Assembly: GCA_037431425.1 (NCBI GenBank)
Contig: GCA_037431425.1_4129.1
Length of the DNA stretch: 64,000 bases
DNA from: a phage
Reading direction: 5' to 3' (one strand)
In this document: positions 1 to 64,000 of the stretch, in pieces
How the letters are laid out: every line of letters begins with the position of its first letter
Position numbering within the stretch: the stretch's first letter is position 1
The notes under the pieces: model-generated
Told to the model about the DNA's origin: nothing
The model's database searches: none
What the model saw: the letters and a program-made list of their open reading frames with translations, nothing else
Position numbers and translations under genes: made by a program

Positions 1-954
1 TATGATGATTACATTATGTGTGGATTAGATGCTGGTATGTTCTATGGTGCACAGAAAGATTTTGGTCATCAACATACTATTACTACTTGGCAATCATTTA
101 ACTCTCTATGGAAGAAAACCAAAAAAGGTGAAATTGAATTAACAGAACAAGACGTAAATGATTTTATTGATGGGGTAGTTTGTGTTATAGTTGATGAGTG
201 TCAAGGTGCTGGTGGTGATGCATTAGTTCAAGTACTATCTAAAGTTATGAACAACGTACCATTGCGTTGGGGTCTTACTGGTACAATTCCGAAAGATCCG
301 GTTGTTGCAGCGAAAATCAAATGTAATGTTGGTGATGTTATATATAAAATCACTGCAAAGGAATTACAAGATAAAAAGATACTAAGTACATGTAATGTGA
401 ATTGCATTAAACTAAAAAGTAGTATGAAGTTTGCATCATATGCTGAAGAGTTGAAATACTTAGTAACTGACAGAGATAGAATGGCATATGTAGCGTCATT
501 GATATCTGCGTTATCTGAATCAGGAAACACTTTAGTTTTAGTAGATAGACTTGAAGCAGGTGAGTTGCTATGTGAATTTTTAGGTATTCCCAAATCAGAA
601 TTCGTTCGTGGAGAAACTAAAAAGAAAGATCGAGAATCATCTTATGGTGAAATTCGTTGGGCTGATAATAAAATACTTATTGCGACATACGGCGTTGCCA
701 GTACTGGTATCAGTATTTCAAGGTTATACAATGTAGTATTGATTGAACCTGGAAAAAGTTTCGTAAGAACTATACAATCAATCGGACGTGGTTTACGCCG
801 TGCTGAAGATAAAGACCATGTTGAAATATATGACATTAGTGGTTCTAATAAGTATAGTGCAAAGCATTTACGTGAGCGTCTCGCTTACTATAAGGAAGCA
901 CAATATCCTCATACAGTAATAGACGTTAAAGATTGGGAAAACACAGCGGGATAA
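1..954 (+). CDS. SF2 DNA helicase, C-terminal portion (5' end outside window)
   Basis: Reading frame is open to position 1; DECQ (motif II), TGT (motif III) and QSIGRGLRR (motif VI) present; stop at 952-954. Confidence 0.7.
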   Translation, partial: YDDYIMCGLDAGMFYGAQKDFGHQHTITTWQSFNSLWKKTKKGEIELTEQDVNDFIDGVVCVIVDECQGAGGDALVQVLSKVMNNVPLRWGLTGTIPKDPVVAAKIKCNVGDVIYKITAKELQDKKILSTCNVNCIKLKSSMKFASYAEELKYLVTDRDRMAYVASLISALSESGNTLVLVDRLEAGELLCEFLGIPKSEFVRGETKKKDRESSYGEIRWADNKILIATYGVASTGISISRLYNVVLIEPGKSFVRTIQSIGRGLRRAEDKDHVEIYDISGSNKYSAKHLRERLAYYKEAQYPHTVIDVKDWENTAG

Positions 955-963
955 TCCCGCTGT
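943..963 (+). terminator. Hairpin overlapping helicase stop codon
   Basis: acagcggga / tcccgctgt 9-bp inverted repeat with the TAA stop in the loop; weak T tract after. Confidence 0.4.
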
Positions 964-982
964 TTATGATATAATATGACAT

Positions 983-1435
983 ATGACAACAACAAGGATG
1001 TATAATAAAATGGAATTAAGATCTAGTATTGCTTTTATCTGTGACCAAGAAACGTTAGATGTTATTGATGTATTGTTGAATGATGATGGTATCATGGATG
1101 ATATGGTGTCTTCTCTTGACTATATCCCTGAACTAGAAACTGATGATACTAATGTATGGAGGTGTAACATTGATAGTGATTCTTGGATTAATATCTATGA
1201 ATTGCAATCACGAATTGATTCTAAAGTCGAATCATTAAAATATGATATAATCTATGCCAGTACTGACACGAAAACTTTCATCGATGTTGTAAGTCTAAGT
1301 GGTAATTTTGATTCATATCTGGATACTGATGTTGATAAAATTCAAGAGATGTGTGAAACTTATGGACTTGAATTTTATGGACAAGAAGAACTGGATGATG
1401 AAGATTATTATGATGATGAAGATTCACAGTATTAA
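983..1435 (+). CDS. Highly acidic small protein (hypothetical)
   Basis: 150-aa ORF, D/E-rich throughout with DDEDYYDDEDSQY tail; follows terminator-like hairpin. Confidence 0.55.
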   Translation: MTTTRMYNKMELRSSIAFICDQETLDVIDVLLNDDGIMDDMVSSLDYIPELETDDTNVWRCNIDSDSWINIYELQSRIDSKVESLKYDIIYASTDTKTFIDVVSLSGNFDSYLDTDVDKIQEMCETYGLEFYGQEELDDEDYYDDEDSQY

Positions 1436-1444
1436 GGAGATAAC

Positions 1445-1942
1445 ATGAACGTACTAACACCCGAAAATATTTCGTTTGATATGGATTTAGTGACAGAACA
1501 TATCCCCGAAGAAATGTATTGTGTTTTGGACCTAAGTCCTAATGGTGAATCTGATTTTTATTTTAGACATATTTTAAACACGGTGTCATTTAATAGTATC
1601 AGTGCTGATCTCCAGATTGGTGAAAAAGTTATTCAAGTCCCGTTAGGTTGGCAAATTATGTTAGGCGATGAAGATACTGGTATGGTTGAGATGTGTACAA
1701 TTGAAAACATTCTTAACATGAAAGAACCAAAAGCTTTTGTTTACAATCCTATCCGTTCAATGTATCCTAAGTTTGAACCAGTAAAAGTTCTACGTGTATT
1801 TGCATTAACTACAAAGTGGCAAATTCCGATGTTACCTAAGAAGAATTTACTATGTGTACCATTGAATGGTGGTGAAAATCCACCATGTGTGTACTTTGCT
1901 GATGAAAATGAAAAAATTCAAGATTTATATCTAGGAGTATAA
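1445..1942 (+). CDS. Hypothetical protein
   Basis: 165-aa ORF, AAGGAGA RBS just upstream, tightly packed with neighbours. Confidence 0.55.
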   Translation: MNVLTPENISFDMDLVTEHIPEEMYCVLDLSPNGESDFYFRHILNTVSFNSISADLQIGEKVIQVPLGWQIMLGDEDTGMVEMCTIENILNMKEPKAFVYNPIRSMYPKFEPVKVLRVFALTTKWQIPMLPKKNLLCVPLNGGENPPCVYFADENEKIQDLYLGV

Positions 1943-1946
1943 AATA

Positions 1947-2792
1947 GTGTTTGATTTCAGTGATATTAAAAATAAGTCAGTCGATGATGATAATAAACCA
2001 ACCCAGCATTCTTTTTCTATTGCTGAATTTCTAAAACACATTGACCGTGCAGATTATAAGTTCTATAATGAACTGACGGAAAAAGAACAAAAAGAGTTTA
2101 CACCATATACTGTATTACGATGGGTAAGCTCTTTGGATGATTCACTACAAGTCACATATCCCAGTAGTAAAGTTGAAAGTGTATTTGGTAAATGGAAAGC
2201 TGGTGGTAAAGAAGCACTAACTGAACTAGTAACTGAATTAAAGGCTTCTGGAACTAAGGTTTCATCAGTGACGAAGTACTGTCATGGTGATTATGATTGG
2301 CGTATTAAATTTGCAGTCCAATCAAAAGATGATGCACATAAATTAATATCATCAATGATGGAATTTGGTGTCTCCGGTTCTGAAATTATTTCATTAGTAG
2401 ATACTGAAGTAGTGAAATACCAACTTATTATGCTAAATGATATGGTTAATGATGGTTTCTGGGATATGAAAGAACATCCAGAATTAGTATATCAACTTAT
2501 GTGTTCTGTACATGATATGATTGGTGCACAAGAAATGCCACGTAATTGGCTGAATTTTTCTAAAAATTTCAAAAAGGCAAATAATGAATTATTTGATTTG
2601 ATTAAAAATTCACAGCCTGATACTATCGCTACTCAAATGAATGAAGATGAGTACAAAATTGTTTTATTACAGTATGATAAAAAAACATTTGAAACATTTC
2701 TTGACAATAATGGTTTTCAAGATAATGAAAAGAAATCTATGATGAAATTATTTAAAGAAGAATGCAAAAAATATGGCAAAGAAATCAAATAA
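1947..2792 (+). CDS. Hypothetical protein
   Basis: 281-aa ORF with GTG start preceded by GGAG; same strand operon. Confidence 0.55.
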   Translation: MFDFSDIKNKSVDDDNKPTQHSFSIAEFLKHIDRADYKFYNELTEKEQKEFTPYTVLRWVSSLDDSLQVTYPSSKVESVFGKWKAGGKEALTELVTELKASGTKVSSVTKYCHGDYDWRIKFAVQSKDDAHKLISSMMEFGVSGSEIISLVDTEVVKYQLIMLNDMVNDGFWDMKEHPELVYQLMCSVHDMIGAQEMPRNWLNFSKNFKKANNELFDLIKNSQPDTIATQMNEDEYKIVLLQYDKKTFETFLDNNGFQDNEKKSMMKLFKEECKKYGKEIK

Positions 2793-3483
2793 ACAAGTAT
2801 ATACGTGTAAATTTTGTGATCGTGAATTTAAGCGAGAAGAAACAGTACAGACACATAAATGCATAAAACGTGACAGATACGAAAATAGACAAAGCCGCCA
2901 GATGATGGAGGCGTTTCGTATCTATATGCAATTTATGGAATTGAACAAATTTACATTTAAAAAAGGCGTAGAGCCTTTTATTGCTTTTATAAAGTCAAAG
3001 TACTTTAACGATTTTTATAGTTTTGCTGAATACTATTTGAATAATAGAGATATTATTAATGTTGACGAGTTTGTAAAGTACTTAATTATTAATAATAGAC
3101 CAATTACAGAATGGAGTACTTACAAAGCAAAAGATGAATGGATATTAAAAACGATTCGTTCTGAGCACCCAAAAGAAGCGATTGCAAGAAGTGTGATATC
3201 GTTGGTTGAATGGGCTGAAAAATTGAATGTACAATGGAATACTTTCTTTAAAAATGTGAGTTCTGCCCGTGCAATTGCATGGATTGAGAGTGGGAAAATA
3301 TCACCATGGATCATTTGGTTATCTCCAAAACAAAGTACTAATACATTTTTTAAAAAGCTATCAAACTCAGAAATTGAATACATACTTAAATACATTGATC
3401 CAAGTTATTTTGAAATTAAAACGATCAAATATAAAACGGATTGCGATGAAATTAAGAGTATGCTACGTGAGGCAGGATTATGA
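2773..3483 (+). CDS. Hypothetical protein with N-terminal C-x2-C...H-x-C zinc-finger-like segment
   Basis: 236-aa ORF; CKFCDREFKREETVQTHKC near N-terminus. Confidence 0.5.
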   Translation: MAKKSNKQVYTCKFCDREFKREETVQTHKCIKRDRYENRQSRQMMEAFRIYMQFMELNKFTFKKGVEPFIAFIKSKYFNDFYSFAEYYLNNRDIINVDEFVKYLIINNRPITEWSTYKAKDEWILKTIRSEHPKEAIARSVISLVEWAEKLNVQWNTFFKNVSSARAIAWIESGKISPWIIWLSPKQSTNTFFKKLSNSEIEYILKYIDPSYFEIKTIKYKTDCDEIKSMLREAGL

Positions 3484-3809
3484 ATGGAAAAAGTATATAT
3501 AATAAAATACCAGAAGGGTATGTACCTGTACCAAAAGAACAAAAAACAAAACAAATATCTCTTCTTAGACAAGGATCTATTACTGAAATAACTTTGGATG
3601 GTAAAACATTTCAAGTTCATGATCCCGCTCGTGTTGAAAAAATAATTTCTTTAGTAGAACGACATGAAGAACGTTTTTTTAGTTTAAGTCAAGAGTTAGC
3701 AAAGACGAAACAAAATTATAAAATATTAGAGAATCAAATAACCACCTTGACTAATACCGTTAAACAGTTACAGGAGCAAGTAAAAAATGCAGGATTTGAC
3801 CGATTCTAA
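3480..3809 (+). CDS. Hypothetical coiled-coil protein
   Basis: 109-aa ORF, start overlaps upstream stop (ATGA). Confidence 0.5.
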   Translation: MNGKSIYNKIPEGYVPVPKEQKTKQISLLRQGSITEITLDGKTFQVHDPARVEKIISLVERHEERFFSLSQELAKTKQNYKILENQITTLTNTVKQLQEQVKNAGFDRF

Positions 3810-4425
3810 ACATTACAGAAAAGCCAGAACTGATATTGATATTGACTTCAAGGATAGTAAAAGCGTCATCGCTAAACTTCCATGCGTGCGAAGTACTGAG
3901 AAAATTACTGAGGATGGTTTAATACCACATAATAGTGGTGTTCATTTTGATAATATACCAATTGACCCAATCACTGGTTTGGCAAGTATACAATATAAAG
4001 AAGCTGAAAGGTTAGGGTATCAAAAAGTTGATATTCTTTCACAGTCAGCTTACATGTATGTTCGCGATAGAGAGCATTTAAAAGAACTAATGAATCAGGA
4101 ACCGAATTGGGATCTTTTACTAGAACCCGAAATTGTAGAGCATCTTTCACAAATTAAAAAACACGTAACTTTATTAAATGTATGGAAGCCTAAATCAATT
4201 GACGAACTTGCAATGTTTATTGCTATGATTCGACCAGGAAAAAGGCAGTGCCAAAGTATGAACACATGGGACGAAGTAAAAGCCACCATATGGGATTATA
4301 GCACTATCGGCACTGACCAATCAGGAAATAAATTACGATATTTCAAAAAGCCACATGCTTATGCATATAGCTTAATGATTGTAGTCCAACTAAATGCTTT
4401 AGTTGAACACCTTACTTCTTCTTAA
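3787..4425 (+). CDS. Hypothetical protein
   Basis: 212-aa ORF. Confidence 0.5.
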   Translation: MQDLTDSKHYRKARTDIDIDFKDSKSVIAKLPCVRSTEKITEDGLIPHNSGVHFDNIPIDPITGLASIQYKEAERLGYQKVDILSQSAYMYVRDREHLKELMNQEPNWDLLLEPEIVEHLSQIKKHVTLLNVWKPKSIDELAMFIAMIRPGKRQCQSMNTWDEVKATIWDYSTIGTDQSGNKLRYFKKPHAYAYSLMIVVQLNALVEHLTSS

Positions 4426-4765
4426 GTGCCACATTACGACGCTTGATTCGTTTCTGTGGTAAATTGCTTAAAGAAACTACAGGACCACATACGAAATTCA
4501 CCGATGGTGTATCAAATCTATGTGTATACGGTTCAAATTTCTCCATCTCTTCTTGAAAGAATAGACACACTGGAATGGTTCTATTACTTTGCCACCACCA
4601 ATCGTGTGCTATACCTAACAATTCGTCTTGCATTGACTCATTCATGTCATCGAAACAGTACATAGTAGTATACTGTTTACTTTTGATTTTGATGATACCA
4701 ATGAACGTTTTACCATCATACTGGATTACAGTAATAAATGGTGGAATAGTGTTATATTGATTCAT
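4412..4765 (-). CDS. Hypothetical protein, opposite strand
   Basis: 117-aa ORF exactly filling the gap between + strand genes ending 4425 and starting 4823; basic C-terminus. Confidence 0.45.
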   Translation of the reverse strand: MNQYNTIPPFITVIQYDGKTFIGIIKIKSKQYTTMYCFDDMNESMQDELLGIAHDWWWQSNRTIPVCLFFQEEMEKFEPYTHRFDTPSVNFVCGPVVSLSNLPQKRIKRRNVALKKK

Positions 4766-4822
4766 ATTAGTTCCATAAATATTAGTATAAATTTATACCT
4801 ATTATTTATGGAAGGAAAAACT

Positions 4823-5800
4823 ATGGCTCATCACGGCGTGTTTATGTACCCTTATAATCAGGAAGTATCATTGGGCAATTTTAATATGCCATATAGCAAT
4901 GAAAAACTAACTATATATAAAGGGGCAAATAATAATTTATCTTTTACTGTTCACAACGCTGATGGAAAGTATACTTTATTGAAAGAAAATGAATATCTTA
5001 CATTTATGATTTTTGATGTACGAAATAACACTAAACTATTCGATGTTGTTTTGGAAAAACAAGAACCAAGTTGGCTATCCGAAAGCGGTCAGGCCCGACA
5101 AACATTGGGAAATAAAAAGAAAGTATATTATGGATGTATTGTTCCAGCAGGTGTTATCCAAGATACCAGTCCTGGTTCCAAATATAGATGGAGTATCACT
5201 AAAGTAACAATGGATGGTTCACTTGTAGAACCAACACAATATCTATATACAGGTATGAACTATGAAGCATCAGCAGAGTTAATTATTTCAGACCGTGCTG
5301 TACCTGTATTTGTCCCTAGTACTGAAATATCTGTCAACCAAAATTCAGCATGGACAACTATTAAGCGTTTATATCCTGAGCCTATTGGTAATGGTATGAT
5401 TGGGGAATATGATATTCTTGCATCAACACCACTCCCTGCACAAATGCAGTTTGGGTTGGTTGATGGATTGAGCAGTATAGCAATCTATTTTGATAAATTT
5501 ATTGGTAGGATACAGCTTCAAGGGTGTTTGTGTAATGACGTACCAAATGATAATGAAAACTATAAATGGTTTATTATTAAATTAGATGGGAAGGATTATA
5601 TTGAAAATGGGATGGATGTAGAAGGATTTCCAGAAGAACTCAATGGAATTCAAGCATTTAATTTTAAAGGAAATTATATGTGGTTGAGAATTGTAGTAGC
5701 TATTCATCCTAAAACTGTCCCAGTGCCGTATGACTATGCTGCTGTGAGAAAACTGTATGACCCTTTCTTAACTGTACCTAAAATTTTGATTCGCAGGTGA
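4823..5800 (+). CDS. Hypothetical protein (possibly structural)
   Basis: ATG at 4823 preceded by GGAAGGA RBS; track ORF 4757 trimmed to this start. Confidence 0.5.
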   Translation: MAHHGVFMYPYNQEVSLGNFNMPYSNEKLTIYKGANNNLSFTVHNADGKYTLLKENEYLTFMIFDVRNNTKLFDVVLEKQEPSWLSESGQARQTLGNKKKVYYGCIVPAGVIQDTSPGSKYRWSITKVTMDGSLVEPTQYLYTGMNYEASAELIISDRAVPVFVPSTEISVNQNSAWTTIKRLYPEPIGNGMIGEYDILASTPLPAQMQFGLVDGLSSIAIYFDKFIGRIQLQGCLCNDVPNDNENYKWFIIKLDGKDYIENGMDVEGFPEELNGIQAFNFKGNYMWLRIVVAIHPKTVPVPYDYAAVRKLYDPFLTVPKILIRR

Positions 5801-5826
5801 GACAAAACCCGAAGTTGTGCTATAAT
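5798..5826 (+). promoter_or_regulatory. Sigma70-type promoter with extended -10 (TGcTATAAT)
   Basis: TATAAT at 5821-5826 preceded by TG at 5818-5819; -35-like tgagac 17 nt upstream; about 30 nt before primase start. Confidence 0.55.
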
Positions 5827-5855
5827 CATTTGTAAGAAAAGACAAGGATTAACTT

Positions 5856-6911
5856 ATGAACGCTGTACAAAACATAATGGCACAAATAATGAATGACCCA
5901 GTACCTGCAATTGGCACATGGACACATCACAACTGTCCCGCATGTGTGTTCAGAGGACATTCGAGGCCGGACATAAAGAACCGTGGTAATCATATGTTCA
6001 ATGCCGATGGTTCTGTTTCATATAACTGCTTTAACTGTAGTTTGAAAACTGGCTGGCAACCAGGAAAATATATGAGCAAAGATATGGAGTCTTTGCTCAT
6101 TTCTTTTGGTGCACAAGATAAAGAAATAGAATTAGTTAAGTTTTATATTAAAGAAATGGTTGATAGTGGTGAATATGCTACACAAGAAACCGTTGTAACA
6201 AAATTATATGACCGAATAACGGTACGTGATTTACCATCAAATGCTAAAACATTTTGGGATTGGGCTTCACTACCAGAAGATAAAATTCCGCAAGAATTTT
6301 TGAGTGTTTTACATCATGTAAATGAAAGAAATCCATATTTGTTGGATTTGGAATTATATTGGTCACCTAATAAAGAACATAAAATGTATGATAGATTTAT
6401 GATTCCTTATTACATGAATGGTAAAATAATTGGTTATACAGCGAGACATAAATTAAAAGATCCCGGAAGCACATACAGATTTATAAATCAGGTAAGTACT
6501 AATATATTGTATAATTATGATTTATTAAAAGATGACAGAATAAAAACGATTTTGGTATGTGAAGGACCGTTGGATGCAGCATTGATGGGTGGTGTATCTG
6601 CTAATAACTTTAAATTATCAAACTTGCAAATTGACGTATTAAAAGATGCCCAGAAAAAAGGGAAAAGGATAGTTATTGTTCCAGATAGAGACAAAGATGG
6701 ATTAATAACAATAGACCAAGCACTTGAAAATGGATTCAGTGTGTCTTTCCCTGATTTTGGAACAGTAAGAGAAGGTAGTACGATACGTCATATCAAAGAT
6801 TTTGAAGAGGCGTGTTCGCGATTTGGTAGGTTATTTTGCTTACAATTGATACATGATAGTATAGTAGATGAGCCATTTTATATTAAAGCTCAAACTGATA
6901 AATGGATGTAA
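5856..6911 (+). CDS. DNA primase, DnaG/T4 gp61-like (zinc-binding plus TOPRIM)
   Basis: CPAC...CFNC zinc motif near N-terminus; TOPRIM glutamate in ILVCEGPLDA and DxD in IVIVPDRDKDG. Confidence 0.8.
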   Translation: MNAVQNIMAQIMNDPVPAIGTWTHHNCPACVFRGHSRPDIKNRGNHMFNADGSVSYNCFNCSLKTGWQPGKYMSKDMESLLISFGAQDKEIELVKFYIKEMVDSGEYATQETVVTKLYDRITVRDLPSNAKTFWDWASLPEDKIPQEFLSVLHHVNERNPYLLDLELYWSPNKEHKMYDRFMIPYYMNGKIIGYTARHKLKDPGSTYRFINQVSTNILYNYDLLKDDRIKTILVCEGPLDAALMGGVSANNFKLSNLQIDVLKDAQKKGKRIVIVPDRDKDGLITIDQALENGFSVSFPDFGTVREGSTIRHIKDFEEACSRFGRLFCLQLIHDSIVDEPFYIKAQTDKWM

Positions 6912-6933
6912 TACATATAATGAGGGAACATAG

Positions 6934-8454
6934 ATGATTCAAAGCACAGTGGATGTGAAACAATATGGGATTAATGCACAACAATACTTATTATCTCAGA
7001 TTTTCAGTAATCCTGATTTGTATGTACGTTGTAAAAATATCCTTAAACCTGAATATTTTGATAAAACGTTTCATGAAAGTATTCAATTCGTACATGATTA
7101 CGCCGCAAAATATAGTTCTTCACCAACGTTGAAAGATATTGAAGTTAAAGGTGGTTATCAATACGATCATTATGAAGTACAAGAATTACATAAACAATCA
7201 GTGCTTGATACATGTGGTGAGTTTTGTCGCCATAAAGCATTGGCATTGGCAGTTGAAAAAGGAATGGAACTTGTTCATCAGAAAAAATATGGTGGAATCG
7301 AAGAGTTAATCCGAGAAGCGATGTTGGTAACTGTACAGAATGAGTTAGGTTTGGATATTTTTGAAAATCCAGAAGATACCATTCGCTCACTAAGTTCAAT
7401 GCAAGGGTCATTTAAAAGCGGATGGGAAACTCTTGATTATAAACTTTTCGGTGGTTTTGGGCGTAGAGAGTTAGAGATCTTTGCTGCTGCATCAGGTGGT
7501 GGTAAATCAGTAGTGCTACAAAATTTAGCAGTAAACTTTGCTAAAGCTGGTATGAATGGTGCATACATCTCACTAGAACTAGCTGAAGAGTTGGTTGCAG
7601 TTCGTATCTATGGTATGATGACAGAATCGAAACTCAGTAATGTAAAAAATGAAGCTGAAAAGATTGGATTTGCCGTTAAGGTAGAAGGTAAAAACAGTGG
7701 CATCTTGCGTATTAAACGTTTACCTGAATCTGTAACAACAACAGATGATATCGAAAGTTATTTGCGTGAATTACAAATTAAGTTGGAAATAAAACTTGAT
7801 TATGTATGCGTGGACTATTTGGATCTATTAACTTCTAACCGTCTTGGCCCAAATGATAAATCCAACACATTTACAAAAGACAAATTTGTATCAGAAGAAT
7901 TACGTGCTCTTGCGTCCAAAATGGATCTAACAGTTTTCACTGCATCACAGTTTAACCGTAGTGGGATGGATGAAGATAAGAAAAGTCAAAGTCAGATTGC
8001 TGGTGGTATTTCTAAAATTTATACTGCGGATAACGTAATTTATATTGAAGCAAAAAAAGACACTGGTGAATTATGGTTTGATTTCCAAAAAACACGTAAC
8101 AGTAGTGCTGTTGGTTCACGTTTGCGTATGTCATATGATATTGATTCATTGCGTGTTCTTGATCATGCAACTACAGTACAACAAATGGAAACTGAAGGTA
8201 ATGGTTTTCGACACAGTGGACTCTCTAAGATTGGTGGGGGTAATATGGTGTTACCACCTAGTACAATGCAAACATTGCGTCATACGCTCTCTGGTGCTGT
8301 CAAAACACCATCTACACAACCAAACAATCAGATAACACTAAATACTGATAGTGCTCCTAACACCGCAACACAAAATGATTCACTGTCACCGCCACAACAC
8401 GCGGCTTCTGACCGTGTTCATGCGATGAAGCAATGGTTAAATCAAAGGAAATGA
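6934..8454 (+). CDS. Replicative DNA helicase, DnaB/T4 gp41-like
   Basis: Walker A AAASGGGKSV, DnaB-type SQFNRS motif; low-complexity C-terminal extension. Confidence 0.8.
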   Translation: MIQSTVDVKQYGINAQQYLLSQIFSNPDLYVRCKNILKPEYFDKTFHESIQFVHDYAAKYSSSPTLKDIEVKGGYQYDHYEVQELHKQSVLDTCGEFCRHKALALAVEKGMELVHQKKYGGIEELIREAMLVTVQNELGLDIFENPEDTIRSLSSMQGSFKSGWETLDYKLFGGFGRRELEIFAAASGGGKSVVLQNLAVNFAKAGMNGAYISLELAEELVAVRIYGMMTESKLSNVKNEAEKIGFAVKVEGKNSGILRIKRLPESVTTTDDIESYLRELQIKLEIKLDYVCVDYLDLLTSNRLGPNDKSNTFTKDKFVSEELRALASKMDLTVFTASQFNRSGMDEDKKSQSQIAGGISKIYTADNVIYIEAKKDTGELWFDFQKTRNSSAVGSRLRMSYDIDSLRVLDHATTVQQMETEGNGFRHSGLSKIGGGNMVLPPSTMQTLRHTLSGAVKTPSTQPNNQITLNTDSAPNTATQNDSLSPPQHAASDRVHAMKQWLNQRK

Positions 8455-8457
8455 TAA

Positions 8458-8730
8458 ATGTCTAGTAAATCCAATAAAAAGAATCTACTTGATAGTATAG
8501 TTGACTATACACCAGAGAAAGACACACTACAAAGTTTTAGTAATCGTGCAGACCACGCGATAAACTCTGTGATTCATTTATTGGAGAGCATTGAAGATGA
8601 GTTTAACCAAACTGATGCCGAAGATTTAAAAAAACGTTTATTTCTAAGTATAAAAAACCGAGATTATAAAAAGTTTCAAAAAGGGTTAGAGAACATAGCA
8701 CTTGATGAAAAACGTAATAAGGGAAATTGA
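8458..8730 (+). CDS. Hypothetical protein
   Basis: 90-aa ORF immediately after helicase stop. Confidence 0.45.
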   Translation: MSSKSNKKNLLDSIVDYTPEKDTLQSFSNRADHAINSVIHLLESIEDEFNQTDAEDLKKRLFLSIKNRDYKKFQKGLENIALDEKRNKGN

Positions 8731-8731
8731 T

Positions 8732-8896
8732 ATGAAGAAAAAGAATATTAAAGAGAATGCATCATCCGGTGCTACTTCAGCAGGTGCTATTGCATCAGTC
8801 AGTACTGGTTTGCATTATCCATTACATCGTCGATTGCCTCCAACAGACTTCTTTGGGTATAAAGTAGTAGAGACAAAAGATAAGGACACAGAATGA
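8732..8896 (+). CDS. Small hypothetical protein
   Basis: ATG at 8732 with AAGGGA RBS; Ser/Ala/Gly-rich segment. Confidence 0.4.
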   Translation: MKKKNIKENASSGATSAGAIASVSTGLHYPLHRRLPPTDFFGYKVVETKDKDTE

Positions 8897-9285
8897 AACC
8901 ATATACTTTCTACACTATACATACTGTAGTAGATATCGGTGATGGTAAAACTCCAACAATAATAGATTCTAAGTTTACTGGTGCAATGAATTTATCTAGA
9001 TTGTTGGAGGCAATTATGGTATATGACTATCCTATGATGGTAAGTGTTGTTAAAAATGAAGTTGATTTATATAAAGATAATAATTCATCTTTTTATAATA
9101 TACCAATTTCATGGGGTAAATGTACAATAAGCACATTTAAATTTGCACTTCCAATGGATGTTGAACTTAGATTGAATGGTATTCCATTAGTTCTTCCAAC
9201 TGAATTAAATGGTAAACGAATAACTAAATTTATCACATCTGGTGATGATATCAACATTAGCATCAGTAAACAGACCTTTTCTTAA
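8893..9285 (+). CDS. Hypothetical protein
   Basis: 130-aa ORF, ATGA start overlap. Confidence 0.5.
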   Translation: MKPYTFYTIHTVVDIGDGKTPTIIDSKFTGAMNLSRLLEAIMVYDYPMMVSVVKNEVDLYKDNNSSFYNIPISWGKCTISTFKFALPMDVELRLNGIPLVLPTELNGKRITKFITSGDDINISISKQTFS

Positions 9286-9341
9286 TTGTGATAAATATCA
9301 TAAAGTGAGACAGAGGTCTTTTTTATTTTTATGGAGAAAAT

Positions 9342-10286
9342 ATGGATATAAACCAAACAGCAACCGAGCTTCAAAAGTTCGCCGATGCACATAATTTAAA
9401 TGTTGATGTTTCTGTAATTCTTGATAATATGGATGCAGGTGATTTCATCACCTTAAATTCTGCGATTGATAATTCTGACAATCGTGAAATATTCCAAATT
9501 TTACAAAAATACAAAGCACAGATGAGTGAATGTTATGAATACTTCAGTACTAAAAATGTTAGTAAGCATATAAACGAAAGTTCTGAACTTTATAGTATTA
9601 TTGATGCAATGTCACTAAAGCAATTAGAAGAAATGTATAATAAAAAATATACTTATTCTGATACAACAAAATTAACCACACAGGAATTAAAAGCGATTGT
9701 ATTTGAGGATTTTCAAAATCAAACAACACAAATGCAAGCTAAACAAATTGCTAAAATGAATGTTTCTCAAGACCAACAGCAAGTTAATCCACAAACACAA
9801 GCTAAAATGAAACAAGCTGAGCTACAAAGAAATGCTAATAATATAAAGGTTAGTGTTCCTGGTACACAAGACGGTACTGATGCAGTTGAGCCAGTTGTGG
9901 GTATTGATCCTGGACAAACACCCGAACAATCACTAGTAGTAACAAAGAGTGGCACTAAACCGAATGAATTGAATGTTTTTCCATTAAATGATGTCAATCC
10001 TATTGACAATCAAAACACGCCAATCCGTGAGGAAAAATCCCCACAAGAAATCAATAGTGAGCTAATGGGTAATTCAAGTTTAGAGCCTGATAGTAACCCT
10101 GATACACAATCACCACTATCACATCACGCCCCTGGTATGGGTGAAATGATTCATGCTATTTCTGATATCGAAAAAGAAGATGATATTTATGGTGATGAAA
10201 GTGTAATGGCAAACCAGTCCCAATCTGAGAATGATGATATGGTAGATCAAATTATTGATTTTTGTCATCGTATGCGAGGTCGTTAA
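9342..10286 (+). CDS. Hypothetical protein with Q/N-rich central region
   Basis: 314-aa ORF. Confidence 0.5.
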   Translation: MDINQTATELQKFADAHNLNVDVSVILDNMDAGDFITLNSAIDNSDNREIFQILQKYKAQMSECYEYFSTKNVSKHINESSELYSIIDAMSLKQLEEMYNKKYTYSDTTKLTTQELKAIVFEDFQNQTTQMQAKQIAKMNVSQDQQQVNPQTQAKMKQAELQRNANNIKVSVPGTQDGTDAVEPVVGIDPGQTPEQSLVVTKSGTKPNELNVFPLNDVNPIDNQNTPIREEKSPQEINSELMGNSSLEPDSNPDTQSPLSHHAPGMGEMIHAISDIEKEDDIYGDESVMANQSQSENDDMVDQIIDFCHRMRGR

Positions 10287-10504
10287 TGAGAACAGTACTG
10301 AATGTGCATGGTCACAATACGATAGTTTCCAATGAAGAATATAAACTGTTACAAAAGATAAAAGCACGCGGTACTGTTCCAGTTGAAAAAGTAAATGAAT
10401 ATTATCAGGAACTAGCTAATAAAATGGTATCGCGTGGTGTTCTACATAAAATAGAAAATGATGATGGTACTGAATCATACCAAACTGTTAGGAGTAGTAA
10501 ATGA
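10286..10504 (+). CDS. Small hypothetical protein
   Basis: ATG at 10286 overlaps upstream stop (TAATG); track ORF 10262 uses upstream TTG. Confidence 0.45.
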   Translation: MRTVLNVHGHNTIVSNEEYKLLQKIKARGTVPVEKVNEYYQELANKMVSRGVLHKIENDDGTESYQTVRSSK

Positions 10505-11175
10505 ATTACGAATATGATCAACAATCCGTTAATCAGATGGCAGATTTATTAAGTGGTCTTAATGATATTGAAGCTGGTGAAACACATAATGCAGCAGGTG
10601 TTCCCTATAAAGCAAGTGGTGATATTGGTGCAATGACTGCAATTTTAACTTCATTAAATGAAGCTGGAATGGATTACGGTACTGATCCAGAGAAGATTCA
10701 TCCGAACGTTGTACCATACAATGCACCATTCAATGAACACATGAATGGACAACAATCTACCATTCAGCCATATAGTCAACCATCTAAGCCGAAAACTAAT
10801 TGGAGCTTAGTAGAAGAAAAAGTTCAAGGAACTAAATCTACCAAAGTGTATAGTATCAAGTGTAATCATAGTTCACAGATTATTATGAATAATATTATGA
10901 TGTATGAAGCTGCACTTACATTAGTTAATCTTTTGAATGAAGGGCGAATGTTGACAGATGCAAAACTCCTTGGTATAATTAGTTCTGGATTACAATACAC
11001 AAATGTAATTAGTGAGGCATTAAAAGCTGCTCAAAGGCGACAACGTGTTCTTAATGAATCAAAGTATGACGAAGCAAAAGAATTAGATATAATCATTGCA
11101 GAAAAGAAAGCAGAAGCTTATAAATTGAAAGAGCGTGTACTGAACTTTCTTAAAAATGAAGGGTATATTACCTGA
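10501..11175 (+). CDS. Hypothetical protein
   Basis: 224-aa ORF, ATGA overlap with upstream gene. Confidence 0.5.
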   Translation: MNYEYDQQSVNQMADLLSGLNDIEAGETHNAAGVPYKASGDIGAMTAILTSLNEAGMDYGTDPEKIHPNVVPYNAPFNEHMNGQQSTIQPYSQPSKPKTNWSLVEEKVQGTKSTKVYSIKCNHSSQIIMNNIMMYEAALTLVNLLNEGRMLTDAKLLGIISSGLQYTNVISEALKAAQRRQRVLNESKYDEAKELDIIIAEKKAEAYKLKERVLNFLKNEGYIT

Positions 11176-12923
11176 TGTTAGATGAATTGAAGAAATTCTT
11201 AAAAAGCAAAAACAAAAAAACATGGGTTAAGTTGGTAAACAATAATGAATTATATTTTAAATATGTTCGTGATTTGTTCCCAACTAAACCAATGAATGAA
11301 GCATTGTATCTTATTATGAATGACATGGCGTGTGCACCATCTGCTCCATGTGGTTCTGAATGTAAATTTATTAATGGTTCATATGATAAGTATTGTTCTA
11401 AGCCTACAAAACCAAACAAAAATCGTGATAATGGGTTTTGTGTAGTATGTAATGAGCATTGGAAGCAAAACAAACTCAAAAATACTAAACAAAAATGTCT
11501 TGATGTTTATGGTGTCGAACATCATTGGCAAAGAAATGATGTAAAAGATAAAATAAAAAGAACTAATATGAAACGATATGGTGTTGAACACAATTCACAT
11601 GTCGAACATGTTCTTGAAAAAAGAAAGGAAACCTTCATTGAAAGATATGGAGTTGAATCACCGTTATCATCTGTTGAAATTCGTGATAAGATAAAAGCAA
11701 CAAACATTGCAAAATATGGTGTTGAAAATTATGGAAGCACATGTGAATGTATCGAAAAACGAAATAAAACAATGCAAGAATTATATGGTTTTAGTAATGC
11801 ACAACATGTAAAGAAGTTTTCAAATGAATCAAAGATTACTAAATCTAAAATAAGATATGATAAAATTTTATCTATTATTAACCCTTCATATAAAGAACTG
11901 TTTGAATATGATGACTTGATAGATTCAACCAATGAAAGTAAACTTCCGTACTATTGTGAAATACACAAAGGGCTATTTTATAGTAATTATAAATATGGTA
12001 TAGTTTGTGATGTTTGCAACCCGCCTGTATATAGTTCAATACAAAATGAAATAAAAAACTTTGTATCAACATTGACTGAATGTAACATTATCATGAATGA
12101 TAGAAGTAATGGGTATGAGTATGATATATACATCCCTGAACTTCAGATAGCAATAGAAGTCAATGGAATGTATTGGCATAAAAGTGATATGGTTGATAAG
12201 TATTACCATAGAACAAAAACAATAAATTCAATAGAACGTGGGATTAGATTGATACATATCTTTGAAGACGAATGGTACTGTAAACAGGAAATTATTAAAA
12301 ATAGATTAATGAACGTTTTGCAATGTTCTAGAAAGATTTATGCCAGAAAATGTATTGTTAAAAAAATTAACACTAATATTTGTTATGATTTCTTAAACAC
12401 TAATCATATACAAGGATATACTAAATCTGGAATAAACTACGGTTTGTTTTATAATCAAGAATTGATTGCAGTAATGACGTTCGGGAAAAGTCGATATGAT
12501 AAAAAATTTGAATATGAGCTAATACGATACTGCTCACGTGGAACTGTTGTTGGTGGTGCTGGTAAATTATTGTCTGCATTTGAGCGTGAATACAAACCAT
12601 TGTCGTTGATGAGTTACGCTGACTTGAATTGGGGGTCAGGACAGTTATACATATCTCTTAACTTTGAAAATTTAGGATACACAGAACCCAAATATTTTTA
12701 TTATGATCCAAAAACAAAACAGCGTTTTTCTAGACATAAATTGAGAAAACATAAATTGATTGAAATGGGCTACGACTCATCTAAAACTGAAGAAGATATA
12801 TGCTTAGGTGAAATTGGATTGTATAAAATATACGATTCTGGTAATTGCAAATTTGCTAAATATTATTACAACACAAACATTACAGGAGATATTGAAAAAT
12901 GTCCAAATCGTACAAAAAACTAA
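11175..12923 (+). CDS. Large endonuclease-like protein: Cys-rich N-terminus, tandem YGVE repeats, Vsr-like nuclease motif
   Basis: Four to five ~27-aa repeats (YGVEHHWQRNDVKDKIKRT / YGVEHNSHVEHVLEKRKET / YGVESPLSSVEIRDKIKAT / YGVENYG...) then IAIEVNGMYWHKSD resembling the Vsr FxDGxFWH core. Confidence 0.5.
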   Translation: MLDELKKFLKSKNKKTWVKLVNNNELYFKYVRDLFPTKPMNEALYLIMNDMACAPSAPCGSECKFINGSYDKYCSKPTKPNKNRDNGFCVVCNEHWKQNKLKNTKQKCLDVYGVEHHWQRNDVKDKIKRTNMKRYGVEHNSHVEHVLEKRKETFIERYGVESPLSSVEIRDKIKATNIAKYGVENYGSTCECIEKRNKTMQELYGFSNAQHVKKFSNESKITKSKIRYDKILSIINPSYKELFEYDDLIDSTNESKLPYYCEIHKGLFYSNYKYGIVCDVCNPPVYSSIQNEIKNFVSTLTECNIIMNDRSNGYEYDIYIPELQIAIEVNGMYWHKSDMVDKYYHRTKTINSIERGIRLIHIFEDEWYCKQEIIKNRLMNVLQCSRKIYARKCIVKKINTNICYDFLNTNHIQGYTKSGINYGLFYNQELIAVMTFGKSRYDKKFEYELIRYCSRGTVVGGAGKLLSAFEREYKPLSLMSYADLNWGSGQLYISLNFENLGYTEPKYFYYDPKTKQRFSRHKLRKHKLIEMGYDSSKTEEDICLGEIGLYKIYDSGNCKFAKYYYNTNITGDIEKCPNRTKN

Positions 12924-13534
12924 TGGAAACTGCTTCTCGTGCTGAAGCAATGAAATTTATTAAATTGAATGAATCTAATATTGAAAAGGCAGAAATCGTC
13001 CTTTCAGTTAAAGGTGAAATTGTTGATAAATTACAACGTCAATCAGAGGTTATTAATAACATGGGCGTTGACGTACTAGGCCCACTACTGGATCGTATTA
13101 AAGCTGAACAGGGTTTGGATGCTGCACAAAATTTTAGTGATAATGTTCGTCATCTTCTACAACATGCTGTAGCTACTTTAATGGACGTGAAAGACAAAAT
13201 CAGTACTGAAACACTAAAACTAACTGGTGATATTACTGATGGTCCTGATGTTTCTGATATTGGTAGTGAAGATGTTGATATTGACATTGCCACAGACACC
13301 CCAACTTTCGATATGGATGCTGATGCAGATTTTGAAGATGATATTATTTCTGAACCTGTCCCAACTGAGCGTGAGATGAAAGAATCGGTTAAACCACGTA
13401 AAGTTGGTGTAAAAATGGAAAGTATTCGCGGTACTGTAGGAACTAAATACTTTAGTTCAAAAGACGAAATGAAAACATGGCTATCTGAGAATGAAAAGAA
13501 AGTTAAACGTGTTCTAGGGTATGTTAAAAAATAA
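12899..13534 (+). CDS. Acidic hypothetical protein
   Basis: 211-aa ORF, CAGGAGA RBS before ATG 12899. Confidence 0.5.
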   Translation: MSKSYKKLMETASRAEAMKFIKLNESNIEKAEIVLSVKGEIVDKLQRQSEVINNMGVDVLGPLLDRIKAEQGLDAAQNFSDNVRHLLQHAVATLMDVKDKISTETLKLTGDITDGPDVSDIGSEDVDIDIATDTPTFDMDADADFEDDIISEPVPTEREMKESVKPRKVGVKMESIRGTVGTKYFSSKDEMKTWLSENEKKVKRVLGYVKK

Positions 13535-13550
13535 TAAAGGGTGAATCTAC

Positions 13551-13886
13551 ATGAGGTTTAGTGATCTTACTGAAGAGGCTCCTGGAAAAGATATACGCAA
13601 TATGATTACGACTATTGCGTTGTCTTTAATGTCCACTGGTAGAGAAGATGTGAATGTTCAATCTTTAATTTCTGAAATTAAAAAGAGAACCAATATAGAT
13701 GTTCCATACAATGTGATGATGGATATTTTGAATTCCCTACCTTTTGTACAGGATGCTAATTCAGATATTGTAACTTTTGTTGGAAATTCAGCAGAAGGTT
13801 CAGGTGAATCTGAACAAAATTCGGAAGAGCAAGTTGAAGATTGGGCAACAAAAGCTGCTGTGACAGCAAATAAACAAAAAAACTGA
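13551..13886 (+). CDS. Hypothetical protein
   Basis: 111-aa ORF. Confidence 0.5.
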   Translation: MRFSDLTEEAPGKDIRNMITTIALSLMSTGREDVNVQSLISEIKKRTNIDVPYNVMMDILNSLPFVQDANSDIVTFVGNSAEGSGESEQNSEEQVEDWATKAAVTANKQKN

Positions 13887-13925
13887 AACAAATAAAAATA
13901 TAATGCTATAATTAGGAGTACACGG

Positions 13926-14645
13926 ATGTACACACCACCAATTGTTAGCAGATATACATACGTTGGTTATAATAGAATTGAAGGCGGCCCAGAAGGTCGC
14001 CTTTATTCAACTCCAACAGGTAATCTGCCATCAGTAACAACAATTCTTAGTGCGACCTCGAATGATGAGGGTTTAAAGAAGTGGAGAGAATTCGTTGGTG
14101 AAGAAAAAGCTAATGAAATCACATTAGAAGCATGTACAATTGGTACTTTTATGCATGAGAACTTAGAATTTAGATTAGAAGGTAAACCAGACCATGAAGG
14201 TGGTATGCCAGTTAGAGTTCTAGCACGAAAGATGGCTGATAAGATTCAGGAAGAAGCATGGCCTAGAATCAATGAAGTGTGGGGACAGGAAGTTCCCTTG
14301 TATTATGAAGGTTTGTGGGCAGGTACAACCGACTTAGTAGGTGTTCATGATGGAATTCCAACCATTATGGATTATAAAAATTCTCGTAAGGTTAAGAAGT
14401 GGTCACAAATTGAAAATTATCGTATGCAAATCGCTGCGTATGCATTAGCTCACAATCAAATGTTTGGCACTAATATAGAACGTGGTGTTATTTTCATCTG
14501 TGTAAGAAAAGACCCTAATAATCTACAATATCAAGAGTTTATTATTGAAGGTCAAGACTTCAAAGATGCTGTTAATATGTGGATTGAACGTGTAGAACAA
14601 TACTATATTTTACGTGGAGAAATTGAATCAAATGGAGCAGCATAA
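13926..14645 (+). CDS. PD-(D/E)XK-type nuclease (RecB/Cas4/YqaJ-like fold), putative
   Basis: GTTDLV...IMDYKNSRK consistent with D...(D/E)xK; AGGAG RBS. Confidence 0.5.
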   Translation: MYTPPIVSRYTYVGYNRIEGGPEGRLYSTPTGNLPSVTTILSATSNDEGLKKWREFVGEEKANEITLEACTIGTFMHENLEFRLEGKPDHEGGMPVRVLARKMADKIQEEAWPRINEVWGQEVPLYYEGLWAGTTDLVGVHDGIPTIMDYKNSRKVKKWSQIENYRMQIAAYALAHNQMFGTNIERGVIFICVRKDPNNLQYQEFIIEGQDFKDAVNMWIERVEQYYILRGEIESNGAA

Positions 14646-14649
14646 AAAA

Positions 14650-15186
14650 ATGAAACAAGATCTATATACAATTCGTGCTTTAGAAAGTAAAGGGTATGAT
14701 TTAGAAGAAGTTATTAAACTAAGTGATGAACAAATTGACAATCTTGAATTATCACATAAACTGATTCTAAATATTAAAGATTATAAACAGCGTGGTGCTA
14801 AACCAGTGGAAGTAATTAAAGAACAAATTGCACAAGATATTAGTATCGATGAGGTATCACGTAATGTACCACCAGAAGTAATCCAAGAGTATGCTGTCAA
14901 TAGTGAAGAACAGGTAAAAGTTTCTAAAGAAGTCGAAAGTATGGCAGACGAACTAGTTCCTGAAGTCAAAGAAGATGAAATTGTTATCGAGCGAGTGGTT
15001 TCTTCTAAAGAAGATTTGGATATTATTAAAGAAGCACTACAAACTAAAGAGCTTAAAAGTGTATCTAGTTATGTAAAACATTTAAAATCTATCGTCCCAG
15101 AACAGATTCTATCTTCTGTTGATAGTTCAGTAGTATCTCAGTTGATCAATGAGCGTATTACTGAAGTTAAAGAAAAAGCTAAATAA
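14650..15186 (+). CDS. Acidic hypothetical protein
   Basis: ATG at 14650 directly after upstream stop with GGAG upstream; track ORF starts at an upstream GTG. Confidence 0.45.
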   Translation: MKQDLYTIRALESKGYDLEEVIKLSDEQIDNLELSHKLILNIKDYKQRGAKPVEVIKEQIAQDISIDEVSRNVPPEVIQEYAVNSEEQVKVSKEVESMADELVPEVKEDEIVIERVVSSKEDLDIIKEALQTKELKSVSSYVKHLKSIVPEQILSSVDSSVVSQLINERITEVKEKAK

Positions 15187-15213
15187 TCCTATGATACTAT
15201 AGGAGATAGTTTT

Positions 15214-15795
15214 ATGGCACAACAACAAATTGCATTACAACAAGTAAGAACTGGTAAACAACGAGATTTACCAGATGCATTAGAAAAAGGTCAGATAGGA
15301 TTTAGTACTGATGTGGGTCGTGTATTCATTGGTCTACCATCATCATCTGACCCAGCTAGTCTAGTTGCAGGAAGAACATGGACAACTGATCCAAATTCAG
15401 GAAAAGAAAACGTAGAAATAATTACAGAATTTTCACCGTGGAGAACGGTTTCCAAAATAGTCAATAGGCCATTTAAAGTGGATCTCCCACAAAATCAAGA
15501 TAAAATTGAAGTTATTCTTGATAGTGAGAGTCGAGTCTTTATTGATTATATTGCATATGATGATACTGAAGAGGTTTTAGAATCTGGAACAGTCCAAATT
15601 GTGGCGATTGGCTCAAAGGCGATGTTTGCACAGTCTAATAACACAAATCGAAATGATGCGATTATATCTATTACATTTGAAGATCCTGCATATGATCCAA
15701 CAACTGGAAATATGCAATTCAATATAGTTAACTCGGATTATTTAAATGCAGGATATCATATAGAATTTGTATATCGTGGGTGGGACAAACCTTAA
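15214..15795 (+). CDS. Hypothetical protein
   Basis: 193-aa ORF followed by terminator. Confidence 0.5.
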   Translation: MAQQQIALQQVRTGKQRDLPDALEKGQIGFSTDVGRVFIGLPSSSDPASLVAGRTWTTDPNSGKENVEIITEFSPWRTVSKIVNRPFKVDLPQNQDKIEVILDSESRVFIDYIAYDDTEEVLESGTVQIVAIGSKAMFAQSNNTNRNDAIISITFEDPAYDPTTGNMQFNIVNSDYLNAGYHIEFVYRGWDKP

Positions 15796-15813
15796 AAGGC
15801 GTCCCGCCTTTTT
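15796..15813 (+). terminator. Rho-independent terminator
   Basis: aaggcg / cgcctt stem, tcc loop, then T tract. Confidence 0.55.
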
Positions 15814-15859
15814 CTTCCACTAAAAAAGTAATTTACATCAAAAAAAACAAGGATGACAT

Positions 15860-18178
15860 ATGATTAACGTAACCAAGCGTAATGGAATGAAAGAACCGTT
15901 ATCATTGGATAAGATCCATCAGATTTTATTTTTCGCTGCTGAAGGTCTAAGTGGTATTTCAGTTTCTGAAATTGAACTTCGTGCACAACTTCAGTTTTAT
16001 GAAGGTATTGAAACCAGTACTATTCATGATATTCTGATTAAAGCAGCCGCAGAACTTATTTCAGAAGATACACCAAATTACCAATATGTTGCTGGTAGAT
16101 TATTAAACTATAGTATTCGTAAGCAAGTATATGGGCAGTATGACCCGATTAAATATGCTGCTCATCTTCAAGAAATGGTTGATATCAAAATATATGATCC
16201 TGAAATTCTTGAAAAATATACTCTTCAAGAAATAGAAGAGCTTGGGCGTTATATCAAACATAAACGTGACGATAAATTTACTTATGTTGCAATGCGACAA
16301 TGGGAAGGAAAATACCTTTACAAAAACCGCGTTACTAAGAAAATTTATGAAACTCCACAAATGGCATATATGACTATTGCCGCAATCATTTTTATGGAGT
16401 ATGATCGTTCCGTTCGTATGTCATATGTTAAAAAGTTTTATGATGCAGTAAGTAACTTTGACATTAGTCTTCCTACACCTATTATGGCTGGTCTACGTAC
16501 AAACACACGTCAGTTTAGCTCTTGTGTAGTTCTAAATGTTGGTGACAGCTTGGATAGTATTGGTTCATCTAACCACGCCATTCTACGTTATATTTCACGT
16601 AAAGCTGGTCTTGGTATTAATATGGGCCGCATTCGTGCCCTAGACTCCGAGATTCGTTCAGGTGATGCAGTACATACTGGATTGATTCCGTTCATTGCAG
16701 CTACTGCTAAAACTGTTAAAAGCTGTTCACAAGGTGGTGTTCGTGGTGGAGCAGCAACTGTTCACTTCCCATTGTGGCATTTGGAATTTGATAACTTGGT
16801 AGTTCTTAAAAACAACAAAGGAACTGAGTTTAACCGTGTACGTCAACTGGACTATTGTTTCCAAGTAAACAAAACTTTGTATCAACGTTTGGTTGATGGA
16901 AAGAATATCACGTTCTTTAGTCCTAATGAAGTTCCTGGGTTATATGATGCATTTTGCTCTGATCAAAAAGAATTTGAAAAGCTATATAAAAAATACGAAT
17001 CTGACCAAAGCATCCGTAAAAAATCCGTACCTGCTGTTGAAGTATTCAGTACTCTAATGACTGAGCGTGCAGAAACTGGTCGCATTTATATTCAAAATAT
17101 TGACCATGCAAACACACACTCAACCTTTATTGAATCAATTGCACCAATTGAACAATCCAACTTGTGCCAAGAAATTGCACTACCATCTGTACCATTTGAT
17201 GATATTAATACTGGTGAAGGTTTGATTAGTCTATGTACTTTGAGTGCAATCAACTGGGGTAACTTTGATCGCCCAGAAGATATGGAAACTGCATGTGATC
17301 TTTCTGTACGTGCACTTGATTCTCTATTGGACTATCAAGACTATCCAGTGGTTCATGCGGAACGTGCAACAAAAATGTACCGCCCGTTGGGTGTTGGTAT
17401 CATTAACTTTGCATACTTCCTAGCCAAACGTGGGTTACGTTATAATGAGGAAGCATTAGAAACAGTTAACGAGTGGGCTGAAGCATGGTCTTATTATCTA
17501 ATTAAATCTTCTGTACAGCTTGCCAAAGAAAAAGGTAAGTGTGAAGGTTTTGACACATTAAAATATGCTAAAGGTATCCTTCCAATTGATACTTATAAAT
17601 CTGATATGGATGAATTAGTAACTAAAGAGCTAAAACAAGATTGGAAATCTTTGCGTGAAGATATCAAACAATATGGTATTCGTAATGCTACAACTATGGC
17701 TCTAATGCCAGCAGAAACAAGTGCACAAATCAGTAACAGTACTAACGGTATTGAAAAACCTCGTTCTCTTGTAACAAAGAAACTATCAAAAGATGGTATT
17801 CTGAAACAAGTAGTTCCTGAAATCAATAAGTTGAAAAACAAATATGATTTACTATGGGAACAAAAAGATAACATTGGCTATCTACAAATTTGTGGTGTTC
17901 TACAAAAATACATTGATCAAAGTATCAGCGTTAATACCAGTTACAATCCAGTACATTTCCCTGATGGAAAGTTACCAATGTCAACTCTCCTAACTGAGCT
18001 TATGTATGCATATAAAGTAGGGCTTAAGAACCTGTACTATCATAATACCAATGACGGTTCGGATGAAGTAGATGTTGAAAAAGTACTCAAAGAAGCATCT
18101 AAACCAGAATCAGGGCAGTTTGTGTTACCTACATTACCTGACTTGGATGAAGGTGATTGTGATAGTTGTAAAATCTAA
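15860..18178 (+). CDS. nrdA: Ribonucleotide reductase class Ia large subunit
   Basis: 772 aa; N-terminal ATP-cone-like segment; C-terminal CDSCKI tail typical of class Ia NrdA. Confidence 0.9.
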   Translation: MINVTKRNGMKEPLSLDKIHQILFFAAEGLSGISVSEIELRAQLQFYEGIETSTIHDILIKAAAELISEDTPNYQYVAGRLLNYSIRKQVYGQYDPIKYAAHLQEMVDIKIYDPEILEKYTLQEIEELGRYIKHKRDDKFTYVAMRQWEGKYLYKNRVTKKIYETPQMAYMTIAAIIFMEYDRSVRMSYVKKFYDAVSNFDISLPTPIMAGLRTNTRQFSSCVVLNVGDSLDSIGSSNHAILRYISRKAGLGINMGRIRALDSEIRSGDAVHTGLIPFIAATAKTVKSCSQGGVRGGAATVHFPLWHLEFDNLVVLKNNKGTEFNRVRQLDYCFQVNKTLYQRLVDGKNITFFSPNEVPGLYDAFCSDQKEFEKLYKKYESDQSIRKKSVPAVEVFSTLMTERAETGRIYIQNIDHANTHSTFIESIAPIEQSNLCQEIALPSVPFDDINTGEGLISLCTLSAINWGNFDRPEDMETACDLSVRALDSLLDYQDYPVVHAERATKMYRPLGVGIINFAYFLAKRGLRYNEEALETVNEWAEAWSYYLIKSSVQLAKEKGKCEGFDTLKYAKGILPIDTYKSDMDELVTKELKQDWKSLREDIKQYGIRNATTMALMPAETSAQISNSTNGIEKPRSLVTKKLSKDGILKQVVPEINKLKNKYDLLWEQKDNIGYLQICGVLQKYIDQSISVNTSYNPVHFPDGKLPMSTLLTELMYAYKVGLKNLYYHNTNDGSDEVDVEKVLKEASKPESGQFVLPTLPDLDEGDCDSCKI

Positions 18179-18183
18179 ATAAA

Positions 18184-18210
18184 AATCCCGCTTCGGCGGG
18201 ATTAATCTTT
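18184..18210 (+). terminator. Rho-independent terminator after nrdA
   Basis: aatcccgc / gcgggatt stem with ttcg tetraloop, then T-rich tract. Confidence 0.7.
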
Positions 18211-18232
18211 CCAAATATTTAAAGGAATATAT

Positions 18233-20159
18233 ATGTCAGTTTTTAAAATTAATGAGAAATCTCACCTAGAAAAAAATATGTTTTTTGATGAAAGTGTTGA
18301 CATTCAACGATTTGAAAGTGTGAAATATTCAGCACTAGAGAAACTAACTGAACAACAGAAAAGTTTCTTCTGGACCCCTGGTGAAGTTGATGTATCCAAG
18401 GATAAAATTGATTTTGCCAACCTTAATGATTCAGAGAAGCACATTTTTACCTCTAACTTGAAACGTCAAATTCTTCTTGATTCTGTACAAGGTCGTGGTC
18501 CAAACCTAATGCTACTACCATATGCATCACTACCTGAATTAGAGAACTTTATTGAGACATGGGCATTCTTTGAAGGTGCTATTCATAGTAAATCATATAC
18601 TCATATTATTCGTAACATTTACCCTAATCCATCTGAAGTGTTTGATACTATGTTGGACATTCCAGAAATCACAGATTGTGCGGCTGATGTGTCTAAGTAT
18701 TACGATGAACTGGATGAGCTAGGTACATGGTATAAAGTACTGGGTGAAGGAACTCACAATGTCAATGGTAAAACTATTGTTGTTGATATGTACGAACTTA
18801 AAAAGAAAATGTGGTTGTGTCTGAATAGTATTAACATCCTTGAGGGTGTGCGTTTTTACGCTAGTTTTGCCTGTTCGTGGGCCTACGCCGAAAACAAGCT
18901 TATGGAAGGTAATGCCAAAATTATTCGTCTAATTTGCCGTTAACTCCATGGCGGCTTTGTACAGTAATGTACATTGAAAAACCTTATATATCGGTGAACA
19001 TCTTAACATGTAATGATGAAGACAATACCGAGATTTAGATAAATAACCCCCATAAATGAGATGAAAATATACATTTGGGGATAGTTATGTGTGATAATAT
19101 TTTTTACGTCTATGTTTGGTATAACCCAATTGACCAGATGCCATTTTATGTTGGTAAAGGTAAGGGGAATCGAGCGTATGATGTACCTGAACATTCTAGA
19201 AATACATATTTTATTCTAAAGTATAATAAAATATTAGAACTTGGAATGGAGCCATATGTTATAATTGAAAAAATTCACTTAGTTAAGACAACGCACTATC
19301 ATATGAATTAGAACTGATTTGAAGTATGGAAAGAACTATATGAAAAATATAAAGATTCCATTCCTAATATCAAAAATTCAGGTTTGAACAAGTATAAGTT
19401 GTCATTTGAAGATAAATTGGATATCATTGATGCTATTCATAATCGTGGTGAAACACAACTAAAGGAAATTGCACTACGATATGGATTGAAGGAGACTATG
19501 ATAGTGTCTATAAATCTTAAACGACAATGGAAAACTATATGGGAATATTATCTATCTAAATCCTAACGACTATCGAAACCACGTAGAAATGCGGAAGGGA
19601 GTAGAGTACTCTCAAGTGAGAGGAAACGTAAGGAATCCAGAAACTGGATTATGATATAGTCTGAACTACTATAGAAATATAGTGCAGTACTTCTAGCTGC
19701 CGAAGTACGGGGGAAGCTTAACGAACTTCCTTGAACATAATGGATGAAAATTTACACTTAGCAGCAACACAAATGATTCTCCGACTACTCAAGAAAGAAG
19801 ATCTAGACTTTGCAAAAATCGCAGAAGAGTGCTATGATGAAGTACTGGAAATGTTTATGTCTGCTATTCGCCAAGAAGAAGCTTGGGCAGATTTCCTCTT
19901 TAAAGATGGTTCTATTATTGGATTGAACTCTGAAATTCTTAAACAGTATGTTCGCTGGATTGGATCTAAGCGTATGACGGCACTTGGTATCAAATGTCCA
20001 TATACTGTATCCAAGAGTAACCCACTACCGTGGACTGAACACTGGGTAAGTGGTAGTTCTGTACAGGTAGCACCACAAGAAACTGAAATCAGTTCTTATA
20101 TCATTGGTGGTATTGTGAATGATATTCAAGAAGATACATTCACACCATTCAAACTATAA
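18233..20159 (+). CDS. nrdB: Ribonucleotide reductase small subunit, interrupted by a group I intron (exons 18233-18940 and 19743-20159)
   Basis: Exon 1 ends ...NAKIIRLICR then TAA; the ORF at 19731 continues DENLHLAATQ...EISSYIIG...FTPFKL, a typical NrdB C-terminus; joined product about 375 aa. Confidence 0.85.
18941..19742 (+). mobile_element. Group I self-splicing intron in nrdB
   Basis: Exon 1 ends in U (18940); gcggc at 18951-18955 can pair with exon gccgu as P1; GACUA (19568-19572) and gauauaguc (19653-19661) resemble P7 strands; intron ends in G (19742); carries a GIY-YIG ORF. Confidence 0.75.
19087..19311 (+). CDS. GIY-YIG homing endonuclease catalytic domain, intron-encoded (possibly truncated)
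   Basis: IFYVYVWYNPIDQMPFYVGKGKGNRAYD matches GIY...YIG...R; ORF stops after about 75 aa; ORF 19384-19566 in another frame may be its displaced C-terminal part. Confidence 0.6.
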   Translation: MCDNIFYVYVWYNPIDQMPFYVGKGKGNRAYDVPEHSRNTYFILKYNKILELGMEPYVIIEKIHLVKTTHYHMN

Positions 20160-20171
20160 AATAAAACTAAC

Positions 20172-20193
20172 AGGGATTCATAGAATCCCTTTT
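20172..20193 (+). terminator. Rho-independent terminator after nrdB exon 2
   Basis: agggattc / gaatccct stem, ata loop, T tract. Confidence 0.65.
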
Positions 20194-20206
20194 CTTATGG
20201 AATTTT

Positions 20207-21810
<1,604 letters not shown>

Positions 21811-21817
21811 TAAAAAA

Positions 21818-21840
21818 AGGAGCAACATAATGTTGCTCCT
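21818..21840. terminator. Bidirectional terminator between convergent genes
   Basis: aggagcaaca / tgttgctcct 10-bp stem, A tract upstream and T-rich downstream. Confidence 0.7.
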
Positions 21841-21845
21841 TAAAC

Positions 21846-23248
<1,403 letters not shown>

Positions 23249-23316
23249 TGTTAATCTCCAATTGTATTGTTATTTTTATAAAGTATTTACCCGATTTTAC
23301 GTTTTATATAGTTTAT

Positions 23317-26009
<2,693 letters not shown>

Positions 26010-26095
26010 AAAAAACTAAATGCTATACATAAATATTTTTTGATTTTTAATAATAAATAATCAAGAGTGTTTTGTATTATGGAGAAGAATATACA

Positions 26096-26668
26096 ATGAA
26101 CAATTTACTACAAGTATTTAAAATTGAAGTTGCAGGGACAAATCTAGATAATATTCCATATTATATGTATGGTGATTATGATTCGTCTTCCACAACGACT
26201 GCACCGACAGATAAACAGACAATTGATAAGTCAATTGCACTTTTGCGTTACCTACAACTTTCTCGTCTGCTATCTACTTATACTGTACCAGTATACAGTA
26301 CTGTTGAATTTGAGACTCCAGGAACTGCAAAAACAATCCCAACTGGTGCGACAATTACTGTTGGTTACATTAGTTACGAGCCATTTCTTAGTACACTAAG
26401 TGCCACCGAGCAAGCAGCATTAAGTACTGAAGAAATGAAAACAGCAAAAGCCGCTGAGATTATCCAAACACTAATCAATGATTCGTTGAAAGGTGATGGC
26501 ACTAATGCAATGGTAAATGAAGAGATCACCGTACAGAAAACTATCAATCGCAGTAAGGACGCACTTAGTACAAGTACAAGTACTGTTGATTTTATTGAAT
26601 ATGAAAACGTGTATCTAGATGTTCCATCTATTACTGACGCATCGGTAGTATCTTACGTTAAACTATAA
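26096..26668 (+). CDS. Hypothetical protein
   Basis: ATG 26096 with GGAG 12 nt upstream; Ser/Thr-rich. Confidence 0.5.
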   Translation: MNNLLQVFKIEVAGTNLDNIPYYMYGDYDSSSTTTAPTDKQTIDKSIALLRYLQLSRLLSTYTVPVYSTVEFETPGTAKTIPTGATITVGYISYEPFLSTLSATEQAALSTEEMKTAKAAEIIQTLINDSLKGDGTNAMVNEEITVQKTINRSKDALSTSTSTVDFIEYENVYLDVPSITDASVVSYVKL

Positions 26669-26691
26669 TTTTATAACATGGAGTTCTTGAC

Positions 26692-26886
26692 ATGACTAAC
26701 AAAACATTTTATGATCGTATTATTGAAGACAAGGGAGTTTTTGATAAGGTAGTTTATGACTTAGAACTTATGATCAAAGACGCACCGAATCCAAGAGTAC
26801 GAACCCAAGCAGAGTTTGCAAAAACTTATCTTGTTCAAGTTCAAGCAATTTGTGAAGCAATCAAAAAACATAATGATAGTGCTTGA
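26692..26886 (+). CDS. Small hypothetical protein
   Basis: 64-aa ORF. Confidence 0.45.
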   Translation: MTNKTFYDRIIEDKGVFDKVVYDLELMIKDAPNPRVRTQAEFAKTYLVQVQAICEAIKKHNDSA

Positions 26887-26911
26887 CAGAACAAAAGTTC
26901 TATCCTATAAT
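26883..26911 (+). promoter_or_regulatory. Consensus sigma70 promoter (TTGACA-17-TATAAT)
   Basis: TTGACA 26883-26888, 17-nt spacer, TATAAT 26906-26911; about 45 nt upstream of the IF3-like gene. Confidence 0.7.
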
Positions 26912-26955
26912 TACTATCGAACAACACATTAAAATCATATTGGAGTTTTTATTAC

Positions 26956-28018
<1,063 letters not shown>

Positions 28019-28036
28019 AATATAAACTTAAAAAAA

Positions 28037-28089
28037 CTCCAAGATTAGATATATGATAAATATCTAAAATAAATCTTGGAGTTTTTTTT
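28037..28089 (+). terminator. Long hairpin terminator
   Basis: ctccaagatt / aatcttggag outer stem with inner agatat/atatct pairing, then T8; A tract upstream suggests bidirectional capacity. Confidence 0.7.
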
Positions 28090-28102
28090 ATTATAAAGGG
28101 GT

Positions 28103-31128
<3,026 letters not shown>

Positions 31129-31129
<1 letters not shown>

Positions 31130-31920
31130 TGCCTAGTAAAAGCAAAAGTCAAGCCAAATTCTTTGCTATCGCAGCACATGATCCAGAATTTGCAAAGAAA
31201 GCGGGAATTTCACAAAGTACTGCTAAAGAATGGAATGCCGCAGATGAAAAGGAAGGAAATCTTAAAAAAAGTTCTAAACTTCCTAATAAGGTAAAAGAAT
31301 CAAGTATGCGTGGTTTGGTAGATATAGTAAAAGATGCAGAACTTGCTGATGATACAAAAGAAGAACCATGTGATATAATTGATGAATCTGATGATATTGA
31401 AAAGTTGGAAGAAATGCCACAACGATTTGATAGTTTTCAAGGTCAAGACCGAGATGAGTTTGTCGATAAAACTGCCAAACTAACTGGTAAACATAACATG
31501 GTTAAGTTCGCAGAACATAAAGACTATGATGTGTATATTAATAAAAACGGTTCTGGATTTATCGCTTATGATAAGTCTGGTAAACAGCTTGCAGTCGTTA
31601 GTGGTCATTTATCTAATGATGCAGTTCTTGGTGTACAAAATGTATTTGAGATTGCAGCCACTGCATCTAAAACTGGCACTAAAGGTATCATCTATAACAT
31701 CTTTATGGATATGGTTGCCCATGGCATTAAAGTGCTAAGCGATAGTTTACACACAGATGATGCAATTAAATTCTGGACGCGATTGATTGGCTCACATCAA
31801 GTTTATGTTGTTGGTGGTGGAGAAGTTCTTTCAAAGGCGAGTCCAGATAAGATTCATAAGTACTGGAGTGATGATGAGTCAAGTCCAAGTGCTGAACTTC
31901 AACTTATGTTAGTGAAATAA
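31129..31920 (+). CDS. Hypothetical protein
   Basis: 263-aa ORF, TAATG overlap with upstream gene, terminator downstream. Confidence 0.5.
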
Positions 31921-31923
31921 TAC

Positions 31924-31951
31924 ATCGGGGCATATTGTCCCGATATTTTTT
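31924..31951 (+). terminator. Rho-independent terminator
   Basis: atcggggc / gtcccgat stem (one G-U pair), then T6. Confidence 0.6.
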
Positions 31952-32013
31952 GAGACAAAAATCACATTGGTGATACAATGTTTTGTGACAAAGAGACATG
32001 ATAAGGAATTCAA

Positions 32014-33978
32014 ATGGCTAAGAAAGAAAGTGCTGTCCTACAGGAACATGATGTTCAACGACTAAACGATTATCAACATGCTCGTTTACGTACTGAGATG
32101 TATCTCGGTTCTCGTTCAGTACATGAAAGTCAAGTACTGATTTTTGGTGAATCAGGATATGAAGTTAAGAATGTAGAATGGGTTCCTGCAATTCTTACTG
32201 CTACGCGTGAAATTATTGATAATAGCTTGGATGAATTTAAAAAAGCTGGAACTAAAGAACCTGTTTTGAAAGTTGATTTCAATGAAGAAGAACTATCATT
32301 TGAGATTAGTGATAATGGTCGTGGTATTCCAATTGATTATGTTCCAGAGTATCAAAAAAACCTATGTACAATGGTAATGACTGAAACAAAAACTGGTCGT
32401 AACTTTGACGATTCCAAACGTGATGAAACTATTGGTCAGAATGGTTTGGGTGGTTCAGTTGCGATGATTGTTAGTTCTAAGGCAGAATTGGAAATTCATC
32501 GTCAAGGTCGTCCATATAAAACACAAAGCAGTAATGATGGTTATGATGGGTTTTATAAGTTCAATCAGAAGTTCGAAGAAGGAACTATTATGTTCCCTGA
32601 ACTTCATGTACATGAACCTACAATTAGAAAGGTACAAACCGATAAAACTGGTACAACAATTCGTTTTACATTGAGTAAAGAAGTTTTTCCAAATAGAAAA
32701 TTACCTACTGAATTACTTTACAGTATTCTTAAAGAAATGGCAGCCGCTAATCCGACTTATAAAATATTTTTGAATGGTAAACGTATTGTCATTAAAGGTA
32801 ATACAGAGAAAGCATTGTTCAATGCATCGAAATTAATGCAGTTGCATGTTAAAGATGATTCATTCAATTTTAACAGTACTTTTTATATTGTTCCTAATGC
32901 AGTATCTAACATGAACACTAACTTTCATATGCATGGGTTGGTTAACAATGCACCTGCGTTTGATGGTGGTACACATCTTGACACATTTAAAAAATTCTTT
33001 TCTTTGGGTGTAGGAGCAGCTCTAGAGAAAGAATCCAAGAAACGTAGAATGAAACCAAACCGTTCTGACATTGAAGAAGGATTGTTGATTTATAACGTCA
33101 CGACGATGAAAGCACCTTCGTTCAATTCACAGATTAAATCTAAACTAACAAATGAAAATGTAATTCGTCCTATTCAACAAGCAATGAGTTCTGAGTGGTT
33201 TGATGAATTGGTTAAGAAGAATAAAGAGTGGGTTGATGAAATTTTTGAACGCTGTGCAGCCCGTACTAATAAGAAAGATGCTGAAGAAGATCGCCGATTA
33301 GCTAAAAAGCTTCTAAAAGGAAAGGTTGCAAAATTACTTGATAGTACTGGTACTGATCGTTCACAGTGTATTTTATTGATTGCAGAAGGTGACTCTGCTA
33401 TTTCCAACATGGCAAGTGCTCGTATACCAAGTATTCATGGGATTCTACCATTGCGTGGAAAGATTATGAACGTCAGTGGTTCTGAAAAGACTAAAGAATT
33501 AATGGATTCTATGGCATTGCATGACATAATGGCTAGTATCAATTTAGTTCCAGGAGTTAAAGCTGACCGAGCAGACCTGAACTACGGTAAGCTTTATATT
33601 TGTGCAGATGAAGATGAAGATGGTAAGAATATCGGAGCATTAGTATGTAACTTCCTGTTCAAATTCTGGCCTGAATTGTTCCAAGATCCAGAAAATCCAT
33701 TTGTGTACATATTCAAAACTCCATTTATCATTCTAGAGAAAGGTAAGGAAACAAAATACTACTATGGTCATGACGTACATGAATACAATCCTGACGATTG
33801 GAAAGGTTGGAAAGCAACTCGTGCAAAAGGGCTTGGTACGTTAGAAAAATCAAACTTCCGCGACGCATTCACACATAGTGTTGCAGTAGCAATCACTGAT
33901 GATGGACGTCTTGGTGAAACTCTTGATTTGATTTTCAACAAGAAACGTGCAGATGACCGCAAGAACTGGATGGAATAA
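32014..33978 (+). CDS. DNA topoisomerase II large subunit (GyrB-like ATPase plus TOPRIM; T4 gp39/gp60-like)
   Basis: EIIDNSLDE N-box, DNGRGIP, GLGGSVAM, TOPRIM LIAEGDSA and DEDEDG. Confidence 0.85.
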   Translation: MAKKESAVLQEHDVQRLNDYQHARLRTEMYLGSRSVHESQVLIFGESGYEVKNVEWVPAILTATREIIDNSLDEFKKAGTKEPVLKVDFNEEELSFEISDNGRGIPIDYVPEYQKNLCTMVMTETKTGRNFDDSKRDETIGQNGLGGSVAMIVSSKAELEIHRQGRPYKTQSSNDGYDGFYKFNQKFEEGTIMFPELHVHEPTIRKVQTDKTGTTIRFTLSKEVFPNRKLPTELLYSILKEMAAANPTYKIFLNGKRIVIKGNTEKALFNASKLMQLHVKDDSFNFNSTFYIVPNAVSNMNTNFHMHGLVNNAPAFDGGTHLDTFKKFFSLGVGAALEKESKKRRMKPNRSDIEEGLLIYNVTTMKAPSFNSQIKSKLTNENVIRPIQQAMSSEWFDELVKKNKEWVDEIFERCAARTNKKDAEEDRRLAKKLLKGKVAKLLDSTGTDRSQCILLIAEGDSAISNMASARIPSIHGILPLRGKIMNVSGSEKTKELMDSMALHDIMASINLVPGVKADRADLNYGKLYICADEDEDGKNIGALVCNFLFKFWPELFQDPENPFVYIFKTPFIILEKGKETKYYYGHDVHEYNPDDWKGWKATRAKGLGTLEKSNFRDAFTHSVAVAITDDGRLGETLDLIFNKKRADDRKNWME

Positions 33979-34028
33979 TATAGGCTAATGGGGGACATGG
34001 TGTTCCCCTTTTATAAAGAGACAATGGA

Positions 34029-35441
34029 ATGGCTAAAAGTAAAAAAACAGAAAATCATAATATCGATAACCAAACGCTAACTCTACTAGATTATAACAGT
34101 TCTGATTATGTGAATACCACATCATTAGAGTATTCAATGTACACACTAGATCGTGCAATTCCTGGCATTGACGGTCTAAAGAGTTCACAACGAAAAGCAA
34201 TTTTCACATTATCTAAAATCAGTGGTGAAATTAAAACAGTATCATGTGCTGGTAAAATGATCAGCGATGGCATCTATCTTCATGGTGACACATCTGCATC
34301 AGGAACACTTCAGAACTTAGCATCACCAGTAGCCAATAATTATCCACTAATAGGTAAACGTGGTGGATTTGGTACACAAGTAAACAGCACACCAGCATCT
34401 GCACGTTACACATATGTGAGGAAGAATAAGAGTACTGAGATGCTTGTTTTGCGTGATGTGGATATTATTCCAATGAAAGAGAACTATGACGGGACAACAT
34501 ACGAACCAGTTCATTTCTTGCCTATCATTCCATTATCATTGTTTGGTAATGATAGTATGTCAGTTGGTTATAAGAGCACAATTCTACCACATAAAATTGA
34601 AGATATTATTGATAATTGTATTCGTGCTATTGATAAAAAACCACTAAAAGAAATGACACCATACTATGTGTCATGTGGTGCAAGCGATGTAGTAACCAAG
34701 CTGGATGAAAACAAGTACGAGTTTTATGGTAAAGCACAAGTCATTGATGCAAGTACTGTTAAAGTTACAGGATTACCACCTAATTATGGTATTGAGAAGT
34801 TCATTGAAAAACTCATCAAGATGAGTGATGATGGGGAAATTCGTGATTATGACAATAACAGTACTGATGTAATTGATATTACAATTAAACTTCCACGTGG
34901 AACGTCAGCTAAATGGACAGAGATGGATGTTATTGAGTATTTTGGTATTAACAAAAAAATAACTCAGCATTTAACTGTTCTTGGGGAAAATGGTAAAGTA
35001 AAAGTTTACGATACTACTATGGACTTGATTAAAGACTTTGTGGATTTTCGTTTCAAATATTATATCAAGCGTTATGAAAAGAAACTTGATGATTGTGCCG
35101 CAGAGGTTCGTTATAAAATTCTAATTAAAGAATGTTTCGATAATGATATGATTGCTAAGGTAAAAGGATTTGCCAACCGTGCGGAGATGGTTGAATTCGT
35201 TAAATCATTAAATGTCGAAATTCAAGCAACTGAAGATAATATTCAAAGCATTGTAAACTTCCCTTCATATCGCTGGACACAAGATAATTATCAATCAGTT
35301 CTACAAGATATCCAGGACAATCTAGATTTGATGGATAAGTACAATGAATTACTATCTAACCATGATCTGATTTGGGATATTTATAAATACGAACTTAAAG
35401 AACTGAAAAAGATTGATTTCACACCTAAATCTGATAATTGA
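34029..35441 (+). CDS. DNA topoisomerase II medium subunit (GyrA-like cleavage core; T4 gp52-like)
   Basis: AIPGIDGLKSSQRK and SARYTYVRK (candidate catalytic Tyr region). Confidence 0.8.
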   Translation: MAKSKKTENHNIDNQTLTLLDYNSSDYVNTTSLEYSMYTLDRAIPGIDGLKSSQRKAIFTLSKISGEIKTVSCAGKMISDGIYLHGDTSASGTLQNLASPVANNYPLIGKRGGFGTQVNSTPASARYTYVRKNKSTEMLVLRDVDIIPMKENYDGTTYEPVHFLPIIPLSLFGNDSMSVGYKSTILPHKIEDIIDNCIRAIDKKPLKEMTPYYVSCGASDVVTKLDENKYEFYGKAQVIDASTVKVTGLPPNYGIEKFIEKLIKMSDDGEIRDYDNNSTDVIDITIKLPRGTSAKWTEMDVIEYFGINKKITQHLTVLGENGKVKVYDTTMDLIKDFVDFRFKYYIKRYEKKLDDCAAEVRYKILIKECFDNDMIAKVKGFANRAEMVEFVKSLNVEIQATEDNIQSIVNFPSYRWTQDNYQSVLQDIQDNLDLMDKYNELLSNHDLIWDIYKYELKELKKIDFTPKSDN

Positions 35442-35451
35442 TATATTAAAT

Positions 35452-35480
35452 GGAAGACCCATTGGGTCTTCCTTGTCCTT
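35452..35480 (+). terminator. Rho-independent terminator after topoisomerase genes
   Basis: ggaagaccc / gggtcttcc stem, att loop, T-rich tail. Confidence 0.65.
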
Positions 35481-35482
35481 TA

Positions 35483-35490
35483 TATAAATA
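35483..35490 (+). promoter_or_regulatory. T4-type late promoter motif (TATAAATA)
   Basis: Exact TATAAATA about 40 nt upstream of ATG 35529. Confidence 0.4.
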
Positions 35491-35528
35491 ATCAATAGAT
35501 AATGGTAGCTTGGCTATGGAGAATTACA

Positions 35529-37922
35529 ATGAGAACTTTTACCCCACGTTGGGATATAAAAGCCGATGCTCGATATATACAAGAAGGACAAGACATTCTT
35601 TTGCGTTTGAGTATCAACAAAAATAGCACAACGGATGCTAGTTATGTATTAAATGAAGATGAATACTTAGAGATGATTCTTACAATACAATGCTTGGATA
35701 GTTCAGGTACAGTATTTGAACCAGAATCGCATTATACTTTTTTTGTGGGTAATGATGAAAACAGTTTTATACCCATTTCTGAAGGAACTACTGGAAATAA
35801 ATTTGTAAATGGAAAACATAAATGTAAAATTAGTAAAACACAATTTAACTTATCAGGCAGTTCTAATAGTGAAGATGTATATTTTATAAAAATTCATTGT
35901 AAAAATGACGGGACATACAACAATACCGAAATTATCAATTTTTATTTACAGGCAGTAAATGTGATGTATTTTGGTAATATTTCACCGAGTGGTGAGTTGG
36001 GAACAACTGACGCATCAATAACATATGATAGTCAGGAAGTTTGGGTTACACCTGGTGTAGAGATTGGTGATGATAAAAAACCATACTGTATTGGAGATGT
36101 TGATTATGGTTCTAACAGTACATTATTTGTACAAGGATTTGGTAGAAGACGACCTTTTATATTAGGTACTGACATTACGGATGATATTACACCCCGCGTA
36201 TTTTTCCCAGCTTATAGATTGGTTGATATGGATATATCGGAAGTTCCGCAGAATCACATCACAAATGATTATGCCGTTTTTAAACCAGCCCAAACCGTAT
36301 GGCCTATTTCGGGTATAAACAAAGAAGTTAAAGTTAACATTCAAAACAAAAACGGAAGCACAATTGATACTGGAATGATTTTCAACCCAAATGGTCAATT
36401 ACTTCAAACATTTTTGTACGAATCTGAAGCATGTGACACATATTTTAAGGTTGAGATTGTAGACATTTTAAGTACTTATGTAGATGATAGTGAGAGATTT
36501 GCAATAAATCAACGTTACAAAGCATATCAAATGTGGGTATGCCCAGAAGACATAGACACTATATATTCAATCTCTGATAAACCATTACCAAATCATTTGT
36601 ACCAATTAAAAGATAATGTAGTTTATCCATATGTAATTACTGGTGAGTATGACGATGGTACACTTAAGCCGGTATATGATAGTAGTGATTGGCTAGATTT
36701 AGGTTATTACGATCCAACTCTTGGTGAAAATATCATTGGAATGCAAAAAATATTCAGGGTATTAGTTAATGCAGAAGAAGGGAATAACATAAACTTCATA
36801 ACTGAGAGTGACTTAGGAACCATTCATGTAGGGGAATACTTTGGGAATAGCGTCTATCCTAAGATAGAAACTGATAGTAAAAGTCAGGTTTCTTATATAT
36901 TAGATGGTGGTGATGATATTAGAAAATATGGAATGGACTTAACACCAGATGGTTATCTAGTAGGAACTGCATTTGCTAAAAGTATGGATTTTAGTGCTAA
37001 TGATGATATTAAACTTTCATTTTACGTTAAAGCATTCAGTTCTGACGGTGGTGAGGCAAAAAAATTATTTAATCTTAAAATCGTAAGAGGTTTTGGACAA
37101 AATTATTTAAGTGCACATGTTCTACCATCTGTTTCTTTTGAAAGAGATTGGTTTAAATGTATTAGTACTTCATCATTTACTAACCAATTATTTTTTCGTC
37201 AATCCGATGATAGATATGGTCTTCAAAAAGTACCAAAAATGCTATTGAAAGAAAATTTTCTAAGTCAAACGTACCCATACACTAATCTTTCTGATATTAA
37301 GAAAGTATTACGAAAGAGTATTGTTGATACAAATGGAACCACTATTCCGAATGGTAAATTTAAAATGGTAATGGGTAATTATAAATTGTTATCAGCACTT
37401 GACAATCAAGGAAATTTGCAATATGATTTATTGTACCGTGAAGTTTTACCTGAAGGTTCGTTGGTGTCAGTGTCCAAAAATCCACGTCAGTACACACAAA
37501 TTGACAACGGTCTACTGGGTGAACTGTTCGGCTTACGACAAAACATATTCAAAGCAATTGGTGAAGATACAACCAACTTGATCAAAGATCCTACAGATTT
37601 ACAAAACCGTGGTATGTATGTTGATGCTATACCTAGTGTTAGTGAAGAGATGCTTGATACTGTTCCTAGGTTTATGAATCACCCCTATATTGAAAATAAC
37701 CTACAGAAAAAATTCATGCCTATAATTCCAGTTGCATATTGTCTGCCAGGCAAAGGTGAAGCATTTTTCAACACTTTACTACAGAATAATGAACATGGTA
37801 CAATGGTCGGTCTAGAATTTGAAATTACATCGGTGGAGTTTGGGTATTTTTCACATGAATCAGATAATTATGTACCTGATACATTTGTAATTACATTACC
37901 AAACAATAACATAGGAGTTTAA
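35529..37922 (+). CDS. Large hypothetical protein (about 797 aa), possibly virion-associated
   Basis: ATG 35529 with TGGAG RBS; late-promoter-like motif upstream. Confidence 0.55.
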   Translation: MRTFTPRWDIKADARYIQEGQDILLRLSINKNSTTDASYVLNEDEYLEMILTIQCLDSSGTVFEPESHYTFFVGNDENSFIPISEGTTGNKFVNGKHKCKISKTQFNLSGSSNSEDVYFIKIHCKNDGTYNNTEIINFYLQAVNVMYFGNISPSGELGTTDASITYDSQEVWVTPGVEIGDDKKPYCIGDVDYGSNSTLFVQGFGRRRPFILGTDITDDITPRVFFPAYRLVDMDISEVPQNHITNDYAVFKPAQTVWPISGINKEVKVNIQNKNGSTIDTGMIFNPNGQLLQTFLYESEACDTYFKVEIVDILSTYVDDSERFAINQRYKAYQMWVCPEDIDTIYSISDKPLPNHLYQLKDNVVYPYVITGEYDDGTLKPVYDSSDWLDLGYYDPTLGENIIGMQKIFRVLVNAEEGNNINFITESDLGTIHVGEYFGNSVYPKIETDSKSQVSYILDGGDDIRKYGMDLTPDGYLVGTAFAKSMDFSANDDIKLSFYVKAFSSDGGEAKKLFNLKIVRGFGQNYLSAHVLPSVSFERDWFKCISTSSFTNQLFFRQSDDRYGLQKVPKMLLKENFLSQTYPYTNLSDIKKVLRKSIVDTNGTTIPNGKFKMVMGNYKLLSALDNQGNLQYDLLYREVLPEGSLVSVSKNPRQYTQIDNGLLGELFGLRQNIFKAIGEDTTNLIKDPTDLQNRGMYVDAIPSVSEEMLDTVPRFMNHPYIENNLQKKFMPIIPVAYCLPGKGEAFFNTLLQNNEHGTMVGLEFEITSVEFGYFSHESDNYVPDTFVITLPNNNIGV

Positions 37923-37923
37923 T

Positions 37924-38235
37924 ATGTTTAATCCATTTTTTGACCCGTCTGGGATGACGGATAAAGAATTACAGTTAAAAATCAACGAGCAATCATTACG
38001 TTTGACATCTGCACGTGCGGCTGGTATGAGTGATATGATTATTGGTAATATGCAAATGGTGTTAAATCAATGTTATGCTGAACTAGAACTTCGTCAGGGA
38101 CATAAAGAGAAAAATGTTTATGATGAAGAAGACCCGTGTATCTTCGACATGGACTCGTATCTAACTGACAACGAAGAGGCTCAGAAGAAGAAAAATGAAA
38201 GTACAAGGAAACAGATTTATAAGTCCCAATGGTGA
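37924..38235 (+). CDS. Hypothetical protein
   Basis: 103-aa ORF. Confidence 0.5.
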   Translation: MFNPFFDPSGMTDKELQLKINEQSLRLTSARAAGMSDMIIGNMQMVLNQCYAELELRQGHKEKNVYDEEDPCIFDMDSYLTDNEEAQKKKNESTRKQIYKSQW

Positions 38236-38713
38236 TGTGAAATGTAATCTTAATGCAGTTGTTTATGCAATCAACTGTGGTGCAGATATCCAGTACTTAC
38301 AATTACAGGAAATCGATGAACCTGAAAGGTTAAAATTCAATGATAACTGTAAAAAATTTGGTTTAGAGCAACGTATGCTGGATTATACCATTGAACATGA
38401 TAAAAATCATGAACTTTGGCGTTATGATCCAGTATATGATAATATAAATCTACGTGACTTTTTTTTACAAAAGTGTACCTCAGATGAAGCACGAACACGT
38501 GTTGAGTATGAGCTTGAATTATATGAATATTATAATATGACAAAACTATTAAGATGTATGATCTGGCTCGTTGATTACATGGAAGAACATGAAATCTTTT
38601 GGGGTCTAGGGCGTGGAAGCTCTGTTGCATCATATTGTTTATACTTGATTGGATTACATATGGTAGATTCATTGAAGTATGACCTTGATGTGAACGAATT
38701 TTTGAAATGGTAG
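38195..38713 (+). CDS. Hypothetical protein
   Basis: 172-aa ORF; start uncertain (overlaps upstream gene by 41 nt). Confidence 0.45.
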   Translation: MKVQGNRFISPNGDVKCNLNAVVYAINCGADIQYLQLQEIDEPERLKFNDNCKKFGLEQRMLDYTIEHDKNHELWRYDPVYDNINLRDFFLQKCTSDEARTRVEYELELYEYYNMTKLLRCMIWLVDYMEEHEIFWGLGRGSSVASYCLYLIGLHMVDSLKYDLDVNEFLKW

Positions 38714-38755
38714 ATAAACATGTGATATAATGTCTATTGTAGTTATTATATCACA
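38702..38755 (+). promoter_or_regulatory. Sigma70-like promoter inside an 11-bp perfect inverted repeat
   Basis: tgtgatataat (38721-38731) and attatatcaca (38745-38755) separated by 13 nt; the left arm contains TGaTATAAT. Confidence 0.5.
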
Positions 38756-38777
38756 CATAAAATAAAAGGATTTTGAT

Positions 38778-39122
38778 ATGTCTAAACATACAACTTATCG
38801 TGGTACAACAATTGACATGGATATGCTCAAGTACCAAAATCAGCACCAAGTAGCATTGGGTAATGCAAATCTAAATGCACGTGGTGATAAAATTGGCTCA
38901 GGTGGAACAATTATCAAAACTCGTGAAGAGTTACTTCAAGAAAAAGAACGTGAAATGCAAATCCCTGATTATATTCCTGAACATCAACTTCATAGTACTG
39001 AACATAGTTCTGAAGAAGTATGGGATGATGAAAGCTTTGAAGTTATGCCCGAAGTAAAAGAAGTTGAGGTTTCTGAAGAAAAGAAAGCTCCACGTCGAGC
39101 AAGAACTAAAGAACAGGAGTGA
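38778..39122 (+). CDS. Hypothetical protein
   Basis: 114-aa ORF with AAAGGA RBS. Confidence 0.5.
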   Translation: MSKHTTYRGTTIDMDMLKYQNQHQVALGNANLNARGDKIGSGGTIIKTREELLQEKEREMQIPDYIPEHQLHSTEHSSEEVWDDESFEVMPEVKEVEVSEEKKAPRRARTKEQE

Positions 39123-39130
39123 TGTGTCAA

Positions 39131-39457
39131 ATGACTAATAAAGTAATGACTGCATGTAAAGGTAAAGTTCTAGTAACTGATCTGGAACATGGTGAACGTA
39201 AAACGGCAGGTGGAATCGTTTTAACGAACGATGACGGCAAAATCAGGGGTATTCGTTCTCGCTGGGCAAAAGTCTATTCGGTCGGTGAAGACATTACTGA
39301 TATTAAAGAAGGACAATGGATTTTAATCGACCACGGTCGATGGTCAAGAACTATTGAAGTTGATGGTATTGAATTGAACTTAGTTGATTACCCTGCTGCT
39401 GTTAGTTTAGTATCAGATGAAGATCCAAGAACAAAAATGCTAACCTTTGGACGTTAA
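39131..39457 (+). CDS. GroES-like co-chaperonin (T4 gp31 analogue)
   Basis: KGKVLVTDLEHGERKTAGGIVL...KVYSVGEDI parallels the GroES pattern; start chosen at ATG 39131 (AGGAG 11 nt upstream). Confidence 0.6.
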   Translation: MTNKVMTACKGKVLVTDLEHGERKTAGGIVLTNDDGKIRGIRSRWAKVYSVGEDITDIKEGQWILIDHGRWSRTIEVDGIELNLVDYPAAVSLVSDEDPRTKMLTFGR

Positions 39458-39515
39458 CAAAAAAATCAATTGAAGCTCGGATAGAAATCTGGGCTTTTTA
39501 TTTGGACAAAAAATA

Positions 39516-39785
39516 ATGATAACTGATGATGGTAAATTTAGTTTCAAAGATGTAACATTAGTGTCAAAGAATGGAAGATTCATGTTTGAGGATAGAAAAA
39601 ATACCAAATATGTATATGAAGTTTCACATGATATGTTTAAAGTTTTATTAGTTGCTTCAGCACAAGCTGAAAGAACTGGAATTAAAAATAAGGCAAATTC
39701 TTTTAATTTTTTATTAAATCAACTTGAGATGACAGAAGAACTTTTCACGGCTTTATTATATGATTCAGCCGATTGGATTCTATAA
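39516..39785 (+). CDS. Hypothetical protein
   Basis: 89-aa ORF. Confidence 0.45.
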   Translation: MITDDGKFSFKDVTLVSKNGRFMFEDRKNTKYVYEVSHDMFKVLLVASAQAERTGIKNKANSFNFLLNQLEMTEELFTALLYDSADWIL

Positions 39786-39808
39786 CACGTACACAGAAGG
39801 AAATACAC

Positions 39809-40762
39809 ATGACCACACTATGGACTGAAAAATATCGCCCACAAACAATGGAAGATTATGTATCAAAAAATGATGCTCTACGTCAGAAAATGGAAGAATG
39901 GATTAAAACTGGCGACATTCCACATATTGGTTTTTTTGGCCCAGCAGGAACTGGTAAAACATCTGCAATTAAAGTACTTATTAATGGTTTGGTTCAGAAC
40001 GGACACCTCGATCCAAGTGACGTAACCACACTTAATATGTCAGATGAAGGTATTGATGCTGTGCGTGATAAAATCGATGCCGCAGCAAAACTATCATGCT
40101 TTGGTCGATATCGTATTTTTGTTCTTGAAGAAATGGAACAAATGAACCATAAAGCACAAGGTAGCTTGAAGCGTGTTATGGAAGACTATCATGAAAATGC
40201 TCGCTTTATTTTAACAAGTAATGAACCACATAAAATTCAAAAACCTATTATCTCTCGCGTTCAAGTCATTACAATTGAAAAACATGACATGGAACAGTTC
40301 ATGACAAGAATTTATAATATCCTTCTCGCTGAAGGTGTTGATCTGAGTAGTGATGATAGTGTTGAACAAGTTCAAAAGTACATCAATGCTTCATATCCAG
40401 ATTTTCGTAAAACGCTAAACGTATTGCAAAGTTCAGTTGTTGATGGTAAACTAGTCAAACTTGAGGATAGTATTGAAAATTCTGCCGGATATCGCACTGC
40501 AATCATTGATGCGTTGAAGGCAGGAAATATCCGTCAAATGCGAGAGCAAATTGTTCAATCTATTCCTGATGATGAAATGGATGCATTTTTCTCGTACTTG
40601 TACCGAAATGCGGAAATGTTCAGTACTGACGAAATCACACTGATGAAGATTAAAGTTAAAATTCGTGATGCTGTTGTTAAGCAAGCAACTGTATCCGACC
40701 GTGAAATGAATCTTAGTGCATTGTTGTGTGAGATTGATCTAATTTGTTCGGGGAACATGTAA
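39809..40762 (+). CDS. Clamp-loader ATPase (RFC small subunit/T4 gp44-like)
   Basis: Begins MTTLWTEKYRP; Walker A GPAGTGKTS, Walker B VLEEME, sensor-1 LTSNE, SRV(Q) motif. Confidence 0.8.
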   Translation: MTTLWTEKYRPQTMEDYVSKNDALRQKMEEWIKTGDIPHIGFFGPAGTGKTSAIKVLINGLVQNGHLDPSDVTTLNMSDEGIDAVRDKIDAAAKLSCFGRYRIFVLEEMEQMNHKAQGSLKRVMEDYHENARFILTSNEPHKIQKPIISRVQVITIEKHDMEQFMTRIYNILLAEGVDLSSDDSVEQVQKYINASYPDFRKTLNVLQSSVVDGKLVKLEDSIENSAGYRTAIIDALKAGNIRQMREQIVQSIPDDEMDAFFSYLYRNAEMFSTDEITLMKIKVKIRDAVVKQATVSDREMNLSALLCEIDLICSGNM

Positions 40763-41388
40763 TGAAGCCACGTTGTATTGTTTTTGATTGTGACGAAGTT
40801 CTATTGGACCACATCGGTATGCTTTCAGAGTATGTTAAACAAACTTATAACATAACCCCATCAACACCATATCCAACAGAATATGACCTATCAGATTGGT
40901 TGGGTGTTCCTCAAACTGAAGTTAAAAAAATTCTTGAACGTTTCAATCAACAATCGTATTTGTTTGGATTGTTAAAACCTGTTGAACCAAATACTGTTGA
41001 TATTGTTCAAGAATTACGTGACCGTTTTTATAAAGAAAAGTTTGTGGTTCTGACAAAATGTGGTAAGAAAGGATATGGTGAAGTTTTGCGTAATGTGAAT
41101 CTCATGCGAGAATTTGGTGAAAATTGTTTTGATGAGATCATCATCATTGAAATGGATGAATCAAAGAAAAAGGCATTGGAGGATTTACAAGATAAGTACG
41201 ATGTGAAATTGATGATTGATGATTATATCAACAACATTGAAACAGCATTGGAGCTTGGTATTCCTTCAGTTATGATGGGATGCTCACATAATACTGCATA
41301 CAGGAACAGTAGTGATTTTGAATATATCGAGAACTGGACCGAGCTTAGACTGAAAATTTATTCAGTTCTGGGTAAATATTATAAATAA
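40762..41388 (+). CDS. HAD-superfamily phosphatase, likely 5'-deoxynucleotidase
   Basis: N-terminal FDCDEVL (DxDx[TV] motif); ATG overlaps clamp-loader stop (TAATG). Confidence 0.55.
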   Translation: MKPRCIVFDCDEVLLDHIGMLSEYVKQTYNITPSTPYPTEYDLSDWLGVPQTEVKKILERFNQQSYLFGLLKPVEPNTVDIVQELRDRFYKEKFVVLTKCGKKGYGEVLRNVNLMREFGENCFDEIIIIEMDESKKKALEDLQDKYDVKLMIDDYINNIETALELGIPSVMMGCSHNTAYRNSSDFEYIENWTELRLKIYSVLGKYYK

Positions 41389-41401
41389 TACTTTTTAAAT
41401 T

Positions 41402-41426
41402 AAGGGGTTTGTTTCAAACCCCTTTT
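41402..41426 (+). terminator. Rho-independent terminator
   Basis: ggggtttg / caaacccc stem, then T tract. Confidence 0.7.
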
Positions 41427-41487
41427 GTTGTATTTTAAAAGTAGTAAATAGTATTATATGTGCTAGTTTTTGAGGATAATATAAAAT

Positions 41488-42054
41488 ATGGAAGATTTAG
41501 ATTATACAGATAATGCTATTCAGCAGTTGTATGATAATAGTGGTATGTTAGATATACTTCTTGCTGTTGAGAAATACTTCGATGATAACGATTTATATGC
41601 TTATAAAGGTATTATCGAGGGTGAATTGGTTGAGGGACCAATTGTAAGTAAATATTGGTGTACAGTTACATTTAAATATTATCGTGAAAACTTTCCCGAT
41701 CCTACAGCGTTCTCAATATTGGAGAAACATGGCACTAAAGTATACGTCAAAGCTGATTATGAAATAACACCAATTGAAGAACCAAATCGACAAGCAGATA
41801 TGAAAAGTATTGCAACACAGACTGGTTCTGTGCGTATACCAAAAAATGAACGAATTCCGGTTCTATTGGTTAGAGTTCAAATCCCACGAAATTTAATTAA
41901 TCCAGAAAGTTTTGATGAATATAAACTTATGGCATCTGAATTTAATAGTAACCCAATGAATTCTCCTGAAAATATCGAAGAACCAGTTACTGGGGATGAT
42001 GTTGACTTAGATGTTGATGTAACTGACAATACACAAGAAGGTGGAATGCAATGA
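41488..42054 (+). CDS. Hypothetical protein
   Basis: 188-aa ORF. Confidence 0.5.
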   Translation: MEDLDYTDNAIQQLYDNSGMLDILLAVEKYFDDNDLYAYKGIIEGELVEGPIVSKYWCTVTFKYYRENFPDPTAFSILEKHGTKVYVKADYEITPIEEPNRQADMKSIATQTGSVRIPKNERIPVLLVRVQIPRNLINPESFDEYKLMASEFNSNPMNSPENIEEPVTGDDVDLDVDVTDNTQEGGMQ

Positions 42055-42731
42055 AAACGAAATTAAATGAGCAAGGATTACGTCCACAGGTTCTTAAAGA
42101 TTTGATTCATCCTATTATTAGTGTTGATGAATATACTCCTAAAATTGAAGATAGTAATATTGTAATTATGTTTCAGGTTCTGAATAATTTCGATGCTGCA
42201 TATGATTTATCTTCTTTCATCGAAAAATCACCGATTGATGCGATTGACACTGAGGCGGCAGAAACTCCTAATTTGGATGGTCGCTATCAAGTTTATGTGG
42301 AAATGGAACGAAATGCGGAGTTTCCTGAAAAACTTTTACGTTTAATTAAAACTATCGAAAATATTTGTCCTGATCCTGGTTGGAAAATCCAACTATATGG
42401 TGTCAATGATCCAATTGATGTTGATTTCGATGAAATACAACAAAGAATTGACTTAGGTATCCCAAGTTCAATTAGTGAGTTTCTTGACTATGCTGGGGTT
42501 TCTGTGATTAAAGAAGGTAATATGTTGACACTGAAAACTGCATATGGTAAATTGCATTATAGTTCAGGGAGTGGTTTTGTTTCTGAATCATATGTTAAGA
42601 AACTATTAAAAAATGATACACAGTTGGATACATCACGTCTTAGTTCTATATTGGGTGAAAGCTATACAGTACTACGCAGTGGTGATCAATACGTGATTGG
42701 AAGAAATGGGAAATATTTGGTGTTACGATGA
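42051..42731 (+). CDS. Hypothetical protein
   Basis: 226-aa ORF, ATGA overlap. Confidence 0.5.
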   Translation: MKTKLNEQGLRPQVLKDLIHPIISVDEYTPKIEDSNIVIMFQVLNNFDAAYDLSSFIEKSPIDAIDTEAAETPNLDGRYQVYVEMERNAEFPEKLLRLIKTIENICPDPGWKIQLYGVNDPIDVDFDEIQQRIDLGIPSSISEFLDYAGVSVIKEGNMLTLKTAYGKLHYSSGSGFVSESYVKKLLKNDTQLDTSRLSSILGESYTVLRSGDQYVIGRNGKYLVLR

Positions 42732-43546
42732 GAATTTTAAATATGCTTAAATCTCTTCACGAAACGACGAAATTGGTTCAGGATGAAAAATATCGTCGAA
42801 GTATTACAAAAGATTTAGCATGTCGAATGTATATGCGTAGATTCGAAATTTCTCGAATTGGTAAAAAATGGGATAATATAAATCGTGAAGACATTGACCC
42901 AGATGCTATTTTTAAAGCATACATGGCAAGAAAAGTTTTCATAAATGAAAAAACTTTTTATATAGATAGTGATAGGGTTCTAGAAGATAAATTCACTAAA
43001 GGTTTATGGAATATATGGTGTATTGAAATATTTGGAGAAGTTCTCCCTGAACCACCTGTACCTAAAACGTATAAAGAATTAAAAAATATTTTTGATAATG
43101 AACACATACATTCAAACTTCTCATTATATGACACTGTATCAGAAGCTGTATTTTATGGTGAGTTACATGGTCATAACAAATATTTTGATAGTATGGTTAG
43201 TTTTGATTTGTTTTGTCACTTACCAGGTGTGTCTAGCTGGACCAGTGATCAACACCGAGCTAGTAAGGTTGATAAACGTAAATTCTCTGCTCAAAGATTT
43301 ATGCAAGTTGCAATGAGTATGTATAAACTTGATTATCTTGGTTGTCCAGAACCATATACTCATTTCTGGAAAGAAAAAGCACAAAAATGCTTAAACTATT
43401 GTATAGTTCGTTTGATGGACACATACATTCTTAAGTTTAGGAATGCAACTGTATATGACATGCCAGAACCACCAGAGAATGAAAAGTATCCACCAGTAAA
43501 AACATTTGTATGGTACAGGGATAAAAGTAACAAAAGGATGCACTAA
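42728..43546 (+). CDS. Hypothetical protein
   Basis: 272-aa ORF, ATGA overlap. Confidence 0.5.
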   Translation: MRILNMLKSLHETTKLVQDEKYRRSITKDLACRMYMRRFEISRIGKKWDNINREDIDPDAIFKAYMARKVFINEKTFYIDSDRVLEDKFTKGLWNIWCIEIFGEVLPEPPVPKTYKELKNIFDNEHIHSNFSLYDTVSEAVFYGELHGHNKYFDSMVSFDLFCHLPGVSSWTSDQHRASKVDKRKFSAQRFMQVAMSMYKLDYLGCPEPYTHFWKEKAQKCLNYCIVRLMDTYILKFRNATVYDMPEPPENEKYPPVKTFVWYRDKSNKRMH

Positions 43547-43561
43547 TGTGTATCCTTTTTT
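43535..43561 (+). terminator. Rho-independent terminator overlapping stop codon
   Basis: aggatgcac / gtgtatcct stem (one G-U pair), taat loop containing the TAA stop, then T5. Confidence 0.6.
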
Positions 43562-43572
43562 CGTTTCATGTA

Positions 43573-43601
43573 TTGACATATGGTGTACCAGTATGTATAA
43601 T
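43573..43601 (+). promoter_or_regulatory. Consensus sigma70 promoter (TTGACA-17-TATAAT)
   Basis: TTGACA 43573-43578, 17-nt spacer, TATAAT 43596-43601. Confidence 0.7.
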
Positions 43602-43642
43602 ACCCACGTTATTTAAATTTTAATTGATTACGAGGTTTTATA

Positions 43643-44770
43643 ATGAAAGGTAAATATTTTTTTGTTGAAAATGGGAAAGAAGTCGAAATTCAAGAATTCA
43701 ACTATAATTATGTACTGAACTCTTTATTAAAACAATATGACCGTTCATCAAACAAAAAATACATTTACAATGTGATTGTACGCCGTACTTATGATTCGTT
43801 GGGTAATCCATCATTTGATGTGAAATCATTGTCATTGGATGAAATCTATTTTGATAATAGACGCTTAAATGTATTTGATTTAATGAAAGATAAAATTCAT
43901 TTTAGTAATGTTAGAATTGACCCAAACATGCCAGTACCGCCATTGGAGCGTGAGTATCGTGAATGGAAAGAAGGTCGTGCAAAACCGCGTCTGGATTTGG
44001 TAAAAACATCACCCGACGTTCCTGCACCTATTGTTCTTAAGAAAAAACCAATCAACCCAGACGATACCCGAATTAAGGATATTGAATGTGTTGTTGAATT
44101 CCCAGACACTATTGAAAAGAACCCAGTCAAAGTGTTAGATTGGTTTATCAACTTACCAGTTTGTGCACAAGAAATTGGAACTAAGATTCAACAAGTTTCA
44201 GAACGACAACTGGAACTCAGTTCTGCATTACAACAGCATAGTGATTATATCAGAATGCTCATGGATAACTTAACAGTAGCTTTGGAAACCTTGTTCCCAC
44301 TGAAACCGACATTCACCCAGAAATTATTTGGTAAAACAGATATCAAAGTACAACCATCTGATTTACCAAAAGTGATGAAAAAACTCAATGAAGCAGTAAA
44401 GTATGATACCAACAAGTTTAGTGGTTTAAATTCTATGTTTTCTGAAATCAGAAAAGAAGTTAATGAAATCAAAAATGAACTTGAATATGGTAAGTTAGGC
44501 TGTGAATACGCACTATGCAGTGTGGATGATGCATTTGAATATGAATTAACATTAGAACGTATTATGAAAATGAGCATTACCACGTCTATGACAGAAACAA
44601 GTATTATTGCTACAAACAAACAATATCAAGTTGATATGAATCGTATGATTGACATTCAAACTATCACTATTCCTTTGATTATCAATCGTTTACAGTCACA
44701 GGCAGGTAAGGCGGTAGATACAAGTACTGTTGAGATTATTCGCAACCTTGCATATGGCAACAAAGAATAA
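43643..44770 (+). CDS. Hypothetical protein
   Basis: 375-aa ORF downstream of consensus promoter. Confidence 0.55.
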   Translation: MKGKYFFVENGKEVEIQEFNYNYVLNSLLKQYDRSSNKKYIYNVIVRRTYDSLGNPSFDVKSLSLDEIYFDNRRLNVFDLMKDKIHFSNVRIDPNMPVPPLEREYREWKEGRAKPRLDLVKTSPDVPAPIVLKKKPINPDDTRIKDIECVVEFPDTIEKNPVKVLDWFINLPVCAQEIGTKIQQVSERQLELSSALQQHSDYIRMLMDNLTVALETLFPLKPTFTQKLFGKTDIKVQPSDLPKVMKKLNEAVKYDTNKFSGLNSMFSEIRKEVNEIKNELEYGKLGCEYALCSVDDAFEYELTLERIMKMSITTSMTETSIIATNKQYQVDMNRMIDIQTITIPLIINRLQSQAGKAVDTSTVEIIRNLAYGNKE

Positions 44771-44777
44771 AAAACAC

Positions 44778-44806
44778 TTGACTTGGATATGTGTTGAACG
44801 TATAAT
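44778..44806 (+). promoter_or_regulatory. Consensus sigma70 promoter (TTGACT-17-TATAAT)
   Basis: TTGACT 44778-44783, 17-nt spacer, TATAAT 44801-44806. Confidence 0.7.
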
Positions 44807-44854
44807 GTTTATAACTGAGCAGCACATCATATTAACTTAAACGAGGAAATCTCA

Positions 44855-45991
44855 ATGGCAGAGAAAGAAATCAATCCAAAAAAATCGTCAACAGTTACTA
44901 AAAACACAAAACGTTCTTCCAAAACTGCGGCGAAGGGTCACACAATTGATGCAAGTGATATTTTCAACCAAACAACAAAGTCACTCCCAGTACTAAAAGA
45001 TGTAAAGGGTAATACCATGTCACTAACAGTTCAAAACATCAACACTGTTGGTACAACTGCTGGTGCGGCGGTTGGTCGTTTGGCTGATGAAATTATGTCT
45101 AAGGTTAACGTAACCGATGACAATACCGAGTTTGGTAAATCAATCACTACAATTCTCACATTGACCCGTGCGGTTGATATTGATAGTCTTCAGGAAGATA
45201 AATCAATTGTTGGTCGCATTAAGAAATTCTTTGTTAATGCCCAACAGAAAGTCGGCGATCAATACAAAAATAGTAAAGAACAAATTGATGAAATTATGAA
45301 AACTCTACAAACTGGCATCAATCGTCAACATGGAGAGTGTGAGTGGCTTGATAAAGCATATAATGAAAACAAAGAATATTTGTTCGAATTACGTGATACA
45401 TTAGTTGGTTTAGAAGAAGTAACTAAAGCACAAGATGCAGTACTGGCAGAAATGCAAGCAAACAAAGACGTGGACTCTTTTGCTATTCAAGAGCAAAAGA
45501 TGATTTGTGAAGCACTTTCTAAGCAAGAAGACAAGATTCGCCGACTTATCATGATGTGTGAACTGAGTGGTCCACGATTGATGAGTATGAAAAAAGTAAA
45601 CTTAAACACTGTTTCTAAGTTTGAAGATTTGAAATCAGTAGTAATTCCTGCATGGAAATCGCAATTGGCTGAACAGCTAATCTCTGAGCGTCAACGTAAG
45701 GATAATGAATTGGGAAATCTAATTGACAATGAAACAAATCGTTTATTAGAGACTAACTCTAAGATGGTTGCAGCTAATATGCTGGATGCTGCAAAGGCAA
45801 ACAATCGTGGTATTGTGGATATTAAAACCTTGCGTAATGTACATAAAACAATGATTGACAGCATCGAAGCTGTTATTGAAGAAGAGAAAAAAGGTAAAAT
45901 GGAACGTGAACGTGCGAAACAAGAAATTGCACAACTTTCACACGAACTCGAAGACACACTTCGTGAAATTGCAGAAAAAGCTAACAAGTAA
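44855..45991 (+). CDS. Coiled-coil protein, hypothetical (a TelA-like resemblance is unverified)
   Basis: 378-aa ORF, largely helical/charged; functional assignment not supportable by eye. Confidence 0.5.
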   Translation: MAEKEINPKKSSTVTKNTKRSSKTAAKGHTIDASDIFNQTTKSLPVLKDVKGNTMSLTVQNINTVGTTAGAAVGRLADEIMSKVNVTDDNTEFGKSITTILTLTRAVDIDSLQEDKSIVGRIKKFFVNAQQKVGDQYKNSKEQIDEIMKTLQTGINRQHGECEWLDKAYNENKEYLFELRDTLVGLEEVTKAQDAVLAEMQANKDVDSFAIQEQKMICEALSKQEDKIRRLIMMCELSGPRLMSMKKVNLNTVSKFEDLKSVVIPAWKSQLAEQLISERQRKDNELGNLIDNETNRLLETNSKMVAANMLDAAKANNRGIVDIKTLRNVHKTMIDSIEAVIEEEKKGKMERERAKQEIAQLSHELEDTLREIAEKANK

Positions 45992-45994
45992 TAG

Positions 45995-46023
45995 TTGACA
46001 CATGGGTGCGTTTTCGATATAAT
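45995..46023 (+). promoter_or_regulatory. Consensus sigma70 promoter (TTGACA-17-TATAAT)
   Basis: TTGACA 45995-46000, 17-nt spacer, TATAAT 46018-46023. Confidence 0.7.
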
Positions 46024-46049
46024 ATTATTATTGAAAACGCACTCTTTTT
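46006..46049 (+). terminator. Hairpin terminator interleaved with the promoter
   Basis: gtgcgttttc (46006-46015) / gaaaacgcac (46033-46042) 10-bp stem with 17-nt loop containing the -10, then tcttttt. Confidence 0.5.
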
Positions 46050-46073
46050 AATATACAGATAAGGAACCAATAC

Positions 46074-46763
46074 ATGAAGCGTAGACATATTAGTGTTGAT
46101 ATTGAGTCTCTTGGCACTCCTGAAAATTCAGGATATGATATTATTATTCCAAATTACGCAGCAGTTGTTGTTCCAAATAAACCTGAAAATGATATCAGGA
46201 ATTTTATATATGTTAAGTTGCCATACCAAGCACAAGTTAACGCTGGCCTGAAATCAGATTCAGGTGCAATGGATTTCTGGATGAATACTTGTCAGAAAGA
46301 ATATCCTAATGCATATGCAGAAGTTGCCAGTACTATGACTCTTCGTGCACCAGAATTGTACGGACCTAATGGTAAATCCAAACAAATCTTTACATCTAAT
46401 AGTATTGTCGATTTCTGGAAAGATATCCGTTATGATATCTATGGTAAAGAAGTTGAACATTCAATTTGGGGAAATGGTTGCAATTTCGACTGTAGTATTT
46501 TACAAGCTAATCACTTAAAACTATTGAATGTTGGTGATTTGTGGAAATATGATGCACCAGAAAATGCACGAACATTAAAACGTTTATTGAATGAAGATGC
46601 TCGTGCTGAAATGGATGAGATTGTGTCAGTGCAGTTAGCTAAATTCGTGAAGTATGCAGAACAATGTGGTATTAATGGTTTGGAATTACATCACCCTCTG
46701 TATGATGCAGCACGTGAAGCTATCCAAATCTCCTACTGTCTCAATAAACTTAAACTGGACTAA
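46074..46763 (+). CDS. DEDDh-type 3'-5' exonuclease (T4 DexA-like), putative
   Basis: ISVDIESLG (Exo I D-x-E), GNGCNFDCSIL (Exo II), HHPLYDAAR (Exo III H-x4-D). Confidence 0.6.
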   Translation: MKRRHISVDIESLGTPENSGYDIIIPNYAAVVVPNKPENDIRNFIYVKLPYQAQVNAGLKSDSGAMDFWMNTCQKEYPNAYAEVASTMTLRAPELYGPNGKSKQIFTSNSIVDFWKDIRYDIYGKEVEHSIWGNGCNFDCSILQANHLKLLNVGDLWKYDAPENARTLKRLLNEDARAEMDEIVSVQLAKFVKYAEQCGINGLELHHPLYDAAREAIQISYCLNKLKLD

Positions 46764-46766
46764 TAC

Positions 46767-47861
46767 ATGAATTTTATTATTCTGTTGATTCCTTCACTTA
46801 TCGTTGTATTTGTTATGAAATACATGTATGATAAGCATATCAGTACTAAAGAACTGTTGATTCATATTGGTTGTTGTATAGTTGGGGCTGCTCTTGTGCT
46901 TGGTATCTCATATGCAATCAACTACAGCCAATTGTACGATGTAGAGATTCTAAATGGGCAGGTAACATCCAAATATAATCACAAGGAGTTTTGTACACAA
47001 TCAAGCTCATGTAAGCATTACACGTGGCACGAGAAATGCAGAACTCGTTATGATAGTAAGGGGAAATCCCATCGTGAATGTGAGTCCTATAAGGTATTTG
47101 ATTATTCATACGAAGTTGACTGGTATGTAAAAAGTACTGTAGGGAAGTTTGAGATTGAGCGAGTAAACCGTCAGGGTACAATGACCCCTCCACGCTGGCA
47201 ACAGGTTAACATTGGGGATTATGTTGCCGCAGAAAGTTCTTATATTAACTATCTGTTCGCTGATAAAAACTCATTGTTTAGTCCTGATGAATTACATGAA
47301 ATGTATGATGAGAAATATCTTAGTTCTTTACCAGAATATCCAAGTATTAATGATTATTACATAACACATCATGTTATTAACAAAACAAATTATAATGTAT
47401 ATGGATATGAAGAATATTTACGTAACGTTTTGAAAACTATGGGTTCACGTAAAGAAGTCAATATCTTAGTTATTGTATACAATTATAAAGATAGTGATTT
47501 TGTTGATGCTACCTTAGCAAAGTGGCGTGGTGGTAAGAAGAATGATGTTATTATGTTCTTTGGTATTGATGGTGATGGTAATATTATTAAATTTAACAGT
47601 ACATCATTTGCCCAGGGAATGAAAAATGAAGGATTACATGCAAAGATGCGTATGGACGCATTAAATGAAAAATTAACGATTGACTTACTAGCAATAGAAG
47701 TGCATAATATTGATACACAGTTCGTGAGACTCTCTAATAAAGAGTTTGAGTACTTGTCTATTAAAATGGAACCACGAAAAGATGTTCTCATCGGTGCTTC
47801 TATTTTATTACTAATTATTTCTATTTTTATTGGCCTTTATATGAGGGATAACGAATTATGA
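46767..47861 (+). CDS. Membrane protein with N- and C-terminal hydrophobic segments
   Basis: 364 aa; IILLIPSLIVVFV and GCCIVGAALVLGI near N-terminus, ILLLIISIFIGLY at C-terminus. Confidence 0.5.
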   Translation: MNFIILLIPSLIVVFVMKYMYDKHISTKELLIHIGCCIVGAALVLGISYAINYSQLYDVEILNGQVTSKYNHKEFCTQSSSCKHYTWHEKCRTRYDSKGKSHRECESYKVFDYSYEVDWYVKSTVGKFEIERVNRQGTMTPPRWQQVNIGDYVAAESSYINYLFADKNSLFSPDELHEMYDEKYLSSLPEYPSINDYYITHHVINKTNYNVYGYEEYLRNVLKTMGSRKEVNILVIVYNYKDSDFVDATLAKWRGGKKNDVIMFFGIDGDGNIIKFNSTSFAQGMKNEGLHAKMRMDALNEKLTIDLLAIEVHNIDTQFVRLSNKEFEYLSIKMEPRKDVLIGASILLLIISIFIGLYMRDNEL

Positions 47862-48412
47862 ATGGTAAAGTTTTTGCATTAATTGGTGTTATTGTTGTAT
47901 TTGGTCTTATGGTAATTGGTTCCATTAGCATGTATGTAGGAACATATGATCGTGCGGTGGAATTTGAAGGTAATATTCAAAAGTATTATGATGCTTCAGA
48001 AAGTCAATTAAGTACTTATACCCTTACAATCCAAGAAAAGGTTCAAGTATCAGATAAGTATAAAGATGCATTGAAAGAAACAATTGAATCGTATTTCAAA
48101 GGACGTGAAGGTGTTGACCAGAAATTTGTAATGTCACAGATTCAACAGCAGGTTCCAAATCTTGATCCTAAAATTTACCAGGAGCTTATGGTAACAATTG
48201 AATCAGGACGTACAAAGTTCAACAATCTTCAAAAAATGAAAATCGACCAATGTACCGAATATTCCAAATTCCGCAAAGGATTCTGGAATTCCAAAATTCT
48301 TGATGTTAACACGTTTCCAAGTGAAAATATTGCACATCTTTGCACGGTAGTATCAGATACCCGCACAAAGAAAGCAATGGATACTGGTATTCAAGAAGTA
48401 ATTAAACTATAA
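47858..48412 (+). CDS. Membrane-anchored protein (possibly LemA-like, unverified)
   Basis: N-terminal TM VFALIGVIVVFGLMVIG; ATGA overlap with upstream membrane protein. Confidence 0.45.
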   Translation: MNGKVFALIGVIVVFGLMVIGSISMYVGTYDRAVEFEGNIQKYYDASESQLSTYTLTIQEKVQVSDKYKDALKETIESYFKGREGVDQKFVMSQIQQQVPNLDPKIYQELMVTIESGRTKFNNLQKMKIDQCTEYSKFRKGFWNSKILDVNTFPSENIAHLCTVVSDTRTKKAMDTGIQEVIKL

Positions 48413-48421
48413 TCTAAATCT

Positions 48422-48449
48422 GGGAGTACAAAATGTACTCCCATTTTCT
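48422..48449 (+). terminator. Rho-independent terminator
   Basis: gggagtaca / tgtactccc stem, aaa loop, T-rich tail. Confidence 0.65.
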
Positions 48450-48461
48450 ATAGGGTTTATT

Positions 48462-49034
48462 ATGTTTTTAAAAAATACTTATGAATTAATTAAAATGCTT
48501 CAAAATATGAATTCTGGTGGTCTATTTCCTTATCATTCCGAGGATAAAACACATCGTTTAGTTTTGAAATTGGATGAAACTGGACGTATTGCATCACTAA
48601 GAACGGTTATTCCCAATATGGAGCAAGTAATCACACAATCAACTCCGAAGTCAGGCACTGCTGTTAATACACCACAAACATATAATCCACAGATATATAC
48701 TATTAGTTCTCCACCTATTACACGAGTTGCCTGTATTGTGAATATAAAAGTATCTAAGGACTATCGTGACTTAATATCAGTTGAATGGTCAGAAATAACA
48801 TCATCATTGGGAGCAAATGGGTTTGTAGTAACAAATACAGGTCTAGTACAAAATGTGAAAGAAGGACAGCAGATCATGAGTGCATTGTATATTAGTAATG
48901 GTTGTGTTATCATCAATGGCAAGTTGTATAGAGATACTGAACCTGATGCATTCACTGAAGATTTGGTTGGTGAAAAAGAATACAGCATTCTGGAAATTAT
49001 GAATTTGAAAAAGGTATATGAAAACGGTGTTTAG
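48462..49034 (+). CDS. Hypothetical protein
   Basis: 190-aa ORF. Confidence 0.5.
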   Translation: MFLKNTYELIKMLQNMNSGGLFPYHSEDKTHRLVLKLDETGRIASLRTVIPNMEQVITQSTPKSGTAVNTPQTYNPQIYTISSPPITRVACIVNIKVSKDYRDLISVEWSEITSSLGANGFVVTNTGLVQNVKEGQQIMSALYISNGCVIINGKLYRDTEPDAFTEDLVGEKEYSILEIMNLKKVYENGV

Positions 49035-49599
49035 ATTTCATCAAGATGATTTACCATTTATCCAAGAGCTTGAGGAACTGGTAATAAGTACTATGGATGA
49101 AATTAGTACTTGGGATATAACCGTTTTTCGAAATGTATATGATAAAGTGGTGAATTTTAAAAATGTTAATATTGAAGTAAAGCATAATAATTTTTACTTA
49201 ACAAAACAATTCATTCTAACTCGTCCAGGACACAAACCTGTTAAGCGTAATTTGTCATTCGGACACATCATTGGTACTGAAAAGGTATATGATGAATGGG
49301 TTGATTCAATCTATTCGTATACAAAAGAACTTATTCCAGATATTGAGAAAAGATATTATCTAAGTATCACATTAGATGAAAACGGAAATCTTAATGCGTA
49401 TTCAATAAATTCTTCATCAAATGTTCCATTACATTCGGTGACGATTGGTGATAAAAAATTGCTAATAAATTCTGAAACATGGTATAATAGAGAAAATTTC
49501 GCAGCAGAAACATTTCAGTACTCTGTATCAGAACCAAAGACACCTTTTGACTTGGTTTTTGTTAACAATATTATTATACGTTATGGTGTAGGAGTGTAA
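49018..49599 (+). CDS. Hypothetical protein; possible divergent member of the FQxS paralogue family
   Basis: C-terminal ENFAAETFQYSVSE weakly matches the family motif. Confidence 0.45.
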   Translation: MKTVFRFHQDDLPFIQELEELVISTMDEISTWDITVFRNVYDKVVNFKNVNIEVKHNNFYLTKQFILTRPGHKPVKRNLSFGHIIGTEKVYDEWVDSIYSYTKELIPDIEKRYYLSITLDENGNLNAYSINSSSNVPLHSVTIGDKKLLINSETWYNRENFAAETFQYSVSEPKTPFDLVFVNNIIIRYGVGV

Positions 49600-49601
49600 T
49601 T

Positions 49602-49952
49602 ATGCTAATATATTTAAGTGTACTTGTTGTTTCGTTACTGTTATCACTGGTTATTTTAAAAATTATTGCTATTGTTCGAAGTAAGATTGATTGTTCTGAA
49701 ACTGGTTCAGTTATTGACTTGGTTCTTGATTATCCAAAGCGTTGTGGTGTTATTGTATTAATTGTTCTCCTTATGAATACATACATCGTCAGAGAACATT
49801 TATATAATATGTATGATTGTAGTGTTCGTTCATTTTCACAAGGTGTGGACACTGACTATAGTTGGTATTATAAGAAATGTCGATTTAAAAACCAACACGG
49901 TATTTGGGTTGATTTTGATAAATTACGTGGAACCCCTACTGGAGAAGAATAA
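49602..49952 (+). CDS. Small membrane protein
   Basis: Two hydrophobic segments near N-terminus. Confidence 0.45.
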   Translation: MLIYLSVLVVSLLLSLVILKIIAIVRSKIDCSETGSVIDLVLDYPKRCGVIVLIVLLMNTYIVREHLYNMYDCSVRSFSQGVDTDYSWYYKKCRFKNQHGIWVDFDKLRGTPTGEE

Positions 49953-49954
49953 TT

Positions 49955-50446
49955 ATGTTTGTCTTCCCTGAAGAGCCATTTAATTTCATTGATCCTACGG
50001 ATGATGGGTATAGACATATTAACATTTATAGTAAAGCCAGAACTAAGCTAGGTAGAGATCTATCTAATTTTTCGTCATATAGCTTCACACTGGAACCATA
50101 TGGGTGGTTTCCATCAGTTGAAACGTTTTACTTTTGGTTTTTAACTGGTCAAAAACACGACGACCTTAGAAAAGTATCTGGTGCAACAGCAAAGGCTGCT
50201 GCTAACAAATATATGCATGATAGAATTATAATGACTGATGATTGTATCTCTATTATTCAAGATGCAATATGTGCTAAGATAATTCAAAACCCAGAGTTAT
50301 CTGAAAGATTAAGAAAAAGCAAATTACCATTCTACCATTACTATGTTTATGGTGGGAAGGTTGTTGATGTATCTGATGAGCATGACTGGTTTGTTAAAAC
50401 ATTCGAAGATATAAGAATTGTTTTAAAGGAGAATCACAATGACTAA
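49955..50446 (+). CDS. NADAR/YbiA-like domain protein
   Basis: INIYSK...LSNFSSYSF...FPSVETFYFW and AICAKIIQNPELSERL parallel YbiA-family blocks. Confidence 0.55.
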   Translation: MFVFPEEPFNFIDPTDDGYRHINIYSKARTKLGRDLSNFSSYSFTLEPYGWFPSVETFYFWFLTGQKHDDLRKVSGATAKAAANKYMHDRIIMTDDCISIIQDAICAKIIQNPELSERLRKSKLPFYHYYVYGGKVVDVSDEHDWFVKTFEDIRIVLKENHND

Positions 50447-50717
50447 ATGTTGGGTATGTTGTAAGCATTTCGATGAAGAATATGATATTTCTTTGGATGT
50501 ATTCCATCAGCAATACATGATATCTTCGGGAAAATATAAACTAGATACCTTCCCAACTCCTAAGTATATGGGGATTTGTCCATTGTGTAATGGGAATGGT
50601 GTATTAGATATTGTTATTGAATTCACAAACACACAAACTACTGATTGTGTTGCTGCGTATATAAGAGATAATCTTGATTTTTTCACTAGGAGATTATATG
50701 AACGAGAAAATATTTAA
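50439..50717 (+). CDS. Small zinc-ribbon protein
   Basis: CWVCC...CPLCNGNG paired cysteine motifs. Confidence 0.45.
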   Translation: MTKCWVCCKHFDEEYDISLDVFHQQYMISSGKYKLDTFPTPKYMGICPLCNGNGVLDIVIEFTNTQTTDCVAAYIRDNLDFFTRRLYERENI

Positions 50718-50934
50718 TTCATATAATATGGAAGATTTACTAATACCATCCGAGAACAGTACTGTTAAGATGCAAATGTATTGGTTAGTAAAAGATGGTA
50801 AAGTATTTCAACACAAAGTTACAAAAGTATGGCAATGTAACAAAAACAAGTCAATAGTTGATGCACTAGCAACTGCATTTCCTGGTGTGGAGGTTGTATT
50901 TTTACCAGTTGCTTATATTAAGGAAATAAAATGA
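50698..50934 (+). CDS. Small hypothetical protein
   Basis: ATG 50698 with AGGAGA RBS. Confidence 0.45.
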   Translation: MNEKIFNSYNMEDLLIPSENSTVKMQMYWLVKDGKVFQHKVTKVWQCNKNKSIVDALATAFPGVEVVFLPVAYIKEIK

Positions 50935-51098
50935 GAAAAGCATGGACAATATTCGTAATACCTATTATAATGTTGTTATTGGTAATCACGGTTCCACAAG
51001 TATACGTTGTTGCTTTGAATGTGGTGGAAATTATTCTTCTTGCAATTCACTGCCTTGTGTGTTATTACTACGTAAAATGGGATGATAAAAAAATATGA
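50931..51098 (+). CDS. Small hydrophobic protein (55 aa)
   Basis: Untracked ORF, ATGA overlaps at both ends; strongly hydrophobic. Confidence 0.35.
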   Translation: MRKAWTIFVIPIIMLLLVITVPQVYVVALNVVEIILLAIHCLVCYYYVKWDDKKI

Positions 51099-51517
51099 AG
51101 TACTATCGAATTCGAGTTGGAGTAAGCTCTGGTTTTAGTAATTGGGTATATTATGATTTACCTGATAGCTATACCGTAGAAGATGTAATTAACTTATATT
51201 ATGAAGAAGAGACATGGGTACTCAGTACTGAAACACATAGTGTAGTGTGTGAAGAACTATGTGCAGAAGATTACAAGCACTCTGTCCAAGCAATGAAGTA
51301 TTACAGTAACGATGTGAAGATGTTATCTGAAAACATTTTTCCGGTAAAAGAATGGGCAATTTTACTTGCAAATCCTAACAAACCTGTTAGAATTGGTTAT
51401 CCAAACAATCATATGGTTTATCGAATGAATAATAAACGTGAGCTAAGTTATCAGTATGAATACAGTGCTTCTAAGTTTGGAGTTCTACCACAATTTAAAA
51501 AGGCTTATCCAGTATGA
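51095..51517 (+). CDS. Hypothetical protein
   Basis: 140-aa ORF. Confidence 0.5.
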   Translation: MKYYRIRVGVSSGFSNWVYYDLPDSYTVEDVINLYYEEETWVLSTETHSVVCEELCAEDYKHSVQAMKYYSNDVKMLSENIFPVKEWAILLANPNKPVRIGYPNNHMVYRMNNKRELSYQYEYSASKFGVLPQFKKAYPV

Positions 51518-51849
51518 ACAATGACAACAAAGAATTTATAGTACGTTGTAGTTGTGGCGATAATACTGAACATTGTGTTCACATTGCACAATTTGACTTG
51601 ACTCAAGAAGATGGAGATGGTAAACTTGGTCAATGTTTGGTGAGTATGCGTTTGAATCCTTTCTTAAAATGGCACAAACGTGTATTGGTTGGATTGAAGT
51701 ATATTTTTGGTGTAAACGATTTTCAATATAAAGAAGCAATGATTGATGTTGACATTCTGAAAGAAGTTGTGTTACAATTAGAAGACACCCGACCCGATGA
51801 GGTAAAGAAAGAAGAAAGAGATAAACGTAGTGATGTGAAGGTTTTATGA
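51514..51849 (+). CDS. Hypothetical protein
   Basis: 111-aa ORF, ATGA overlap. Confidence 0.5.
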   Translation: MNNDNKEFIVRCSCGDNTEHCVHIAQFDLTQEDGDGKLGQCLVSMRLNPFLKWHKRVLVGLKYIFGVNDFQYKEAMIDVDILKEVVLQLEDTRPDEVKKEERDKRSDVKVL

Positions 51850-52040
51850 GTACTGAACTTTATGAAAAAAAGTACTGTACAAATTGCTCAACTGAGTATA
51901 CAATACAAGGTATGTTAATTTGCACAGTATGTAAGTCAAAAGAATCAGCTACATTCATAGTTGATGATAGATTTAGTGATTTAAAACAGTTAAAAGCAAA
52001 CCGCAATCTTCGTATTTTTAGCAATCTAAATAAGGAATAA
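51846..52040 (+). CDS. Small zinc-ribbon protein
   Basis: CTNCS...CTVCK motifs. Confidence 0.45.
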   Translation: MSTELYEKKYCTNCSTEYTIQGMLICTVCKSKESATFIVDDRFSDLKQLKANRNLRIFSNLNKE

Positions 52041-52046
52041 CATTTT

Positions 52047-52475
52047 ATGAATATCGAACAAATCATCAGTAATCATTCTTTCTTCGCTCCAGAAACTGGT
52101 CGTGTAATTGAGAATGTCAAAATCGAAGAACTTATGGTGAATGTTAAATATAAAGAGCCAAATGATGAGATTAGCAGCACTTTTTGTGCACTTCGTGCAC
52201 CATTCCGCAATGAAAAAGCAAAAAAACCAGCATATGTTCTTGCAATTGCTTTAGGGTGTGTTGTTAAACTTGCAGTTGATGAAAATATTATTAATATCAA
52301 AGTCGCCCCTACCAATGACGAAGAAAACATTGATTTGAACTTTGATGGTAATCTCGACGAAGATGTATTTTTTCAACAGTCACTTGTTTATGACTTCCGT
52401 ACCGTGACATATTCACATATTAACTTCGTCAATGAAATGGTTGATATTGTAGCCAAATATGAAGAATCTCTATAA
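52047..52475 (+). CDS. FQxS-motif paralogue family member
   Basis: C-terminal DEDVFFQQSLVYDF. Confidence 0.55.
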   Translation: MNIEQIISNHSFFAPETGRVIENVKIEELMVNVKYKEPNDEISSTFCALRAPFRNEKAKKPAYVLAIALGCVVKLAVDENIINIKVAPTNDEENIDLNFDGNLDEDVFFQQSLVYDFRTVTYSHINFVNEMVDIVAKYEESL

Positions 52476-52486
52476 TTAAATCATAA

Positions 52487-52509
52487 AAGCCTCCATGTTG
52501 GAGGCTTTT
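52487..52509 (+). terminator. Rho-independent terminator
   Basis: aagcctcca / tggaggctt stem, tgt loop, T tract. Confidence 0.7.
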
Positions 52510-52532
52510 CTCACATAAGGAAATGAAGAAAT

Positions 52533-53084
52533 ATGATTGAACAAATTAATATTCTCACACAACAAATTACCGACTTTCTTTCAGATAAAGAAGGTTTCAA
52601 AACTGAAGTGAAAATGCACGGAGTTAGTCTTGATGTAATTTCACCAGATGGAAATGTTACAAATTATGATATGTACGAATTGTTTCTTTACACTTTAGCA
52701 GTACGTAAACTAGGAAGTGACATTGAACTAAACATTAACACTGATAGTGATGGAAATAAAATTTTTGCAATCAATACAAGTGCTAAGTATGATGTTAGTG
52801 CAGAAATTAAAAAAATTAACGATAGCTTTGTTGGTTTCACCCATGATTCAATTCAAGGTGTTTTTGTAGGTAAACAAACTTCATCAAGTCAATGCCCATT
52901 TTGTATTATGACTTTATATAAAAATGGTGATTGGATGCGACAAGACTTGGTATATGCTGAAATGTTGTATGCATTTACACATGGTCTAGAAATTGAATTA
53001 GATGATAGTGCTTTTTGCTTTAAGAAAATCCGAAAACTCACAAATGATATTCAAAAGCAACTTAAAGAATTAAATGATAAATAA
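52533..53084 (+). CDS. Hypothetical protein
   Basis: 183-aa ORF; N-terminus (MIEQINILTQQI) resembles family N-termini but the C-terminal motif is not evident. Confidence 0.5.
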   Translation: MIEQINILTQQITDFLSDKEGFKTEVKMHGVSLDVISPDGNVTNYDMYELFLYTLAVRKLGSDIELNINTDSDGNKIFAINTSAKYDVSAEIKKINDSFVGFTHDSIQGVFVGKQTSSSQCPFCIMTLYKNGDWMRQDLVYAEMLYAFTHGLEIELDDSAFCFKKIRKLTNDIQKQLKELNDK

Positions 53085-53195
53085 ATGTACCAGAAGTGGT
53101 TAACATATCATGTTATTTTCCTCCCTTACATAATAATGATGCGTTATTAGATTTTCATTTTATTATTTCTTTTTTGTACAAAATCATATTAGTAC

Positions 53196-53218
53196 TGCCC
53201 CGTATATCGGGGCATTTT
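53196..53218 (+). terminator. Rho-independent terminator
   Basis: tgccccg / cggggca stem, then T4. Confidence 0.6.
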
Positions 53219-53241
53219 ATTATCTAAAATATGGTGATTTT

Positions 53242-53634
53242 ATGAAAAACATTGGCTCTTCTATACAAAAAGACCTTTCATTTTACCTTAATAAATTCAG
53301 AAGTATAAATGGTAATAAATTTAATAGTATCTATCAGTTCACACATAAAGAATATATTACTATTGATCCCTTTTCAAAAAAACTGATGTATGTTAATGAT
53401 AATAATTATAGTGTTAAATTATCATTCGATATTGTGTTAGATAAATTAACATTTACGGAATACACTACCAATAAAACTTCATTTTTACACAAGTATAATA
53501 GAAAGGTATATAATCATATTTCTAGTTATTTAAATGAAGATTATCACTTTCAACAATCTACAATAGAAAAAGTATTATTCAGTACTGAAGAATTAAAAGA
53601 ATTATATTATTGGTATGAGAAATTTACATCTTGA
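53242..53634 (+). CDS. FQxS-motif paralogue family member
   Basis: C-terminal NEDYHFQQSTIEKV. Confidence 0.55.
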   Translation: MKNIGSSIQKDLSFYLNKFRSINGNKFNSIYQFTHKEYITIDPFSKKLMYVNDNNYSVKLSFDIVLDKLTFTEYTTNKTSFLHKYNRKVYNHISSYLNEDYHFQQSTIEKVLFSTEELKELYYWYEKFTS

Positions 53635-53689
53635 CATTATGGTGGTTTCATCTTACAATACAAGATAATGATGCGTTGAGGACAAATTC

Positions 53690-54100
53690 ATGAGTATAGA
53701 TTTACACAATGAACTACAATATTTTTTTGATTTGGATATATCACGTTTGAACAGACATGTCAATCATATATCCAGAACTATATGGTGGTCTGATGAGGCT
53801 GATGAACCAAGGATTCAGATTTGTGATAATTTGTCAGTTTTAAGATTGTATGTTCTTGATACCGAAATGAATATTATGATAACATACGTACCACCCACAA
53901 ACAAACTTCTAATCAACACACTAAACCCAGATACAGTACTGAAAATTTTTGATTTGGATACGATACAGTCAAGCGAAACACTATTCCAACGTTCATTGGT
54001 TGATGATCTAGGGGGTATTTCTTTTGACGATATATTAAAATTGAAGAAGATGTATAATGAATTATTAGAGATTAAAAATACCGTTCTAATGGGGATTTAA
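53690..54100 (+). CDS. FQxS-motif paralogue family member
   Basis: C-terminal SSETLFQRSLVDDL. Confidence 0.55.
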   Translation: MSIDLHNELQYFFDLDISRLNRHVNHISRTIWWSDEADEPRIQICDNLSVLRLYVLDTEMNIMITYVPPTNKLLINTLNPDTVLKIFDLDTIQSSETLFQRSLVDDLGGISFDDILKLKKMYNELLEIKNTVLMGI

Positions 54101-54101
54101 T

Positions 54102-54506
54102 ATGGTAAGTTTATTAGATATTGATAATACTAGTCTGGTTCTGGTGAAAAAAGGATTAATTCCAAATTCTAACAAGATTGATTATGCTGTTATTGAAACA
54201 AATATTGGGAATATCTGGTACGACTCTGAAAGAGACATTGTGTTTAGCTGTGTAGATAGTGATCGTTCTGAGTGCTGTAGGGTTGGGCATGACGGACAAT
54301 TTATTTTCGAATTTCGTTTCTGGAAAGATTCCAGATTTCACCAGGAGCATGTTTCAATTACAAATGTAAATTGTAATGAAGAATCATTCTTCATGGAAAG
54401 TACTATTAATGATTTTGGCTCAGTTACTTTTGAGTACTATAAAAAAGTATATAACTTGTACAGAGAAGTAATTCGAATCATAAGAACCTCTGAGGGTCAA
54501 GATTAA
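54102..54506 (+). CDS. FQxS-motif paralogue family member (variant FFMES)
   Basis: C-terminal NEESFFMESTINDF. Confidence 0.5.
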   Translation: MVSLLDIDNTSLVLVKKGLIPNSNKIDYAVIETNIGNIWYDSERDIVFSCVDSDRSECCRVGHDGQFIFEFRFWKDSRFHQEHVSITNVNCNEESFFMESTINDFGSVTFEYYKKVYNLYREVIRIIRTSEGQD

Positions 54507-54507
54507 T

Positions 54508-54885
54508 ATGACTACTACCATATATAATATTTTAGGTAACTTGAATAAAAACATAGATAATGATTTTGTTATAGTTGAAAACACTAAAAATATAATTCAT
54601 CTACCATTGGGTACACCAGATAGGTTAATTTTTAACATATACGCTAACACACTGACATACATACACGATGGTATGGTTATCGTTGTGCTTGATATTAAAG
54701 AAAATACAATACGATATGCATATGACTTTAACGTTTATTGGTCAAGAACTCATTGTATTGATATTGAGGAAGATGAACTTTTTCAATTATCGTTAATTGA
54801 GAAAAATGTAATAGGAGTTACCGAGATTGGTATTGTTAAAAAAGCTTTGGAATATGCAAATAAAAAAATAAATGGCGAACTATGA
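54508..54885 (+). CDS. FQxS-motif paralogue family member
   Basis: C-terminal EEDELFQLSLIEKN. Confidence 0.55.
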   Translation: MTTTIYNILGNLNKNIDNDFVIVENTKNIIHLPLGTPDRLIFNIYANTLTYIHDGMVIVVLDIKENTIRYAYDFNVYWSRTHCIDIEEDELFQLSLIEKNVIGVTEIGIVKKALEYANKKINGEL

Positions 54886-55346
54886 TGAACATTGAGGAAA
54901 TAAAAAATCATTTTGAAATTGCATTGTCTTGTGATTTTGATAGTTGTTATGTTACTGAACCAGAAGATATAATTAGAATTTCCACATCGTTTTCAGAAGA
55001 ATACAATATACTCATTGAGAAATCATATGACAGAACCGAACTCTCATTTTACAATAAGGATTTACGAACAACATCATTTATATTATTATATAACACAACA
55101 TCGGATATAATAGAGATTATAACAAGTAAAACAGGTAAAACAAGTAAAGATGTACATTATGAGACTATACCAAATGTAAGTTATTGTTCAACAGAAGAAG
55201 GATACTTCCAGGAATCACTTATTAAAAATTTATCAGTTAGCTATTCTGATTTAAGCATTATAGTCAATTATGTGGAAAAGTTAAATGATTTCGTTCTATC
55301 GATGTTTGATATCACTGAGCAAAAACCAAAGGAAATCAAATGTTAA
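54882..55346 (+). CDS. FQxS-motif paralogue family member
   Basis: C-terminal TEEGYFQESLIKNL; ATGA overlap. Confidence 0.55.
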   Translation: MMNIEEIKNHFEIALSCDFDSCYVTEPEDIIRISTSFSEEYNILIEKSYDRTELSFYNKDLRTTSFILLYNTTSDIIEIITSKTGKTSKDVHYETIPNVSYCSTEEGYFQESLIKNLSVSYSDLSIIVNYVEKLNDFVLSMFDITEQKPKEIKC

Positions 55347-55795
55347 ATCCTGGACATTTTTTTCATTTACTGGACATTACACCTATACCCGATTTAATCA
55401 GCGAGACTAATCATTATCGTGATATTGGAATTGTATCAATGGAATATGATTCACCTGACTTTAAATGTTACGTAACATACGATCAGGTGGCTTATGAGTC
55501 AGAGCCTGCGATTAAAAAACCATCATATATTTTTGTGTTCATATATAATGATTATAGTGGTGATGTACTGAATGATGTTCATATTGACACATTTGAAATA
55601 TGTGGTAATATTATATCAGATGATTCAGCATCCACATTTGATTTGGAATTAAACAGTACTGAAGAGTCACTTTTTCAGTTGAGTACTATATGTGATACTA
55701 TATTAACTCTAGATGACATTGAGAAATTTAAAGAACAGCTTGACGCAGTTCGTGAGATGTTCTATAATCATTATCCAGAAGTAGAGTTCAATTAA
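55340..55795 (+). CDS. FQxS-motif paralogue family member
   Basis: C-terminal TEESLFQLSTICDT. Confidence 0.55.
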   Translation: MLNPGHFFHLLDITPIPDLISETNHYRDIGIVSMEYDSPDFKCYVTYDQVAYESEPAIKKPSYIFVFIYNDYSGDVLNDVHIDTFEICGNIISDDSASTFDLELNSTEESLFQLSTICDTILTLDDIEKFKEQLDAVREMFYNHYPEVEFN

Positions 55796-55809
55796 CTAAA
55801 GGTAATAAG

Positions 55810-56070
55810 ATGACTAAAGTAGTTCGTAAACGCCACATGATGAATATGGATGAATTTCGTACATTTGACAAATATCGTACTATGTTTCGTATGCTGTCAC
55901 AGGGTCGCCCAATCGTCATTGTAACAGAGAATTACATGTCACCTGAGATTATGTTTGGTAATTACGAAAAGGTCTTCATGTTGTACGTGAAGCGTGGATT
56001 GCTTACAATCAAGACATTAGCTGAAGCAACTGATGATGATATGGATGGAGATAATACCTTTACCATGTGA
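55810..56070 (+). CDS. Hypothetical protein
   Basis: 86-aa ORF. Confidence 0.45.
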   Translation: MTKVVRKRHMMNMDEFRTFDKYRTMFRMLSQGRPIVIVTENYMSPEIMFGNYEKVFMLYVKRGLLTIKTLAEATDDDMDGDNTFTM

Positions 56071-56148
56071 GGAAATATATGTCTGAAAAACCAAAAGAAC
56101 CTTTAGATCGTGATGATGATTTTTATGACGAACGATATGGAGATGATA

Positions 56149-56400
56149 ATGAGTGAACATAGTGCGGTGCTTAAAAAGATTTTAAAGGAAATTGATGGTG
56201 AGTTTAATGTCACAGAAGAAGAATATCAGCATTGGAAGAAAGATTTCGAACAACTAACCGAGTATGATAAAGTGTTCAATATGATTGGCGTAATTAGCCA
56301 GTACTTACTTGGTGGAGGACGTGCAAGTGCTTCAATTCTGGCATCTGCAATCATCTGTACATCACGATGGTGTGATGAAAAAAGTTTGGAAGATTTCTAA
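56149..56400 (+). CDS. Hypothetical protein
   Basis: ATG 56149 with GGAG upstream. Confidence 0.45.
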   Translation: MSEHSAVLKKILKEIDGEFNVTEEEYQHWKKDFEQLTEYDKVFNMIGVISQYLLGGGRASASILASAIICTSRWCDEKSLEDF

Positions 56401-56415
56401 ATAAGATGCTATAAT
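56386..56415 (+). promoter_or_regulatory. Sigma70-type promoter with extended -10 (TGcTATAAT)
   Basis: TATAAT 56410-56415 with TG 56407-56408; TTGGAA about 18 nt upstream. Confidence 0.5.
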
Positions 56416-56452
56416 ATATCAGAGTTCCTTAACAATATAAAAAGGATTTTAT

Positions 56453-58333
56453 ATGAAACCTATCCGAGTACTATCTCTTTTTAATGGGATGAGTGTAGGA
56501 TACATGGCATTAAAAGATGCTGGTATCCCTGTTGAAAAATATTATTCATCCGAAATTGACAAATTTGCTATAGCTGAATCCCAAGCTAACTTCCCCGATA
56601 TCATCCAATTGGGTGATGTAACTAGATGGAGAGAATGGGATATTGAATGGGATAAGATAGATCTACTGATGGGTGGTTTTCCATGCTTCCCAGCAGGAAC
56701 TATGATAATGACAAATAAAGGTCATAAAGATATAAAAGATATAAAAATTGGTGATATGGTTCTTACACACACTGGACAGTACCAAAAAGTATTGAGTACT
56801 GGTGTTAAAAAGGCTCCCACTCGTATTATTACAGGTCAAGGTCACCTTCCAATTGAATGTACCGATAATCATCCATTTTGGAGTAGGGAACGTCTAGCCA
56901 ATAAATGGAATAATCAACACCGAAGATATGATTCTGTGTTTTCTGAACCGCAATGGGTAAATGCTATAGATCTTACTAAACAAAGTTATATTTGTAATGT
57001 TAAAAATATTACACATAATACAGTAAGTGATAAAGATGAAAAATATTGGTATTTTGTTGGTCGTTTTATGGGTGATGGATGTGCTAGTGTATCTAATAAC
57101 AAATACAGTATTACTATTGTAGATTCATTAGATAAAGTTGATGAATTGAAAAAATGTTTTGATGATTTTGGATACAAATACACATTAGCTATTAAAGATA
57201 ATCATGTAAGATGTGATATATATAGCAAAAAGCTTTATGATGAATTAATATGTATTGGGCATAAATCACAAAACAAATGTTTACCACCTGAAATATTCAA
57301 TGAAACTATCAATAACAAAGAAGCATTTATTAAAGGATACATGGATGCAGATGGTTGTGAGGATAAACACAATAAAAAATACAAATTTACCACCACAAGT
57401 TATAAAATAGTTCTTGGTATGCAACAGTTAATCTTAGATACTTATCAACGTCATTGTACTATTAGTCAAACTGTTCCAAAAACAAAAAAATATATAAAAA
57501 ATAAGTTGGTTAATCAGCTTCCGTATTGGAATGTTCATTTTAGCTATAATAAAATTAAAAGAGATGATGTAATATATGATGAAATTTATATATGGAATCG
57601 TGGTGTAAAAAGTAATGTACCAACCGGAGAATGGAAAACCGTTTACAATATTGAAGTTGCAGTAGATAACACATATACAGCGAACAATATTGTAGTTCAT
57701 AACTGCCAAGCGTGGTCAGTTGCAGGTAAACAGGGTGGAATAAATGATCCTCGTGGTATGTTATTCCATACAATGGTTGATATTTACCAGCACATAAAAA
57801 GTCTCAATCCAGACTTGAAAGTACTGTTCGAGAATGTTAAAATGAAAGAAGATTTCAAGCAATACATTAATAGTGTTCTTGAGATGACACCAGTACTGAT
57901 AAATTCCCAGCATTATACGCCTCACTTCAGGCAGAGATATTACTGGTACAGTACTGATAAACTTTTTATACCACCTGCATTATCAAATGCACCTAAACTT
58001 CAAGATATTATTGAAGATGGTTGGTACACTGACAGAACCGCTTCGTACTGTATAGATGCTAACTATTTTAAGGGTGGGGATTGTAACCAGTACTTTAATA
58101 AATCAAGAAGACAAATTGTTTTCAAAGAACCTGATATCGATAGGGATTTCCTTCTTGAACATGGTAAGCGAAATGTGGACTATCGTCATTTAACAGTGCA
58201 AGAGTGTTGCATGTTGCAAGGAATTGATGTAAACTACTTCAAAGTTAGTAGTTCAACACAAGCATACAAAATGCTTGGGAATGGATGGACTATGCCAGTT
58301 ATATCACACTTACTACGAGATATATTCTTTTGA
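56453..58333 (+). CDS. DNA (cytosine-5)-methyltransferase interrupted by an intein
   Basis: Motif I LSLFNGMSVG; motif IV split as GGFP | intein | CQAWSVAGK; motif VI FENV; GNGWTMPV near C-terminus; host protein about 286 aa without the intein. Confidence 0.8.
   Translation: MKPIRVLSLFNGMSVGYMALKDAGIPVEKYYSSEIDKFAIAESQANFPDIIQLGDVTRWREWDIEWDKIDLLMGGFPCFPAGTMIMTNKGHKDIKDIKIGDMVLTHTGQYQKVLSTGVKKAPTRIITGQGHLPIECTDNHPFWSRERLANKWNNQHRRYDSVFSEPQWVNAIDLTKQSYICNVKNITHNTVSDKDEKYWYFVGRFMGDGCASVSNNKYSITIVDSLDKVDELKKCFDDFGYKYTLAIKDNHVRCDIYSKKLYDELICIGHKSQNKCLPPEIFNETINNKEAFIKGYMDADGCEDKHNKKYKFTTTSYKIVLGMQQLILDTYQRHCTISQTVPKTKKYIKNKLVNQLPYWNVHFSYNKIKRDDVIYDEIYIWNRGVKSNVPTGEWKTVYNIEVAVDNTYTANNIVVHNCQAWSVAGKQGGINDPRGMLFHTMVDIYQHIKSLNPDLKVLFENVKMKEDFKQYINSVLEMTPVLINSQHYTPHFRQRYYWYSTDKLFIPPALSNAPKLQDIIEDGWYTDRTASYCIDANYFKGGDCNQYFNKSRRQIVFKEPDIDRDFLLEHGKRNVDYRHLTVQECCMLQGIDVNYFKVSSSTQAYKMLGNGWTMPVISHLLRDIFF
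56684..57703 (+). mobile_element. Intein with LAGLIDADG homing endonuclease domain (340 aa)
   Basis: Starts CFPAGTMIMT (block A), ends VVHN followed by extein Cys; two LAGLIDADG-like motifs FVGRFMGDGC and IKGYMDADGC. Confidence 0.8.
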
Positions 58334-58815
58334 ACATAAACAAACACCAAACTTATATAAAACGTGCAGAAAGTTTCAAACGGCTGGCTGTAAAATCTGA
58401 ATTAGAATTTAATTTGTATTATCCTAATATTGGTGATGAGGTATTTTATTGCTCACATTCAAAGAATGGAACTTTACTTAAATCGGGTAAAGGAACTATT
58501 GTTGATATGACCGCAAATTTCAGAGGTAAACTTAATGTAATGTACAAAGTGCAAGATTCAAGTACTGAGTGTATTCATGAAGTGATGCATAACATACCTG
58601 CATATCCAAAAGATTTTGTTCAGCTAATATCTCGAAGGGAGAAACCTATGTTCTATTGTGGTTACGACAAATTAACCAAACAAATTATTCCTAATACTAT
58701 GGGAAAATTTAAAAGTGATGTAAAATCTGAATTAGAAAAGAAATTTGGTACATCATGGGAAACTGAAAACGAGTTTATCGAAATTCGTTTAATTGAAGTT
58801 ACTATTATTGATTAA
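58285..58815 (+). CDS. Hypothetical protein
   Basis: 176-aa ORF overlapping the methyltransferase 3' end; start uncertain. Confidence 0.4.
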   Translation: MDYASYITLTTRYILLNINKHQTYIKRAESFKRLAVKSELEFNLYYPNIGDEVFYCSHSKNGTLLKSGKGTIVDMTANFRGKLNVMYKVQDSSTECIHEVMHNIPAYPKDFVQLISRREKPMFYCGYDKLTKQIIPNTMGKFKSDVKSELEKKFGTSWETENEFIEIRLIEVTIID

Positions 58816-58821
58816 TTATAA

Positions 58822-58845
58822 ATCCACGCAATGCGTGGATTTTTT
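58822..58845 (+). terminator. Rho-independent terminator
   Basis: atccacgc / gcgtggat palindrome, then T5-6. Confidence 0.7.
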
Positions 58846-58858
58846 CATAGGTGTATAT

Positions 58859-59374
58859 ATGTCAATTCATTATGTTAAAATTATTAACAATATTCTTGAT
58901 TCTTGGGAAGATGTCATTATTGGCAAAAAGAAGCCTTTTCCAGTTCATGCACTAACTGGAAGACTACAATTCAGAATGTCAAACAAAACTGAAACGTTTA
59001 ATAATCATGATATTTGTATTACATTAAAAACACCTGTTAGTATTGTAATTAAAAAAAATAAAGATGATGAATTGTCATTATCTATTGGTCGTGATAAAAT
59101 TATTTTAAGTAATTTGTCTGAAGAAGAATTCTTTCAAAGAAGTACTATCATCGACATGAAAGATTTCACATATGAATCATTAGTAGAACTCAATACACGC
59201 TTTGATGATATTCAGGAACGATTGCGACCAATCCTTCGTAGAGAAGAAGAAGCCTGGATTGAAAGTATGAATAAGATGCAAGAAATGTTAAAAGAAAATA
59301 TTAACAATCTGGGTAAAGCCACAATGGAAATTGGTAAAACTTTAAAACTCAACTTTTCAAAGGATCGTAAATGA
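58859..59374 (+). CDS. FQxS-motif paralogue family member
   Basis: ATG 58859 with AGGTG upstream; SEEEFFQRSTIIDM. Confidence 0.55.
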   Translation: MSIHYVKIINNILDSWEDVIIGKKKPFPVHALTGRLQFRMSNKTETFNNHDICITLKTPVSIVIKKNKDDELSLSIGRDKIILSNLSEEEFFQRSTIIDMKDFTYESLVELNTRFDDIQERLRPILRREEEAWIESMNKMQEMLKENINNLGKATMEIGKTLKLNFSKDRK

Positions 59375-59823
59375 AAATCGATGAACTGATTTATATTTTA
59401 GGTAACTTGCACAAAATATTGTTACATCGTAACGAGATGAATAAACTAGGATATAATATAACTAATATAAATGAAACATCATTTAAATATAATTCAATCA
59501 CTGGTGTAAATTATAATATTGTGTATTGTCATGAAACTGACCCAGACTGCTATCAACTTACGTTATACTTTTATCCAACAAACCCTGCCATTGTTCAAGA
59601 CATATCATCAATATCACTTGACCCAGATGGTGAAATGAGTATAGAATATAGCTATGATTCTAAAAAAGAATGTTACGTTGAAGATATGAAAAATATGTTT
59701 AACGATGCATATGTGTTCCAGCTAAGTACTGTACATGATGTTGGAAGTACTAATGGGCAATTTTGGAATACATGCTATTATCATATGATTGGAATTTGTA
59801 AATTACTAAAAGGCGATGATTAA
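59371..59823 (+). CDS. FQxS-motif paralogue family member
   Basis: C-terminal DAYVFQLSTVHDV. Confidence 0.5.
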   Translation: MKIDELIYILGNLHKILLHRNEMNKLGYNITNINETSFKYNSITGVNYNIVYCHETDPDCYQLTLYFYPTNPAIVQDISSISLDPDGEMSIEYSYDSKKECYVEDMKNMFNDAYVFQLSTVHDVGSTNGQFWNTCYYHMIGICKLLKGDD

Positions 59824-60206
59824 TGAAATACAGCATTGAAGTACATTACACTACTGGTGATACTGAAAATCAATATAACATAGTTAAGACCGTTGATATT
59901 CAATGGGATACTAAAGAGGAAGCAGTTGCTGCTTTACAGTGCTTAAAAGAGCATTGGGTGTTTTATATGAAGCAAGATAATTGCTATACAAAAGAACACG
60001 AAACTATCGTTAAAAATGCTAAACAAAAAGAGTGGTTTGACCCAATTTCACCAGAATATTCATTTTTGGTTAAAGTTGGAGGCGTGACAGTTCCCTTACG
60101 AACACCGTGGAACGGCTACTTTGAAACTCTTCATAATGCACGAGTTGTCGCAGTTGACAATCCTGAACAAATCGATTTTGATTCATTGGACTGGAAAAAA
60201 TTATGA
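59823..60206 (+). CDS. Hypothetical protein
   Basis: 127-aa ORF, translationally coupled, no family motif. Confidence 0.5.
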   Translation: MKYSIEVHYTTGDTENQYNIVKTVDIQWDTKEEAVAALQCLKEHWVFYMKQDNCYTKEHETIVKNAKQKEWFDPISPEYSFLVKVGGVTVPLRTPWNGYFETLHNARVVAVDNPEQIDFDSLDWKKL

Positions 60207-60646
60207 CAGTACTGCACAGATTGAAGAAGGTTAAGCATCCAGTTGTATATGAGGACTGGAAACGACAAAAGTTACTGGGTGATTTTTATTACCCAAAATC
60301 TAAAGTTCTTGCGAATTCAAGATGTACATATATCAAACATAACGATAAAGATACAGTATTTGTTGAAATGGGGTTCAATCCATCAAATACAATGTTCAGT
60401 ACTAACCAAACATTTTACAAATTTCATATCAAAAAAGATGTATTTTCTATTAAAATTATAAAACATTTAGTTGAAGATCTGGTATACAGTGAAGAAAGAG
60501 TTCCTTTATCATTAGTGGATATTCCTTATAATAATTTAGAGGAAATGTACTTCCAACAGTTGACAGTACAAGAAAACTTTGGTATGATAGGACTTCAAGA
60601 GTTAGAGATGATTAAGCAAATTCGTGATATCTACTTTAAGGAGTAA
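60203..60646 (+). CDS. FQxS-motif paralogue family member (variant FQQLT)
   Basis: C-terminal LEEMYFQQLTVQEN. Confidence 0.5.
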   Translation: MTVLHRLKKVKHPVVYEDWKRQKLLGDFYYPKSKVLANSRCTYIKHNDKDTVFVEMGFNPSNTMFSTNQTFYKFHIKKDVFSIKIIKHLVEDLVYSEERVPLSLVDIPYNNLEEMYFQQLTVQENFGMIGLQELEMIKQIRDIYFKE

Positions 60647-61176
60647 CTATGCCAGTACGTAACAGTACTTCACGCTTTACGCTTCAACAGAAAGCAGATC
60701 TTTTGAATATGGCAAATAAAGATTCTAATTATTACTATCTAGTACTCGGTGGTTCAGTTGAAAAGATTGACCTACGTGAGTGTGTGAAATAACAAAGGGG
60801 ATAAAATGAGCCTACGTGAATCATGGGAACAATTTAAAGAAGAGATTGGTTATCGTGGTGTTAAGATTGAACAAATCAATCGAACCGAAAGTATCAAAGC
60901 AAGTTCTAATGGTACTACATATGATCGTTATGATGAAAAGTATGGTTTACATTCTAAATCAAAGGATACTGAGTAATGGTGTATATTAATATTTTTACTG
61001 GTATTATGCGTAAGTTTGTTAATGGTATTGGATATGTATCCAATGATAATGGTAGTACATGGGTAAAAAATAATACGCCCGAATCTTTAGTGAAAAATCT
61101 TCCGTATTATAAAGCTTGACCCCTGAAAATGGAGTATGTATAATACTCCTATATTAATTAAATGAGGATATACGAA

Positions 61177-61749
61177 ATGGCTGGTGTTGATAAAATTTGT
61201 GAATTCAGTGGTGATTATGAAGGTTACGAAATGTACAAGTCCAAGCGTAATCACATTCAAGTACTATCAAAATATCGAAAACATTTTCGTGGACATAAAG
61301 CAACATTGTATGTTTTTGAGAATGGATATTCTGAAGTTTTCACAAGTGGTGGGTACAGTACAGCTAACATGGCACATATCAACCCAAACCCAACTGAAGA
61401 TGATTGGAATAGTGGTAATGCTTTTCGTATTTCAATTTTGAATAAAATGAATCGATACGACCGTTATTGTACATTCTTTGAAAATATTTCAGAATACAAG
61501 CAAGCATTAAAGAAATATAATCAACGCTTACTAATGAATTATGATTACATTCTTCATGTACCTACTGTTCCAGGTCAGGTTAATGGTCTGTACACGAACA
61601 GTACACACGATTTAACTGCGGTGAAGCGTCGTCTTAAACGTATGTTGGGTCATGGAAAACTAACTATCAAGATTATGCGTAATGAATCTATGTATAACTT
61701 TTTAAATGTTCTTCATTACACATTAAAGGATAAAAATGGAAGCGATTAA
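61177..61749 (+). CDS. Hypothetical protein
   Basis: ATG 61177 with GAGGA RBS. Confidence 0.5.
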   Translation: MAGVDKICEFSGDYEGYEMYKSKRNHIQVLSKYRKHFRGHKATLYVFENGYSEVFTSGGYSTANMAHINPNPTEDDWNSGNAFRISILNKMNRYDRYCTFFENISEYKQALKKYNQRLLMNYDYILHVPTVPGQVNGLYTNSTHDLTAVKRRLKRMLGHGKLTIKIMRNESMYNFLNVLHYTLKDKNGSD

Positions 61750-61933
61750 GTTTATTTTTGAGGTACTTATTGCATTCATCGTATGTACGATATCTATTGC
61801 TATTTCTTTAATCCCAGTCATCATTTACCAAGTCTATGGTGGCACAGACCAAACAATTGATATGCTTCTTCGTTGTTTTGGTTTCTGTATATGGTTGATT
61901 ATGTTTATGTATTATATGCATATTGAGGACTGA
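61736..61933 (+). CDS. Small membrane protein
   Basis: 65 aa, two hydrophobic segments. Confidence 0.45.
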   Translation: MEAIKFIFEVLIAFIVCTISIAISLIPVIIYQVYGGTDQTIDMLLRCFGFCIWLIMFMYYMHIED

Positions 61934-61935
61934 TT

Positions 61936-62766
61936 ATGTCATTGGAAAAATTAATCATTTCCGAATTCCGAAAGTACATCATGGATTGTGATAGAGATAT
62001 CCAGCGTAAATTCAATGAGTATCTTGACAAATATCCATATTTGATGTTTAATCCATTTGAAACTCAAACCGATGTCAAACTTGGATTTTACATTGGGTTT
62101 ACTCAACGAATTCTACAACAATATGAGATGAAACAAGCAGAGGTTTGGGTAGAAACTGATTCGAATGAGACGAATGTTTTTTACCTGTACTCTTATTATG
62201 CGGAAATTGTTAGTTCAATGACACTAGAAGGGTATCTATTCGTCAAAACATCTGATATTGAAAAAATATACATAGAACCTGTATCTTTGGATATGGTTGC
62301 CCAGCTTCCAACTATCCAGCAAATGGATGCGAATGAATTAACATATTCAGTATTTGAGTACCTTAATAGAGATGATTTAACTCAAGAAATTGAGAATATG
62401 GTTGCATCATATACTTCAACTCTTATATCTAATGGTTCACTTAGAATAGAACTGATTTACGACGATACTAGTACTAATGCAGTACGAGGTACTCGAATTG
62501 GAAAAGTTACTATACGTGTTGTCCACAATGATGTAGTACTTGGTTATATTTCGAAACGTGGTCATGACTTGTGTATGATTAACGCATATGTTATTGACCG
62601 AAAAGAATGGAACGATTTAATGCAAAAAATCGTAGACGGAAGTGGAATTCGTGATATAATGAGTAATGAAACAGTGATAATTAATCCTGATATTGACTGT
62701 GATGTATATTTTCCAGTTCCTGGATTTACACTACGTAATTTTGGTAAATTAAAGGATACAAAATGA
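61936..62766 (+). CDS. Hypothetical protein
   Basis: 276-aa ORF. Confidence 0.5.
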   Translation: MSLEKLIISEFRKYIMDCDRDIQRKFNEYLDKYPYLMFNPFETQTDVKLGFYIGFTQRILQQYEMKQAEVWVETDSNETNVFYLYSYYAEIVSSMTLEGYLFVKTSDIEKIYIEPVSLDMVAQLPTIQQMDANELTYSVFEYLNRDDLTQEIENMVASYTSTLISNGSLRIELIYDDTSTNAVRGTRIGKVTIRVVHNDVVLGYISKRGHDLCMINAYVIDRKEWNDLMQKIVDGSGIRDIMSNETVIINPDIDCDVYFPVPGFTLRNFGKLKDTK

Positions 62767-63053
62767 AAATTTTAGAAGTTTTACTTGAAAAAGATGCATC
62801 TGGTACTCTTTATGTTGGTAATGATTTCAGTCCTGATCCAATTGATATGATGCAGCGTATTCAATCACTGACCCAATCAATTTCAGTTAAACAACCTTTC
62901 CTAAAAGAATTGGAAATTCATTGCGATAAAGACATGGAGCAGCATGATAATGTTATTTCTGATATCAAAAATCTGTTGACAAAGAACGGATATGTGGAGT
63001 ATAATCCTCCTATCGTAATCGTTATCCCTGGCTTCATGAGAGGAACATTGTAA
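62763..63053 (+). CDS. Hypothetical protein
   Basis: 96-aa ORF, ATGA overlap. Confidence 0.5.
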   Translation: MKILEVLLEKDASGTLYVGNDFSPDPIDMMQRIQSLTQSISVKQPFLKELEIHCDKDMEQHDNVISDIKNLLTKNGYVEYNPPIVIVIPGFMRGTL

Positions 63054-63322
63054 TGACGAAAGAAGAAATGAAATCTCGCTTAAGCGAACTGAAGAAAGAA
63101 CGCAAACTAGTCCGTTTGGACTGGGACATTCTTAACAAAAAAGATGAGCAATCATATGCTAATTGGAGTTCTGATAAAGTTCGCAATGAACGTAGTAAAG
63201 AAGACAACAAACAGTTTATGGCACTGTCCAAGCGTTTATCTGCATTAAATAGTGAAATTACAGGTCTACAGAAAGAAATTATTTCGATTTTACGAGATGA
63301 GATTAAATCACTATATGAATAA
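63053..63322 (+). CDS. Coiled-coil hypothetical protein
   Basis: 89-aa ORF. Confidence 0.45.
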   Translation: MTKEEMKSRLSELKKERKLVRLDWDILNKKDEQSYANWSSDKVRNERSKEDNKQFMALSKRLSALNSEITGLQKEIISILRDEIKSLYE

Positions 63323-63611
63323 ACATGAAGTATTAGTATTAGATAATAAATTCTATGTACCAAATAATGATAGTACTGAAACATATTATCTAATTAATAA
63401 AATTATGACTGAAACTAATACTTGTTGTCGTCAAATCCCAGGAAAATATGAGTTCAGTCAGTCTATTGGCTATTATCGTTATAATCCATTGGAATCATTT
63501 ACAATTGACGTGTTGAAAGTTATTGACATTCTTGTACAGAATGGGTATAATGAAAAACATGTAAATAACTCAGAATTACCAGTTTCAAAAATCGTTATTT
63601 CTAATAATTAG
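63315..63611 (+). CDS. Hypothetical protein
   Basis: ATG 63315 just before upstream stop; track ORF 63252 trimmed. Confidence 0.45.
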   Translation: MNKHEVLVLDNKFYVPNNDSTETYYLINKIMTETNTCCRQIPGKYEFSQSIGYYRYNPLESFTIDVLKVIDILVQNGYNEKHVNNSELPVSKIVISNN

Positions 63612-63613
63612 AG

Positions 63614-63642
63614 TTGGATAATAACAGATGATGTGATATAAT
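63614..63642 (+). promoter_or_regulatory. Sigma70-type promoter (TTGGAT-17-TATAAT) with gatgtgatataatgt core
   Basis: TTGGAT 63614-63619, TATAAT 63637-63642; core shared with the promoter at 38721. Confidence 0.55.
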
Positions 63643-63724
63643 GTTTTTATCGGCAGATGTTAAAATGCAAACCATTCCTCAATGATGAGGGTTTTTCATT
63701 AAAAAGAAATAAAAGGGTATTAAA

Positions 63725-63934
63725 ATGGCTAAAGAAATTCACGCACAAGTACTAGATATCACCGACTTCGACCGCACTGTGAACTACATTCAATTCCAGA
63801 TTCATCAAGCTGAAGAAGCTCTTGCTGCATTCCATGGTACTGGTGCAAGGCCAATCCGTTTTGCTCACCTAGTTGCATGGAAGAAAAGTCTACAAGAAGA
63901 ACTGTCTGAAATGCGTAAAGCAAATCGTAAGTAA
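63725..63934 (+). CDS. Small hypothetical protein
   Basis: 69-aa ORF followed by terminator. Confidence 0.45.
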   Translation: MAKEIHAQVLDITDFDRTVNYIQFQIHQAEEALAAFHGTGARPIRFAHLVAWKKSLQEELSEMRKANRK

Positions 63935-63943
63935 TCTGTTTTC

Positions 63944-63970
63944 GCCCCATCAATTCTGGTGGGGCATTTT
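63944..63970 (+). terminator. Rho-independent terminator
   Basis: gccccatca / tggtggggc stem (one G-U pair), attc loop, then T4. Confidence 0.6.
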
Positions 63971-64000
63971 AATCACATAAATCAAGAGGATTAACACATG

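Follow-up and report, generated by a model that had tools for sequence, protein, structure and literature searches.

The window (the whole 64,000-nt stretch of phage DNA analysed here) belongs to an Asteriusvirus-type jumbo coliphage, and is 99.0% identical to phage ph0011 across 25 kb. Its nrdB gene is split in two by a group I intron (Table 1), the boundaries of which were set by alignment to the intronless nrdB of ph0011. The insertion point lies between NrdB codons R236 and D237, and excision of the intron yields an in-frame 374-aa NrdB that is 100% identical to that of ph0011. The latter phage lacks exactly the 802 nt in question, and every other Asteriusvirus record is also intronless. 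Both of the short open reading frames (ORFs) that are the subject of this analysis lie within the intron, as had been proposed at the outset.

Table 1. Coordinates of nrdB, the intron, its RNA helices and the endonuclease remnants in the window
Feature	Position	Strand	Details
nrdB exon 1	18233–18940	+	236 codons, last residues IIRLICR; colinear with intronless ph0011 nrdB
P1	18936–18955	+	exon GCCGU plus intron U (18936–18941) with internal guide sequence GGCGGC (18950–18955)
Group I intron	18941–19742	+	802 nt; IA-like with P7.1/P7.2; 3' terminal G at 19742
P6 5' strand	19032–19041	+	GAUUUAGAUA; partner 19553–19562; compensatory changes in 3 pairs
Hairpin sequestering the Shine-Dalgarno (SD) sequence	19047–19084	+	CCCCC (19047–19051) with GGGG (19077–19080)
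ORF1	19087–19311	+	ATG 19087 (or TTG 19075) to TAG 19309–19311; 74 (78) aa; starts MCDNIFYVYVWYNPIDQMPFYVGKGKGNR
1-nt deletion	19272–19273	+	G of Asp63 codon lost, GAAAAAGATT > GAAAAAATT; -1 frameshift
Stretch homologous to residues 63–78	19273–19319	+	..SLS(stop)DNALSYELELI, including catalytic Glu74; readable in frame 0 only
Nonsense codon	19284–19286	+	Glu67 GAA > TAA, G>T at 19284; ancestral frame
244-nt deletion junction	19314–19326	+	nominal break 19319/19320; intact copy CTGATTATGAAGTA ... CTGATTTGAAGTA; one hybrid copy in window
10-nt deletion	19326–19335	+	one copy of ATGGAAAGAA left; two in tandem in intact gene
C-terminal remnant	19327–19566	+	endonuclease residues 164–244; second helix-turn-helix-like module; frame 1
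ORF2 as listed	19384–19566	+	60 aa, TTG start; part of C-terminal remnant
Catalytic core 3' half	19568–19661	+	100% identity to L052
P7	19568–19573 with 19656–19661	+	core 3' half also holds P7.1 and P7.2
P3 3' strand	19628–19633	+	part of core 3' half
P8	19634–19650	+	part of core 3' half
Intron 3' region	19668–19742	+	P9 19668–19683, P9.1 19687–19708, P9.2 19711–19731, terminal G 19742
nrdB exon 2	19743–20159	+	begins DENLHL, iron-ligand helix

The intron matches the Rfam family Intron_gpI (RF00028) with 34.5 bits (E = 8.9e-7), which is below the gathering score of 50 and concerns the 3' half only; the match is partial since the core is interrupted both by the ORF in L6 and by the P7.1/P7.2 insert. 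The expected U.G pair is present at the 5' splice site, where the final base of exon 1 (U18940) pairs with G18950 in P1, and the 3' end of the intron reads AAUG. Across eight homologous introns, the structure from P1 to P9.2 comprises 82 pairs in 13 helices, with 97% of cells paired and a compensatory change in 23 of the pairs; this value was reached by none of 500 shuffles, and slid controls gave 33–46%. The conserved core helices P3–P8, including the P3/P7 pseudoknot, are all present and supported by covariation. Additionally, P1–P5, P7.1, P7.2, P8 and P9.2 were found independently by RNAalifold.

The closest intact relative is found in L052, a 348-kb phage scaffold with flanks 99.3–99.7% identical to those of the window, where the same intron measures 1056 nt and carries an intact 244-aa endonuclease gene (product P0005). 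Relative to this copy, the ribozyme of the window shows two differences: the base in the P1 loop (C at 18946), which is the sole core substitution, and one additional C in the L6 hairpin at 19047–19084. In the ViennaRNA folds of all eight homologues, the SD sequence of the endonuclease ORF is paired in this hairpin, with the variants CCCC/GGGG, UCCU/AGGA and CUCC/GGAG. The ribozyme is essentially unchanged, and because it is untouched, the intron should still splice, probably giving normal NrdB. The two strands of P6 pair with one another and, therefore, the entire endonuclease ORF is contained in the P6 loop; the last codons of its C-terminal remnant double as the P6 3' strand.

The original prediction described a GIY-YIG ORF of about 75 residues followed by a second, short ORF in a different frame. 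The former is borne out by ORF1, with 74 residues, or 78 if translation begins at the upstream TTG. The second ORF also exists, but it occupies the same frame as ORF1: positions 19075, 19087 and 19384 each leave a remainder of 1 on division by 3, and the two are divided only by in-frame stops, the TAG that terminates ORF1 and a TGA at 19315–19317, such that the second piece is open from 19318 onwards. Alignment to P0005 and to the L052 nucleotide sequence places ORF1 against residues 1–62, followed by a 12-aa frameshifted tail, and the second piece against residues 164–244, with ~97–99% identity. ORF1 differs from L052 by two missense changes, S34P (19186) and R44L (19217), and the C-terminal remnant differs from P0005 by a single residue (F/S at 19358). 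On this comparison, both small ORFs derive from a single endonuclease, ORF1 as its N-terminal and ORF2 as its C-terminal remnant.

The lesions that separate the remnants can be specified base by base. They are a 1-nt deletion, a nonsense change and two further deletions, the longer of which (244 nt) is bounded by the direct repeats CTGATT..TGAAGTA. The net loss is 255 nt (1 + 244 + 10), equivalent to 85 codons (residues 79–163), and it is because the three deletions sum to 85 codons that ORF1 and ORF2 share a frame. The intron is consequently shorter in the window than in the seven intact copies, where it measures 1043–1057 nt. Only 3–4 substitutions distinguish the window from the intact copy; the window-specific changes in the remnants (S34P, R44L and E67 to stop) fall at conserved residues and none is synonymous. 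An earlier model, based on the distant copy in Yersinia phage fHe-Yen9-04, invoked one 254-nt deletion and no in-frame stop; it was replaced after the comparison with L052. The 1-nt deletion abuts a run of A and, taken alone, could be a sequencing error, in which case the other lesions stay. Stretches of 67 and 81 codons have remained free of stops in AT-rich sequence and the frame is restored, which may hint at residual selection, but would be equally expected if the decay were very recent.

Pfam gave sub-threshold matches only for the two fragments and for a hand-stitched reconstruction (LEM-3_GIY-YIG at 13 bits; CENP-B_N and HTH_35), and its thresholds are missed by the intact proteins too. 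As all of these matches fall below threshold, family membership was assigned from a 30-sequence profile searched against the PDB and from a structure model. The profile of the intact family matches 9u75, a solved GIY-YIG protein, with E = 2.9e-16, and the UvrC GIY-YIG domain with E = 8.6e-4, whereas the match to the DNA-binding domain of I-TevI (1i3j) is weak (E = 0.013). An AlphaFold model (pLDDT 81) likewise has 9u75 as its best Foldseek match, with probability 1.0. Invariant positions in the 30-sequence alignment are F6, Y7 and Y9, Y21, V22 and G23, R29, E74 and N92.

The motif had been described as intact, which is true only of the N-terminal half of the catalytic domain: ORF1 retains FYVY (6–9) and FYVG (20–23), corresponding to GIY and YIG, spaced ~10–11 residues apart and lying in the modelled strands 6–12 and 19–25, as well as the family-invariant catalytic Arg29 (in GKGKGNR). 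The codon for the catalytic Glu74 (in SYELELI), which we take to be the equivalent of I-TevI Glu75, lies beyond the -1 frameshift and the TAA, in frame 0, and Asn92 was lost within the 244-nt deletion. In the intact orthologues, the model shows a linker and two three-helix modules following the catalytic domain; NUMOD3 and HTH domains also occur in relatives. The window has lost the first of the HTH modules together with the linker/NUMOD3-like segment, and stops cut off the HTH piece that is left from ORF1. The suggestion that the second ORF represents a DNA-binding part is upheld by its helix-turn-helix-like character and by the weak I-TevI profile match noted above.

Drawing together the lesions, homology, domain content, RNA structure and allele polymorphism, we conclude, with a probability of roughly 90%, that 19087–19566 is a recently decayed pseudogene, derived from a gene for a 244-aa GIY-YIG homing endonuclease and situated in the P6 loop of the nrdB intron. 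This agrees with the first of the two explanations originally offered, namely, an intron that is otherwise functional but whose homing endonuclease gene is decaying, in that the pieces closely resemble an intact orthologue and the ribozyme core is conserved with a well-supported structure. The endonuclease activity has presumably been lost, and the second, C-terminal piece is unlikely to be translated.

The other explanation first put forward was a functional two-part enzyme, in which ORF1 would provide catalysis and ORF2 DNA binding through non-covalent association. Both pieces are still open, and GIY-YIG enzymes are modular, with a linker between the catalytic and DNA-binding domains (PMC2988022). 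Nevertheless, such an enzyme is exceedingly improbable, and this part of the original prediction is not supported: ORF1 stops before the invariant Glu74 in its own frame, that codon being frameshifted and preceded by a nonsense codon; the invariant Asn92 is deleted; and the 85 lost residues take in the first HTH module as well as the linker/NUMOD3-like segment. Moreover, ORF2 has no credible start: it has only a TTG, with an AGG directly adjacent and no properly spaced Shine-Dalgarno sequence, and no ATG or GTG occurs in its frame upstream of the ATG at 19497–19499. All seven of the other copies encode a single protein of 244–245 aa. Equally improbable is a sequencing or assembly artefact, by which the real phage would have one continuous endonuclease ORF that has been split by indel errors. 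The 1-nt deletion does adjoin a homopolymer (GAAAAA/ATT), and in a related metagenomic contig (L060) the same gene is split by one extra T, perhaps through faulty assembly. However, the four lesions in the window are independent and of three kinds, and a G>T nonsense change together with repeat-bounded deletions of 244 and 10 nt is atypical of read errors; were the 1-nt indel alone mended, codon 67 would still be a TAA and a deletion would still shift the frame.

It is also very unlikely that one of the remnants has been domesticated, whereby the C-terminal HTH piece or the N-terminal fragment would be kept for the benefit of the intron or the phage, perhaps by acting in repression or by helping the intron to splice. 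There is a precedent in I-TevI, which is also a transcriptional autorepressor via its DNA-binding domain (PMC2988022), and the 81 stop-free codons and a net deletion that is a multiple of three could be seen in this light. Against this, two in-frame stops lie between ORF1 and the C-terminal piece, which has no credible start; with one substitution in 240 nt relative to the intact copy, openness requires no selection; its 3' end is under constraint anyway, since it forms a P6 strand; and a frame-restoring total has a chance expectation of 1/3. A broader speculation, which we consider decidedly unlikely, is that the helix-turn-helix fragment left by the frame-restoring 255-nt net deletion has been retained and still binds an operator in the intron or the homing site in nrdB, where it would repress or would protect against cleavage, or that the dead intron is mobilized in trans by another phage endonuclease. 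T4 mobE mobilizes the defunct I-TevIII intron in trans. Were the same true here, the synonymous exon polymorphisms clustered around the insertion site, between -3 and +105, would be the footprint of ongoing conversion. A 257-aa ORF between nrdA and nrdB in Yen9-04, UE-S1 and L054 was considered as a mobE-like free-standing endonuclease, and was set aside as it gave no informative Pfam, PHROG or PDB match.

The closest parallel to the decayed gene is the T4 nrdB intron with I-TevIII (intact in RB3), which shares with the window the host gene, a group IA-type ribozyme and an ORF looped out of the core. I-TevIII is inactive in T4 through a large deletion (PMC2988022; also the T4 annotation) and, as in the window, the intron persists after a large internal deletion killed its endonuclease gene (PMC2988022). 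The two introns differ in their insertion sites, that of T4 following RFYVSFA, ~22 codons upstream of R236/D237, and in their nucleases, I-TevIII being an HNH enzyme; thus, the window intron is analogous rather than orthologous to that of T4. Indeed, the metagenomic phage L058 carries both nrdB introns, at the T4 site and the window site, in tandem, so the two are separate elements. In architecture, the window family resembles I-TevI of the T4 td intron, with an N-terminal GIY-YIG domain, a linker and C-terminal helix-turn-helix DNA-binding modules; the td intron also has a P6-loop ORF, the 3' end of which overlaps a core pairing, and an SD-sequestering hairpin (PMC2988022). In contrast to the td system, the target gene is another one and the window gene is dead; additionally, the family lacks an evident zinc finger, and its catalytic domain is nearer to the LEM-3-like/PD-T4-3-type GIY-YIG domains than to Pfam PF01541.

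Homologous introns at the identical nrdB position, with homologous endonucleases, are found in fHe-Yen9-04 (g298/g299/g300) and in L016, L052, L054, L056, L058 and L059; unlike that of the window, the copies in fHe-Yen9-04 and its metagenomic relatives are intact. The product of g299 (245 aa) is ~65% identical to the window remnants, and P0005 is nearly identical to them. GenBank labels such copies merely as two nrdB fragments and a hypothetical protein, and our search of the literature found no description of an nrdB intron of the window type. Empty (ph0011), intact (L052) and decayed (window) alleles occur together in phages that are at least 99% identical. The decayed allele is represented by one sequence, the 255-nt net deletion being seen in the window copy alone: an exact search of IMG/VR for the deletion junction gave no match and so no independent decayed copy, and a contig search with a 17-mer from the intron core matched only unrelated introns in bacterial metagenome-assembled genomes. 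The synonymous polymorphisms of nrdB exon 2 are concentrated in its first 105 nt, and the exon polymorphisms form a mosaic: those at -3 and +21 go with the intron, those from +39 to +90 are specific to the window and resemble UE-S1, and those at +102 and +105 are L052-specific. We considered using them to tell intron gain from loss, but the mosaic pattern gave no resolution.

Based on its family membership, and on the constant place of its gene in one intron, the intact enzyme is likely to act in homing: it would cut intronless nrdB alleles, whereupon repair would copy the intron in. In the lineage of the window, the gene would have been inactivated recently by the 1-nt deletion, the nonsense change and the repeat-mediated deletions of 244 and 10 nt, leaving a 74-aa N-terminal fragment devoid of the catalytic Glu and Asn and a presumably untranslatable 81-codon C-terminal helix-turn-helix remnant. 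With its ribozyme untouched, the intron would continue to splice, but would no longer home by means of its own enzyme. The coexistence of empty, intact and decayed alleles is that of the classical homing cycle, in which an intron invades, its endonuclease decays and the element is finally lost. Goddard and Burt, in 1999, reportedly formulated the cycle as invasion, fixation, endonuclease degeneration and loss; the window is an instance of this model, with no difference in kind.

The locus provides a natural case of homing endonuclease decay resolved to the base, with deletions that are traceable to short direct repeats. Annotation benefits as well, since the 'split nrdB plus hypothetical protein' of fHe-Yen9-04 and related jumbo phages can be recognized as a GIY-YIG endonuclease gene carried by a group I intron, and the intact members of the family are a possible source of a new nrdB-specific nuclease. 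The pattern itself was set decades ago by T4 nrdB and I-TevIII. Overall, the decay of the endonuclease gene within the nrdB intron is unremarkable, being a step that selfish elements of this kind are expected to pass through, and changes no concept.

The window belongs to a jumbo coliphage of Asteriusvirus type; its bases 1-25000 are 99.0% identical, over 97% of their length, to Escherichia phage ph0011 (OP557969). On alignment, nrdB is an uninterrupted gene of 1125 nt in ph0011, UE-S1, 121Q and 31 other Asteriusvirus records; in the window it holds a further 802 nt, between ...TTTGCCGT and GATGAAAAT.... The insertion point separates R236 from D237 in the iron-ligand helix (...ICR/DENLHL), and the spliced product, of 374 residues, is 100% identical to NrdB of ph0011.

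Features of the window nrdB locus, with the lesions read from a base-by-base alignment to L052, a near-identical phage scaffold
Feature	Position	Detail
nrdA	15860-18178	upstream of nrdB and of the endonuclease remnant
nrdB exon 1	18233-18940	
insert (group I intron)	18941-19742	802 nt
missense	19186, 19217, 19358	S34P, R44L, F/S
1-nt deletion	19272/19273	G lost (GAAAAAGATT > GAAAAAATT), codon Asp63; -1 frameshift
nonsense	19284 (TAA 19284-19286)	G>T, Glu67 GAA to TAA in ancestral frame
244-nt deletion	about 19319/19320	ends within imperfect direct repeat CTGATT(A)TGAAGTA
10-nt deletion	copy retained at 19326-19335	ATGGAAAGAA present once instead of twice in tandem
nrdB exon 2	19743-20159	

The insert carries a GIY-YIG-like reading frame (ORF1), from an ATG at 19087 (or a TTG at 19075) to the TAG at 19309-19311, whose product starts MCDNIFYVYVWYNPIDQMPFYVGKGKGNR, and a second ORF of 60 residues at 19384-19566, both as originally predicted. 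They had been assigned to different frames, wrongly: both are congruent to 1 mod 3, split by that TAG and a TGA at 19315-19317, and the second open stretch begins at 19318, not 19384.

With the stitched translation of the two pieces as query, tblastn matched g299 of Yersinia phage fHe-Yen9-04, a 245-residue 'hypothetical protein' flanked by genes of 711 and 429 nt, both labelled nrdB beta subunit and equal in size to the window exons. Residues 5-64 of g299 align to 19102-19281, and residues 165-243 to 19327-19560 at 66% identity; the roughly 100 residues between these blocks have no window counterpart. Scanning IMG/VR for exact matches to a 19-mer from the conserved core gave a closer copy with an intact ORF (L016; 82-84% nucleotide identity), and a protein search with that ORF retrieved P0005, a 244-residue endonuclease whose N-terminal 62 residues show two differences from ORF1, and whose C-terminal 81 residues show one from the second piece. 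P0005 is encoded on L052, an ENA metagenome scaffold of 348,427 bp with the same gene order as the window (nrdA, nrdB exon 1, endonuclease, nrdB exon 2, small ORFs and a MazG-like gene) and flanks that are 99.7% identical upstream and 99.3% identical downstream.

Pfam thresholds are reached neither by the window fragments nor by the intact proteins; alignment, profile and model evidence nevertheless places the intact protein in the GIY-YIG family. The invariant columns of a 30-sequence homologue alignment (F6, Y7, Y9, Y21, V22, G23, K24, G25, R29, E74, I78 and N92) correspond to the GIY/YIG/Arg/Glu/Asn signature of these nucleases. The 30-sequence profile matches the 'GIY-YIG domain-containing protein' structure of PD-T4-3 (9u75; E = 2.9e-16), the UvrC GIY-YIG domain (8.6e-4) and, over positions 166-239, the I-TevI DNA-binding domain (1i3j; E = 0.013); more distant family members have NUMOD3, LEM-3-like GIY-YIG and HTH Pfam domains. 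In an AlphaFold2 model of P0005 (mean pLDDT 81), residues 1-95 are predicted to form an N-terminal beta-beta-alpha-beta-alpha domain, followed by a poorly ordered linker and by modules of three helices each at 127-173 and 184-243; the model's confident Foldseek matches are solely to the PD-T4-3 GIY-YIG domain (probability 1.0). The catalytic motif had been considered intact in ORF1, which does keep GIY, YIG and Arg29; however, it stops before Glu74 in its own frame, and Asn92 is deleted.

The deletions sum to 255 nt, or 85 codons (residues 79-163), and the remnants therefore lie in one frame; 19273-19319 still codes ..DNALSYELELI (residues 68-78), in frame 0 only. The intron is 802 nt long versus 1043-1057 nt in seven intact copies. 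What has gone is the linker and the first helix-turn-helix module; the last module survives as the second piece, in keeping with its proposed identity as a DNA-binding part. S34 and R44 are conserved across all homologues, so S34P and R44L are derived in the window. Since only 3-4 substitutions in all separate remnant and intact gene, the decay is recent, which also explains why the remnants are still stop-free.

A sequencing artefact could account for the 1-nt deletion; it would leave the nonsense change and the repeat-bounded 244-nt and 10-nt deletions unexplained, and we consider it highly improbable. We give equally little credence to a functional two-part enzyme of ORF1 and the second piece, the other option originally raised: Asn92 and 85 residues are lost, Glu74 is out of frame and the second piece lacks a start. 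Indeed, it has no ATG or GTG before 19497, and an AGG directly abuts its TTG (19384), which makes its independent translation unlikely. A domesticated helix-turn-helix fragment, scarcely more probable than either, is required by nothing in the data. The preferred reading, that the homing endonuclease gene is decaying while the intron is otherwise intact, is borne out by the lesions relative to L052 and by the near-identical intron core.

The Rfam Intron_gpI match is sub-threshold (34.5 bits versus a gathering score of 50; E = 8.9e-7). We aligned the ORF-less cores of eight introns (window, L052, L016, L059, L054, L056, Yen9-04 and L058, the L-numbers being related contigs or phage records), all of which occupy the identical nrdB position. 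RNAalifold recovered P1, P2, P3, P4, P5, P7.1, P7.2, P8 and P9.2, and P6, the P7 pseudoknot, P9 and P9.1 were added in a hand-drawn structure, in which 97.0% of 629 cells are paired and compensatory change is seen in 23 of the 82 pairs; not one shuffle in 500 attains any measure, and slid versions pair only 33-46%. P6 (19032-19041 with 19553-19562) encloses the entire ORF; thus, the gene lies within the P6 loop, and its final codons double as the P6 3' strand. Upstream of the endonuclease ATG, a hairpin (19047-19084) pairs the Shine-Dalgarno GGGG(A); the eight copies all do so, through stems that covary (CCCC/GGGG, UCCU/AGGA and CUCC/GGAG). Compared with the L052 core, the window core has a single base change in the P1 loop (18946) and an additional C in the C-run at 19047-19051, and the 3' half (19567-19742) is identical, so it is likely that the window intron still splices.

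Three alleles occur in phages that share at least 99% identity in the region: empty (ph0011), intron with intact gene (L052) and intron with decayed gene (window). These three differ at nine positions, all synonymous, within ~110 nt of the intron site (18938 and 19763-19847); elsewhere, polymorphism is roughly 1 per 100-300 nt. Exon positions -3 and +21 go with the presence of the intron, +39, +42, +48, +78 and +90 are window-specific and equal to intronless UE-S1, and +102 and +105 are specific to L052. The cluster suggests repeated conversion or recombination around the homing site, compatible with gain or loss.

Several further features of the operon were seen in relatives. In L060 (Logan SRR22590157_1471503; 406-1153), one extra T (GGGTTATAC) splits the intron endonuclease into overlapping ORFs of 59 and 196 residues, reflecting either early decay that arose independently or misassembly of this 1.8-kb contig. 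The nrdA beside the intron-bearing nrdB of L056 (Logan SRR14295904_2427; 1-582) has a 1098-residue product with Intein_splicing and LAGLIDADG_3 Pfam matches; hence, the operon hosts inteins besides introns in this phage group. A 257-258-residue ORF, resembling T4 mobE in position, lies between nrdA and nrdB in L001 (1358-2131; fHe-Yen9-04 g297), UE-S1 (UES1_018) and L054 (1-635), whereas the window (18179-18232) and ph0011 lack it; it matches nothing in Pfam or PDB, its sole match being PHROG 3532, of unassigned function. In Escherichia phage CMSTMSU (L031, MH494197; 480-1599), the annotation breaks nrdA and nrdB into several short pieces, probably through frameshift errors rather than introns, as the record is flagged UNVERIFIED_ORG.

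The nearest parallel is nrdB of T4: its group IA intron harbours I-TevIII, 'inactive on account of a large deletion', of which RB3 has a functional orthologue (PMC2988022). The two introns are, however, separate elements: that of T4 lies after ...RFYVSFA, about 22 codons upstream of the window site, and I-TevIII is an HNH enzyme, whereas the decayed gene of the window intron is of the GIY-YIG family. Both occur in the nrdB of L058 (Logan SRR25011088_3538; 1-2830), where intron 1 has an HNH_3 ORF (409-1137) at the T4 position, intron 2 is of GIY-YIG type at the window position, and a micro-exon of 22-23 codons (about 1294-1362) lies between them. In layout and regulation, the likeness is instead to T4 td/I-TevI: a GIY-YIG enzyme with helix-turn-helix modules, an ORF in the P6 loop whose final codons supply the P6 3' strand, and a hairpin pairing the Shine-Dalgarno, as described for T4 introns (PMC2988022).

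The literature searched yielded no description of the window-type nrdB intron, and the Yen9-04 copy appears in GenBank as a hypothetical protein with an nrdB fragment on either side. Overall, the window locus is a tidy, unsurprising example of the homing cycle, a further case of a well-known kind, and the main value of the finding lies in annotation.

Follow-up and report, generated by a model that had tools for sequence, protein, structure and literature searches.

Adjacent genes for a probable two-subunit, T-even-type topoisomerase II in an Asteriusvirus jumbo coliphage

Two adjacent genes in the analysed stretch of phage DNA (64,000 nucleotides of contig GCA_037431425.1_4129.1, hereafter the window) most probably encode a standard two-subunit topoisomerase II of the T-even type (type IIA), belonging to an Asteriusvirus jumbo coliphage; judged from sequence, this assignment has a probability of about 0.9. 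In agreement with the original prediction, a GyrB-like large subunit of 654 aa is followed by a GyrA-like medium subunit of 470 aa, both ORFs having exactly the predicted boundaries and a gap of 50 bp between them. The large subunit is likewise unsplit, with its ATPase and TOPRIM regions in one ORF, as confirmed by Pfam and PHROG 543. The features discussed below are listed in Table 1.

Table 1. Features of the topoisomerase unit and of the replication genes in the window
Feature	Position	Strand	Basis
DNA primase (T4 gp61-like)	5856..6911	+	PHROG 47, E 3.3e-31; = 121Q gp19
DnaB / T4 gp41-like replicative helicase, directly 3' of primase	6934..8454	+	PHROG 19, E 1.7e-69; Pfam DnaB_C; = 121Q gp20
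G+C-rich hairpin and T-run, terminator-like boundary after upstream virion-protein gene	31924..31944	+	terminator scan
Sigma-70-like promoter (putative), extended -10 (TTGAGA, 18 nt, TG-n-TACAAT), 5' of large-subunit gene	31950..31979	+	promoter scan
Topoisomerase II large subunit (GyrB / T6 gp39-like), unsplit, 654 aa	32014..33978	+	Pfam, PHROG 543, PDB sequence search
Intergenic hairpin and short T-run, between both subunit genes	33990..34008	+	terminator scan
Topoisomerase II medium subunit (GyrA N-terminal / T4 gp52-like), 470 aa	34029..35441	+	Pfam, PHROG 551, PDB sequence search
Strong hairpin at close of topoisomerase unit	35452..35472	+	terminator scan
TATAAATA, T4-type late-promoter motif, 12 nt 5' of virion gene 35502-37922; end of topoisomerase unit	35483..35490	+	motif search
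RFC / gp44-like clamp-loader ATPase	39773..40762	+	Pfam, PHROG 168
HAD-superfamily 5'-nucleotidase-like (NT5C-type) phosphatase	40762..41388	+	Pfam NT5C 26.8 bits (cutoff 24.8), PHROG 420

By nucleotide identity and collinearity, the phage can be assigned to the genus Asteriusvirus (121Q/PBECO4-like jumbo myoviruses). A nucleotide search returned 47 records covering at least 80% of the topoisomerase pair, which is 97.5% identical to that of Escherichia phage ph0011 and 90.6% identical to those of 121Q, PBECO4, and phAPEC6. As a whole, the 64-kb window has 98-99.8% identity with ph0011 and 82-91% with 121Q, and is collinear with each throughout apart from four insertions. In the Asteriusvirus relatives (121Q gp52/gp53, PBECO4, phAPEC6, and ph0011) both genes recur at unchanged length, and the window agrees exactly with these phages in the neighbours of the pair, its intergenic hairpins, and its promoter-like site; the neighbouring genes are also the same in the phage CBB. 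Nothing substantive distinguishes the pair from its counterparts in ph0011 and 121Q; relative to both phages, the window has an extra 0.93-kb homing-endonuclease insertion 3 kb upstream (28095-29022). The 27400-29700 region has no copy in the E. coli complete-genome collection, and therefore there is no such prophage in those genomes. Over the whole window, Rfam at its gathering threshold gave no match and ARAGORN no tRNA; thus no hidden RNA gene lies within or near the topoisomerase genes. Besides the intergenic hairpins, a repeat search of 31000-36500 yielded short pairs at chance level only.

Along its full length, the large subunit aligns with PHROG 543 (topoisomerase II large subunit; E 1.8e-185, profile positions 16-637 of 661), and four Pfam domains follow one another along its single chain: HATPase_c (residues 62-220, E 4.8e-09), DNA_gyraseB (303-427, 62.7 bits, the transducer), Toprim (454-549, 34.2 bits), and TOPRIM_C (PF16898, 567-654) at the C-terminus. 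Its best solved relative is T6 gp39 (8ylu_C, E 5e-45, 157.3 bits), and it shares 97.7% amino acid identity with 121Q gp52. The GHKL ATPase motifs comprise the N-box (E66-IIDN70-SLDE, also labelled EIIDNS66), D100-NGRGIP, and the ATP lid GQNGLGG (141-147); the ATPase domain has about 30 more residues than that of T4 (residues ~163-205 of the window enzyme). In the transducer, S372-Q-I-K375 aligns with the QTK loop of T4, Miller, and PP35, retaining the glutamine and the lysine, with isoleucine in place of threonine. The lysine of this loop contacts the gamma-phosphate of ATP. The TOPRIM motifs (E458-GDSA, PLRGK479, and D532-E-D534-E-D536-G) are intact, and the region equivalent to T4 gp60 (PHROG 7229) corresponds to residues 494-654 of the same continuous chain.

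The medium subunit is covered by Pfam DNA_topoisoIV at residues 42-456 (profile positions 1-431 of 432, E 1e-62) and matches PHROG 551 with an E-value of 5.9e-142. T6/T4 gp52 is its best solved relative (8ylu_A, E 2.6e-35), and the protein is 96.8% identical to its 121Q orthologue (gp53). The catalytic pair R126-Y127 is invariant in five phage lineages.

The pair would constitute one early or middle transcription unit, in which a promoter leads into the large-subunit gene, a hairpin separates this gene from that of the medium subunit, and a terminator hairpin stands at the end. The unit is apparently inserted among late virion-protein genes; the roles of the promoter and of the hairpins are read from their sequence and position. 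The candidate promoter has 10 of 12 matches plus the TG, and 121Q, ph0011, and CBB (TTGAAA / TATAAT) conserve both of its hexamers; promoter-like sites in the region show no overall enrichment (42 found vs 36 expected). The hairpin preceding it (-13 kcal/mol, z -3.85) is kept in 121Q despite changes on both arms, and its position is occupied in CBB by another hairpin. The hairpin between the subunit genes (-12.3 kcal/mol) is not significantly stabler than shuffled sequence (z only -1.66). It is kept in 121Q and ph0011, with a different hairpin without T-run at the same position in CBB, and might act in partial termination or RNA stability. The closing hairpin is strong (-15.7 kcal/mol, z -4.14), and CBB has a hairpin with a T-run at the same place. 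The late-promoter motif TATAAATA occurs only 5 times in the 64 kb (12.9 expected), and around the pair it precedes only the flanking virion gene. A 9-mer, AAAGAGACA, is common to the 5' leaders of both topoisomerase genes (31990 and 34015); as it is only marginally enriched (3 found vs 0.96 expected, with 5 of 100 shuffles reaching 3), it was treated as a curiosity.

The flanking ORFs 29540-31129, 31129-31920, and 35502-37922 (the last being PHROG 13911, virion structural protein) all match virion-protein PHROGs. Such placement would be explained if the medium subunit, and perhaps the whole topoisomerase, were itself a virion protein, packaged and delivered with the DNA. Mass spectrometry of purified phAPEC6 virions indeed detected the medium-subunit orthologue (gp159, 54.5 kDa), together with gp158, gp161, and gp162, the orthologues of the flanking ORFs (PMC7247149). 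Nevertheless, that detection amounts to two peptides (8.1% coverage) from one subunit of two, and neither subunit is listed as structural in 121Q. Moreover, the topoisomerase genes are bracketed by hairpins and preceded by a sigma-70-like site rather than by TATAAATA, whereas the neighbouring virion gene has a TATAAATA of its own. Packaging is thus considered unlikely. It is quite improbable, too, that the unit goes beyond a routine role in replication, with the enzyme or its A subunit alone being packaged and co-injected to manage DNA topology as the 350-kb genome enters the cell, and with the conserved intergenic hairpin and AAAGAGACA setting the subunit stoichiometry post-transcriptionally.

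As a T-even-type enzyme, the pair displays the hallmarks of type IIA topoisomerases: the GHKL ATPase, the QTK lysine of the transducer, the TOPRIM glutamate and DxDxD, and the winged-helix Arg-Tyr, tower, and C-gate. The 654-aa subunit would form the ATP-operated N-gate (GHKL ATPase and transducer) and the Mg2+-binding TOPRIM fold, and the 470-aa subunit would contribute the tower, the C-gate, and a winged-helix domain bearing the catalytic tyrosine Y127. Assembled as a presumed A2B2 heterotetramer, the enzyme is predicted to cut one duplex, pass a second one through the break in an ATP-driven manner, and reseal the first; it could thereby relax supercoils and unlink or unknot the replicating genome of about 350 kb. 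For the T-even enzymes (T6 gp39, T6/T4 gp52), relaxation activity and a heterotetramer are documented (PMC11461880), although the window enzyme is only about 28% identical to these characterised proteins. With T6/T2 gp39 and gp52 (PDB 8ylu) it shares the domain architecture, the catalytic motifs, the location of the ATPase and the complete TOPRIM in one chain, and a short A subunit lacking a wrapping domain.

GyrB-GyrA and ParE-ParC are likewise members of the type IIA superfamily, with the same division of labour between B and A subunits, and orthologues of the pair in ph0011, slurp01, SP27, and CBB are labelled 'DNA gyrase subunit B' or 'gyrA' in GenBank. E. coli GyrB also comes close behind T6 gp39 as a match to the large subunit (148.8 bits, E 1.8e-42, vs 157.3 bits). 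Nonetheless, a true DNA gyrase that negatively supercoils phage DNA is a very unlikely identity for the pair. Gyrase requires the C-terminal domain of GyrA for DNA wrapping. In the 470-aa A subunit, the chain ends 14 residues past DNA_topoisoIV, and a Pfam scan detected no second domain and no C-terminal beta-pinwheel or GyrA box. The same subunit scores far lower against bacterial GyrA/ParC (50-75 bits) than against T4 and eukaryotic topoisomerase II (101-125 bits), and the B subunit terminates in TOPRIM_C, a tail of the kind found in eukaryotic and T4 enzymes, unlike bacterial gyrase and topoisomerase IV. A gyrase identity was accordingly rejected for want of a detectable wrapping domain; as its A subunit lacks that domain, the enzyme is not expected to supercoil DNA negatively.

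T4 does spread these functions over separate genes, as had been pointed out in the original prediction, the three being 39, 60, and 52, but the division of its large subunit does not follow the boundary between the ATPase and TOPRIM regions. In the alignment the split maps between residues ~518 and 519 of the window protein, inside TOPRIM, where gp39/gp60 carries an insertion of ~70 aa; the window ORF is continuous, contains no mobile cassette, and shows a gap at 518/519 in place of the insertion. The T4 locus has the order 39, mobA, 60.1, 60, and gene 52 is not adjacent to it, ~7.5 kb of the circular map separating it from gene 39. The split is specific to T4 and stems from the insertion of the mobA cassette, T2 and T6 being unsplit, and T4 has the only three-subunit type IIA enzyme described (PMC11461880).

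The other replication genes also proved to be ordered as predicted, primase preceding helicase and the clamp loader being followed by the HAD phosphatase. The T4 order differs in both cases: its helicase gene (41) comes ahead of its primase gene (61), and gene 44 is followed by gene 62. The clamp-loader stop and the phosphatase start overlap (TAATG), and the clamp loader probably starts at the ATG at 39809, behind GAAGGA. In a PDB sequence search, its similarity to archaeal and eukaryotic RFC small subunits (E 1e-31) exceeds that to T4 gp44 (1.3e-19). Neither a sliding clamp nor a small clamp-loader subunit was found by Pfam and PHROGs in 10 neighbouring ORFs. An ORF labelled 'DNA polymerase' (3787-4425, 212 aa) was considered as a clamp and rejected, its AlphaFold model (pLDDT 92.9) matching the palm of PolIII-alpha rather than a clamp; this split minimal PolIII-alpha has already been described (Iyer et al. 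2021).

The content of this module is T4-like and its order is indeed rearranged relative to T4, yet the arrangement is not peculiar to the window. The synteny comparison found close relatives of identical order already published, the very outcome that the original prediction had named as its refutation: all the genes in question, including the HAD phosphatase beside the clamp loader, follow the same order in 121Q, ph0011, and the more distant Pectobacterium phage CBB. An unsplit large subunit (630-657 aa) followed immediately on the same strand by a medium subunit (428-468 aa) occurs as well in Miller (Pseudotevenvirus), PP35 (Limestonevirus), and CBB (Mimasvirus), to which the window proteins are 25-29% (Miller and PP35) and 68-72% (CBB) identical; in Miller and PP35, unlike in the window, no intergenic hairpin separates the two genes, which abut or overlap. 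A gp52-like gene is present in roughly 2,150 phage records. In each of 69 diverse viral contigs sampled from IMG/VR in which the two topoisomerase genes share a strand, the large-subunit gene lies upstream; 45 of the contigs have gaps of no more than 100 bp and 54 have gaps of no more than 300 bp, while in one the ORFs are fused. An unsplit large subunit was seen in 54 of 54. Adjacency combined with an unsplit large subunit is therefore the majority state among the phages sampled, and the unsplit, adjacent B-then-A pair is probably the ancestral phage state. Despite the differences from T4, to read the T4-like replication module as newly rearranged in this lineage alone is almost certainly wrong, and this reading was rejected on the synteny comparisons, given the order shared by 121Q, ph0011, and CBB, the B-then-A adjacency with unsplit B in Citrobacter phage Miller (Straboviridae) and Dickeya phage PP35 (Ackermannviridae), the upstream large subunit and mostly short gap in the 69 contigs, a two-subunit jumbo-phage topoisomerase already in the literature (PMC7824862), and the absence of gp62, gp45, and gp59 already reported for Rak2-like phages (PMC5259590).

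The arrangement is thus already known: the window is ordinary and T4 is the oddity. Since a homing-endonuclease cassette split the large-subunit gene of T4, a difference from T4 should not be read as unusual. The genome would carry the usual self-sufficient DNA-topology toolkit of large lytic phages, which matters little as a discovery. The process that split the T4 gene appears to be at work elsewhere in the window, where nrdB contains a group I intron (splicing expected across 18940/19743) that is absent from the closest relatives, a cytosine methyltransferase has an intein at its catalytic cysteine, excision of which would shorten the protein from 626 to 286 aa, and two homing-endonuclease genes are freestanding. 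These mobile elements are of greater biological interest than the topoisomerase pair.

The topoisomerase II genes at 32014-35441 match 56 GenBank phage records (megablast), all of them jumbo myoviruses of the 121Q/PBECO4/RaK2 kind. Escherichia phage ph0011 is the top match (97.5% identity at 100% query coverage), followed by about 20 Asteriusvirus genomes at 90.6%, including 121Q, PBECO4, phAPEC6, SP27, and slurp01. By blastn, the whole window runs collinear with the stretches retrieved from ph0011 and 121Q, except for four insertions; outside these, ph0011 matches it at 98-99.8% and 121Q at 82-91% identity.

The original prediction had the coordinates and lengths of both topoisomerase ORFs exactly right, and the large subunit is unsplit as it proposed: HATPase_c, DNA_gyraseB (transducer), Toprim, and TOPRIM_C all lie in one 654-aa chain. 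This product covers positions 16-637 of 661 in the profile of PHROG 543 ("topoisomerase II large subunit"), and its residues 494-654 match PHROG 7229, the family representing T4's separate small subunit. The medium (A) subunit matches DNA_topoisoIV profile positions 1-431 of 432, and no further domain was found in its 470 residues. Both subunits were aligned with those of 121Q, the distant Pectobacterium phage CBB (68-72% identical to the window's proteins), Citrobacter phage Miller, Dickeya phage PP35, and T4. All catalytic elements are present. The large subunit has EIIDNS66, DNGRGIP100, and GQNGLGG141 as N-box and G-boxes of the ATPase, Q373/K375 in the transducer, and E458 and D532/D534/D536 in TOPRIM; the A subunit has R126-Y127. 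Among solved structures, the T6 enzyme (gp39, E 5e-45; gp52, E 2.6e-35) and that of T4 come closest.

Going by its T6 and T4 homologues, the enzyme would be a heterotetramer of two large and two medium subunits, in which ATP would close the N-gate, TOPRIM with Mg2+ and Y127 would cleave the gate duplex, and a second duplex would go through the break and exit via the C-gate. The A subunit terminates 14 residues past the core domain, and no beta-pinwheel wrapping domain was detected in it. Judged by the established gyrase mechanism, an enzyme with no detected wrapping domain should relax and decatenate DNA without supercoiling it; because no supercoiling is expected, the "gyrase" labels in databases are probably misnomers.

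The order of genes around the pair in 121Q is IF3, ClpS-like, KTSC, two virion proteins, the large and the medium topoisomerase subunits, a virion protein, a small ORF, a PolIII-alpha fragment, more small ORFs, the clamp loader, and the phosphatase, while primase gp19 lies immediately 5' of helicase gp20. Both arrangements are identical to those of the window, and the order is unchanged in ph0011 and in the much more distant CBB. As had been noticed from the sequence, primase precedes helicase and a HAD phosphatase follows the clamp loader. The primase gene lies directly before that of the gp41-like helicase, and the start of the phosphatase (HAD/NT5C-type) and the stop of the clamp loader overlap. 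The view of a rearranged T4-like module is partly borne out. The window's gene order is not that of T4, but it is the layout usual in its lineage and in most phages. An unsplit large subunit with the medium subunit next downstream also occurs in Miller (T4-like, Straboviridae), and in PP35 (Ackermannviridae) the medium subunit follows directly after an unsplit large one.

A survey of 80 IMG/VR viral loci that encode a medium-subunit relative (mostly 27-37% identity; best tblastn hits, hence a diverse but not a random sample) gives the same picture. In 69 loci both genes fall within the retrieved flank and share a strand, and the large-subunit gene is upstream in all 69. Up to 100 bp separate the ORFs in 45 of these, 101-300 bp in nine, 301-1000 bp in ten, and more than 1 kb in four; in the remaining one the genes are fused. 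The large-subunit match runs from ATPase to TOPRIM in one stretch of less than 2.1 kb at every testable locus (54/54). The adjacent, unsplit arrangement is thus not unusual, and it is already known. The fused locus (UViG_3300033512_000107, 4123-7344) encodes both subunits as a single 1073-aa ORF, like eukaryotic topoisomerase II.

Features of the window (putative regulatory elements included)
Feature	Position	Details
PolIII-alpha half	3787-4425	212 aa
Primase	5856-6911	
gp41-like helicase	6934-8454	
Insertion (a)	11169-12896	ORF 11175-12923, 582-aa freestanding homing endonuclease; PHROG 3339, DUF7487
nrdB	18233-20159	
Insertion (b)	18941-19742	802 nt, group I intron inside nrdB
GIY-YIG-like ORF fragments	19075-19311, 19384-19566	decayed, inside the intron
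IF3 homologue	26956-27459	
ClpS-like protein	27473-28018	
Insertion (c)	28095-29022	0.93 kb; ORF 28245-29033, 262-aa freestanding homing endonuclease; PHROG 559/9084
Hairpin + T-run	31924-31944	after upstream virion gene; z -3.85
Sigma-70-like promoter, extended -10	31950-31979	hexamers kept in CBB
AAAGAGACA	31990-31998	5' leader of large-subunit gene
Topoisomerase II large subunit	32014-33978 (+)	654 aa
Intergenic hairpin, weak	33990-34008	z -1.66; conserved in 121Q
AAAGAGACA	34015-34023	5' leader of medium-subunit gene
Topoisomerase II medium (A) subunit	34029-35441 (+)	470 aa
Strong hairpin	35452-35472	z -4.14
TATAAATA	35483-35490	12 nt before ATG of virion-protein gene 35502
PolIII-alpha half	38195-38713	172 aa
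GroES-like protein	39119-39457	
Clamp-loader ATPase	39773-40762	start probably ATG at 39809
HAD/NT5C-type phosphatase	40762-41388	
TATAAATA	41380-41387	~100 nt before virion-protein gene at 41488
C5-cytosine DNA methyltransferase	56453-58333	626 aa
Insertion (d), intein	56684-57703	340 residues; Hint_2 + LAGLIDADG_3

The topoisomerase pair resembles a single transcription unit of the early or middle class, in which we infer all regulatory roles. CBB has a different hairpin at the place of the intergenic one. The T4-type late-promoter motif TATAAATA, depleted in the window (5 copies vs 12.9 expected), has one of its copies directly past the last hairpin. This promoter layout speaks against late co-expression of the topoisomerase genes with their neighbors, and packaging of the enzyme in the virion appears unlikely. 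The virion proteome of phAPEC6 does include the orthologous medium subunit alongside products of the genes flanking topoisomerase (PMC7247149), but two peptides with 8.1% coverage are thin support. Each topoisomerase gene has the 9-mer AAAGAGACA in its leader; in all, the window contains three copies vs 0.96 expected, a number reached by 5 of 100 shuffles. The CBB counterparts are AAGAAACA and AAAGAGGCA, and the 9-mer may be a Shine-Dalgarno-like sequence only.

Both halves of a split minimal PolIII-alpha are also encoded in the window, 34 kb apart. In the 212-aa half, D16/D18/D20 and K80/D82 are invariant, and its AlphaFold model (pLDDT 92.9) matches 4iqj, 2hpi, and 7pu7 at their PolIII-alpha palm; the 172-aa half matches Pfam DNA_pol3_alpha at profile positions 16-95. 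The split enzyme, recovered here independently as a structure-based prediction, is already known from the description by Iyer et al. 2021 (PMC7824862). The sequence of the clamp-loader ATPase is nearer to archaeal/eukaryotic RFC small subunits (E ~1e-31) than to T4 gp44 (1.3e-19). Pfam and PHROGs searches of the neighboring ORFs detected neither a gp62-like nor a gp45/PCNA-like gene, in agreement with the Rak2-like phages of Buttimer et al. 2017 (PMC5259590), which have homologues of gp43, gp44, gp41, gp61, and gp32 and in which gp62, gp45, and gp59 are not detectable. The window also encodes host-like translation and proteostasis proteins (IF3, ClpS-like, and GroES-like), named from the annotation of 121Q/ph0011 homologues and the Pfam matches recorded for called genes.

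All four insertions relative to 121Q (blastn) are intron, intein, or homing endonuclease elements. The 582-aa endonuclease, inserted between homologues of 121Q gp26 and gp27, shows a weak MTES_1575 restriction-endonuclease-like match; it is common to ph0011 and UE-S1 and is kin to homing endonucleases of RaK2 and K64-1. Removal of the nrdB insert yields a NrdB identical to that of ph0011 (374/374); U closes the 5' exon and G closes the insert, whose 3' part (19501-19684) matches Rfam Intron_gpI below the gathering score (E 8.9e-07, 34.5 bits). This intron is absent from near-identical ph0011 and from 121Q (blastn); its closest relative, in which a 245-aa ORF is intact, interrupts nrdB of Yersinia phage fHe-Yen9-04 at the same position. 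The third insertion, between the ClpS-like and KTSC genes, is likewise absent from ph0011 and 121Q, with flanks 98-99% identical to ph0011 (blastn), and has no close DNA match in the GenBank phage collection (best: 24% coverage, ~67% identity). Its exact 262-aa protein occurs on five public contigs, one a 350-kb metagenome contig, and shows weak DUF723 and DUF2726 matches; it may be truncated, since it spans only profile positions 163-413 of 607. The intein accounts for the difference between the window's methyltransferase and the 286-aa protein of 121Q. It separates P77 from the catalytic Cys of the PCQ motif, has the ends CFPAGT...VVHN/C, and matches both its domains above Pfam cutoffs. It is common to ph0011 and UE-S1, and phages A4, JNE01, and TH47 have a diverged version. 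It goes unmentioned in the UE-S1 paper, and a literature search combining intein, cytosine methyltransferase, phage, and LAGLIDADG returned one general review only.

T4, as predicted, spreads the topoisomerase functions over separate genes (39, 60, and 52). Gene 39 is followed by a mobA remnant, 60.1, and gene 60 with its 50-nt translational bypass, and gene 52 sits beyond the rII genes. The split does not separate ATPase from TOPRIM, contrary to what the original prediction implied: in the alignment gp39 ends and gp60 starts inside TOPRIM, between window residues ~518 and 519. T4 also has ~70 extra residues, aligned to a gap in every other phage compared; Xin et al. (PMC11461880) hold the mobA element responsible for the insertion in T4. 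[quoted passage not shown] 2021 (PMC7824862). According to the listing of Buttimer et al. 2017 (PMC5259590), the large subunit has "no counterpart" in T4. The alignment and the PDB search show this listing to be wrong, and the T4 counterpart of the large subunit constitutes an annotation correction rather than a discovery. T4, and not the phage of the window, is the exception.

Follow-up and report, generated by a model that had tools for sequence, protein, structure and literature searches.

A predicted extended -10 promoter whose inverted copy is conserved in Asteriusvirus jumbo coliphages, and a putative role as a promoter/stem-loop composite

Why should the -10 element of a predicted phage promoter be followed, a few nucleotides downstream, by its own exact reverse complement? 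The question was raised by a 64,000-nt stretch of phage DNA, analysed at its full length and referred to below as the window. Here TGTGATATAAT at 38721-38731 is followed by its exact reverse complement ATTATATCACA at 38745-38755, with 13 nt between the two. The original prediction had described an 11-bp perfect palindrome with a 13-nt spacer, and this geometry was confirmed. The window belongs to an Asteriusvirus jumbo coliphage: over bases 36500-41000 it shares 98.7% identity with Escherichia phage ph0011 and approximately 88% with 121Q/PBECO4. The palindrome is located in a 64-nt gap, with a gene for a DnaE fragment upstream; downstream comes a 114-aa gene and, after it, one for a GroES-like protein. 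The ORF list places all of the neighbouring genes on the plus strand. The features of the locus are as follows.

35483..35490, plus strand: match to a T4-type late promoter, TATAAATA, ahead of the virion-protein gene (from the sequence); likely source of read-through transcripts
38195..38713, plus strand: gene for the 172-aa DnaE-fragment protein (ORF list; Pfam PF07733 DNA_pol3_alpha, E=7e-10; annotated in all relatives examined)
38703..38731, plus strand: 29-nt promoter motif TGAAATGGTAGATAAACATGTGATATAAT (consensus scan, CBB ortholog, relatives)
38721..38736, plus strand: 5' arm of the hairpin; its perfect 11-nt core, 38721-38731, is the extended -10, and its inner extension is imperfect
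38737..38739, plus strand: hairpin loop TTG (fold)
38740..38755, plus strand: 3' arm of the hairpin; ATTATATCACA at 38745-38755 is its perfect core, with TTATA-C-C invariant in six Asteriusvirus lineages
38765..38780, plus strand: Shine-Dalgarno (SD) sequence AAAGGA (38765-38770) and ATG (38778-38780) of the 114-aa gene, both beyond the hairpin
38778..39457, plus strand: downstream unit predicted to be served by the promoter, comprising the 114-aa gene (38778-39122) and the GroES-like co-chaperonin gene (39131-39457) (ORF list, Pfam, relatives' annotations)
39472..39497, plus strand: canonical intrinsic terminator closing the downstream unit (terminator scan; 11-pair stem, then a T-run)
63614..63642, plus strand: second promoter with the ATGTGATATAATGT core, TTGGAT-17-TATAAT with TG; intergenic, with no inverted repeat over its -10

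The product of the GroES-like gene matched Pfam PF00166 Cpn10 (E=3e-5), and the Pfam search with the 114-aa protein returned no family. The record of vB_EcoM_G17 carries an annotated terminator at the place homologous to 39472-39497. According to the records of the relatives, the locus is syntenic in four genera and forms part of a replication/morphogenesis block.

The promoter and its class

The left arm of the palindrome is a perfect extended -10 element, with TG at 38723-24 and TATAAT at 38726-31. Together with a -35-like TTGAAA at 38702-38707 and an 18-bp spacer, it gave a score of 11/12 with the TG in a sigma70 consensus scan, in agreement with the earlier identification of a promoter -10 element at this site. 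The -35-like element is contained in the last codons of the DnaE-fragment gene (TTT TTG AAA TGG TAG), the stop codon of which occupies 38711-13.

The overall layout of the site, TGAAATG-N13-TGTGATATAAT, fits a class of 'divergent RpoD-like' promoters, with TGAAAYG at motif positions 1-7 and TGnTATAAT at positions 21-29. In phage CBB, 18 such promoters with the consensus TGAAACG-N13-TGnTATAAT have been listed, among them Porf_329 (Buttimer et al. 2017, PMC5259590, Table S6); the class is a MEME prediction, and its members are mostly upstream of replication genes (PMC5259590). Porf_329, which reads TGAAATGGTAAAAAAAATTATGGTATAAT in an identical 29-nt layout, is the positional ortholog of the promoter at 38703-38731. 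The same position, from the DnaE-fragment gene to the gene preceding the GroES-like gene, is shared by CBB (gp328/gp329), GAP32, fHe-Yen9-03 and the window, and the record of Yersinia phage fHe-Yen9-03 has -35/-10 signals annotated at the corresponding spot.

The orthologous gap was aligned across 20 named relatives, together with IMG/VR and metagenome contigs. The motif, comprising TTGAAATGGTAR, an A-rich spacer and TGnTATAAT, was found in 20 or more relatives; it is conserved in Asteriusvirus, Mimasvirus (CBB, GAP32, XbC2) and Eneladusvirus (fHe-Yen9-03), and is weaker in RaK2. No transcript or mapped start-site data for this group of phages were found in the literature. We consider it very probable that the promoter is genuine and orthologous to CBB Porf_329. 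The existence of a promoter class, as originally proposed, is borne out by the published Porf_329 class and by the -35/-10 annotation in fHe-Yen9-03; the class is thus already described, in the form of predicted promoters.

The core of the promoter had also been said to recur elsewhere without the palindrome. A second copy of atgtgatataatgt is indeed present and intergenic, at 63631-63644 rather than at 63629-63642, and the fold of the leader downstream of its promoter was not significant. A third exact TGTGATATAAT was found at 31369, inside a 263-aa ORF. None of the other TGnTATAAT promoters in the window has an inverted repeat over its -10. A wider census covered 205 promoter-like sites in 164 kb, composed of the window and ph0011 positions 1-50 kb and 180-230 kb, or about half of the genome; no other intergenic site in this census combines its -10 with a perfect inverted repeat that overlaps it and reaches 8 bp.

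The folding of eight promoters that passed a strict filter (five from the window, three from ph0011 1-50/180-230 kb) was unexceptional, with a mean z of -0.26 and one value below -2; the filter excluded the promoter at 38703-38731 itself. Promoter-adjacent structure as a trait of the whole class was ruled out by these folds and by the window's other TGnTATAAT promoters. Separately, two ph0011 promoters have a hairpin at or just after the -10 (record positions 220942, -10.8 kcal/mol, and 227193, -20.8 kcal/mol), and CBB Porf_262 adjoins the terminator Torf261. From these three cases, the order of promoter and then hairpin recurs loosely in this group of phages.

Conservation of the inverted copy

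A repeat search lengthened the arms to an imperfect 16 nt (38721-38736 and 38740-38755), 88% complementary and separated by a 3-nt loop. On its own, the 11-bp inverted repeat is near the chance level and only marginally beyond it. For perfect inverted repeats that are 11 bp or longer and have a spacer of 3-20 nt, the window contains five vs 0.81 expected, and 39% of Markov simulations contained one or more; the other repeats of this length in the window include obvious terminators. Such numbers favour the reading that the repeat has no function, being a product of chance or a relic, for instance the scar of a recombination between promoter copies, which has persisted through close kinship. Also in its favour, when the sequence downstream of 151 promoter-like sites was shuffled, 8 of 200 trials (4%) placed an inverted repeat of 11 bp or more over at least one -10, and a second, 12-bp repeat lies over a -10-like site at 1336, within coding sequence.

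The comparison with relatives tells against a functionless repeat. Six Asteriusvirus lineages were compared (window/ph0011, 121Q/G17, UE-S1, Turkey3/WPEC3/CMSTMSU, Turkey5/JNE01 and A4), and the lineages that share the palindrome are 78-91% identical at the locus. The core of the right arm was invariant in 7/10 columns, the loop and inner stem in 2/16, and the stretch directly after the right arm in 1/9. The right-arm core is thus far better conserved than both of its flanks (7/10 vs 3/25 for loop and downstream flank combined; Fisher p=0.0016), which is not what a functionless repeat would lead one to expect.

The pairing was kept in at least eight sequence variants despite differing loop lengths and inner stems, and this also speaks against a relic. 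The inner stem has been rebuilt from one lineage to the next: it is CUA/UAG in the window, whereas 121Q has GUUUA/UAGGC, Turkey3 has UGUU/GGCG and UE-S1 has a 12+3-bp stem. Within Asteriusvirus the 10-11-nt arms stand 13, 14 or 15 nt apart. EJP2 and Erwinia phage Hallingskeid, which are approximately 73% identical to the window at the locus, retain pairing in another register (9 bp with a 5-nt loop in EJP2, and 8 bp with a 6-nt loop in Hallingskeid); between these two phages a U-A pair has changed to U·G with the pairing preserved, a further point against the absence of function.

The conservation has its limits. Changes in the outer stem of A4 and Turkey5/JNE01 break pairs, such that the hairpin is eroded there, and it is weak or absent in RaK2, 7t3, CBB, GAP32 and fHe-Yen9-03, and therefore dispensable in related phages; the erosion in A4 and Turkey5 and the lack of the hairpin in several genera are as a functionless repeat would predict. 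The outer stem shows no genuine covariation of both its sides, because the left arm is frozen by its promoter function, and with the left arm invariant and the inner stems in differing registers the columns cannot be aligned consistently for covariation counting. Scans of IMG/VR and metagenome sequences with GAATTTTTGAAATGGTA returned only CBB/GAP32-like sequences and one 121Q-like sequence, and no new hairpin variants. A 5-bp GGTAT-AAT-RTACC repeat in the Mimasvirus and Eneladusvirus orthologs was judged to be a by-product of the frequent TATAATGTAC context.

Considered together, a repeat without function is unlikely, though it is the alternative to which we give the most room. The palindrome is regarded as a real feature because it is conserved in relatives, not because of the length of the repeat, and the comparison indicates that the inverted copy is under selection, for pairing. 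Loss of the palindrome in close relatives with unchanged expression had been named beforehand as an outcome that would count against the feature; the close relatives were looked at, and the palindrome is conserved there. The same conservation across the Asteriusvirus lineages is at odds with the earlier suggestion that one promoter copy had acquired the symmetry, as the palindrome is not recent.

RNA pairing weighed against DNA-level readings

The sense-strand hairpin of the window (38721-38755) folded at -12.1 kcal/mol, and the hairpin alone gave z=-4.2 vs shuffles; its stem is AU-rich, with 3 G-C pairs among 15. The hairpin was more stable in the plus-strand RNA than in the minus-strand RNA in all ten variants (10/10), examples being -14.9 vs -7.3, -8.2 vs -3.8 and -7.7 vs -2.6 kcal/mol. 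G·U pairs were present in nine of the ten variants, and inner stems carry one to three each. The object under selection is most simply a sense-strand RNA hairpin, because a G·U pair is meaningless in duplex DNA and becomes an A·C mismatch on the opposite strand. A hairpin was one of the two architectures originally offered, and the G·U pairs, the plus-strand stability and the varying spacing all fit it.

The other architecture was an operator: overlapping the promoter, the palindrome would be bound as duplex DNA by a dimeric regulator, from the phage or the host, that controls the promoter. The perfect 11-bp dyad symmetry over the -10 and the conserved right arm are as this reading requires. 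TGTGA/TCACA is the half-site motif of CRP, and it is found within both half-sites here. The distance between half-sites is not constant among the orthologs, however: it is 5-6 nt in EJP2 and Hallingskeid vs 13-15 nt in Asteriusvirus, a variation that a dimer of fixed geometry would not tolerate. CRP itself requires TGTGA-N6-TCACA, whereas the gap is 25 bp in the window and 11-12 bp in EJP2/Hallingskeid. The G·U pairs of the inner stem, which stabilise the plus-strand RNA, would have no meaning for a protein reading duplex DNA, and the site is absent from the other promoters of the class in the 164 kb scanned. CRP, Fur and other dimer operators were thus rejected on the grounds of wrong and variable spacing, and we regard the operator reading, as put forward in the original prediction, as improbable.

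A third possibility is that the right arm acts in the 5'-UTR of RNA made by the promoter itself, pairing for instance with the region around the start codon, and that its complementarity to the -10 is incidental. The predicted fold of promoter-initiated RNA does pair 38747-38753 with 38774-38780, with AUAUCA opposite UGAUAU (38774-38779). This pairing is weak, the entire leader reaching only -6 to -7.4 kcal/mol, and the AUG of the 114-aa gene is predicted to be paired in both RNA forms, that is, in read-through RNA and in promoter-initiated RNA. Moreover, in the Turkey and A4 lineages the partner reads UUAUAUG instead, with no compensating change, and in EJP2 the right arm starts 5 nt past the -10, so that the start site would be within the arm. 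We hold this reading to be very unlikely.

The least probable alternative, to which we attach hardly any weight, is that of face-to-face promoters, in which the inverted copy would be a leftward extended -10, antisense to the DnaE-fragment gene or competing with the rightward promoter: the minus strand does read a perfect TGTGATATAAT in the window, and extended -10 promoters are able to work without a -35, but the minus-strand hexamer is TATAAG in 121Q/G17, TATAAC in Turkey3, Turkey5 and A4, and missing in EJP2/Hallingskeid, the minus-strand -35 position reads AAATCC/AAAATC, and the neighbouring genes are all on the opposite, plus strand. Because the minus-strand hexamer varies in this manner among relatives, the conserved part is the pairing, not a -10. 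The claim that both strands present a TGnTATAAT-like element thus holds for the window, ph0011 and UE-S1, and fails in the other relatives: the critical last T is lost in the 121Q-type and Turkey-type phages, and EJP2 and Hallingskeid have no minus-strand -10 at all. A conserved antisense promoter was rejected since most lineages lack the T at -7 of the minus strand.

Several further candidates were considered for the RNA hairpin itself. A canonical intrinsic terminator was rejected, as the stem is AU-rich, the CACAUAAAAUAAAAGG tail has no U-tract, and the terminator scan did not call the hairpin. The same scan called six clear plus-strand terminators nearby, GC-rich and with T-runs (those at 35452, 39472, 41402 and 43532 among them); because the real terminators of this genome have that form, termination at the hairpin would be non-canonical. 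A sigma-dependent pause element was likewise rejected: the non-template strand has TATTAT at 38744-49, but 121Q has TTATAT/TATATC. A translational mask of the T4 gene e type was rejected because the accessibility of the SD is alike with or without the 5' arm, its predicted unpaired probability being 0.83 in read-through RNA vs 0.81 in promoter-initiated RNA. A search of Rfam 15 found no family at its gathering score, the sole match being mir-6 (20 bits vs a gathering score of 58), which was considered noise.

A putative composite of promoter and stem-loop

The reading that we favour is that of a composite promoter and stem-loop, in which the hairpin would be formed only by read-through RNA and would attenuate, process or stabilise that RNA; we give it about an even chance of being correct. 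A sigma70-type promoter of the TGAAAYG-N13-TGnTATAAT class would drive the 114-aa and GroES-like genes, and its extended -10 would double as the 5' arm of the sense RNA hairpin at 38721-38755. From standard sigma70 geometry, with initiation 7-8 nt past the -10, transcription is expected to start at approximately 38738-38739, inside the hairpin loop. Because a start in the loop leaves only the 3' arm in the RNA, the promoter's own transcripts would be unable to form the hairpin.

Read-through RNA would come from an upstream unit composed of the virion-protein gene, a 103-aa ORF and the DnaE-fragment gene, which probably begins at the late promoter at 35483. A late motif, ATAAATA, has been described for CBB/GAP32 (PMC5259590). 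The terminator scan found no canonical plus-strand terminator between 35473 and 39471; given this and the late motif at 35483, late transcripts should therefore run into the hairpin. The hairpin begins 8 nt after the stop codon of the DnaE-fragment gene, and the SD of the 114-aa gene is 10 nt past the stem. On read-through RNA the hairpin would most likely attenuate elongation, be a site of processing or protect the 3' end of the upstream message, separating the upstream from the downstream unit, and we infer from this arrangement that it would mark the boundary of the two units.

The use of the -10 as one arm is probably an economy. Because the 64-nt gap must fit the promoter, the hairpin and the SD, a complement to a sequence that is already fixed is the cheapest stem. 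A stronger version of the composite reading, which we think doubtful, makes the hairpin a compact temporal insulator that stops, cleaves or caps late read-through RNA only, and does so without a U-tract. The route could be, for instance, an RNA polymerase modified by the phage, or else an RNase of phage or host origin. Should this version be true, the hairpin would give jumbo phages a non-canonical signal for the formation of 3' ends.

The closest precedents are the promoter-early stem-loops (PeSLs) of the T4-type phages RB49/phi1, PST and nt-1 (Arbiol et al. 2010, PMC2839356; Comeau et al. 2014, PMC4122927). The stem-loop of a PeSL is most commonly positioned between the two boxes, -35 and -10, or overlapping the -10; the stems have G-T pairs, and the stem-loop has been taken to attenuate transcription that arrives from upstream (PMC2839356). 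The present locus likewise has an intergenic sigma70-like promoter and, combined with it, a stem-loop in the stretch from the upstream stop codon (38711-13) to the SD/ATG, and its layout is that of the described subclass with a stem-loop over the -10. In contrast, PeSLs are multi-copy cassettes of approximately 100 bp that lie in hyperplastic regions, flank ORFans, mediate recombination and often have polyG/polyC stems, whereas the element described here is single-copy within the 164 kb scanned, AU-rich, situated in a syntenic block and built on another promoter class. An attenuator or terminator role at this locus is putative and rests on the analogy. By that analogy, the element would work like a PeSL, and it is not a member of the PeSL family.

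A second parallel is provided by the T4 genes e, soc, 49 and I-TevI, in which a promoter lies within the DNA encoding the 5' strand of a hairpin (Uzan and Miller 2010, PMC3014915). In T4 only RNA initiated upstream folds, and RNA from the embedded promoter cannot; the same would hold here, given the start site proposed. The T4 hairpin, however, hides the SD/AUG and blocks translation of early read-through RNA, whereas the SD here is predicted to be equally accessible in both forms; and the embedded T4 promoter is late, whereas the promoter here is of the sigma70 type and it is the upstream unit that looks late. Among the orthologous promoters, those of CBB/GAP32 have in common with the window promoter the 29-nt TGAAAYG-N13-TGnTATAAT layout and the position, but have no long inverted repeat, only the 5-bp GGTAT/RTACC match.

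Stem-loops between the cistrons of a polycistronic phage RNA are also a feature of phage T7. Its early mRNA has intercistronic RNase III or stabiliser hairpins, and cleavage leaves a protective 3'-end hairpin on the upstream message. The T7 sites, which contain internal loops, are longer and involve no promoter, whereas the element here is a 16-position stem made from one.

Overall, the palindrome that was originally noticed was confirmed, and of the interpretations attached to it the promoter and the hairpin were supported, while the operator and the two-strand promoter were not. On the sequence comparisons presented here, the feature is genuine and conserved, though a modest one: it adds another case to a design already known, and its function is putative. 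As the promoter class and the architecture both have precedents, no new question is opened by it. If the composite model holds, the element would help in annotating the transcription units of jumbo phages of the RaK2/121Q group, on which little work has been done. In that case, a single 35-nt stretch would launch one transcription unit and mark the end of the previous one, the latter on upstream-derived RNA only, and the promoter/stem-loop design of the T4-type phages would extend to their distant jumbo relatives.

Coding end and other elements in the window

The DnaE-fragment gene ends in the five codons TTT TTG AAA TGG TAR (38699-38713), encoding F, L, K, W and a stop, and their DNA is nearly invariant in orthologs from four genera. 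This near-invariance is consistent with a double constraint, in which the sequence would serve both the protein C-terminus and a -35-like element.

The second TGTGATATAAT promoter is followed by an 82-nt leader (63643-63725) that extends to the gene start at 63725. The leader holds a 5-bp CCUCA/UGAGG hairpin and then GUUUUU; its overall fold was no better than that of shuffled sequences (z = 0.48). A perfect 12-bp inverted repeat, ATAAAATTCAAG ... CTTGAATTTTAT, with a spacer of 20 nt, was identified at 1336-1377, where it overlaps the -10-like TGATAAAAT. Judged from its context, this repeat appears to lie within coding sequence.

Two elements precede a virion-protein gene, the start of which is at 35502 in the ORF list and would lie approximately 27 nt further downstream according to the annotation of the relative vB_EcoM_G17:

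35452-35472, bidirectional GC-rich terminator, GGAAGACCCATTGGGTCTTCC
35483-35490, match to a T4-type late promoter, TATAAATA, 3' of the terminator

Hairpins and leaders at related promoters

Other promoters of the same general type as the one at 38703-38731, in ph0011 and phage CBB, carry strong hairpins that start within the -10 element or 3-4 nt past it:

ph0011 record 220942 (locus 40945 of L067, the 180001-230000 segment), promoter hairpin, -10.8 kcal/mol
ph0011 record 227193 (L067 locus 47193), promoter hairpin, -20.8 kcal/mol
CBB record (L060) 187472-187543, Porf_262 promoter adjoining the terminator Torf261, -20.6 kcal/mol

As positioned, the 5' arm of each of these hairpins would contain the inferred start site.

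The promoter TGAAACA-N13-TGCTATAAT is present both in the window (13884-13960) and in CBB (L060, 217526-217600), with aggagtacaNGGATGTAC downstream of it in each phage. If a short GUAC-containing hairpin formed there, the start codon would lie within its loop or close to it. The region looks like a conserved leader feature belonging to another gene.

A repeated cassette in the ph0011 early region

Outside the window, one cassette recurs in approximately 20 gaps separating small early ORFs of ph0011 (OP557969.1, 1-50000), chiefly at 6-23 kb. Its elements are ordered as AGTAcTTGCAA/TTGACA, 16 nt, GTATAAT, (g/a)ttttaCAT, a GC-rich stem-loop and an SD, and the stem-loop is without a T-run (for example, AGGGGAGAAatgaTTCTCCCC). 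No description of this cassette was found in the literature consulted. The early-gap cassettes look like a family of the PeSL type, the promoter-early stem-loop cassette of T4-type phages, within a jumbo phage.

Follow-up and report, generated by a model that had tools for sequence, protein, structure and literature searches.

Terminator-promoter overlaps are known from bacteria at tufB-secE and at other operon pairs, with a demonstrated effect on expression; at tufB-secE the overlap has been tested genetically, and heavier traffic from upstream lowers secE-nusG expression (PMC6735719). In the E. coli K-12 tufB-secE spacer, a -35-like TTGACG starts 13 nt after the tufB stop codon, matching the 13 nucleotides given in that work (PMC6735719). 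The -10-like hexamer of the TTGACG-18-CATCAT site (93-135 in the spacer sequence) lies inside the tufB hairpin AAAAGGGCATC-attt-GATGCCCTTTT; both hexamers were assigned here from the sequence together with the paper's remark on "13 nucleotides", not from its figure. Single-molecule work in vitro shows that RNA polymerase can stay on the DNA after intrinsic termination, diffuse, and re-initiate nearby (Kang et al. 2020, PMC6978380); a preprint discusses how combined terminator-promoters could exploit this recycling and compact genomes (Bao & Forster 2026 preprint, 10.64898/2026.02.12.705533).

Among phages, RpoD-like TTGACA/TATAAT promoters are reported to be concentrated in the putative early regions of CBB, a related jumbo phage (PMC5259590), and TTGAC/TATAATA motifs are found at the transcription start sites of PA5oct, which relies on the host RNA polymerase (PMC7318152). 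Promoters nested in terminators are not described in the Pseudomonas phage transcript-end maps that we examined, and we found no phage precedent for nesting in ONT-cappable-seq studies. Here, we describe a junction in a 64,000-nucleotide stretch of phage DNA (the window, which denotes that whole stretch throughout) at which, as at tufB-secE, a predicted intrinsic terminator and the next sigma-70 promoter of two co-oriented units share nucleotides.

Results

A consensus promoter at the junction of two co-oriented genes

The window derives from an Asteriusvirus, one of the E. coli jumbo myoviruses of the 121Q/PBECO4/phAPEC6 group, and its nearest relative is ph0011, with 98.5% identity over this region. 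The element takes up most of the 82 nt that separate a TelA-like gene from a co-oriented exoribonuclease-like gene (Table 1). The TelA-like label is also carried by the upstream gene in the ph0011, 121Q and G17 records. The downstream gene (46074-46763) bears inconsistent public names, among them metallopeptidase, peptidase, DNA polymerase III epsilon, exonuclease and DUF5051, and homologues at 25-29% identity are present in several hundred T5-like phages.

Table 1 Features of the junction in the window, and terminators at the equivalent junction of outgroup phages
Feature	Sequence	Position	Strand	Basis or remark
Upstream gene, TelA-like (toxic anion resistance family)		44855-45991	+	ORF; Pfam TelA PF05816, E = 1.3e-38
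-35 hexamer	TTGACA	45995-46000	+	Invariant in the 8 sequence variants compared
5' arm	GGGTGCGTTTTCGATA	46004-46019	+	Minimum-energy fold, hairpin scan; occupies most of the promoter spacer
-10 hexamer	TATAAT	46018-46023	+	17 nt after the -35; invariant in the 8 sequence variants compared
Loop, 9 nt	TAATATTAT	46020-46028	+	Minimum-energy fold
3' arm	TATTGAAAACGCACTC	46029-46044	+	Fold, hairpin scan, pair counts; holds the predicted start site
Predicted transcription start	A	46030	+	From standard sigma-70 geometry; 7 nt after the -10
U-tract and tail	TTTTTAATATA	46045-46055	+	Expected release zone for read-through RNA, ~46049-46053
Ribosome-binding site	AAGGA	46061-46065	+	8 nt before the downstream ATG; invariant in the junction alignment of relatives
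Downstream gene, Rv2179c-like 3'-5' exoribonuclease (DUF5051)		46074-46763	+	ORF; Pfam PF16473, E = 2.2e-8
RCIP0023/RaK2 (RaK2-type Klebsiella phages) terminator	AGGTTCCA-cttc-TGGAACCT			Tail T-run (7-9)
EJP2 terminator	AGTGCCAC-tttat-GTGGCACT			Tail T7
CBB terminator	AGCTCCCA-acac-TTGGGGGCT			Tail T-run
XbC2 terminator	AAGCCCCT-cattgt-AGGGGCTT			Tail T-run

The promoter begins 3 nt past the TelA stop codon (TAA TAG TTGACA) and matches the sigma-70 (RpoD) consensus at 12 of 12 positions with a 17-nt spacer. It was this site, a perfect TTGACA-17-TATAAT at 45995-46023, that the original prediction made from the DNA letters had named, and all coordinates check out. The site stands 44 nt ahead of an ATG that has AAGGA in front of it, and the predicted start, A46030, falls within the 3' arm of the hairpin. 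Perfect TTGACA-17-TATAAT strings are ~80-fold enriched in the window, with 5 observed against 0.06 expected, and each of the five is on the + (coding) strand. When up to one mismatch is admitted, 15 sites are found against 1.9 expected, again all on the + strand, while promoter-like matches at the 9-of-12 level number 69, with 62 expected. Two of the five perfect promoters, at 10951-10979 and 63523-63551, are not intergenic but sit within long open frames (10501-11175 and 63249-63611, respectively), where they could serve as internal promoters for downstream genes. None of the public records examined carries a promoter annotation at the TelA-like/exoribonuclease-like junction; in the G17 record, the depositors annotated a terminator, predicted with ARNold, at exactly this position.

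The -10 element is enclosed by a strand-specific hairpin

A perfect inverted repeat of 10 bp, with arms GTGCGTTTTC (46006-46015) and GAAAACGCAC (46033-46042), overlaps the promoter and is followed by CTCTTTTTAATAT. The repeat had been noted beforehand with just these limits, and it holds; its extent as a structure had been understated, as the RNA stem comprises 16 bp, pairing 46004-46019 with 46029-46044, includes two G.U pairs, and closes on a loop of 9 nt. The -10 hexamer had likewise been placed in the loop. In the minimum-energy fold this applies to its TAAT, whereas the leading TA is paired at the stem top. The stem starts 12 nt past the TelA stop codon, five of its seven basal pairs are G-C or C-G, and its base directly abuts UUUUU.

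The 76-nt segment 45985-46060 folds with -23.2 kcal/mol (z = -6.3), and none of 200 dinucleotide shuffles did as well. In a scan with loops up to 20 nt, the hairpin is the most stable terminator-like one in the window, and the 49-nt stretch that begins at the -35 ranks in the top 0.02% by folding energy among all 49-nt windows. A standard terminator scan, which allows loops of 3-8 nt, misses the hairpin for the sole reason that its loop has 9 nt. Other terminators in the window have loops of mostly 3-6 nt, such that a 16-bp stem with a 9-nt loop is atypical, and the U-run that follows the stem is limited to five residues.

The hairpin is strand-specific. RNA of the - strand would form ~10-11 pairs (-15.6 kcal/mol, z = -2.6) without a U-run; the full 16-bp stem depends on the two G.U pairs, which are present only in + strand RNA. 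A bidirectional terminator was considered and rejected on the grounds that the - strand hairpin is weaker and lacks a U-run, and that there are no - strand genes nearby. A search of the element against Rfam returned no family at the gathering threshold, only generic hairpin look-alikes far below it.

Small palindromes in the spacer were also seen by eye in other perfect promoters (26883, 63523 and 43573). As a general trend in the promoters of this phage, hairpins are not above background (Mann-Whitney p = 0.36), and this candidate was dropped. Only the 45995 site stands out by folding energy, and a further junction at 61116 only by conservation. As promoters in the window do not generally bear hairpins, the overlap is specific to the 45995 site.

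Both signals persist while spacer and stem sequences change

The junction was compared in eight sequence variants: the window, ph0011, UE-S1, Turkey3, vB_Ec-M-J, 121Q/G17/phAPEC6, JNE01/Turkey5, and A4. Both hexamers are perfect in all eight, while the sequence of the spacer between them diverges among relatives. The spacer measures 17 nt in six variants, the exceptions being ph0011 (18 nt) and an unverified CMSTMSU record (15 nt). In ph0011 (~2096-2125), one extra T in the 5' arm lengthens the spacer and leaves a bulged stem. The CMSTMSU record (~2093-2119) also contains many broken or frameshifted genes, and its anomalies are probably sequencing errors.

In all variants of the clade, the hairpin wraps the -10 and a T-run follows the stem either directly or within 3 nt, a spacing also found in the outgroups described below. 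The hairpin itself occurs in three types. The window, 121Q and Turkey3 share a stem of ~16 bp with loops of 6-9 nt (6 nt in 121Q). JNE01 and Turkey5 possess AAGGTGCGTTTCAA and TTGAAACGCACCTT as arms, which form 13-14 bp, with a 14-nt loop in JNE01. In A4, ATGTGCCCATT-GTAT-AATGGGCACAT forms an 11-bp stem with a tetraloop (4 nt) followed by AUUUUAUU; here, the TAT of the -10 occupies the loop and the AAT the 3' arm. Changes between the types preserve pairing: at the base, G-C is replaced by A-U; the next pair above it changes from G.U to A-U, G-C or U-A; a higher pair is exchanged from G-C to C-G; and in JNE01 one U-A pair has been deleted from both arms. BLAST similarity between the window and A4 ends at the -35, yet the promoter and the layout persist in A4. 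Likewise, both features are still kept in JNE01, in which the flanking protein is only 71% identical.

A count of pairs over seven close relatives found 97% of cells paired, as compared to 38-55% when the partners were slid. Within the close clade, 11 of the 16 pairs are invariant and the shuffle control was not significant (61 of 500). These sequences are too similar to one another, and the case for covariation therefore comes from the few diverged genomes (JNE01/Turkey5, A4 and EJP2); clear double changes in the stem are seen in JNE01, A4 and the outgroup phage EJP2.

Outgroup phages carry a terminator without the promoter

In RCIP0023/RaK2, EJP2, CBB and XbC2, a tight canonical terminator lies right after the TelA-like gene (Table 1), and no consensus promoter is present at the post-TelA position in any of them. 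CBB and XbC2, which are Mimasvirus relatives, possess an extra small gene (~1160-1490) between the TelA-like and exoribonuclease-like genes; the terminator is still directly 3' of the TelA-like gene. The stem core of EJP2 (G-C, U-A, G-C, C-G) is common to A4 and the window, which indicates homology for these hairpins at least. An IMG/VR search recovered only four loci with relatives of the downstream gene. Two of these are known phages, matching 121Q and RaK2; the other two, on metagenomic contigs, have neither a terminator nor a consensus promoter upstream of the relative of the downstream gene.

As the outgroups have a plain terminator, the terminator looks ancestral. By parsimony, it is probably the older of the two signals, and the lineage of E. 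coli Asteriusviruses would have acquired the promoter within it. The simplest reading of the hairpin types is that the stem was remodelled after the promoter gain so as to hold the -10.

Related junctions in the same genome

The genome contains other junctions at which stop and start signals adjoin. At 43532-43601, a 12-bp terminator hairpin (43532-43559) is followed after a 13-nt gap by the perfect TTGACA-17-TATAAT at 43573. At 31924-31979, a 9-bp terminator (31924-31944) and, 5 nt further, a promoter-like site matching 10 of 12 positions (31950) precede a gene of 654 codons. Judged by its layout, the 45995 element is the most compact version of what appears to be a stop-restart module used repeatedly in this phage.

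A second -10 wrapped by a hairpin is found at 61116-61149, where TTGACC-17-TATAAT (61116-61144) is combined with a 7-bp stem, GGAGTAT and ATACTCC, around the -10. The stop codon of the upstream gene, TGA (61117-61119), lies within the -35 hexamer. This junction is conserved in 121Q, in which the promoter is perfect, and in JNE01 and A4, which keep a stem around the -10 with changed arm sequences; the Klebsiella phage RCIP0023 has no spacer at the equivalent junction, and the two genes abut. The 61116 hairpin is weak, ranking at the 11th percentile by energy, and its tail contains few U residues, rendering terminator activity doubtful.

Discussion

A stop-and-restart model for the junction

Taken together, the comparisons point to a combined stop-and-restart element between the TelA-like and exoribonuclease-like genes at which both signals work, and we consider this the likely function of the junction. 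All computational tests run agree that the two signals are genuine and maintained by selection. The stop-restart interpretation draws its support from statistics, conservation, compensatory change, strand specificity and the outgroup comparison.

In the model, transcripts from upstream promoters (the perfect site at 43573 and an 11-of-12 site at 44778) would run through the TelA-like gene. The read-through RNA would copy both arms, fold the 16-bp hairpin ahead of UUUUU, and be released as at an intrinsic terminator. Host RNA polymerase recruited to the embedded promoter would instead start at about A46030, inside the 3' arm; this RNA would possess no 5' arm, could not form the hairpin, and would pass the U-run into the exoribonuclease-like gene and its neighbours. 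By this reading, the embedded promoter would drive a unit that opens with the exoribonuclease-like gene, and transcription of that unit would run on to a terminator at 48421-48443, the next strong one downstream of the element in terminator scans. The latter is a 10-bp hairpin, TGGGAGTACA aaa TGTACTCCCA, flagged as terminator-like on both strands, at which the unit probably ends. For the annotation of Asteriusvirus genomes, the model places a transcription-unit boundary between the TelA-like and exoribonuclease-like genes.

The original prediction had anticipated the two outcomes, and RNA folding agrees with both. Read-through RNA, which it had expected to fold into a terminator hairpin, has a computed fold of about -22 to -24 kcal/mol, with terminators at the same position in the outgroups. 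Initiation inside the downstream arm, which it had expected to escape the hairpin, agrees with the location of A46030 in the 3' arm and with the lack of a stable fold in RNA from there: the segment of the variant alignment that begins at the predicted start folds with -1.4 kcal/mol, and RNA 46030-46110 has a centroid near 0 and no stable fold. Transcript 3' ends had been forecast at about 46045 and are rather to be expected at ~46049-46053. The design had been described as one of insulation and re-initiation. The stop-restart layout is supported, and the word insulation is only partly apt, as a polymerase elongating from upstream has to traverse the promoter on its way to the release site.

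The physical overlap has consequences for both signals. A polymerase at the promoter should cover roughly -55 to +20, which takes in the whole terminator. With the terminator covered by a bound polymerase and the promoter crossed by an elongating one, the two activities would compete for the same DNA. Upstream traffic probably modulates the embedded promoter, which would then not be fully insulated, and coupling of the two units appears as likely as clean insulation. We advance more tentatively, and regard as rather improbable, the stronger proposal that the nesting serves, beyond compaction, as a device that couples the two units without a regulator, through recycling or mutual exclusion. In the recycling variant, polymerase released at ~46050 would stay on the DNA and re-initiate at the promoter ~20 bp behind, giving positive coupling. 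In the exclusion variant, upstream traffic and promoter-bound polymerase would oppose each other, and expression of the exoribonuclease unit would fall as that of the TelA-like gene rises. If the coupling-device reading is true, the outgroup comparison would also record the birth of a perfect sigma-70 promoter within an existing terminator hairpin, the stem of which was rebuilt in three different ways to hold the -10.

Alternative readings of the element

At this junction, a terminator suffices for the outgroups, which raises the question of whether the same could hold for the window, with TTGACA/TATAAT a non-functional by-product of AT-rich DNA and the downstream gene reached by read-through. 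AT-rich DNA does yield many weak matches (69 versus 62 expected at the 9-of-12 level), but only 0.06 matches at all 12 of 12 positions are expected per window, and by-products would hardly remain perfect in eight variants, with a 17-nt spacer in six, while spacer and stem diverge, A4 included. The site is, moreover, at a suitable distance from the ribosome-binding site and the ATG, and the downstream genes would otherwise be left behind a strong terminator with no obvious promoter of their own; we judge this reading unlikely. The converse proposal accepts the promoter and takes the hairpin for a stabiliser or processing site, which protects the end of the TelA-like mRNA, for instance from 3' exonucleases, or marks it, for instance as an RNase III site, and does not itself stop polymerase. 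A 16-bp stem with a short U5 run does depart somewhat from the usual form of efficient terminators in this genome. Against this stand the G+C-rich stem base abutting the U-run, which is the defining arrangement of a terminator, the textbook terminators at orthologous outgroup positions, the 11-bp tetraloop hairpin of A4 with its AUUUUAUU tail, and the terminator call by ARNold in G17 (the 121Q-type version). A hairpin of this other kind thus seems quite improbable. The best explanation, in which both signals work, has its own counterweight: a perfect consensus is no proof of activity during infection, and members of the 121Q/PBECO4 group encode their own sigma factor. We found no transcript map of any Asteriusvirus in the literature.

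The repeat could also be read as DNA, as an operator covering the -10 and bound by a dimeric phage or host regulator, with no RNA terminator involved. A palindrome flanking the -10 is the classic operator layout, and the repeat is significantly structured as DNA too. A fixed protein dimer, however, would not be expected to tolerate arm centres at varying distance (loops of 4, 6, 9 and 14 nt), nor arms that change by compensation with no conservation of the arm sequence itself. Occurrences of the arm motif elsewhere in the window (one mismatch allowed) are neither paired nor near strong promoters, the full 16-bp stem depends on two G.U pairs available to + strand RNA alone, all genomes examined have a T-run adjoining the stem or at most 3 nt past it, and an ordinary terminator occupies the equivalent place in the outgroups. 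With neither half-site nor spacing conserved, and the motif not reused at other strong promoters, the operator hypothesis was rejected as very unlikely. A coincidence of promoter-like string and palindrome by chance, without any function, has in its favour only that weak matches are generally common in AT-rich DNA. It is effectively refuted by statistics and conservation: the hairpin has z = -6.3 and lies in the top 0.02% of windows by energy, perfect promoters are ~80-fold enriched and on one strand only, and both features are kept in JNE01, with its 71% identical flanking protein, and in the more diverged A4.

Relevance of the element

If both signals work, as the stop-and-restart model holds, ~55 bp suffice to stop one transcript and to start the next at a perfect promoter. 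The element would then be a useful natural part for compact genetic designs and a clean test system for the mutual influence of a terminator and a promoter on shared DNA, i.e., for occlusion, roadblock and polymerase recycling. Its relatives provide a natural variant series, with stems of 11-16 bp and loops of 4-14 nt, and the series extends to the side-by-side modules in the same genome and to the promoter-less, ancestral-type versions of the outgroups.

Comparison with known systems

The 45995 element belongs to a kind that is already known, the terminator-promoter overlap; it is a clean new phage example and introduces no new principle. Its closest counterpart, tufB-secE, has the same geometry: the -35 precedes the stem, the -10 falls within it, and transcription would start in the 3' arm. 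Both overlaps are conserved across related genomes. The two differ in setting and in execution. The phage element is located in an early-type region, tufB-secE in a supercluster of ribosomal and translation genes; the phage promoter is a perfect consensus, whereas the promoter-like site of tufB-secE matches at 9 of 12 positions in our scan of that spacer; and the phage hairpin, unlike that of tufB-secE, is lengthened to 16 bp and a loop of 9 nt so as to accommodate the -10.

The stop-then-restart logic is common to the nested element and to the tandem terminator-then-promoter modules between phage early genes. In the tandem modules the signals stand side by side, 5-13 nt apart; in the 45995 element they are nested, so that polymerases would compete for the same DNA. 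Polymerase recycling offers a possible positive coupling, opposite in sign to the effect found at tufB-secE. The recycling studies employed separate elements in vitro or T7 class II (non-hairpin) terminators, in contrast to the hairpin of the Asteriusvirus junction, which is nested with its promoter.

Follow-up and report, generated by a model that had tools for sequence, protein, structure and literature searches.

Gene layout and transcription

The window, a stretch of 64,000 nucleotides, belongs to an Asteriusvirus jumbo coliphage that is 98.7% identical to Escherichia phage ph0011. At its positions 46767 to 48412 lie two overlapping genes, and we found the following features in and around them:

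45995 to 46023, + strand: perfect sigma-70-type promoter, TTGACA-17-TATAAT (12 of 12 matches)
46074 to 46763, + strand: Rv2179c-like 3'-5' exoribonuclease gene, the first in the unit (Pfam PF16473, 2.2e-8; phrog_255)
46767 to 47861, + strand: large gene, 364 aa, ATG start (ORF list; homologue of 121Q gp68, phrog_2087)
46773 to 46910, + strand: N-terminal pair of membrane helices (residues 3-21 and 30-48), connected as a hairpin by a Lys/Arg-rich, predicted cytoplasmic loop
46929 to 47351, + strand: beta-rich, Cys-rich, predicted periplasmic domain, residues ~55-195 (conserved Cys columns; model strands)
47352 to 47774, + strand: TPM-like alpha/beta domain, residues ~196-336
47532 to 47546, + strand: codons for the G-K-K-N-D loop, residues 256-260 (50-member alignment)
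47784 to 47840, + strand: C-terminal membrane helix, residues 340-358 (hydropathy)
47843 to 47861, + strand: coupling junction, ribosome-binding site plus start/stop overlap (direct sequence reading)
47858 to 48412, + strand: small LemA-like gene, 184 aa, ATG start (ORF list; homologue of 121Q gp69, phrog_1383)
48251 to 48343, + strand: from the Cys132 codon (48251-48253) to the Cys162 codon (48341-48343) (Cys co-variation)
48421 to 48450, + strand: intrinsic terminator, 10-bp stem with 5 G-C pairs, 3-nt loop and T-run (stem and T-run at 48421-48443)

Both open reading frames are real genes and not chance ORFs, because they match PHROG families (phrog_2087 at 2e-129 for the 364-aa protein, phrog_1383 at 1.7e-65 for the 184-aa protein), a homologue of the 364-aa protein occurs in 480 phage records, and its family comprises 2,229 clusters at 50% identity (HMMER profile, E 1e-3, in a library of 1.84 billion proteins). 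An earlier note, made from the letters of the window, had described them as a translationally coupled pair between an exonuclease gene and a terminator, away from recognisable lysis genes, and each of these points held. The ATGA overlap at 47858-47861 is preceded by a GAGGGA Shine–Dalgarno-like site (47843-47848) that lies inside the large gene, 9 nt ahead of the second ATG; the exoribonuclease stop codon is 3 nt from the start of the large gene; and no lysis gene is annotated within ~6 kb of the pair in the near-identical ph0011 record. The same 4-nt overlap is found in many relatives, others have gaps of 0-50 nt, and some lineages have 130-1,300 nt between the two genes.

The sigma-70-type promoter, 50 nt upstream of the exoribonuclease gene, is probably the start of a three-gene transcription unit. 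The window holds six such perfect sites, all on the + strand, against 0.24 expected. This promoter is conserved in 121Q and was not found in RaK2-like relatives. Of 38 dereplicated lineages, 23 have a terminator-like hairpin after the LemA-like gene, compared with 105 of 553 other ORFs (Fisher p = 8e-8). The Kuttervirus version of the pair is part of the early region, with rIIA 2.7 kb further downstream. Transcription of the unit by host RNA polymerase, early in infection and up to the terminator, is therefore a well-supported prediction, the consensus host-type promoter being the sole basis of the timing for this unit.

A three-helix membrane protein with a TPM-like domain

Searched as single sequences, the two proteins had no significant match in Pfam, NCBIfam, PADLOC or PDB, and family profiles alone were informative. 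Hydropathy (19-residue Kyte–Doolittle windows) places hydrophobic segments of the 364-aa protein at residues 3-21, 30-48 and 340-358, and in an AlphaFold2 model (pLDDT 90.4) the N-terminal helices span residues 4-20 and 27-54. The layout is thus two membrane helices, a Cys-rich beta domain, a TPM-like domain and a third membrane helix; the protein ends in a short cytoplasmic tail, which in most relatives is basic. The Cys-rich domain has strands at residues 57-160 of the model and carries Cys76, 82, 91 and 105 in this phage; a Foldseek search of PDB gave it no confident fold match, returning only low-probability FliF-like structures.

The closest solved structures to the 364-aa model are TPM domains, which make up 6 of the top 14 Foldseek matches in PDB (9h70, 3ptj, 3pvh, 2kw7, 5anp and 2kpt, probability 0.90-0.97), with weaker matches to the TPM structures 8c7i and 7tbr (probability 0.57 each); E-values of the TPM matches were 0.01-0.1, TM-scores per target 0.44-0.53 and identities 11-14%. 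Among viral structure models, BFVD contains a full-length relative named 'TPM domain-containing protein' (Foldseek E 1.2e-19) and also returned COG1512 phage proteins at probability 0.91-0.96. The TPM domain is defined as a central four-strand sheet with four flanking amphipathic helices (10.1101/2024.10.28.620569). Residues 214-318 of the model comprise four helices (214-229, 245-252, 288-298 and 305-318) and three clear strands (232-239, 260-267 and 272-280), the fourth strand not being clearly resolved.

Profile comparisons pointed to the same family at lower strength. The window's own 364-aa protein had no Pfam TPM match; 6 of 50 relatives had one below threshold, TPM being the Pfam family that members match most often, in the expected region, and the best of them scored 18.9 bits against a cutoff of 22.1, with residues 212-267 aligned to profile positions 14-77. 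With hhalign, the domain plus its membrane helix matched six bacterial TPM/YgcG proteins at 77.8% probability (E 1.9e-5), and the domain without the helix did so at 5.9% (E 0.0064, controls E 0.08-0.28), so that this match leans on the membrane helix. We do not claim TPM membership by sequence, where support lies below threshold.

This domain has a highly conserved loop between helix 245-252 and strand 260-267 of the model, in which G256, K257, N259 and D260 are invariant and K258 is nearly so, as is W253 just before it (50 members, 22-74% identity). In hhalign, this GKKND loop is matched to the W-x-G...D-N-G loop in TPM proteins of bacteria, and it is a candidate site for binding a ligand or a metal. 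Some TPM members, and only some, have been reported to bind metal or to have phosphatase/nucleotidase activity.

A diverged LemA homologue

The 184-aa protein has one N-terminal hydrophobic segment at residues ~5-27 (nt 47870-47938), as does every one of 77 LemA-like family sequences, and its model is all-helical (helices 3-62, 66-80, 88-98, 104-139 and others; pLDDT 75.8). This agrees with the layout of the LemA family, a single N-terminal membrane helix ahead of a ~150-residue helical domain in a protein of ~180-210 aa. The sole match of its family profile in PDB was the LemA structure 2etd (E 2.3e-5, in two colinear stretches), and against 10 Pfam-positive bacterial LemA proteins hhalign gave a probability of 97.4% (E 1.2e-11, 132 columns), compared with 0.4-2.6% in cross-controls and 0.4-0.7% in the negative controls. 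Pfam LemA gave no match at E <= 1 to the window's 184-aa protein, reached a best subthreshold E of 4.2e-4 among 8 of 31 relatives, and PF04011 was a precomputed match in 3 of 120 listed relatives. From these profile matches we take the protein to be a diverged LemA homologue. A Foldseek search of PDB with the LemA-like model returned no fold match at E < 0.4, with 2etd outside the top 50; such a search has limits for a model that is all helix and whose first helix is long and continuous. In two alignments of the LemA-like family, 11 sequences have both Cys132 and Cys162, 1-2 have just one of them and all others lack both, a pattern that suggests a probable periplasmic disulfide between them.

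These results bear out what had been observed from the letters alone and, in part, how it was interpreted. Both products are membrane proteins, the 184-aa protein is N-terminally anchored, and its faint LemA-like character proved to be real remote homology. The 364-aa protein was said to have hydrophobic segments at both termini, which is right for both ends, except that the N-terminus has two and not one. Homology searches did not identify the two as well-known structural or lysis proteins. The earlier note had overlooked the three membrane helices and the TPM-like periplasmic domain of the large protein, and also the likeness to a bacterial LemA–TPM gene pair and the wide conservation in large virulent phages that are described below.

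PHROG (phrog_1383) and RefSeq label the LemA-like protein as a structural protein of the particle, and both labels repeat one detection: for its RaK2 homologue, gp175, MS/MS of purified particles gave 2 peptides that cover 11.4% of the protein (PMC3622015, supplementary file 3). In the phage phAPEC6, whose DNA is 86.5% identical to this region, neither the homologue gp143c nor the adjacent product (sought as gp143/gp144) is in the 62-protein virion table (PMC7247149). Particles of phAPEC6 also carry attached patches of host membrane, a ready source of membrane-protein carry-over (PMC7247149). A capsid or tail protein would not be expected to be anchored in a membrane, to have a cellular LemA homologue, to carry a probable periplasmic disulfide or to lie behind an early-type promoter, and we regard a role as virion component as very improbable.

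Membrane topology

Charge distribution across the families allowed both proteins to be oriented. In 44 members of the large family, the loop of the N-terminal hairpin has 80 K/R against 53 D/E, and the 15 residues after the second helix have 29 K/R against 89 D/E; the C-terminal tails have 134 K/R against 70 D/E, and the N-terminus of the LemA-like family has 93 K/R against 8 D/E. Because of this bias and the co-varying Cys132 and Cys162, we predict, with good support, that the soluble domains of both proteins face the periplasm. The 364-aa protein would then have its N-terminus outside, a cytoplasmic loop, periplasmic domains and its C-terminus inside, and the LemA-like protein its N-terminus inside and its C-terminus outside; both orientations are well supported by the charge pattern. 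In one relative the two genes form a single ORF (P0361), in which the third membrane helix is joined to the LemA helix by a short linker; if this fusion is workable, the end of the third helix and the end of the LemA helix must share one side of the membrane. This fusion is a singleton, possibly a sequencing or gene-calling artefact.

A single-pass protein with N-in/C-out topology recalls the i-spanins and T4 RI, and the pair might accordingly control lysis as an antiholin, a spanin-like device or a timing device, with the type II LemA-like protein in the place of an i-spanin or RI. Rz-type i-spanin and o-spanin genes likewise adjoin or overlap each other, and of their two products the one that acts first is a type II inner-membrane protein whose periplasmic domain is helical. 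In Vi01, the homologue of the 364-aa protein even bears the gene name 'host lysis protein', a label given without evidence beside a product field that reads 'uncharacterised'. In contrast to spanins, the phage pair has an early-type promoter, no lysis-cassette context and no outer-membrane lipoprotein partner; a lipobox motif is absent from both the 364-aa and the 184-aa protein, and no endolysin, holin or lipoprotein o-spanin gene is a conserved neighbour. The LemA-like periplasmic part is mostly helical in the model, with several helices of 6-36 residues after the long first one, and as a LemA-homologous domain it appears, from this list of predicted helices, to be unlike the single extended coiled coil of a spanin. 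Lysis timing is thus the least favoured of the functions suggested in the earlier note, because of the perfect host-type promoter, the missing conserved lysis neighbour and the missing lipoprotein partner, and we consider lysis control of any of these kinds highly unlikely.

Conservation of the pair in large phages

The large-family HMMER profile found 1,900 clusters at E 1e-10 compared with 2,229 at E 1e-3, and these similar counts indicate that it probably falls short of the much larger canonical TPM family. The phages that carry the pair are diverse, including Ackermannviridae, Aeh1-like T4 relatives, ICP1, T5-like vibriophages and RaK2/121Q-like jumbo phages, with hosts among enterics, Vibrio, Aeromonas, Acinetobacter, Delftia, Xanthomonas, Agrobacterium and Sinorhizobium. 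A scan of 185,579 species genomes revealed no clear cellular reservoir of the phage family, with 26 loci that were mostly in metagenome bins and 2 in isolates.

The LemA-like gene is present at 83 of 84 loci of the large gene and is its sole conserved neighbour across 39 lineages, the other neighbours varying; in 38 of 39 dereplicated lineages the two are adjacent with order and strand unchanged, down to ~22% identity. The pair is one of few two-gene units common to very different large virulent phages. Three other genes were considered as parts of the unit and rejected: TelA as a third component, and the 375-aa phrog_13312 gene and the exoribonuclease as core parts, all of which accompany the pair in the RaK2/121Q clade only (14 of 84 loci). 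The 375-aa phrog_13312 protein has no pairwise similarity to TelA.

This conservation bears on whether the two proteins work together at all. They could act separately, their adjacency being a matter of shared regulation or inheritance and the TPM likeness convergent or spurious; the TPM evidence does lie under formal thresholds, the genes are 130-1,300 nt apart in some lineages, and bacterial LemA pairs with several unrelated partners. Separate action would nevertheless have to account for an order and strand kept in 38 of 39 lineages to ~22% identity as the other neighbours change, for bona fide bacterial LemA and TPM genes that are adjacent and overlapping, and for the existence of the fused ORF. 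We consider separate action improbable and infer that the two proteins interact physically.

Relation to known membrane proteins

The closest cellular counterpart of the pair is bacterial LemA (PF04011, COG1704) with TPM/YgcG (PF04536, COG1512), in which a ~190-aa helical protein with a single N-terminal helix is likewise encoded beside a membrane-anchored TPM fold. A LemA gene was directly followed by a TPM/YgcG gene in 4 of 10 sampled plasmid loci (Pfam-confirmed), and start/stop overlaps between the two were seen in Burkholderia, Legionella, Parabacteroides and Variovorax. Bacterial LemA also adjoins M48 protease and DUF2207 genes. The bacterial and phage pairs are alike in that the genes are adjacent, co-oriented and often overlapping, and that a membrane helix comes after the TPM or TPM-like domain. 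However, the bacterial order of LemA before TPM is inverted in the phages, where the TPM-like gene comes first, and in place of the signal peptide of bacterial TPM the phage protein has a two-helix hairpin and a 140-residue Cys-rich beta domain. The Gly-rich tail of bacterial TPM/YgcG is absent from the phage TPM-like protein, the ~27-residue insert of bacterial LemA is absent from the phage LemA-like protein, and both phage proteins fall under the Pfam thresholds of their families.

Several plasmids (Salmonella pCFSAN057252, P. aeruginosa pF007 and Mycolicibacterium pJCM12272) carry a DUF3137-like gene with LemA, and these pairs match the phage order and sizes, with a 355-359-aa membrane protein followed by an overlapping or adjacent 189-aa LemA. 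The plasmid LemA is canonical (Pfam 8.8e-27) and has no pairwise similarity to the phage LemA-like protein. The motif TDSKG..T...YDH is common to the phage large protein and the DUF3137-like partners; as kin of the Cys-rich beta domain these partners were rejected (hhalign 0.9-2.6%). BLASTP between the phage and plasmid upstream partners gave E 5.5, and the plasmid pairs do not belong to the phage family.

The best solved-structure matches of the phage TPM-like domain are TLP18.3/Psb32/LMTP1 of the thylakoid lumen and MOLO-1, in which the TPM domain is also extracytoplasmic or lumenal and anchored by a C-terminal membrane helix. These proteins are accessory factors in the repair, maturation or gating of membrane complexes (10.1101/2024.10.28.620569). 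They differ from the phage protein in having no LemA partner, Cys-rich beta domain or N-terminal hairpin, and their context is photosynthetic or neuronal.

A putative role in the infected-cell envelope

We suggest that the two genes encode a phage-specific, strongly diverged LemA–TPM membrane pair that probably serves neither in the virion nor in effecting lysis, and we infer a role in envelope or membrane maintenance, a reading to which we give about equal chances of being right and wrong. In this mechanism the two proteins would be made in a fixed ratio and would form an inner-membrane complex on its periplasmic face, with the LemA-like helical domain docking onto the TPM-like domain. Through its invariant GKKND loop, the TPM-like domain may bind a metal, a host membrane protein or a ligand that is phosphorylated or anionic, and the complex would maintain a working inner membrane or envelope in the infected cell during the long infection by a large phage. 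The proposed role in membrane upkeep is drawn by analogy, because characterised TPM proteins aid the repair or turnover of membrane complexes and bacterial LemA adjoins TPM, M48 and DUF2207 genes. Literature searches found no functional study of a phage LemA, a phage TPM-like protein or the bacterial LemA–TPM pair.

The main rival is superinfection exclusion or immunity, in which an early, periplasm-facing complex blocks DNA injection or cell-wall penetration by later phages. T4 Imm and Sp block later-arriving phages, and like RI they are early phage products that sit in the inner membrane, reach into the periplasm and act on the infected cell's envelope. Exclusion would be in keeping with the early-type promoter, with inner-membrane anchoring and periplasmic domains, with the restriction of the pair to phages, mostly large virulent ones, and with the Kuttervirus location near rIIA, an early membrane-associated gene related to exclusion. 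However, Imm, Sp and RI are much smaller, single, lineage-specific proteins without cellular homologues; we found no sequence or fold relation of the pair to any of the three, and the lack of homology to Imm and Sp counts against exclusion. Exclusion proteins are usually small, fast-evolving and confined to one phage group, whereas this pair has held to one length, one architecture and an invariant GKKND loop in phages of many hosts; such wide conservation is better explained by a conserved host or chemical target, and the homology to a cellular LemA–TPM module points to a housekeeping-type activity. We therefore think exclusion unlikely.

Beyond the membrane-maintenance role, we tentatively raise a broader reading that we hold more doubtful than not: the pair may be a hitherto unrecognised, near-universal early membrane-maintenance complex of large virulent phages of Gram-negative bacteria, a captured and remodelled LemA–TPM quality-control module that, in the course of long infections, keeps the inner membrane energised or counters membrane-targeting abortive-infection defences. 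LemA and TPM/YgcG are among the commonest uncharacterised bacterial envelope proteins and are often encoded side by side. If this reading is true, phages such as ICP1, Kuttervirus and the 121Q-like group would offer a simple genetic system for the widespread bacterial LemA–TPM pair. Our results also correct a spreading annotation, in which 'virion structural protein' goes back to two peptides and 'host lysis protein' to nothing stated, and they give both the phage and the bacterial fields a concrete, testable lead to a membrane function that earns its place in many phage genomes.

Gene pair and transcription unit

The region 43600-50500 shares 98.7% identity with Escherichia phage ph0011 and ~86% with 121Q, PBECO4 and phAPEC6, all four being Asteriusvirus jumbo myoviruses of ~350 kb each. 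Its central gene pair proved to be as the earlier note described it: two ORFs overlapping at an ATGA, the second preceded by a GAGGGA site 9 nt 5' of its start codon, with the proposed exonuclease gene upstream and terminator downstream. The main features are as follows.

43643-44770 and 44855-45991: 375-aa protein (phrog_13312) and, after it, a TelA (toxic anion resistance) homologue (Pfam 1.3e-38)
10951, 26883, 43573, 45995, 62976 and 63523, + strand: six perfect promoter sites
45995-46023, + strand: perfect TTGACA-17-TATAAT promoter, 50 nt 5' of the exoribonuclease gene
46074-46763, + strand: Rv2179c-like 3'-5' exoribonuclease gene (Pfam PF16473, 2.2e-8)
46767-47861, + strand: large-protein ORF, 364 aa
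47858-48412, + strand: small-protein ORF, 184 aa
48421-48443, + strand: terminator from a sequence scan, a strong hairpin with a T-run at the end of the unit
48462-49599: two overlapping genes 3' of the terminator, 190 aa and 193 aa (phrog_26610, phrog_23860)
49602-49952: 116-aa protein with a hydrophobic N-terminus, 'WWE domain-containing' in the ph0011 annotation

In annotated records the large-protein gene is 121Q gp68, a 'hypothetical protein', and the small-protein gene is gp69, labeled 'LEMA protein' or 'virion structural protein'. The two match phrog_2087 (2e-129) and phrog_1383 (1.7e-65), respectively, and both are members of these populated phage families. The exoribonuclease gene, which several records still call 'metallopeptidase' or 'putative peptidase', stops 3 nt 5' of the large-protein start. 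Further upstream, the 375-aa protein and the TelA homologue each have their own consensus or near-consensus promoter, and pairwise comparison found no similarity between them. None of the 190-aa, 193-aa and 116-aa proteins beyond the terminator had a Pfam match.

The six perfect TTGACA-N16-18-TATAAT sites in the window all lie on the coding (+) strand, where shuffles expect 0.24, and look like host-type early promoters punctuating this part of the jumbo-phage genome. Of 38 lineages, 23 have a terminator-like hairpin after the LemA-like gene, compared with 19% for other ORFs (p = 8e-8). The Kuttervirus pair belongs to the early region of its genome, with rIIA (phrog_3661) lying ~2.7 kb further downstream (locus L025:9831-12572). 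We infer that expression of the unit is early and host-polymerase-dependent. The hairpin at 48421-48443 scores on both strands, with a T-run on one side and an A-rich run on the other, and could act bidirectionally, though the nearby genes are all on the + strand.

A diverged LemA protein

Single-sequence searches with the small protein returned no significant match, so we built a diverse family alignment from the genes next after large-protein homologues in 31 lineages. Against the PDB, this profile had one significant match, in two colinear stretches, to 2etd, the LemA structure from Thermotoga (E 2.3e-5), and LemA was the commonest Pfam match of individual members (8/31, every one below threshold). 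Searching 5.8 billion proteins with a family profile gave 320 relatives of 181-206 aa among the matches listed; a precomputed PF04011 match was present in 3 of the 120 listed relatives. For comparison we used 10 bona fide plasmid LemA proteins, three scanned with Pfam (E 8.8e-27 to 1.5e-58) and the others taken by LemA family annotation. Profile-profile comparison aligned the phage family to these over 132 columns (97.4% probability, E 1.2e-11), while cross-controls stayed <1%; an insert of ~27 residues is missing from the phage proteins. The AlphaFold2 model (pLDDT 75.8) is all-helical, and Foldseek found no significant match to it, so the fold comparison did not confirm LemA. The faint LemA-like character that the earlier note saw is borne out by the family profiles, and the identification of the small protein as a diverged LemA is well supported at the sequence level.

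A TPM-like partner

The large-protein family (50 members aligned, 22-74% identity to the window's protein) is very uniform in length. Within the motif W-x-G-G-K-K-N-D, every member has G256, K257, N259 and D260, and at least 90% keep W253 and K258; the predicted first periplasmic domain has four to seven conserved cysteines. The structural model (pLDDT 90.4) has helices at 4-20, 27-54 and, finally, 338-361, a beta-rich domain at 57-160 and an alternating helix/strand domain at 214-318. TPM domains ranked top in Foldseek against the PDB with probabilities of 0.90-0.97, namely LMTP1 (9h70), TLP18.3 (3ptj, 3pvh), PG_0361 (2kw7), BA41 (5anp) and cg2496 (2kpt), at E-values of just 0.01-0.1 and TM-scores of 0.44-0.53; Psb32 (8c7i) and Rhom172_1776 (7tbr) followed at 0.57. 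Among predicted viral structures, the model matched phage COG1512 proteins and a full-length relative with the UniProt name 'TPM domain-containing protein' (E 1.2e-19). TPM was also the most frequent Pfam match, but in just 6 of the 50 members, the best scoring 18.9 bits in the expected region against a cutoff of 22.1, and the hhalign probability against bacterial TPM/YgcG fell from 77.8% with the membrane helix to 5.9% (E 0.0064) without it. Because this sequence support is weak, we call the domain TPM-like on its fold and make no claim of Pfam membership; its presence is moderately supported.

Membrane topology

The large protein does have the hydrophobic segments reported at both termini, with three in all (residues 3-21, 30-48 and 340-358), and the small protein is N-terminally anchored, as proposed, by a single segment (residues ~5-27). 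Across the large family, the loop between helices 1 and 2 is basic (80 K/R vs 53 D/E), as is the C-terminal tail (134 vs 70), and acidic residues predominate after helix 2 (29 vs 89); counts for the small family are 93 K/R vs 8 D/E at the N-terminus and 59 vs 133 beyond the helix. By the positive-inside rule, these counts predict that the large soluble parts of both proteins are periplasmic. In the LemA-like protein, Cys132 and Cys162 co-occur (both in 11 sequences, one alone in 1-2), which would fit a periplasmic disulfide. One metagenome protein (P0361, 9.5-kb JGI contig) fuses the TPM-like and LemA-like proteins in a 553-aa ORF, with 25 residues from the last helix of the former to the helix of the latter. 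Fusion across so short a linker requires the predicted orientations; as a singleton it is weak evidence and could stem from misassembly or faulty gene calling.

Conservation and distribution

At 83 of the 84 loci collected on viral or metagenomic contigs, the LemA-like gene lies just downstream on the same strand. No unit other than the pair was conserved across the 39 lineages that remained once these loci were dereplicated; the exoribonuclease, TelA and the 375-aa gene, considered as companions, occurred with it only in the RaK2/121Q clade. By tblastn the large protein is present in 480 phage records, including Ackermannviridae (Vi01), ICP1, Aeh1/PX29, Erwinia Ea35-70-like phages, Acinetobacter phages, PhiW-14 and Vibrio phage VPG01, and the RaK2 paper lists a LemA-like homologue for Vibrio phage pVp-1 (PMC3622015). 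In ICP1 2017_DRC_82 (L088:3989-5582), the pair encodes 342 aa and 182 aa within a gene block that has no 'previously called GPxx' mapping in that isolate's annotation, and the block may be a variable or re-annotated region of this well-studied model phage.

Exhaustive profile search with the large-protein family gave 2,229 clusters (50% identity), of which 973 had E <= 1e-30. Cluster counts were similar at E 1e-3 and 1e-10, suggesting that the profile probably stops before canonical TPM proteins. Cellular genomes (185,579 bacterial and archaeal species, one genome apiece) yielded only 26 loci, most in metagenome bins, so the family is phage-specific in practice; many of these loci, in candidate-phyla or oddly labeled bins, are probably mis-binned phage contigs. 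A bin labeled Rickettsia typhi (L105:356-1995) holds the sole locus with the LemA-like gene before the TPM-like gene.

Bacterial counterparts

We sampled ten LemA-carrying plasmid loci, and in four of them TPM/YgcG genes directly follow LemA with overlapping stop and start, indicating that the LemA-TPM association is real in bacteria. Relative to it, the phage pair has reversed gene order and a TPM-like protein with a different N-terminal half. Neighbors at the remaining loci were DUF3137-like proteins, DUF2207 or M48 metallopeptidase. The DUF3137-like membrane proteins (273-359 aa) lie directly 5' of canonical LemA, the gene order of the phage pair (L094:1619-3255, Salmonella pCFSAN057252; L100:1080-2743, P. 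aeruginosa pF007; L096:1832-3252), and the pCFSAN057252 and pF007 pairs are about the sizes of the phage pair. Their short motif TDSKG..T...YDH is reminiscent of the phage beta domain, but profile comparison did not give a significant relationship. LemA seems to be a modular component that partners extracytoplasmic membrane proteins.

Possible roles

GenBank's LemA label for the small-protein gene and the presence of both families in PHROGs are already known. Our literature search found no paper describing the partner as TPM-like, assigning the phage pair a periplasmic topology, linking it to LemA-TPM in bacteria, showing how broadly it is conserved or noting how weak the 'structural protein' label is, and these points appear to be new. 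That label traces to RaK2 gp175, detected in virions by 2 peptides (11.4% coverage; PMC3622015 supplement); the phAPEC6 virion proteome, 62 proteins in all, does not include the homologue, and particles of that phage carry attached host-membrane patches (PMC7247149). A particle component would also be a poorer fit than membrane upkeep to the presumed early expression, cross-host conservation and invariant charged loop. The same three features less readily accommodate a lysis effector, although the large-protein homologue Vi01_203 (L087) bears the gene name 'host lysis protein', given without a stated basis. Superinfection exclusion is the main rival, yet a phage-specific exclusion device would again fit these features less well.

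We read the genes as a phage-specific, periplasm-facing inner-membrane pair, its LemA-like half well and its TPM-like half moderately supported. TPM proteins studied so far work on the extracytoplasmic side as accessory factors in the repair, maturation or gating of membrane complexes (10.1101/2024.10.28.620569), and TPM, M48 protease and DUF2207 genes neighbor bacterial LemA at the plasmid loci. We infer a role in membrane upkeep, which fits the pair's presumed early expression, its host range from Vibrio to Agrobacterium and its invariant charged loop: the complex would act on a conserved component of the host envelope, keeping the membrane working through infection.
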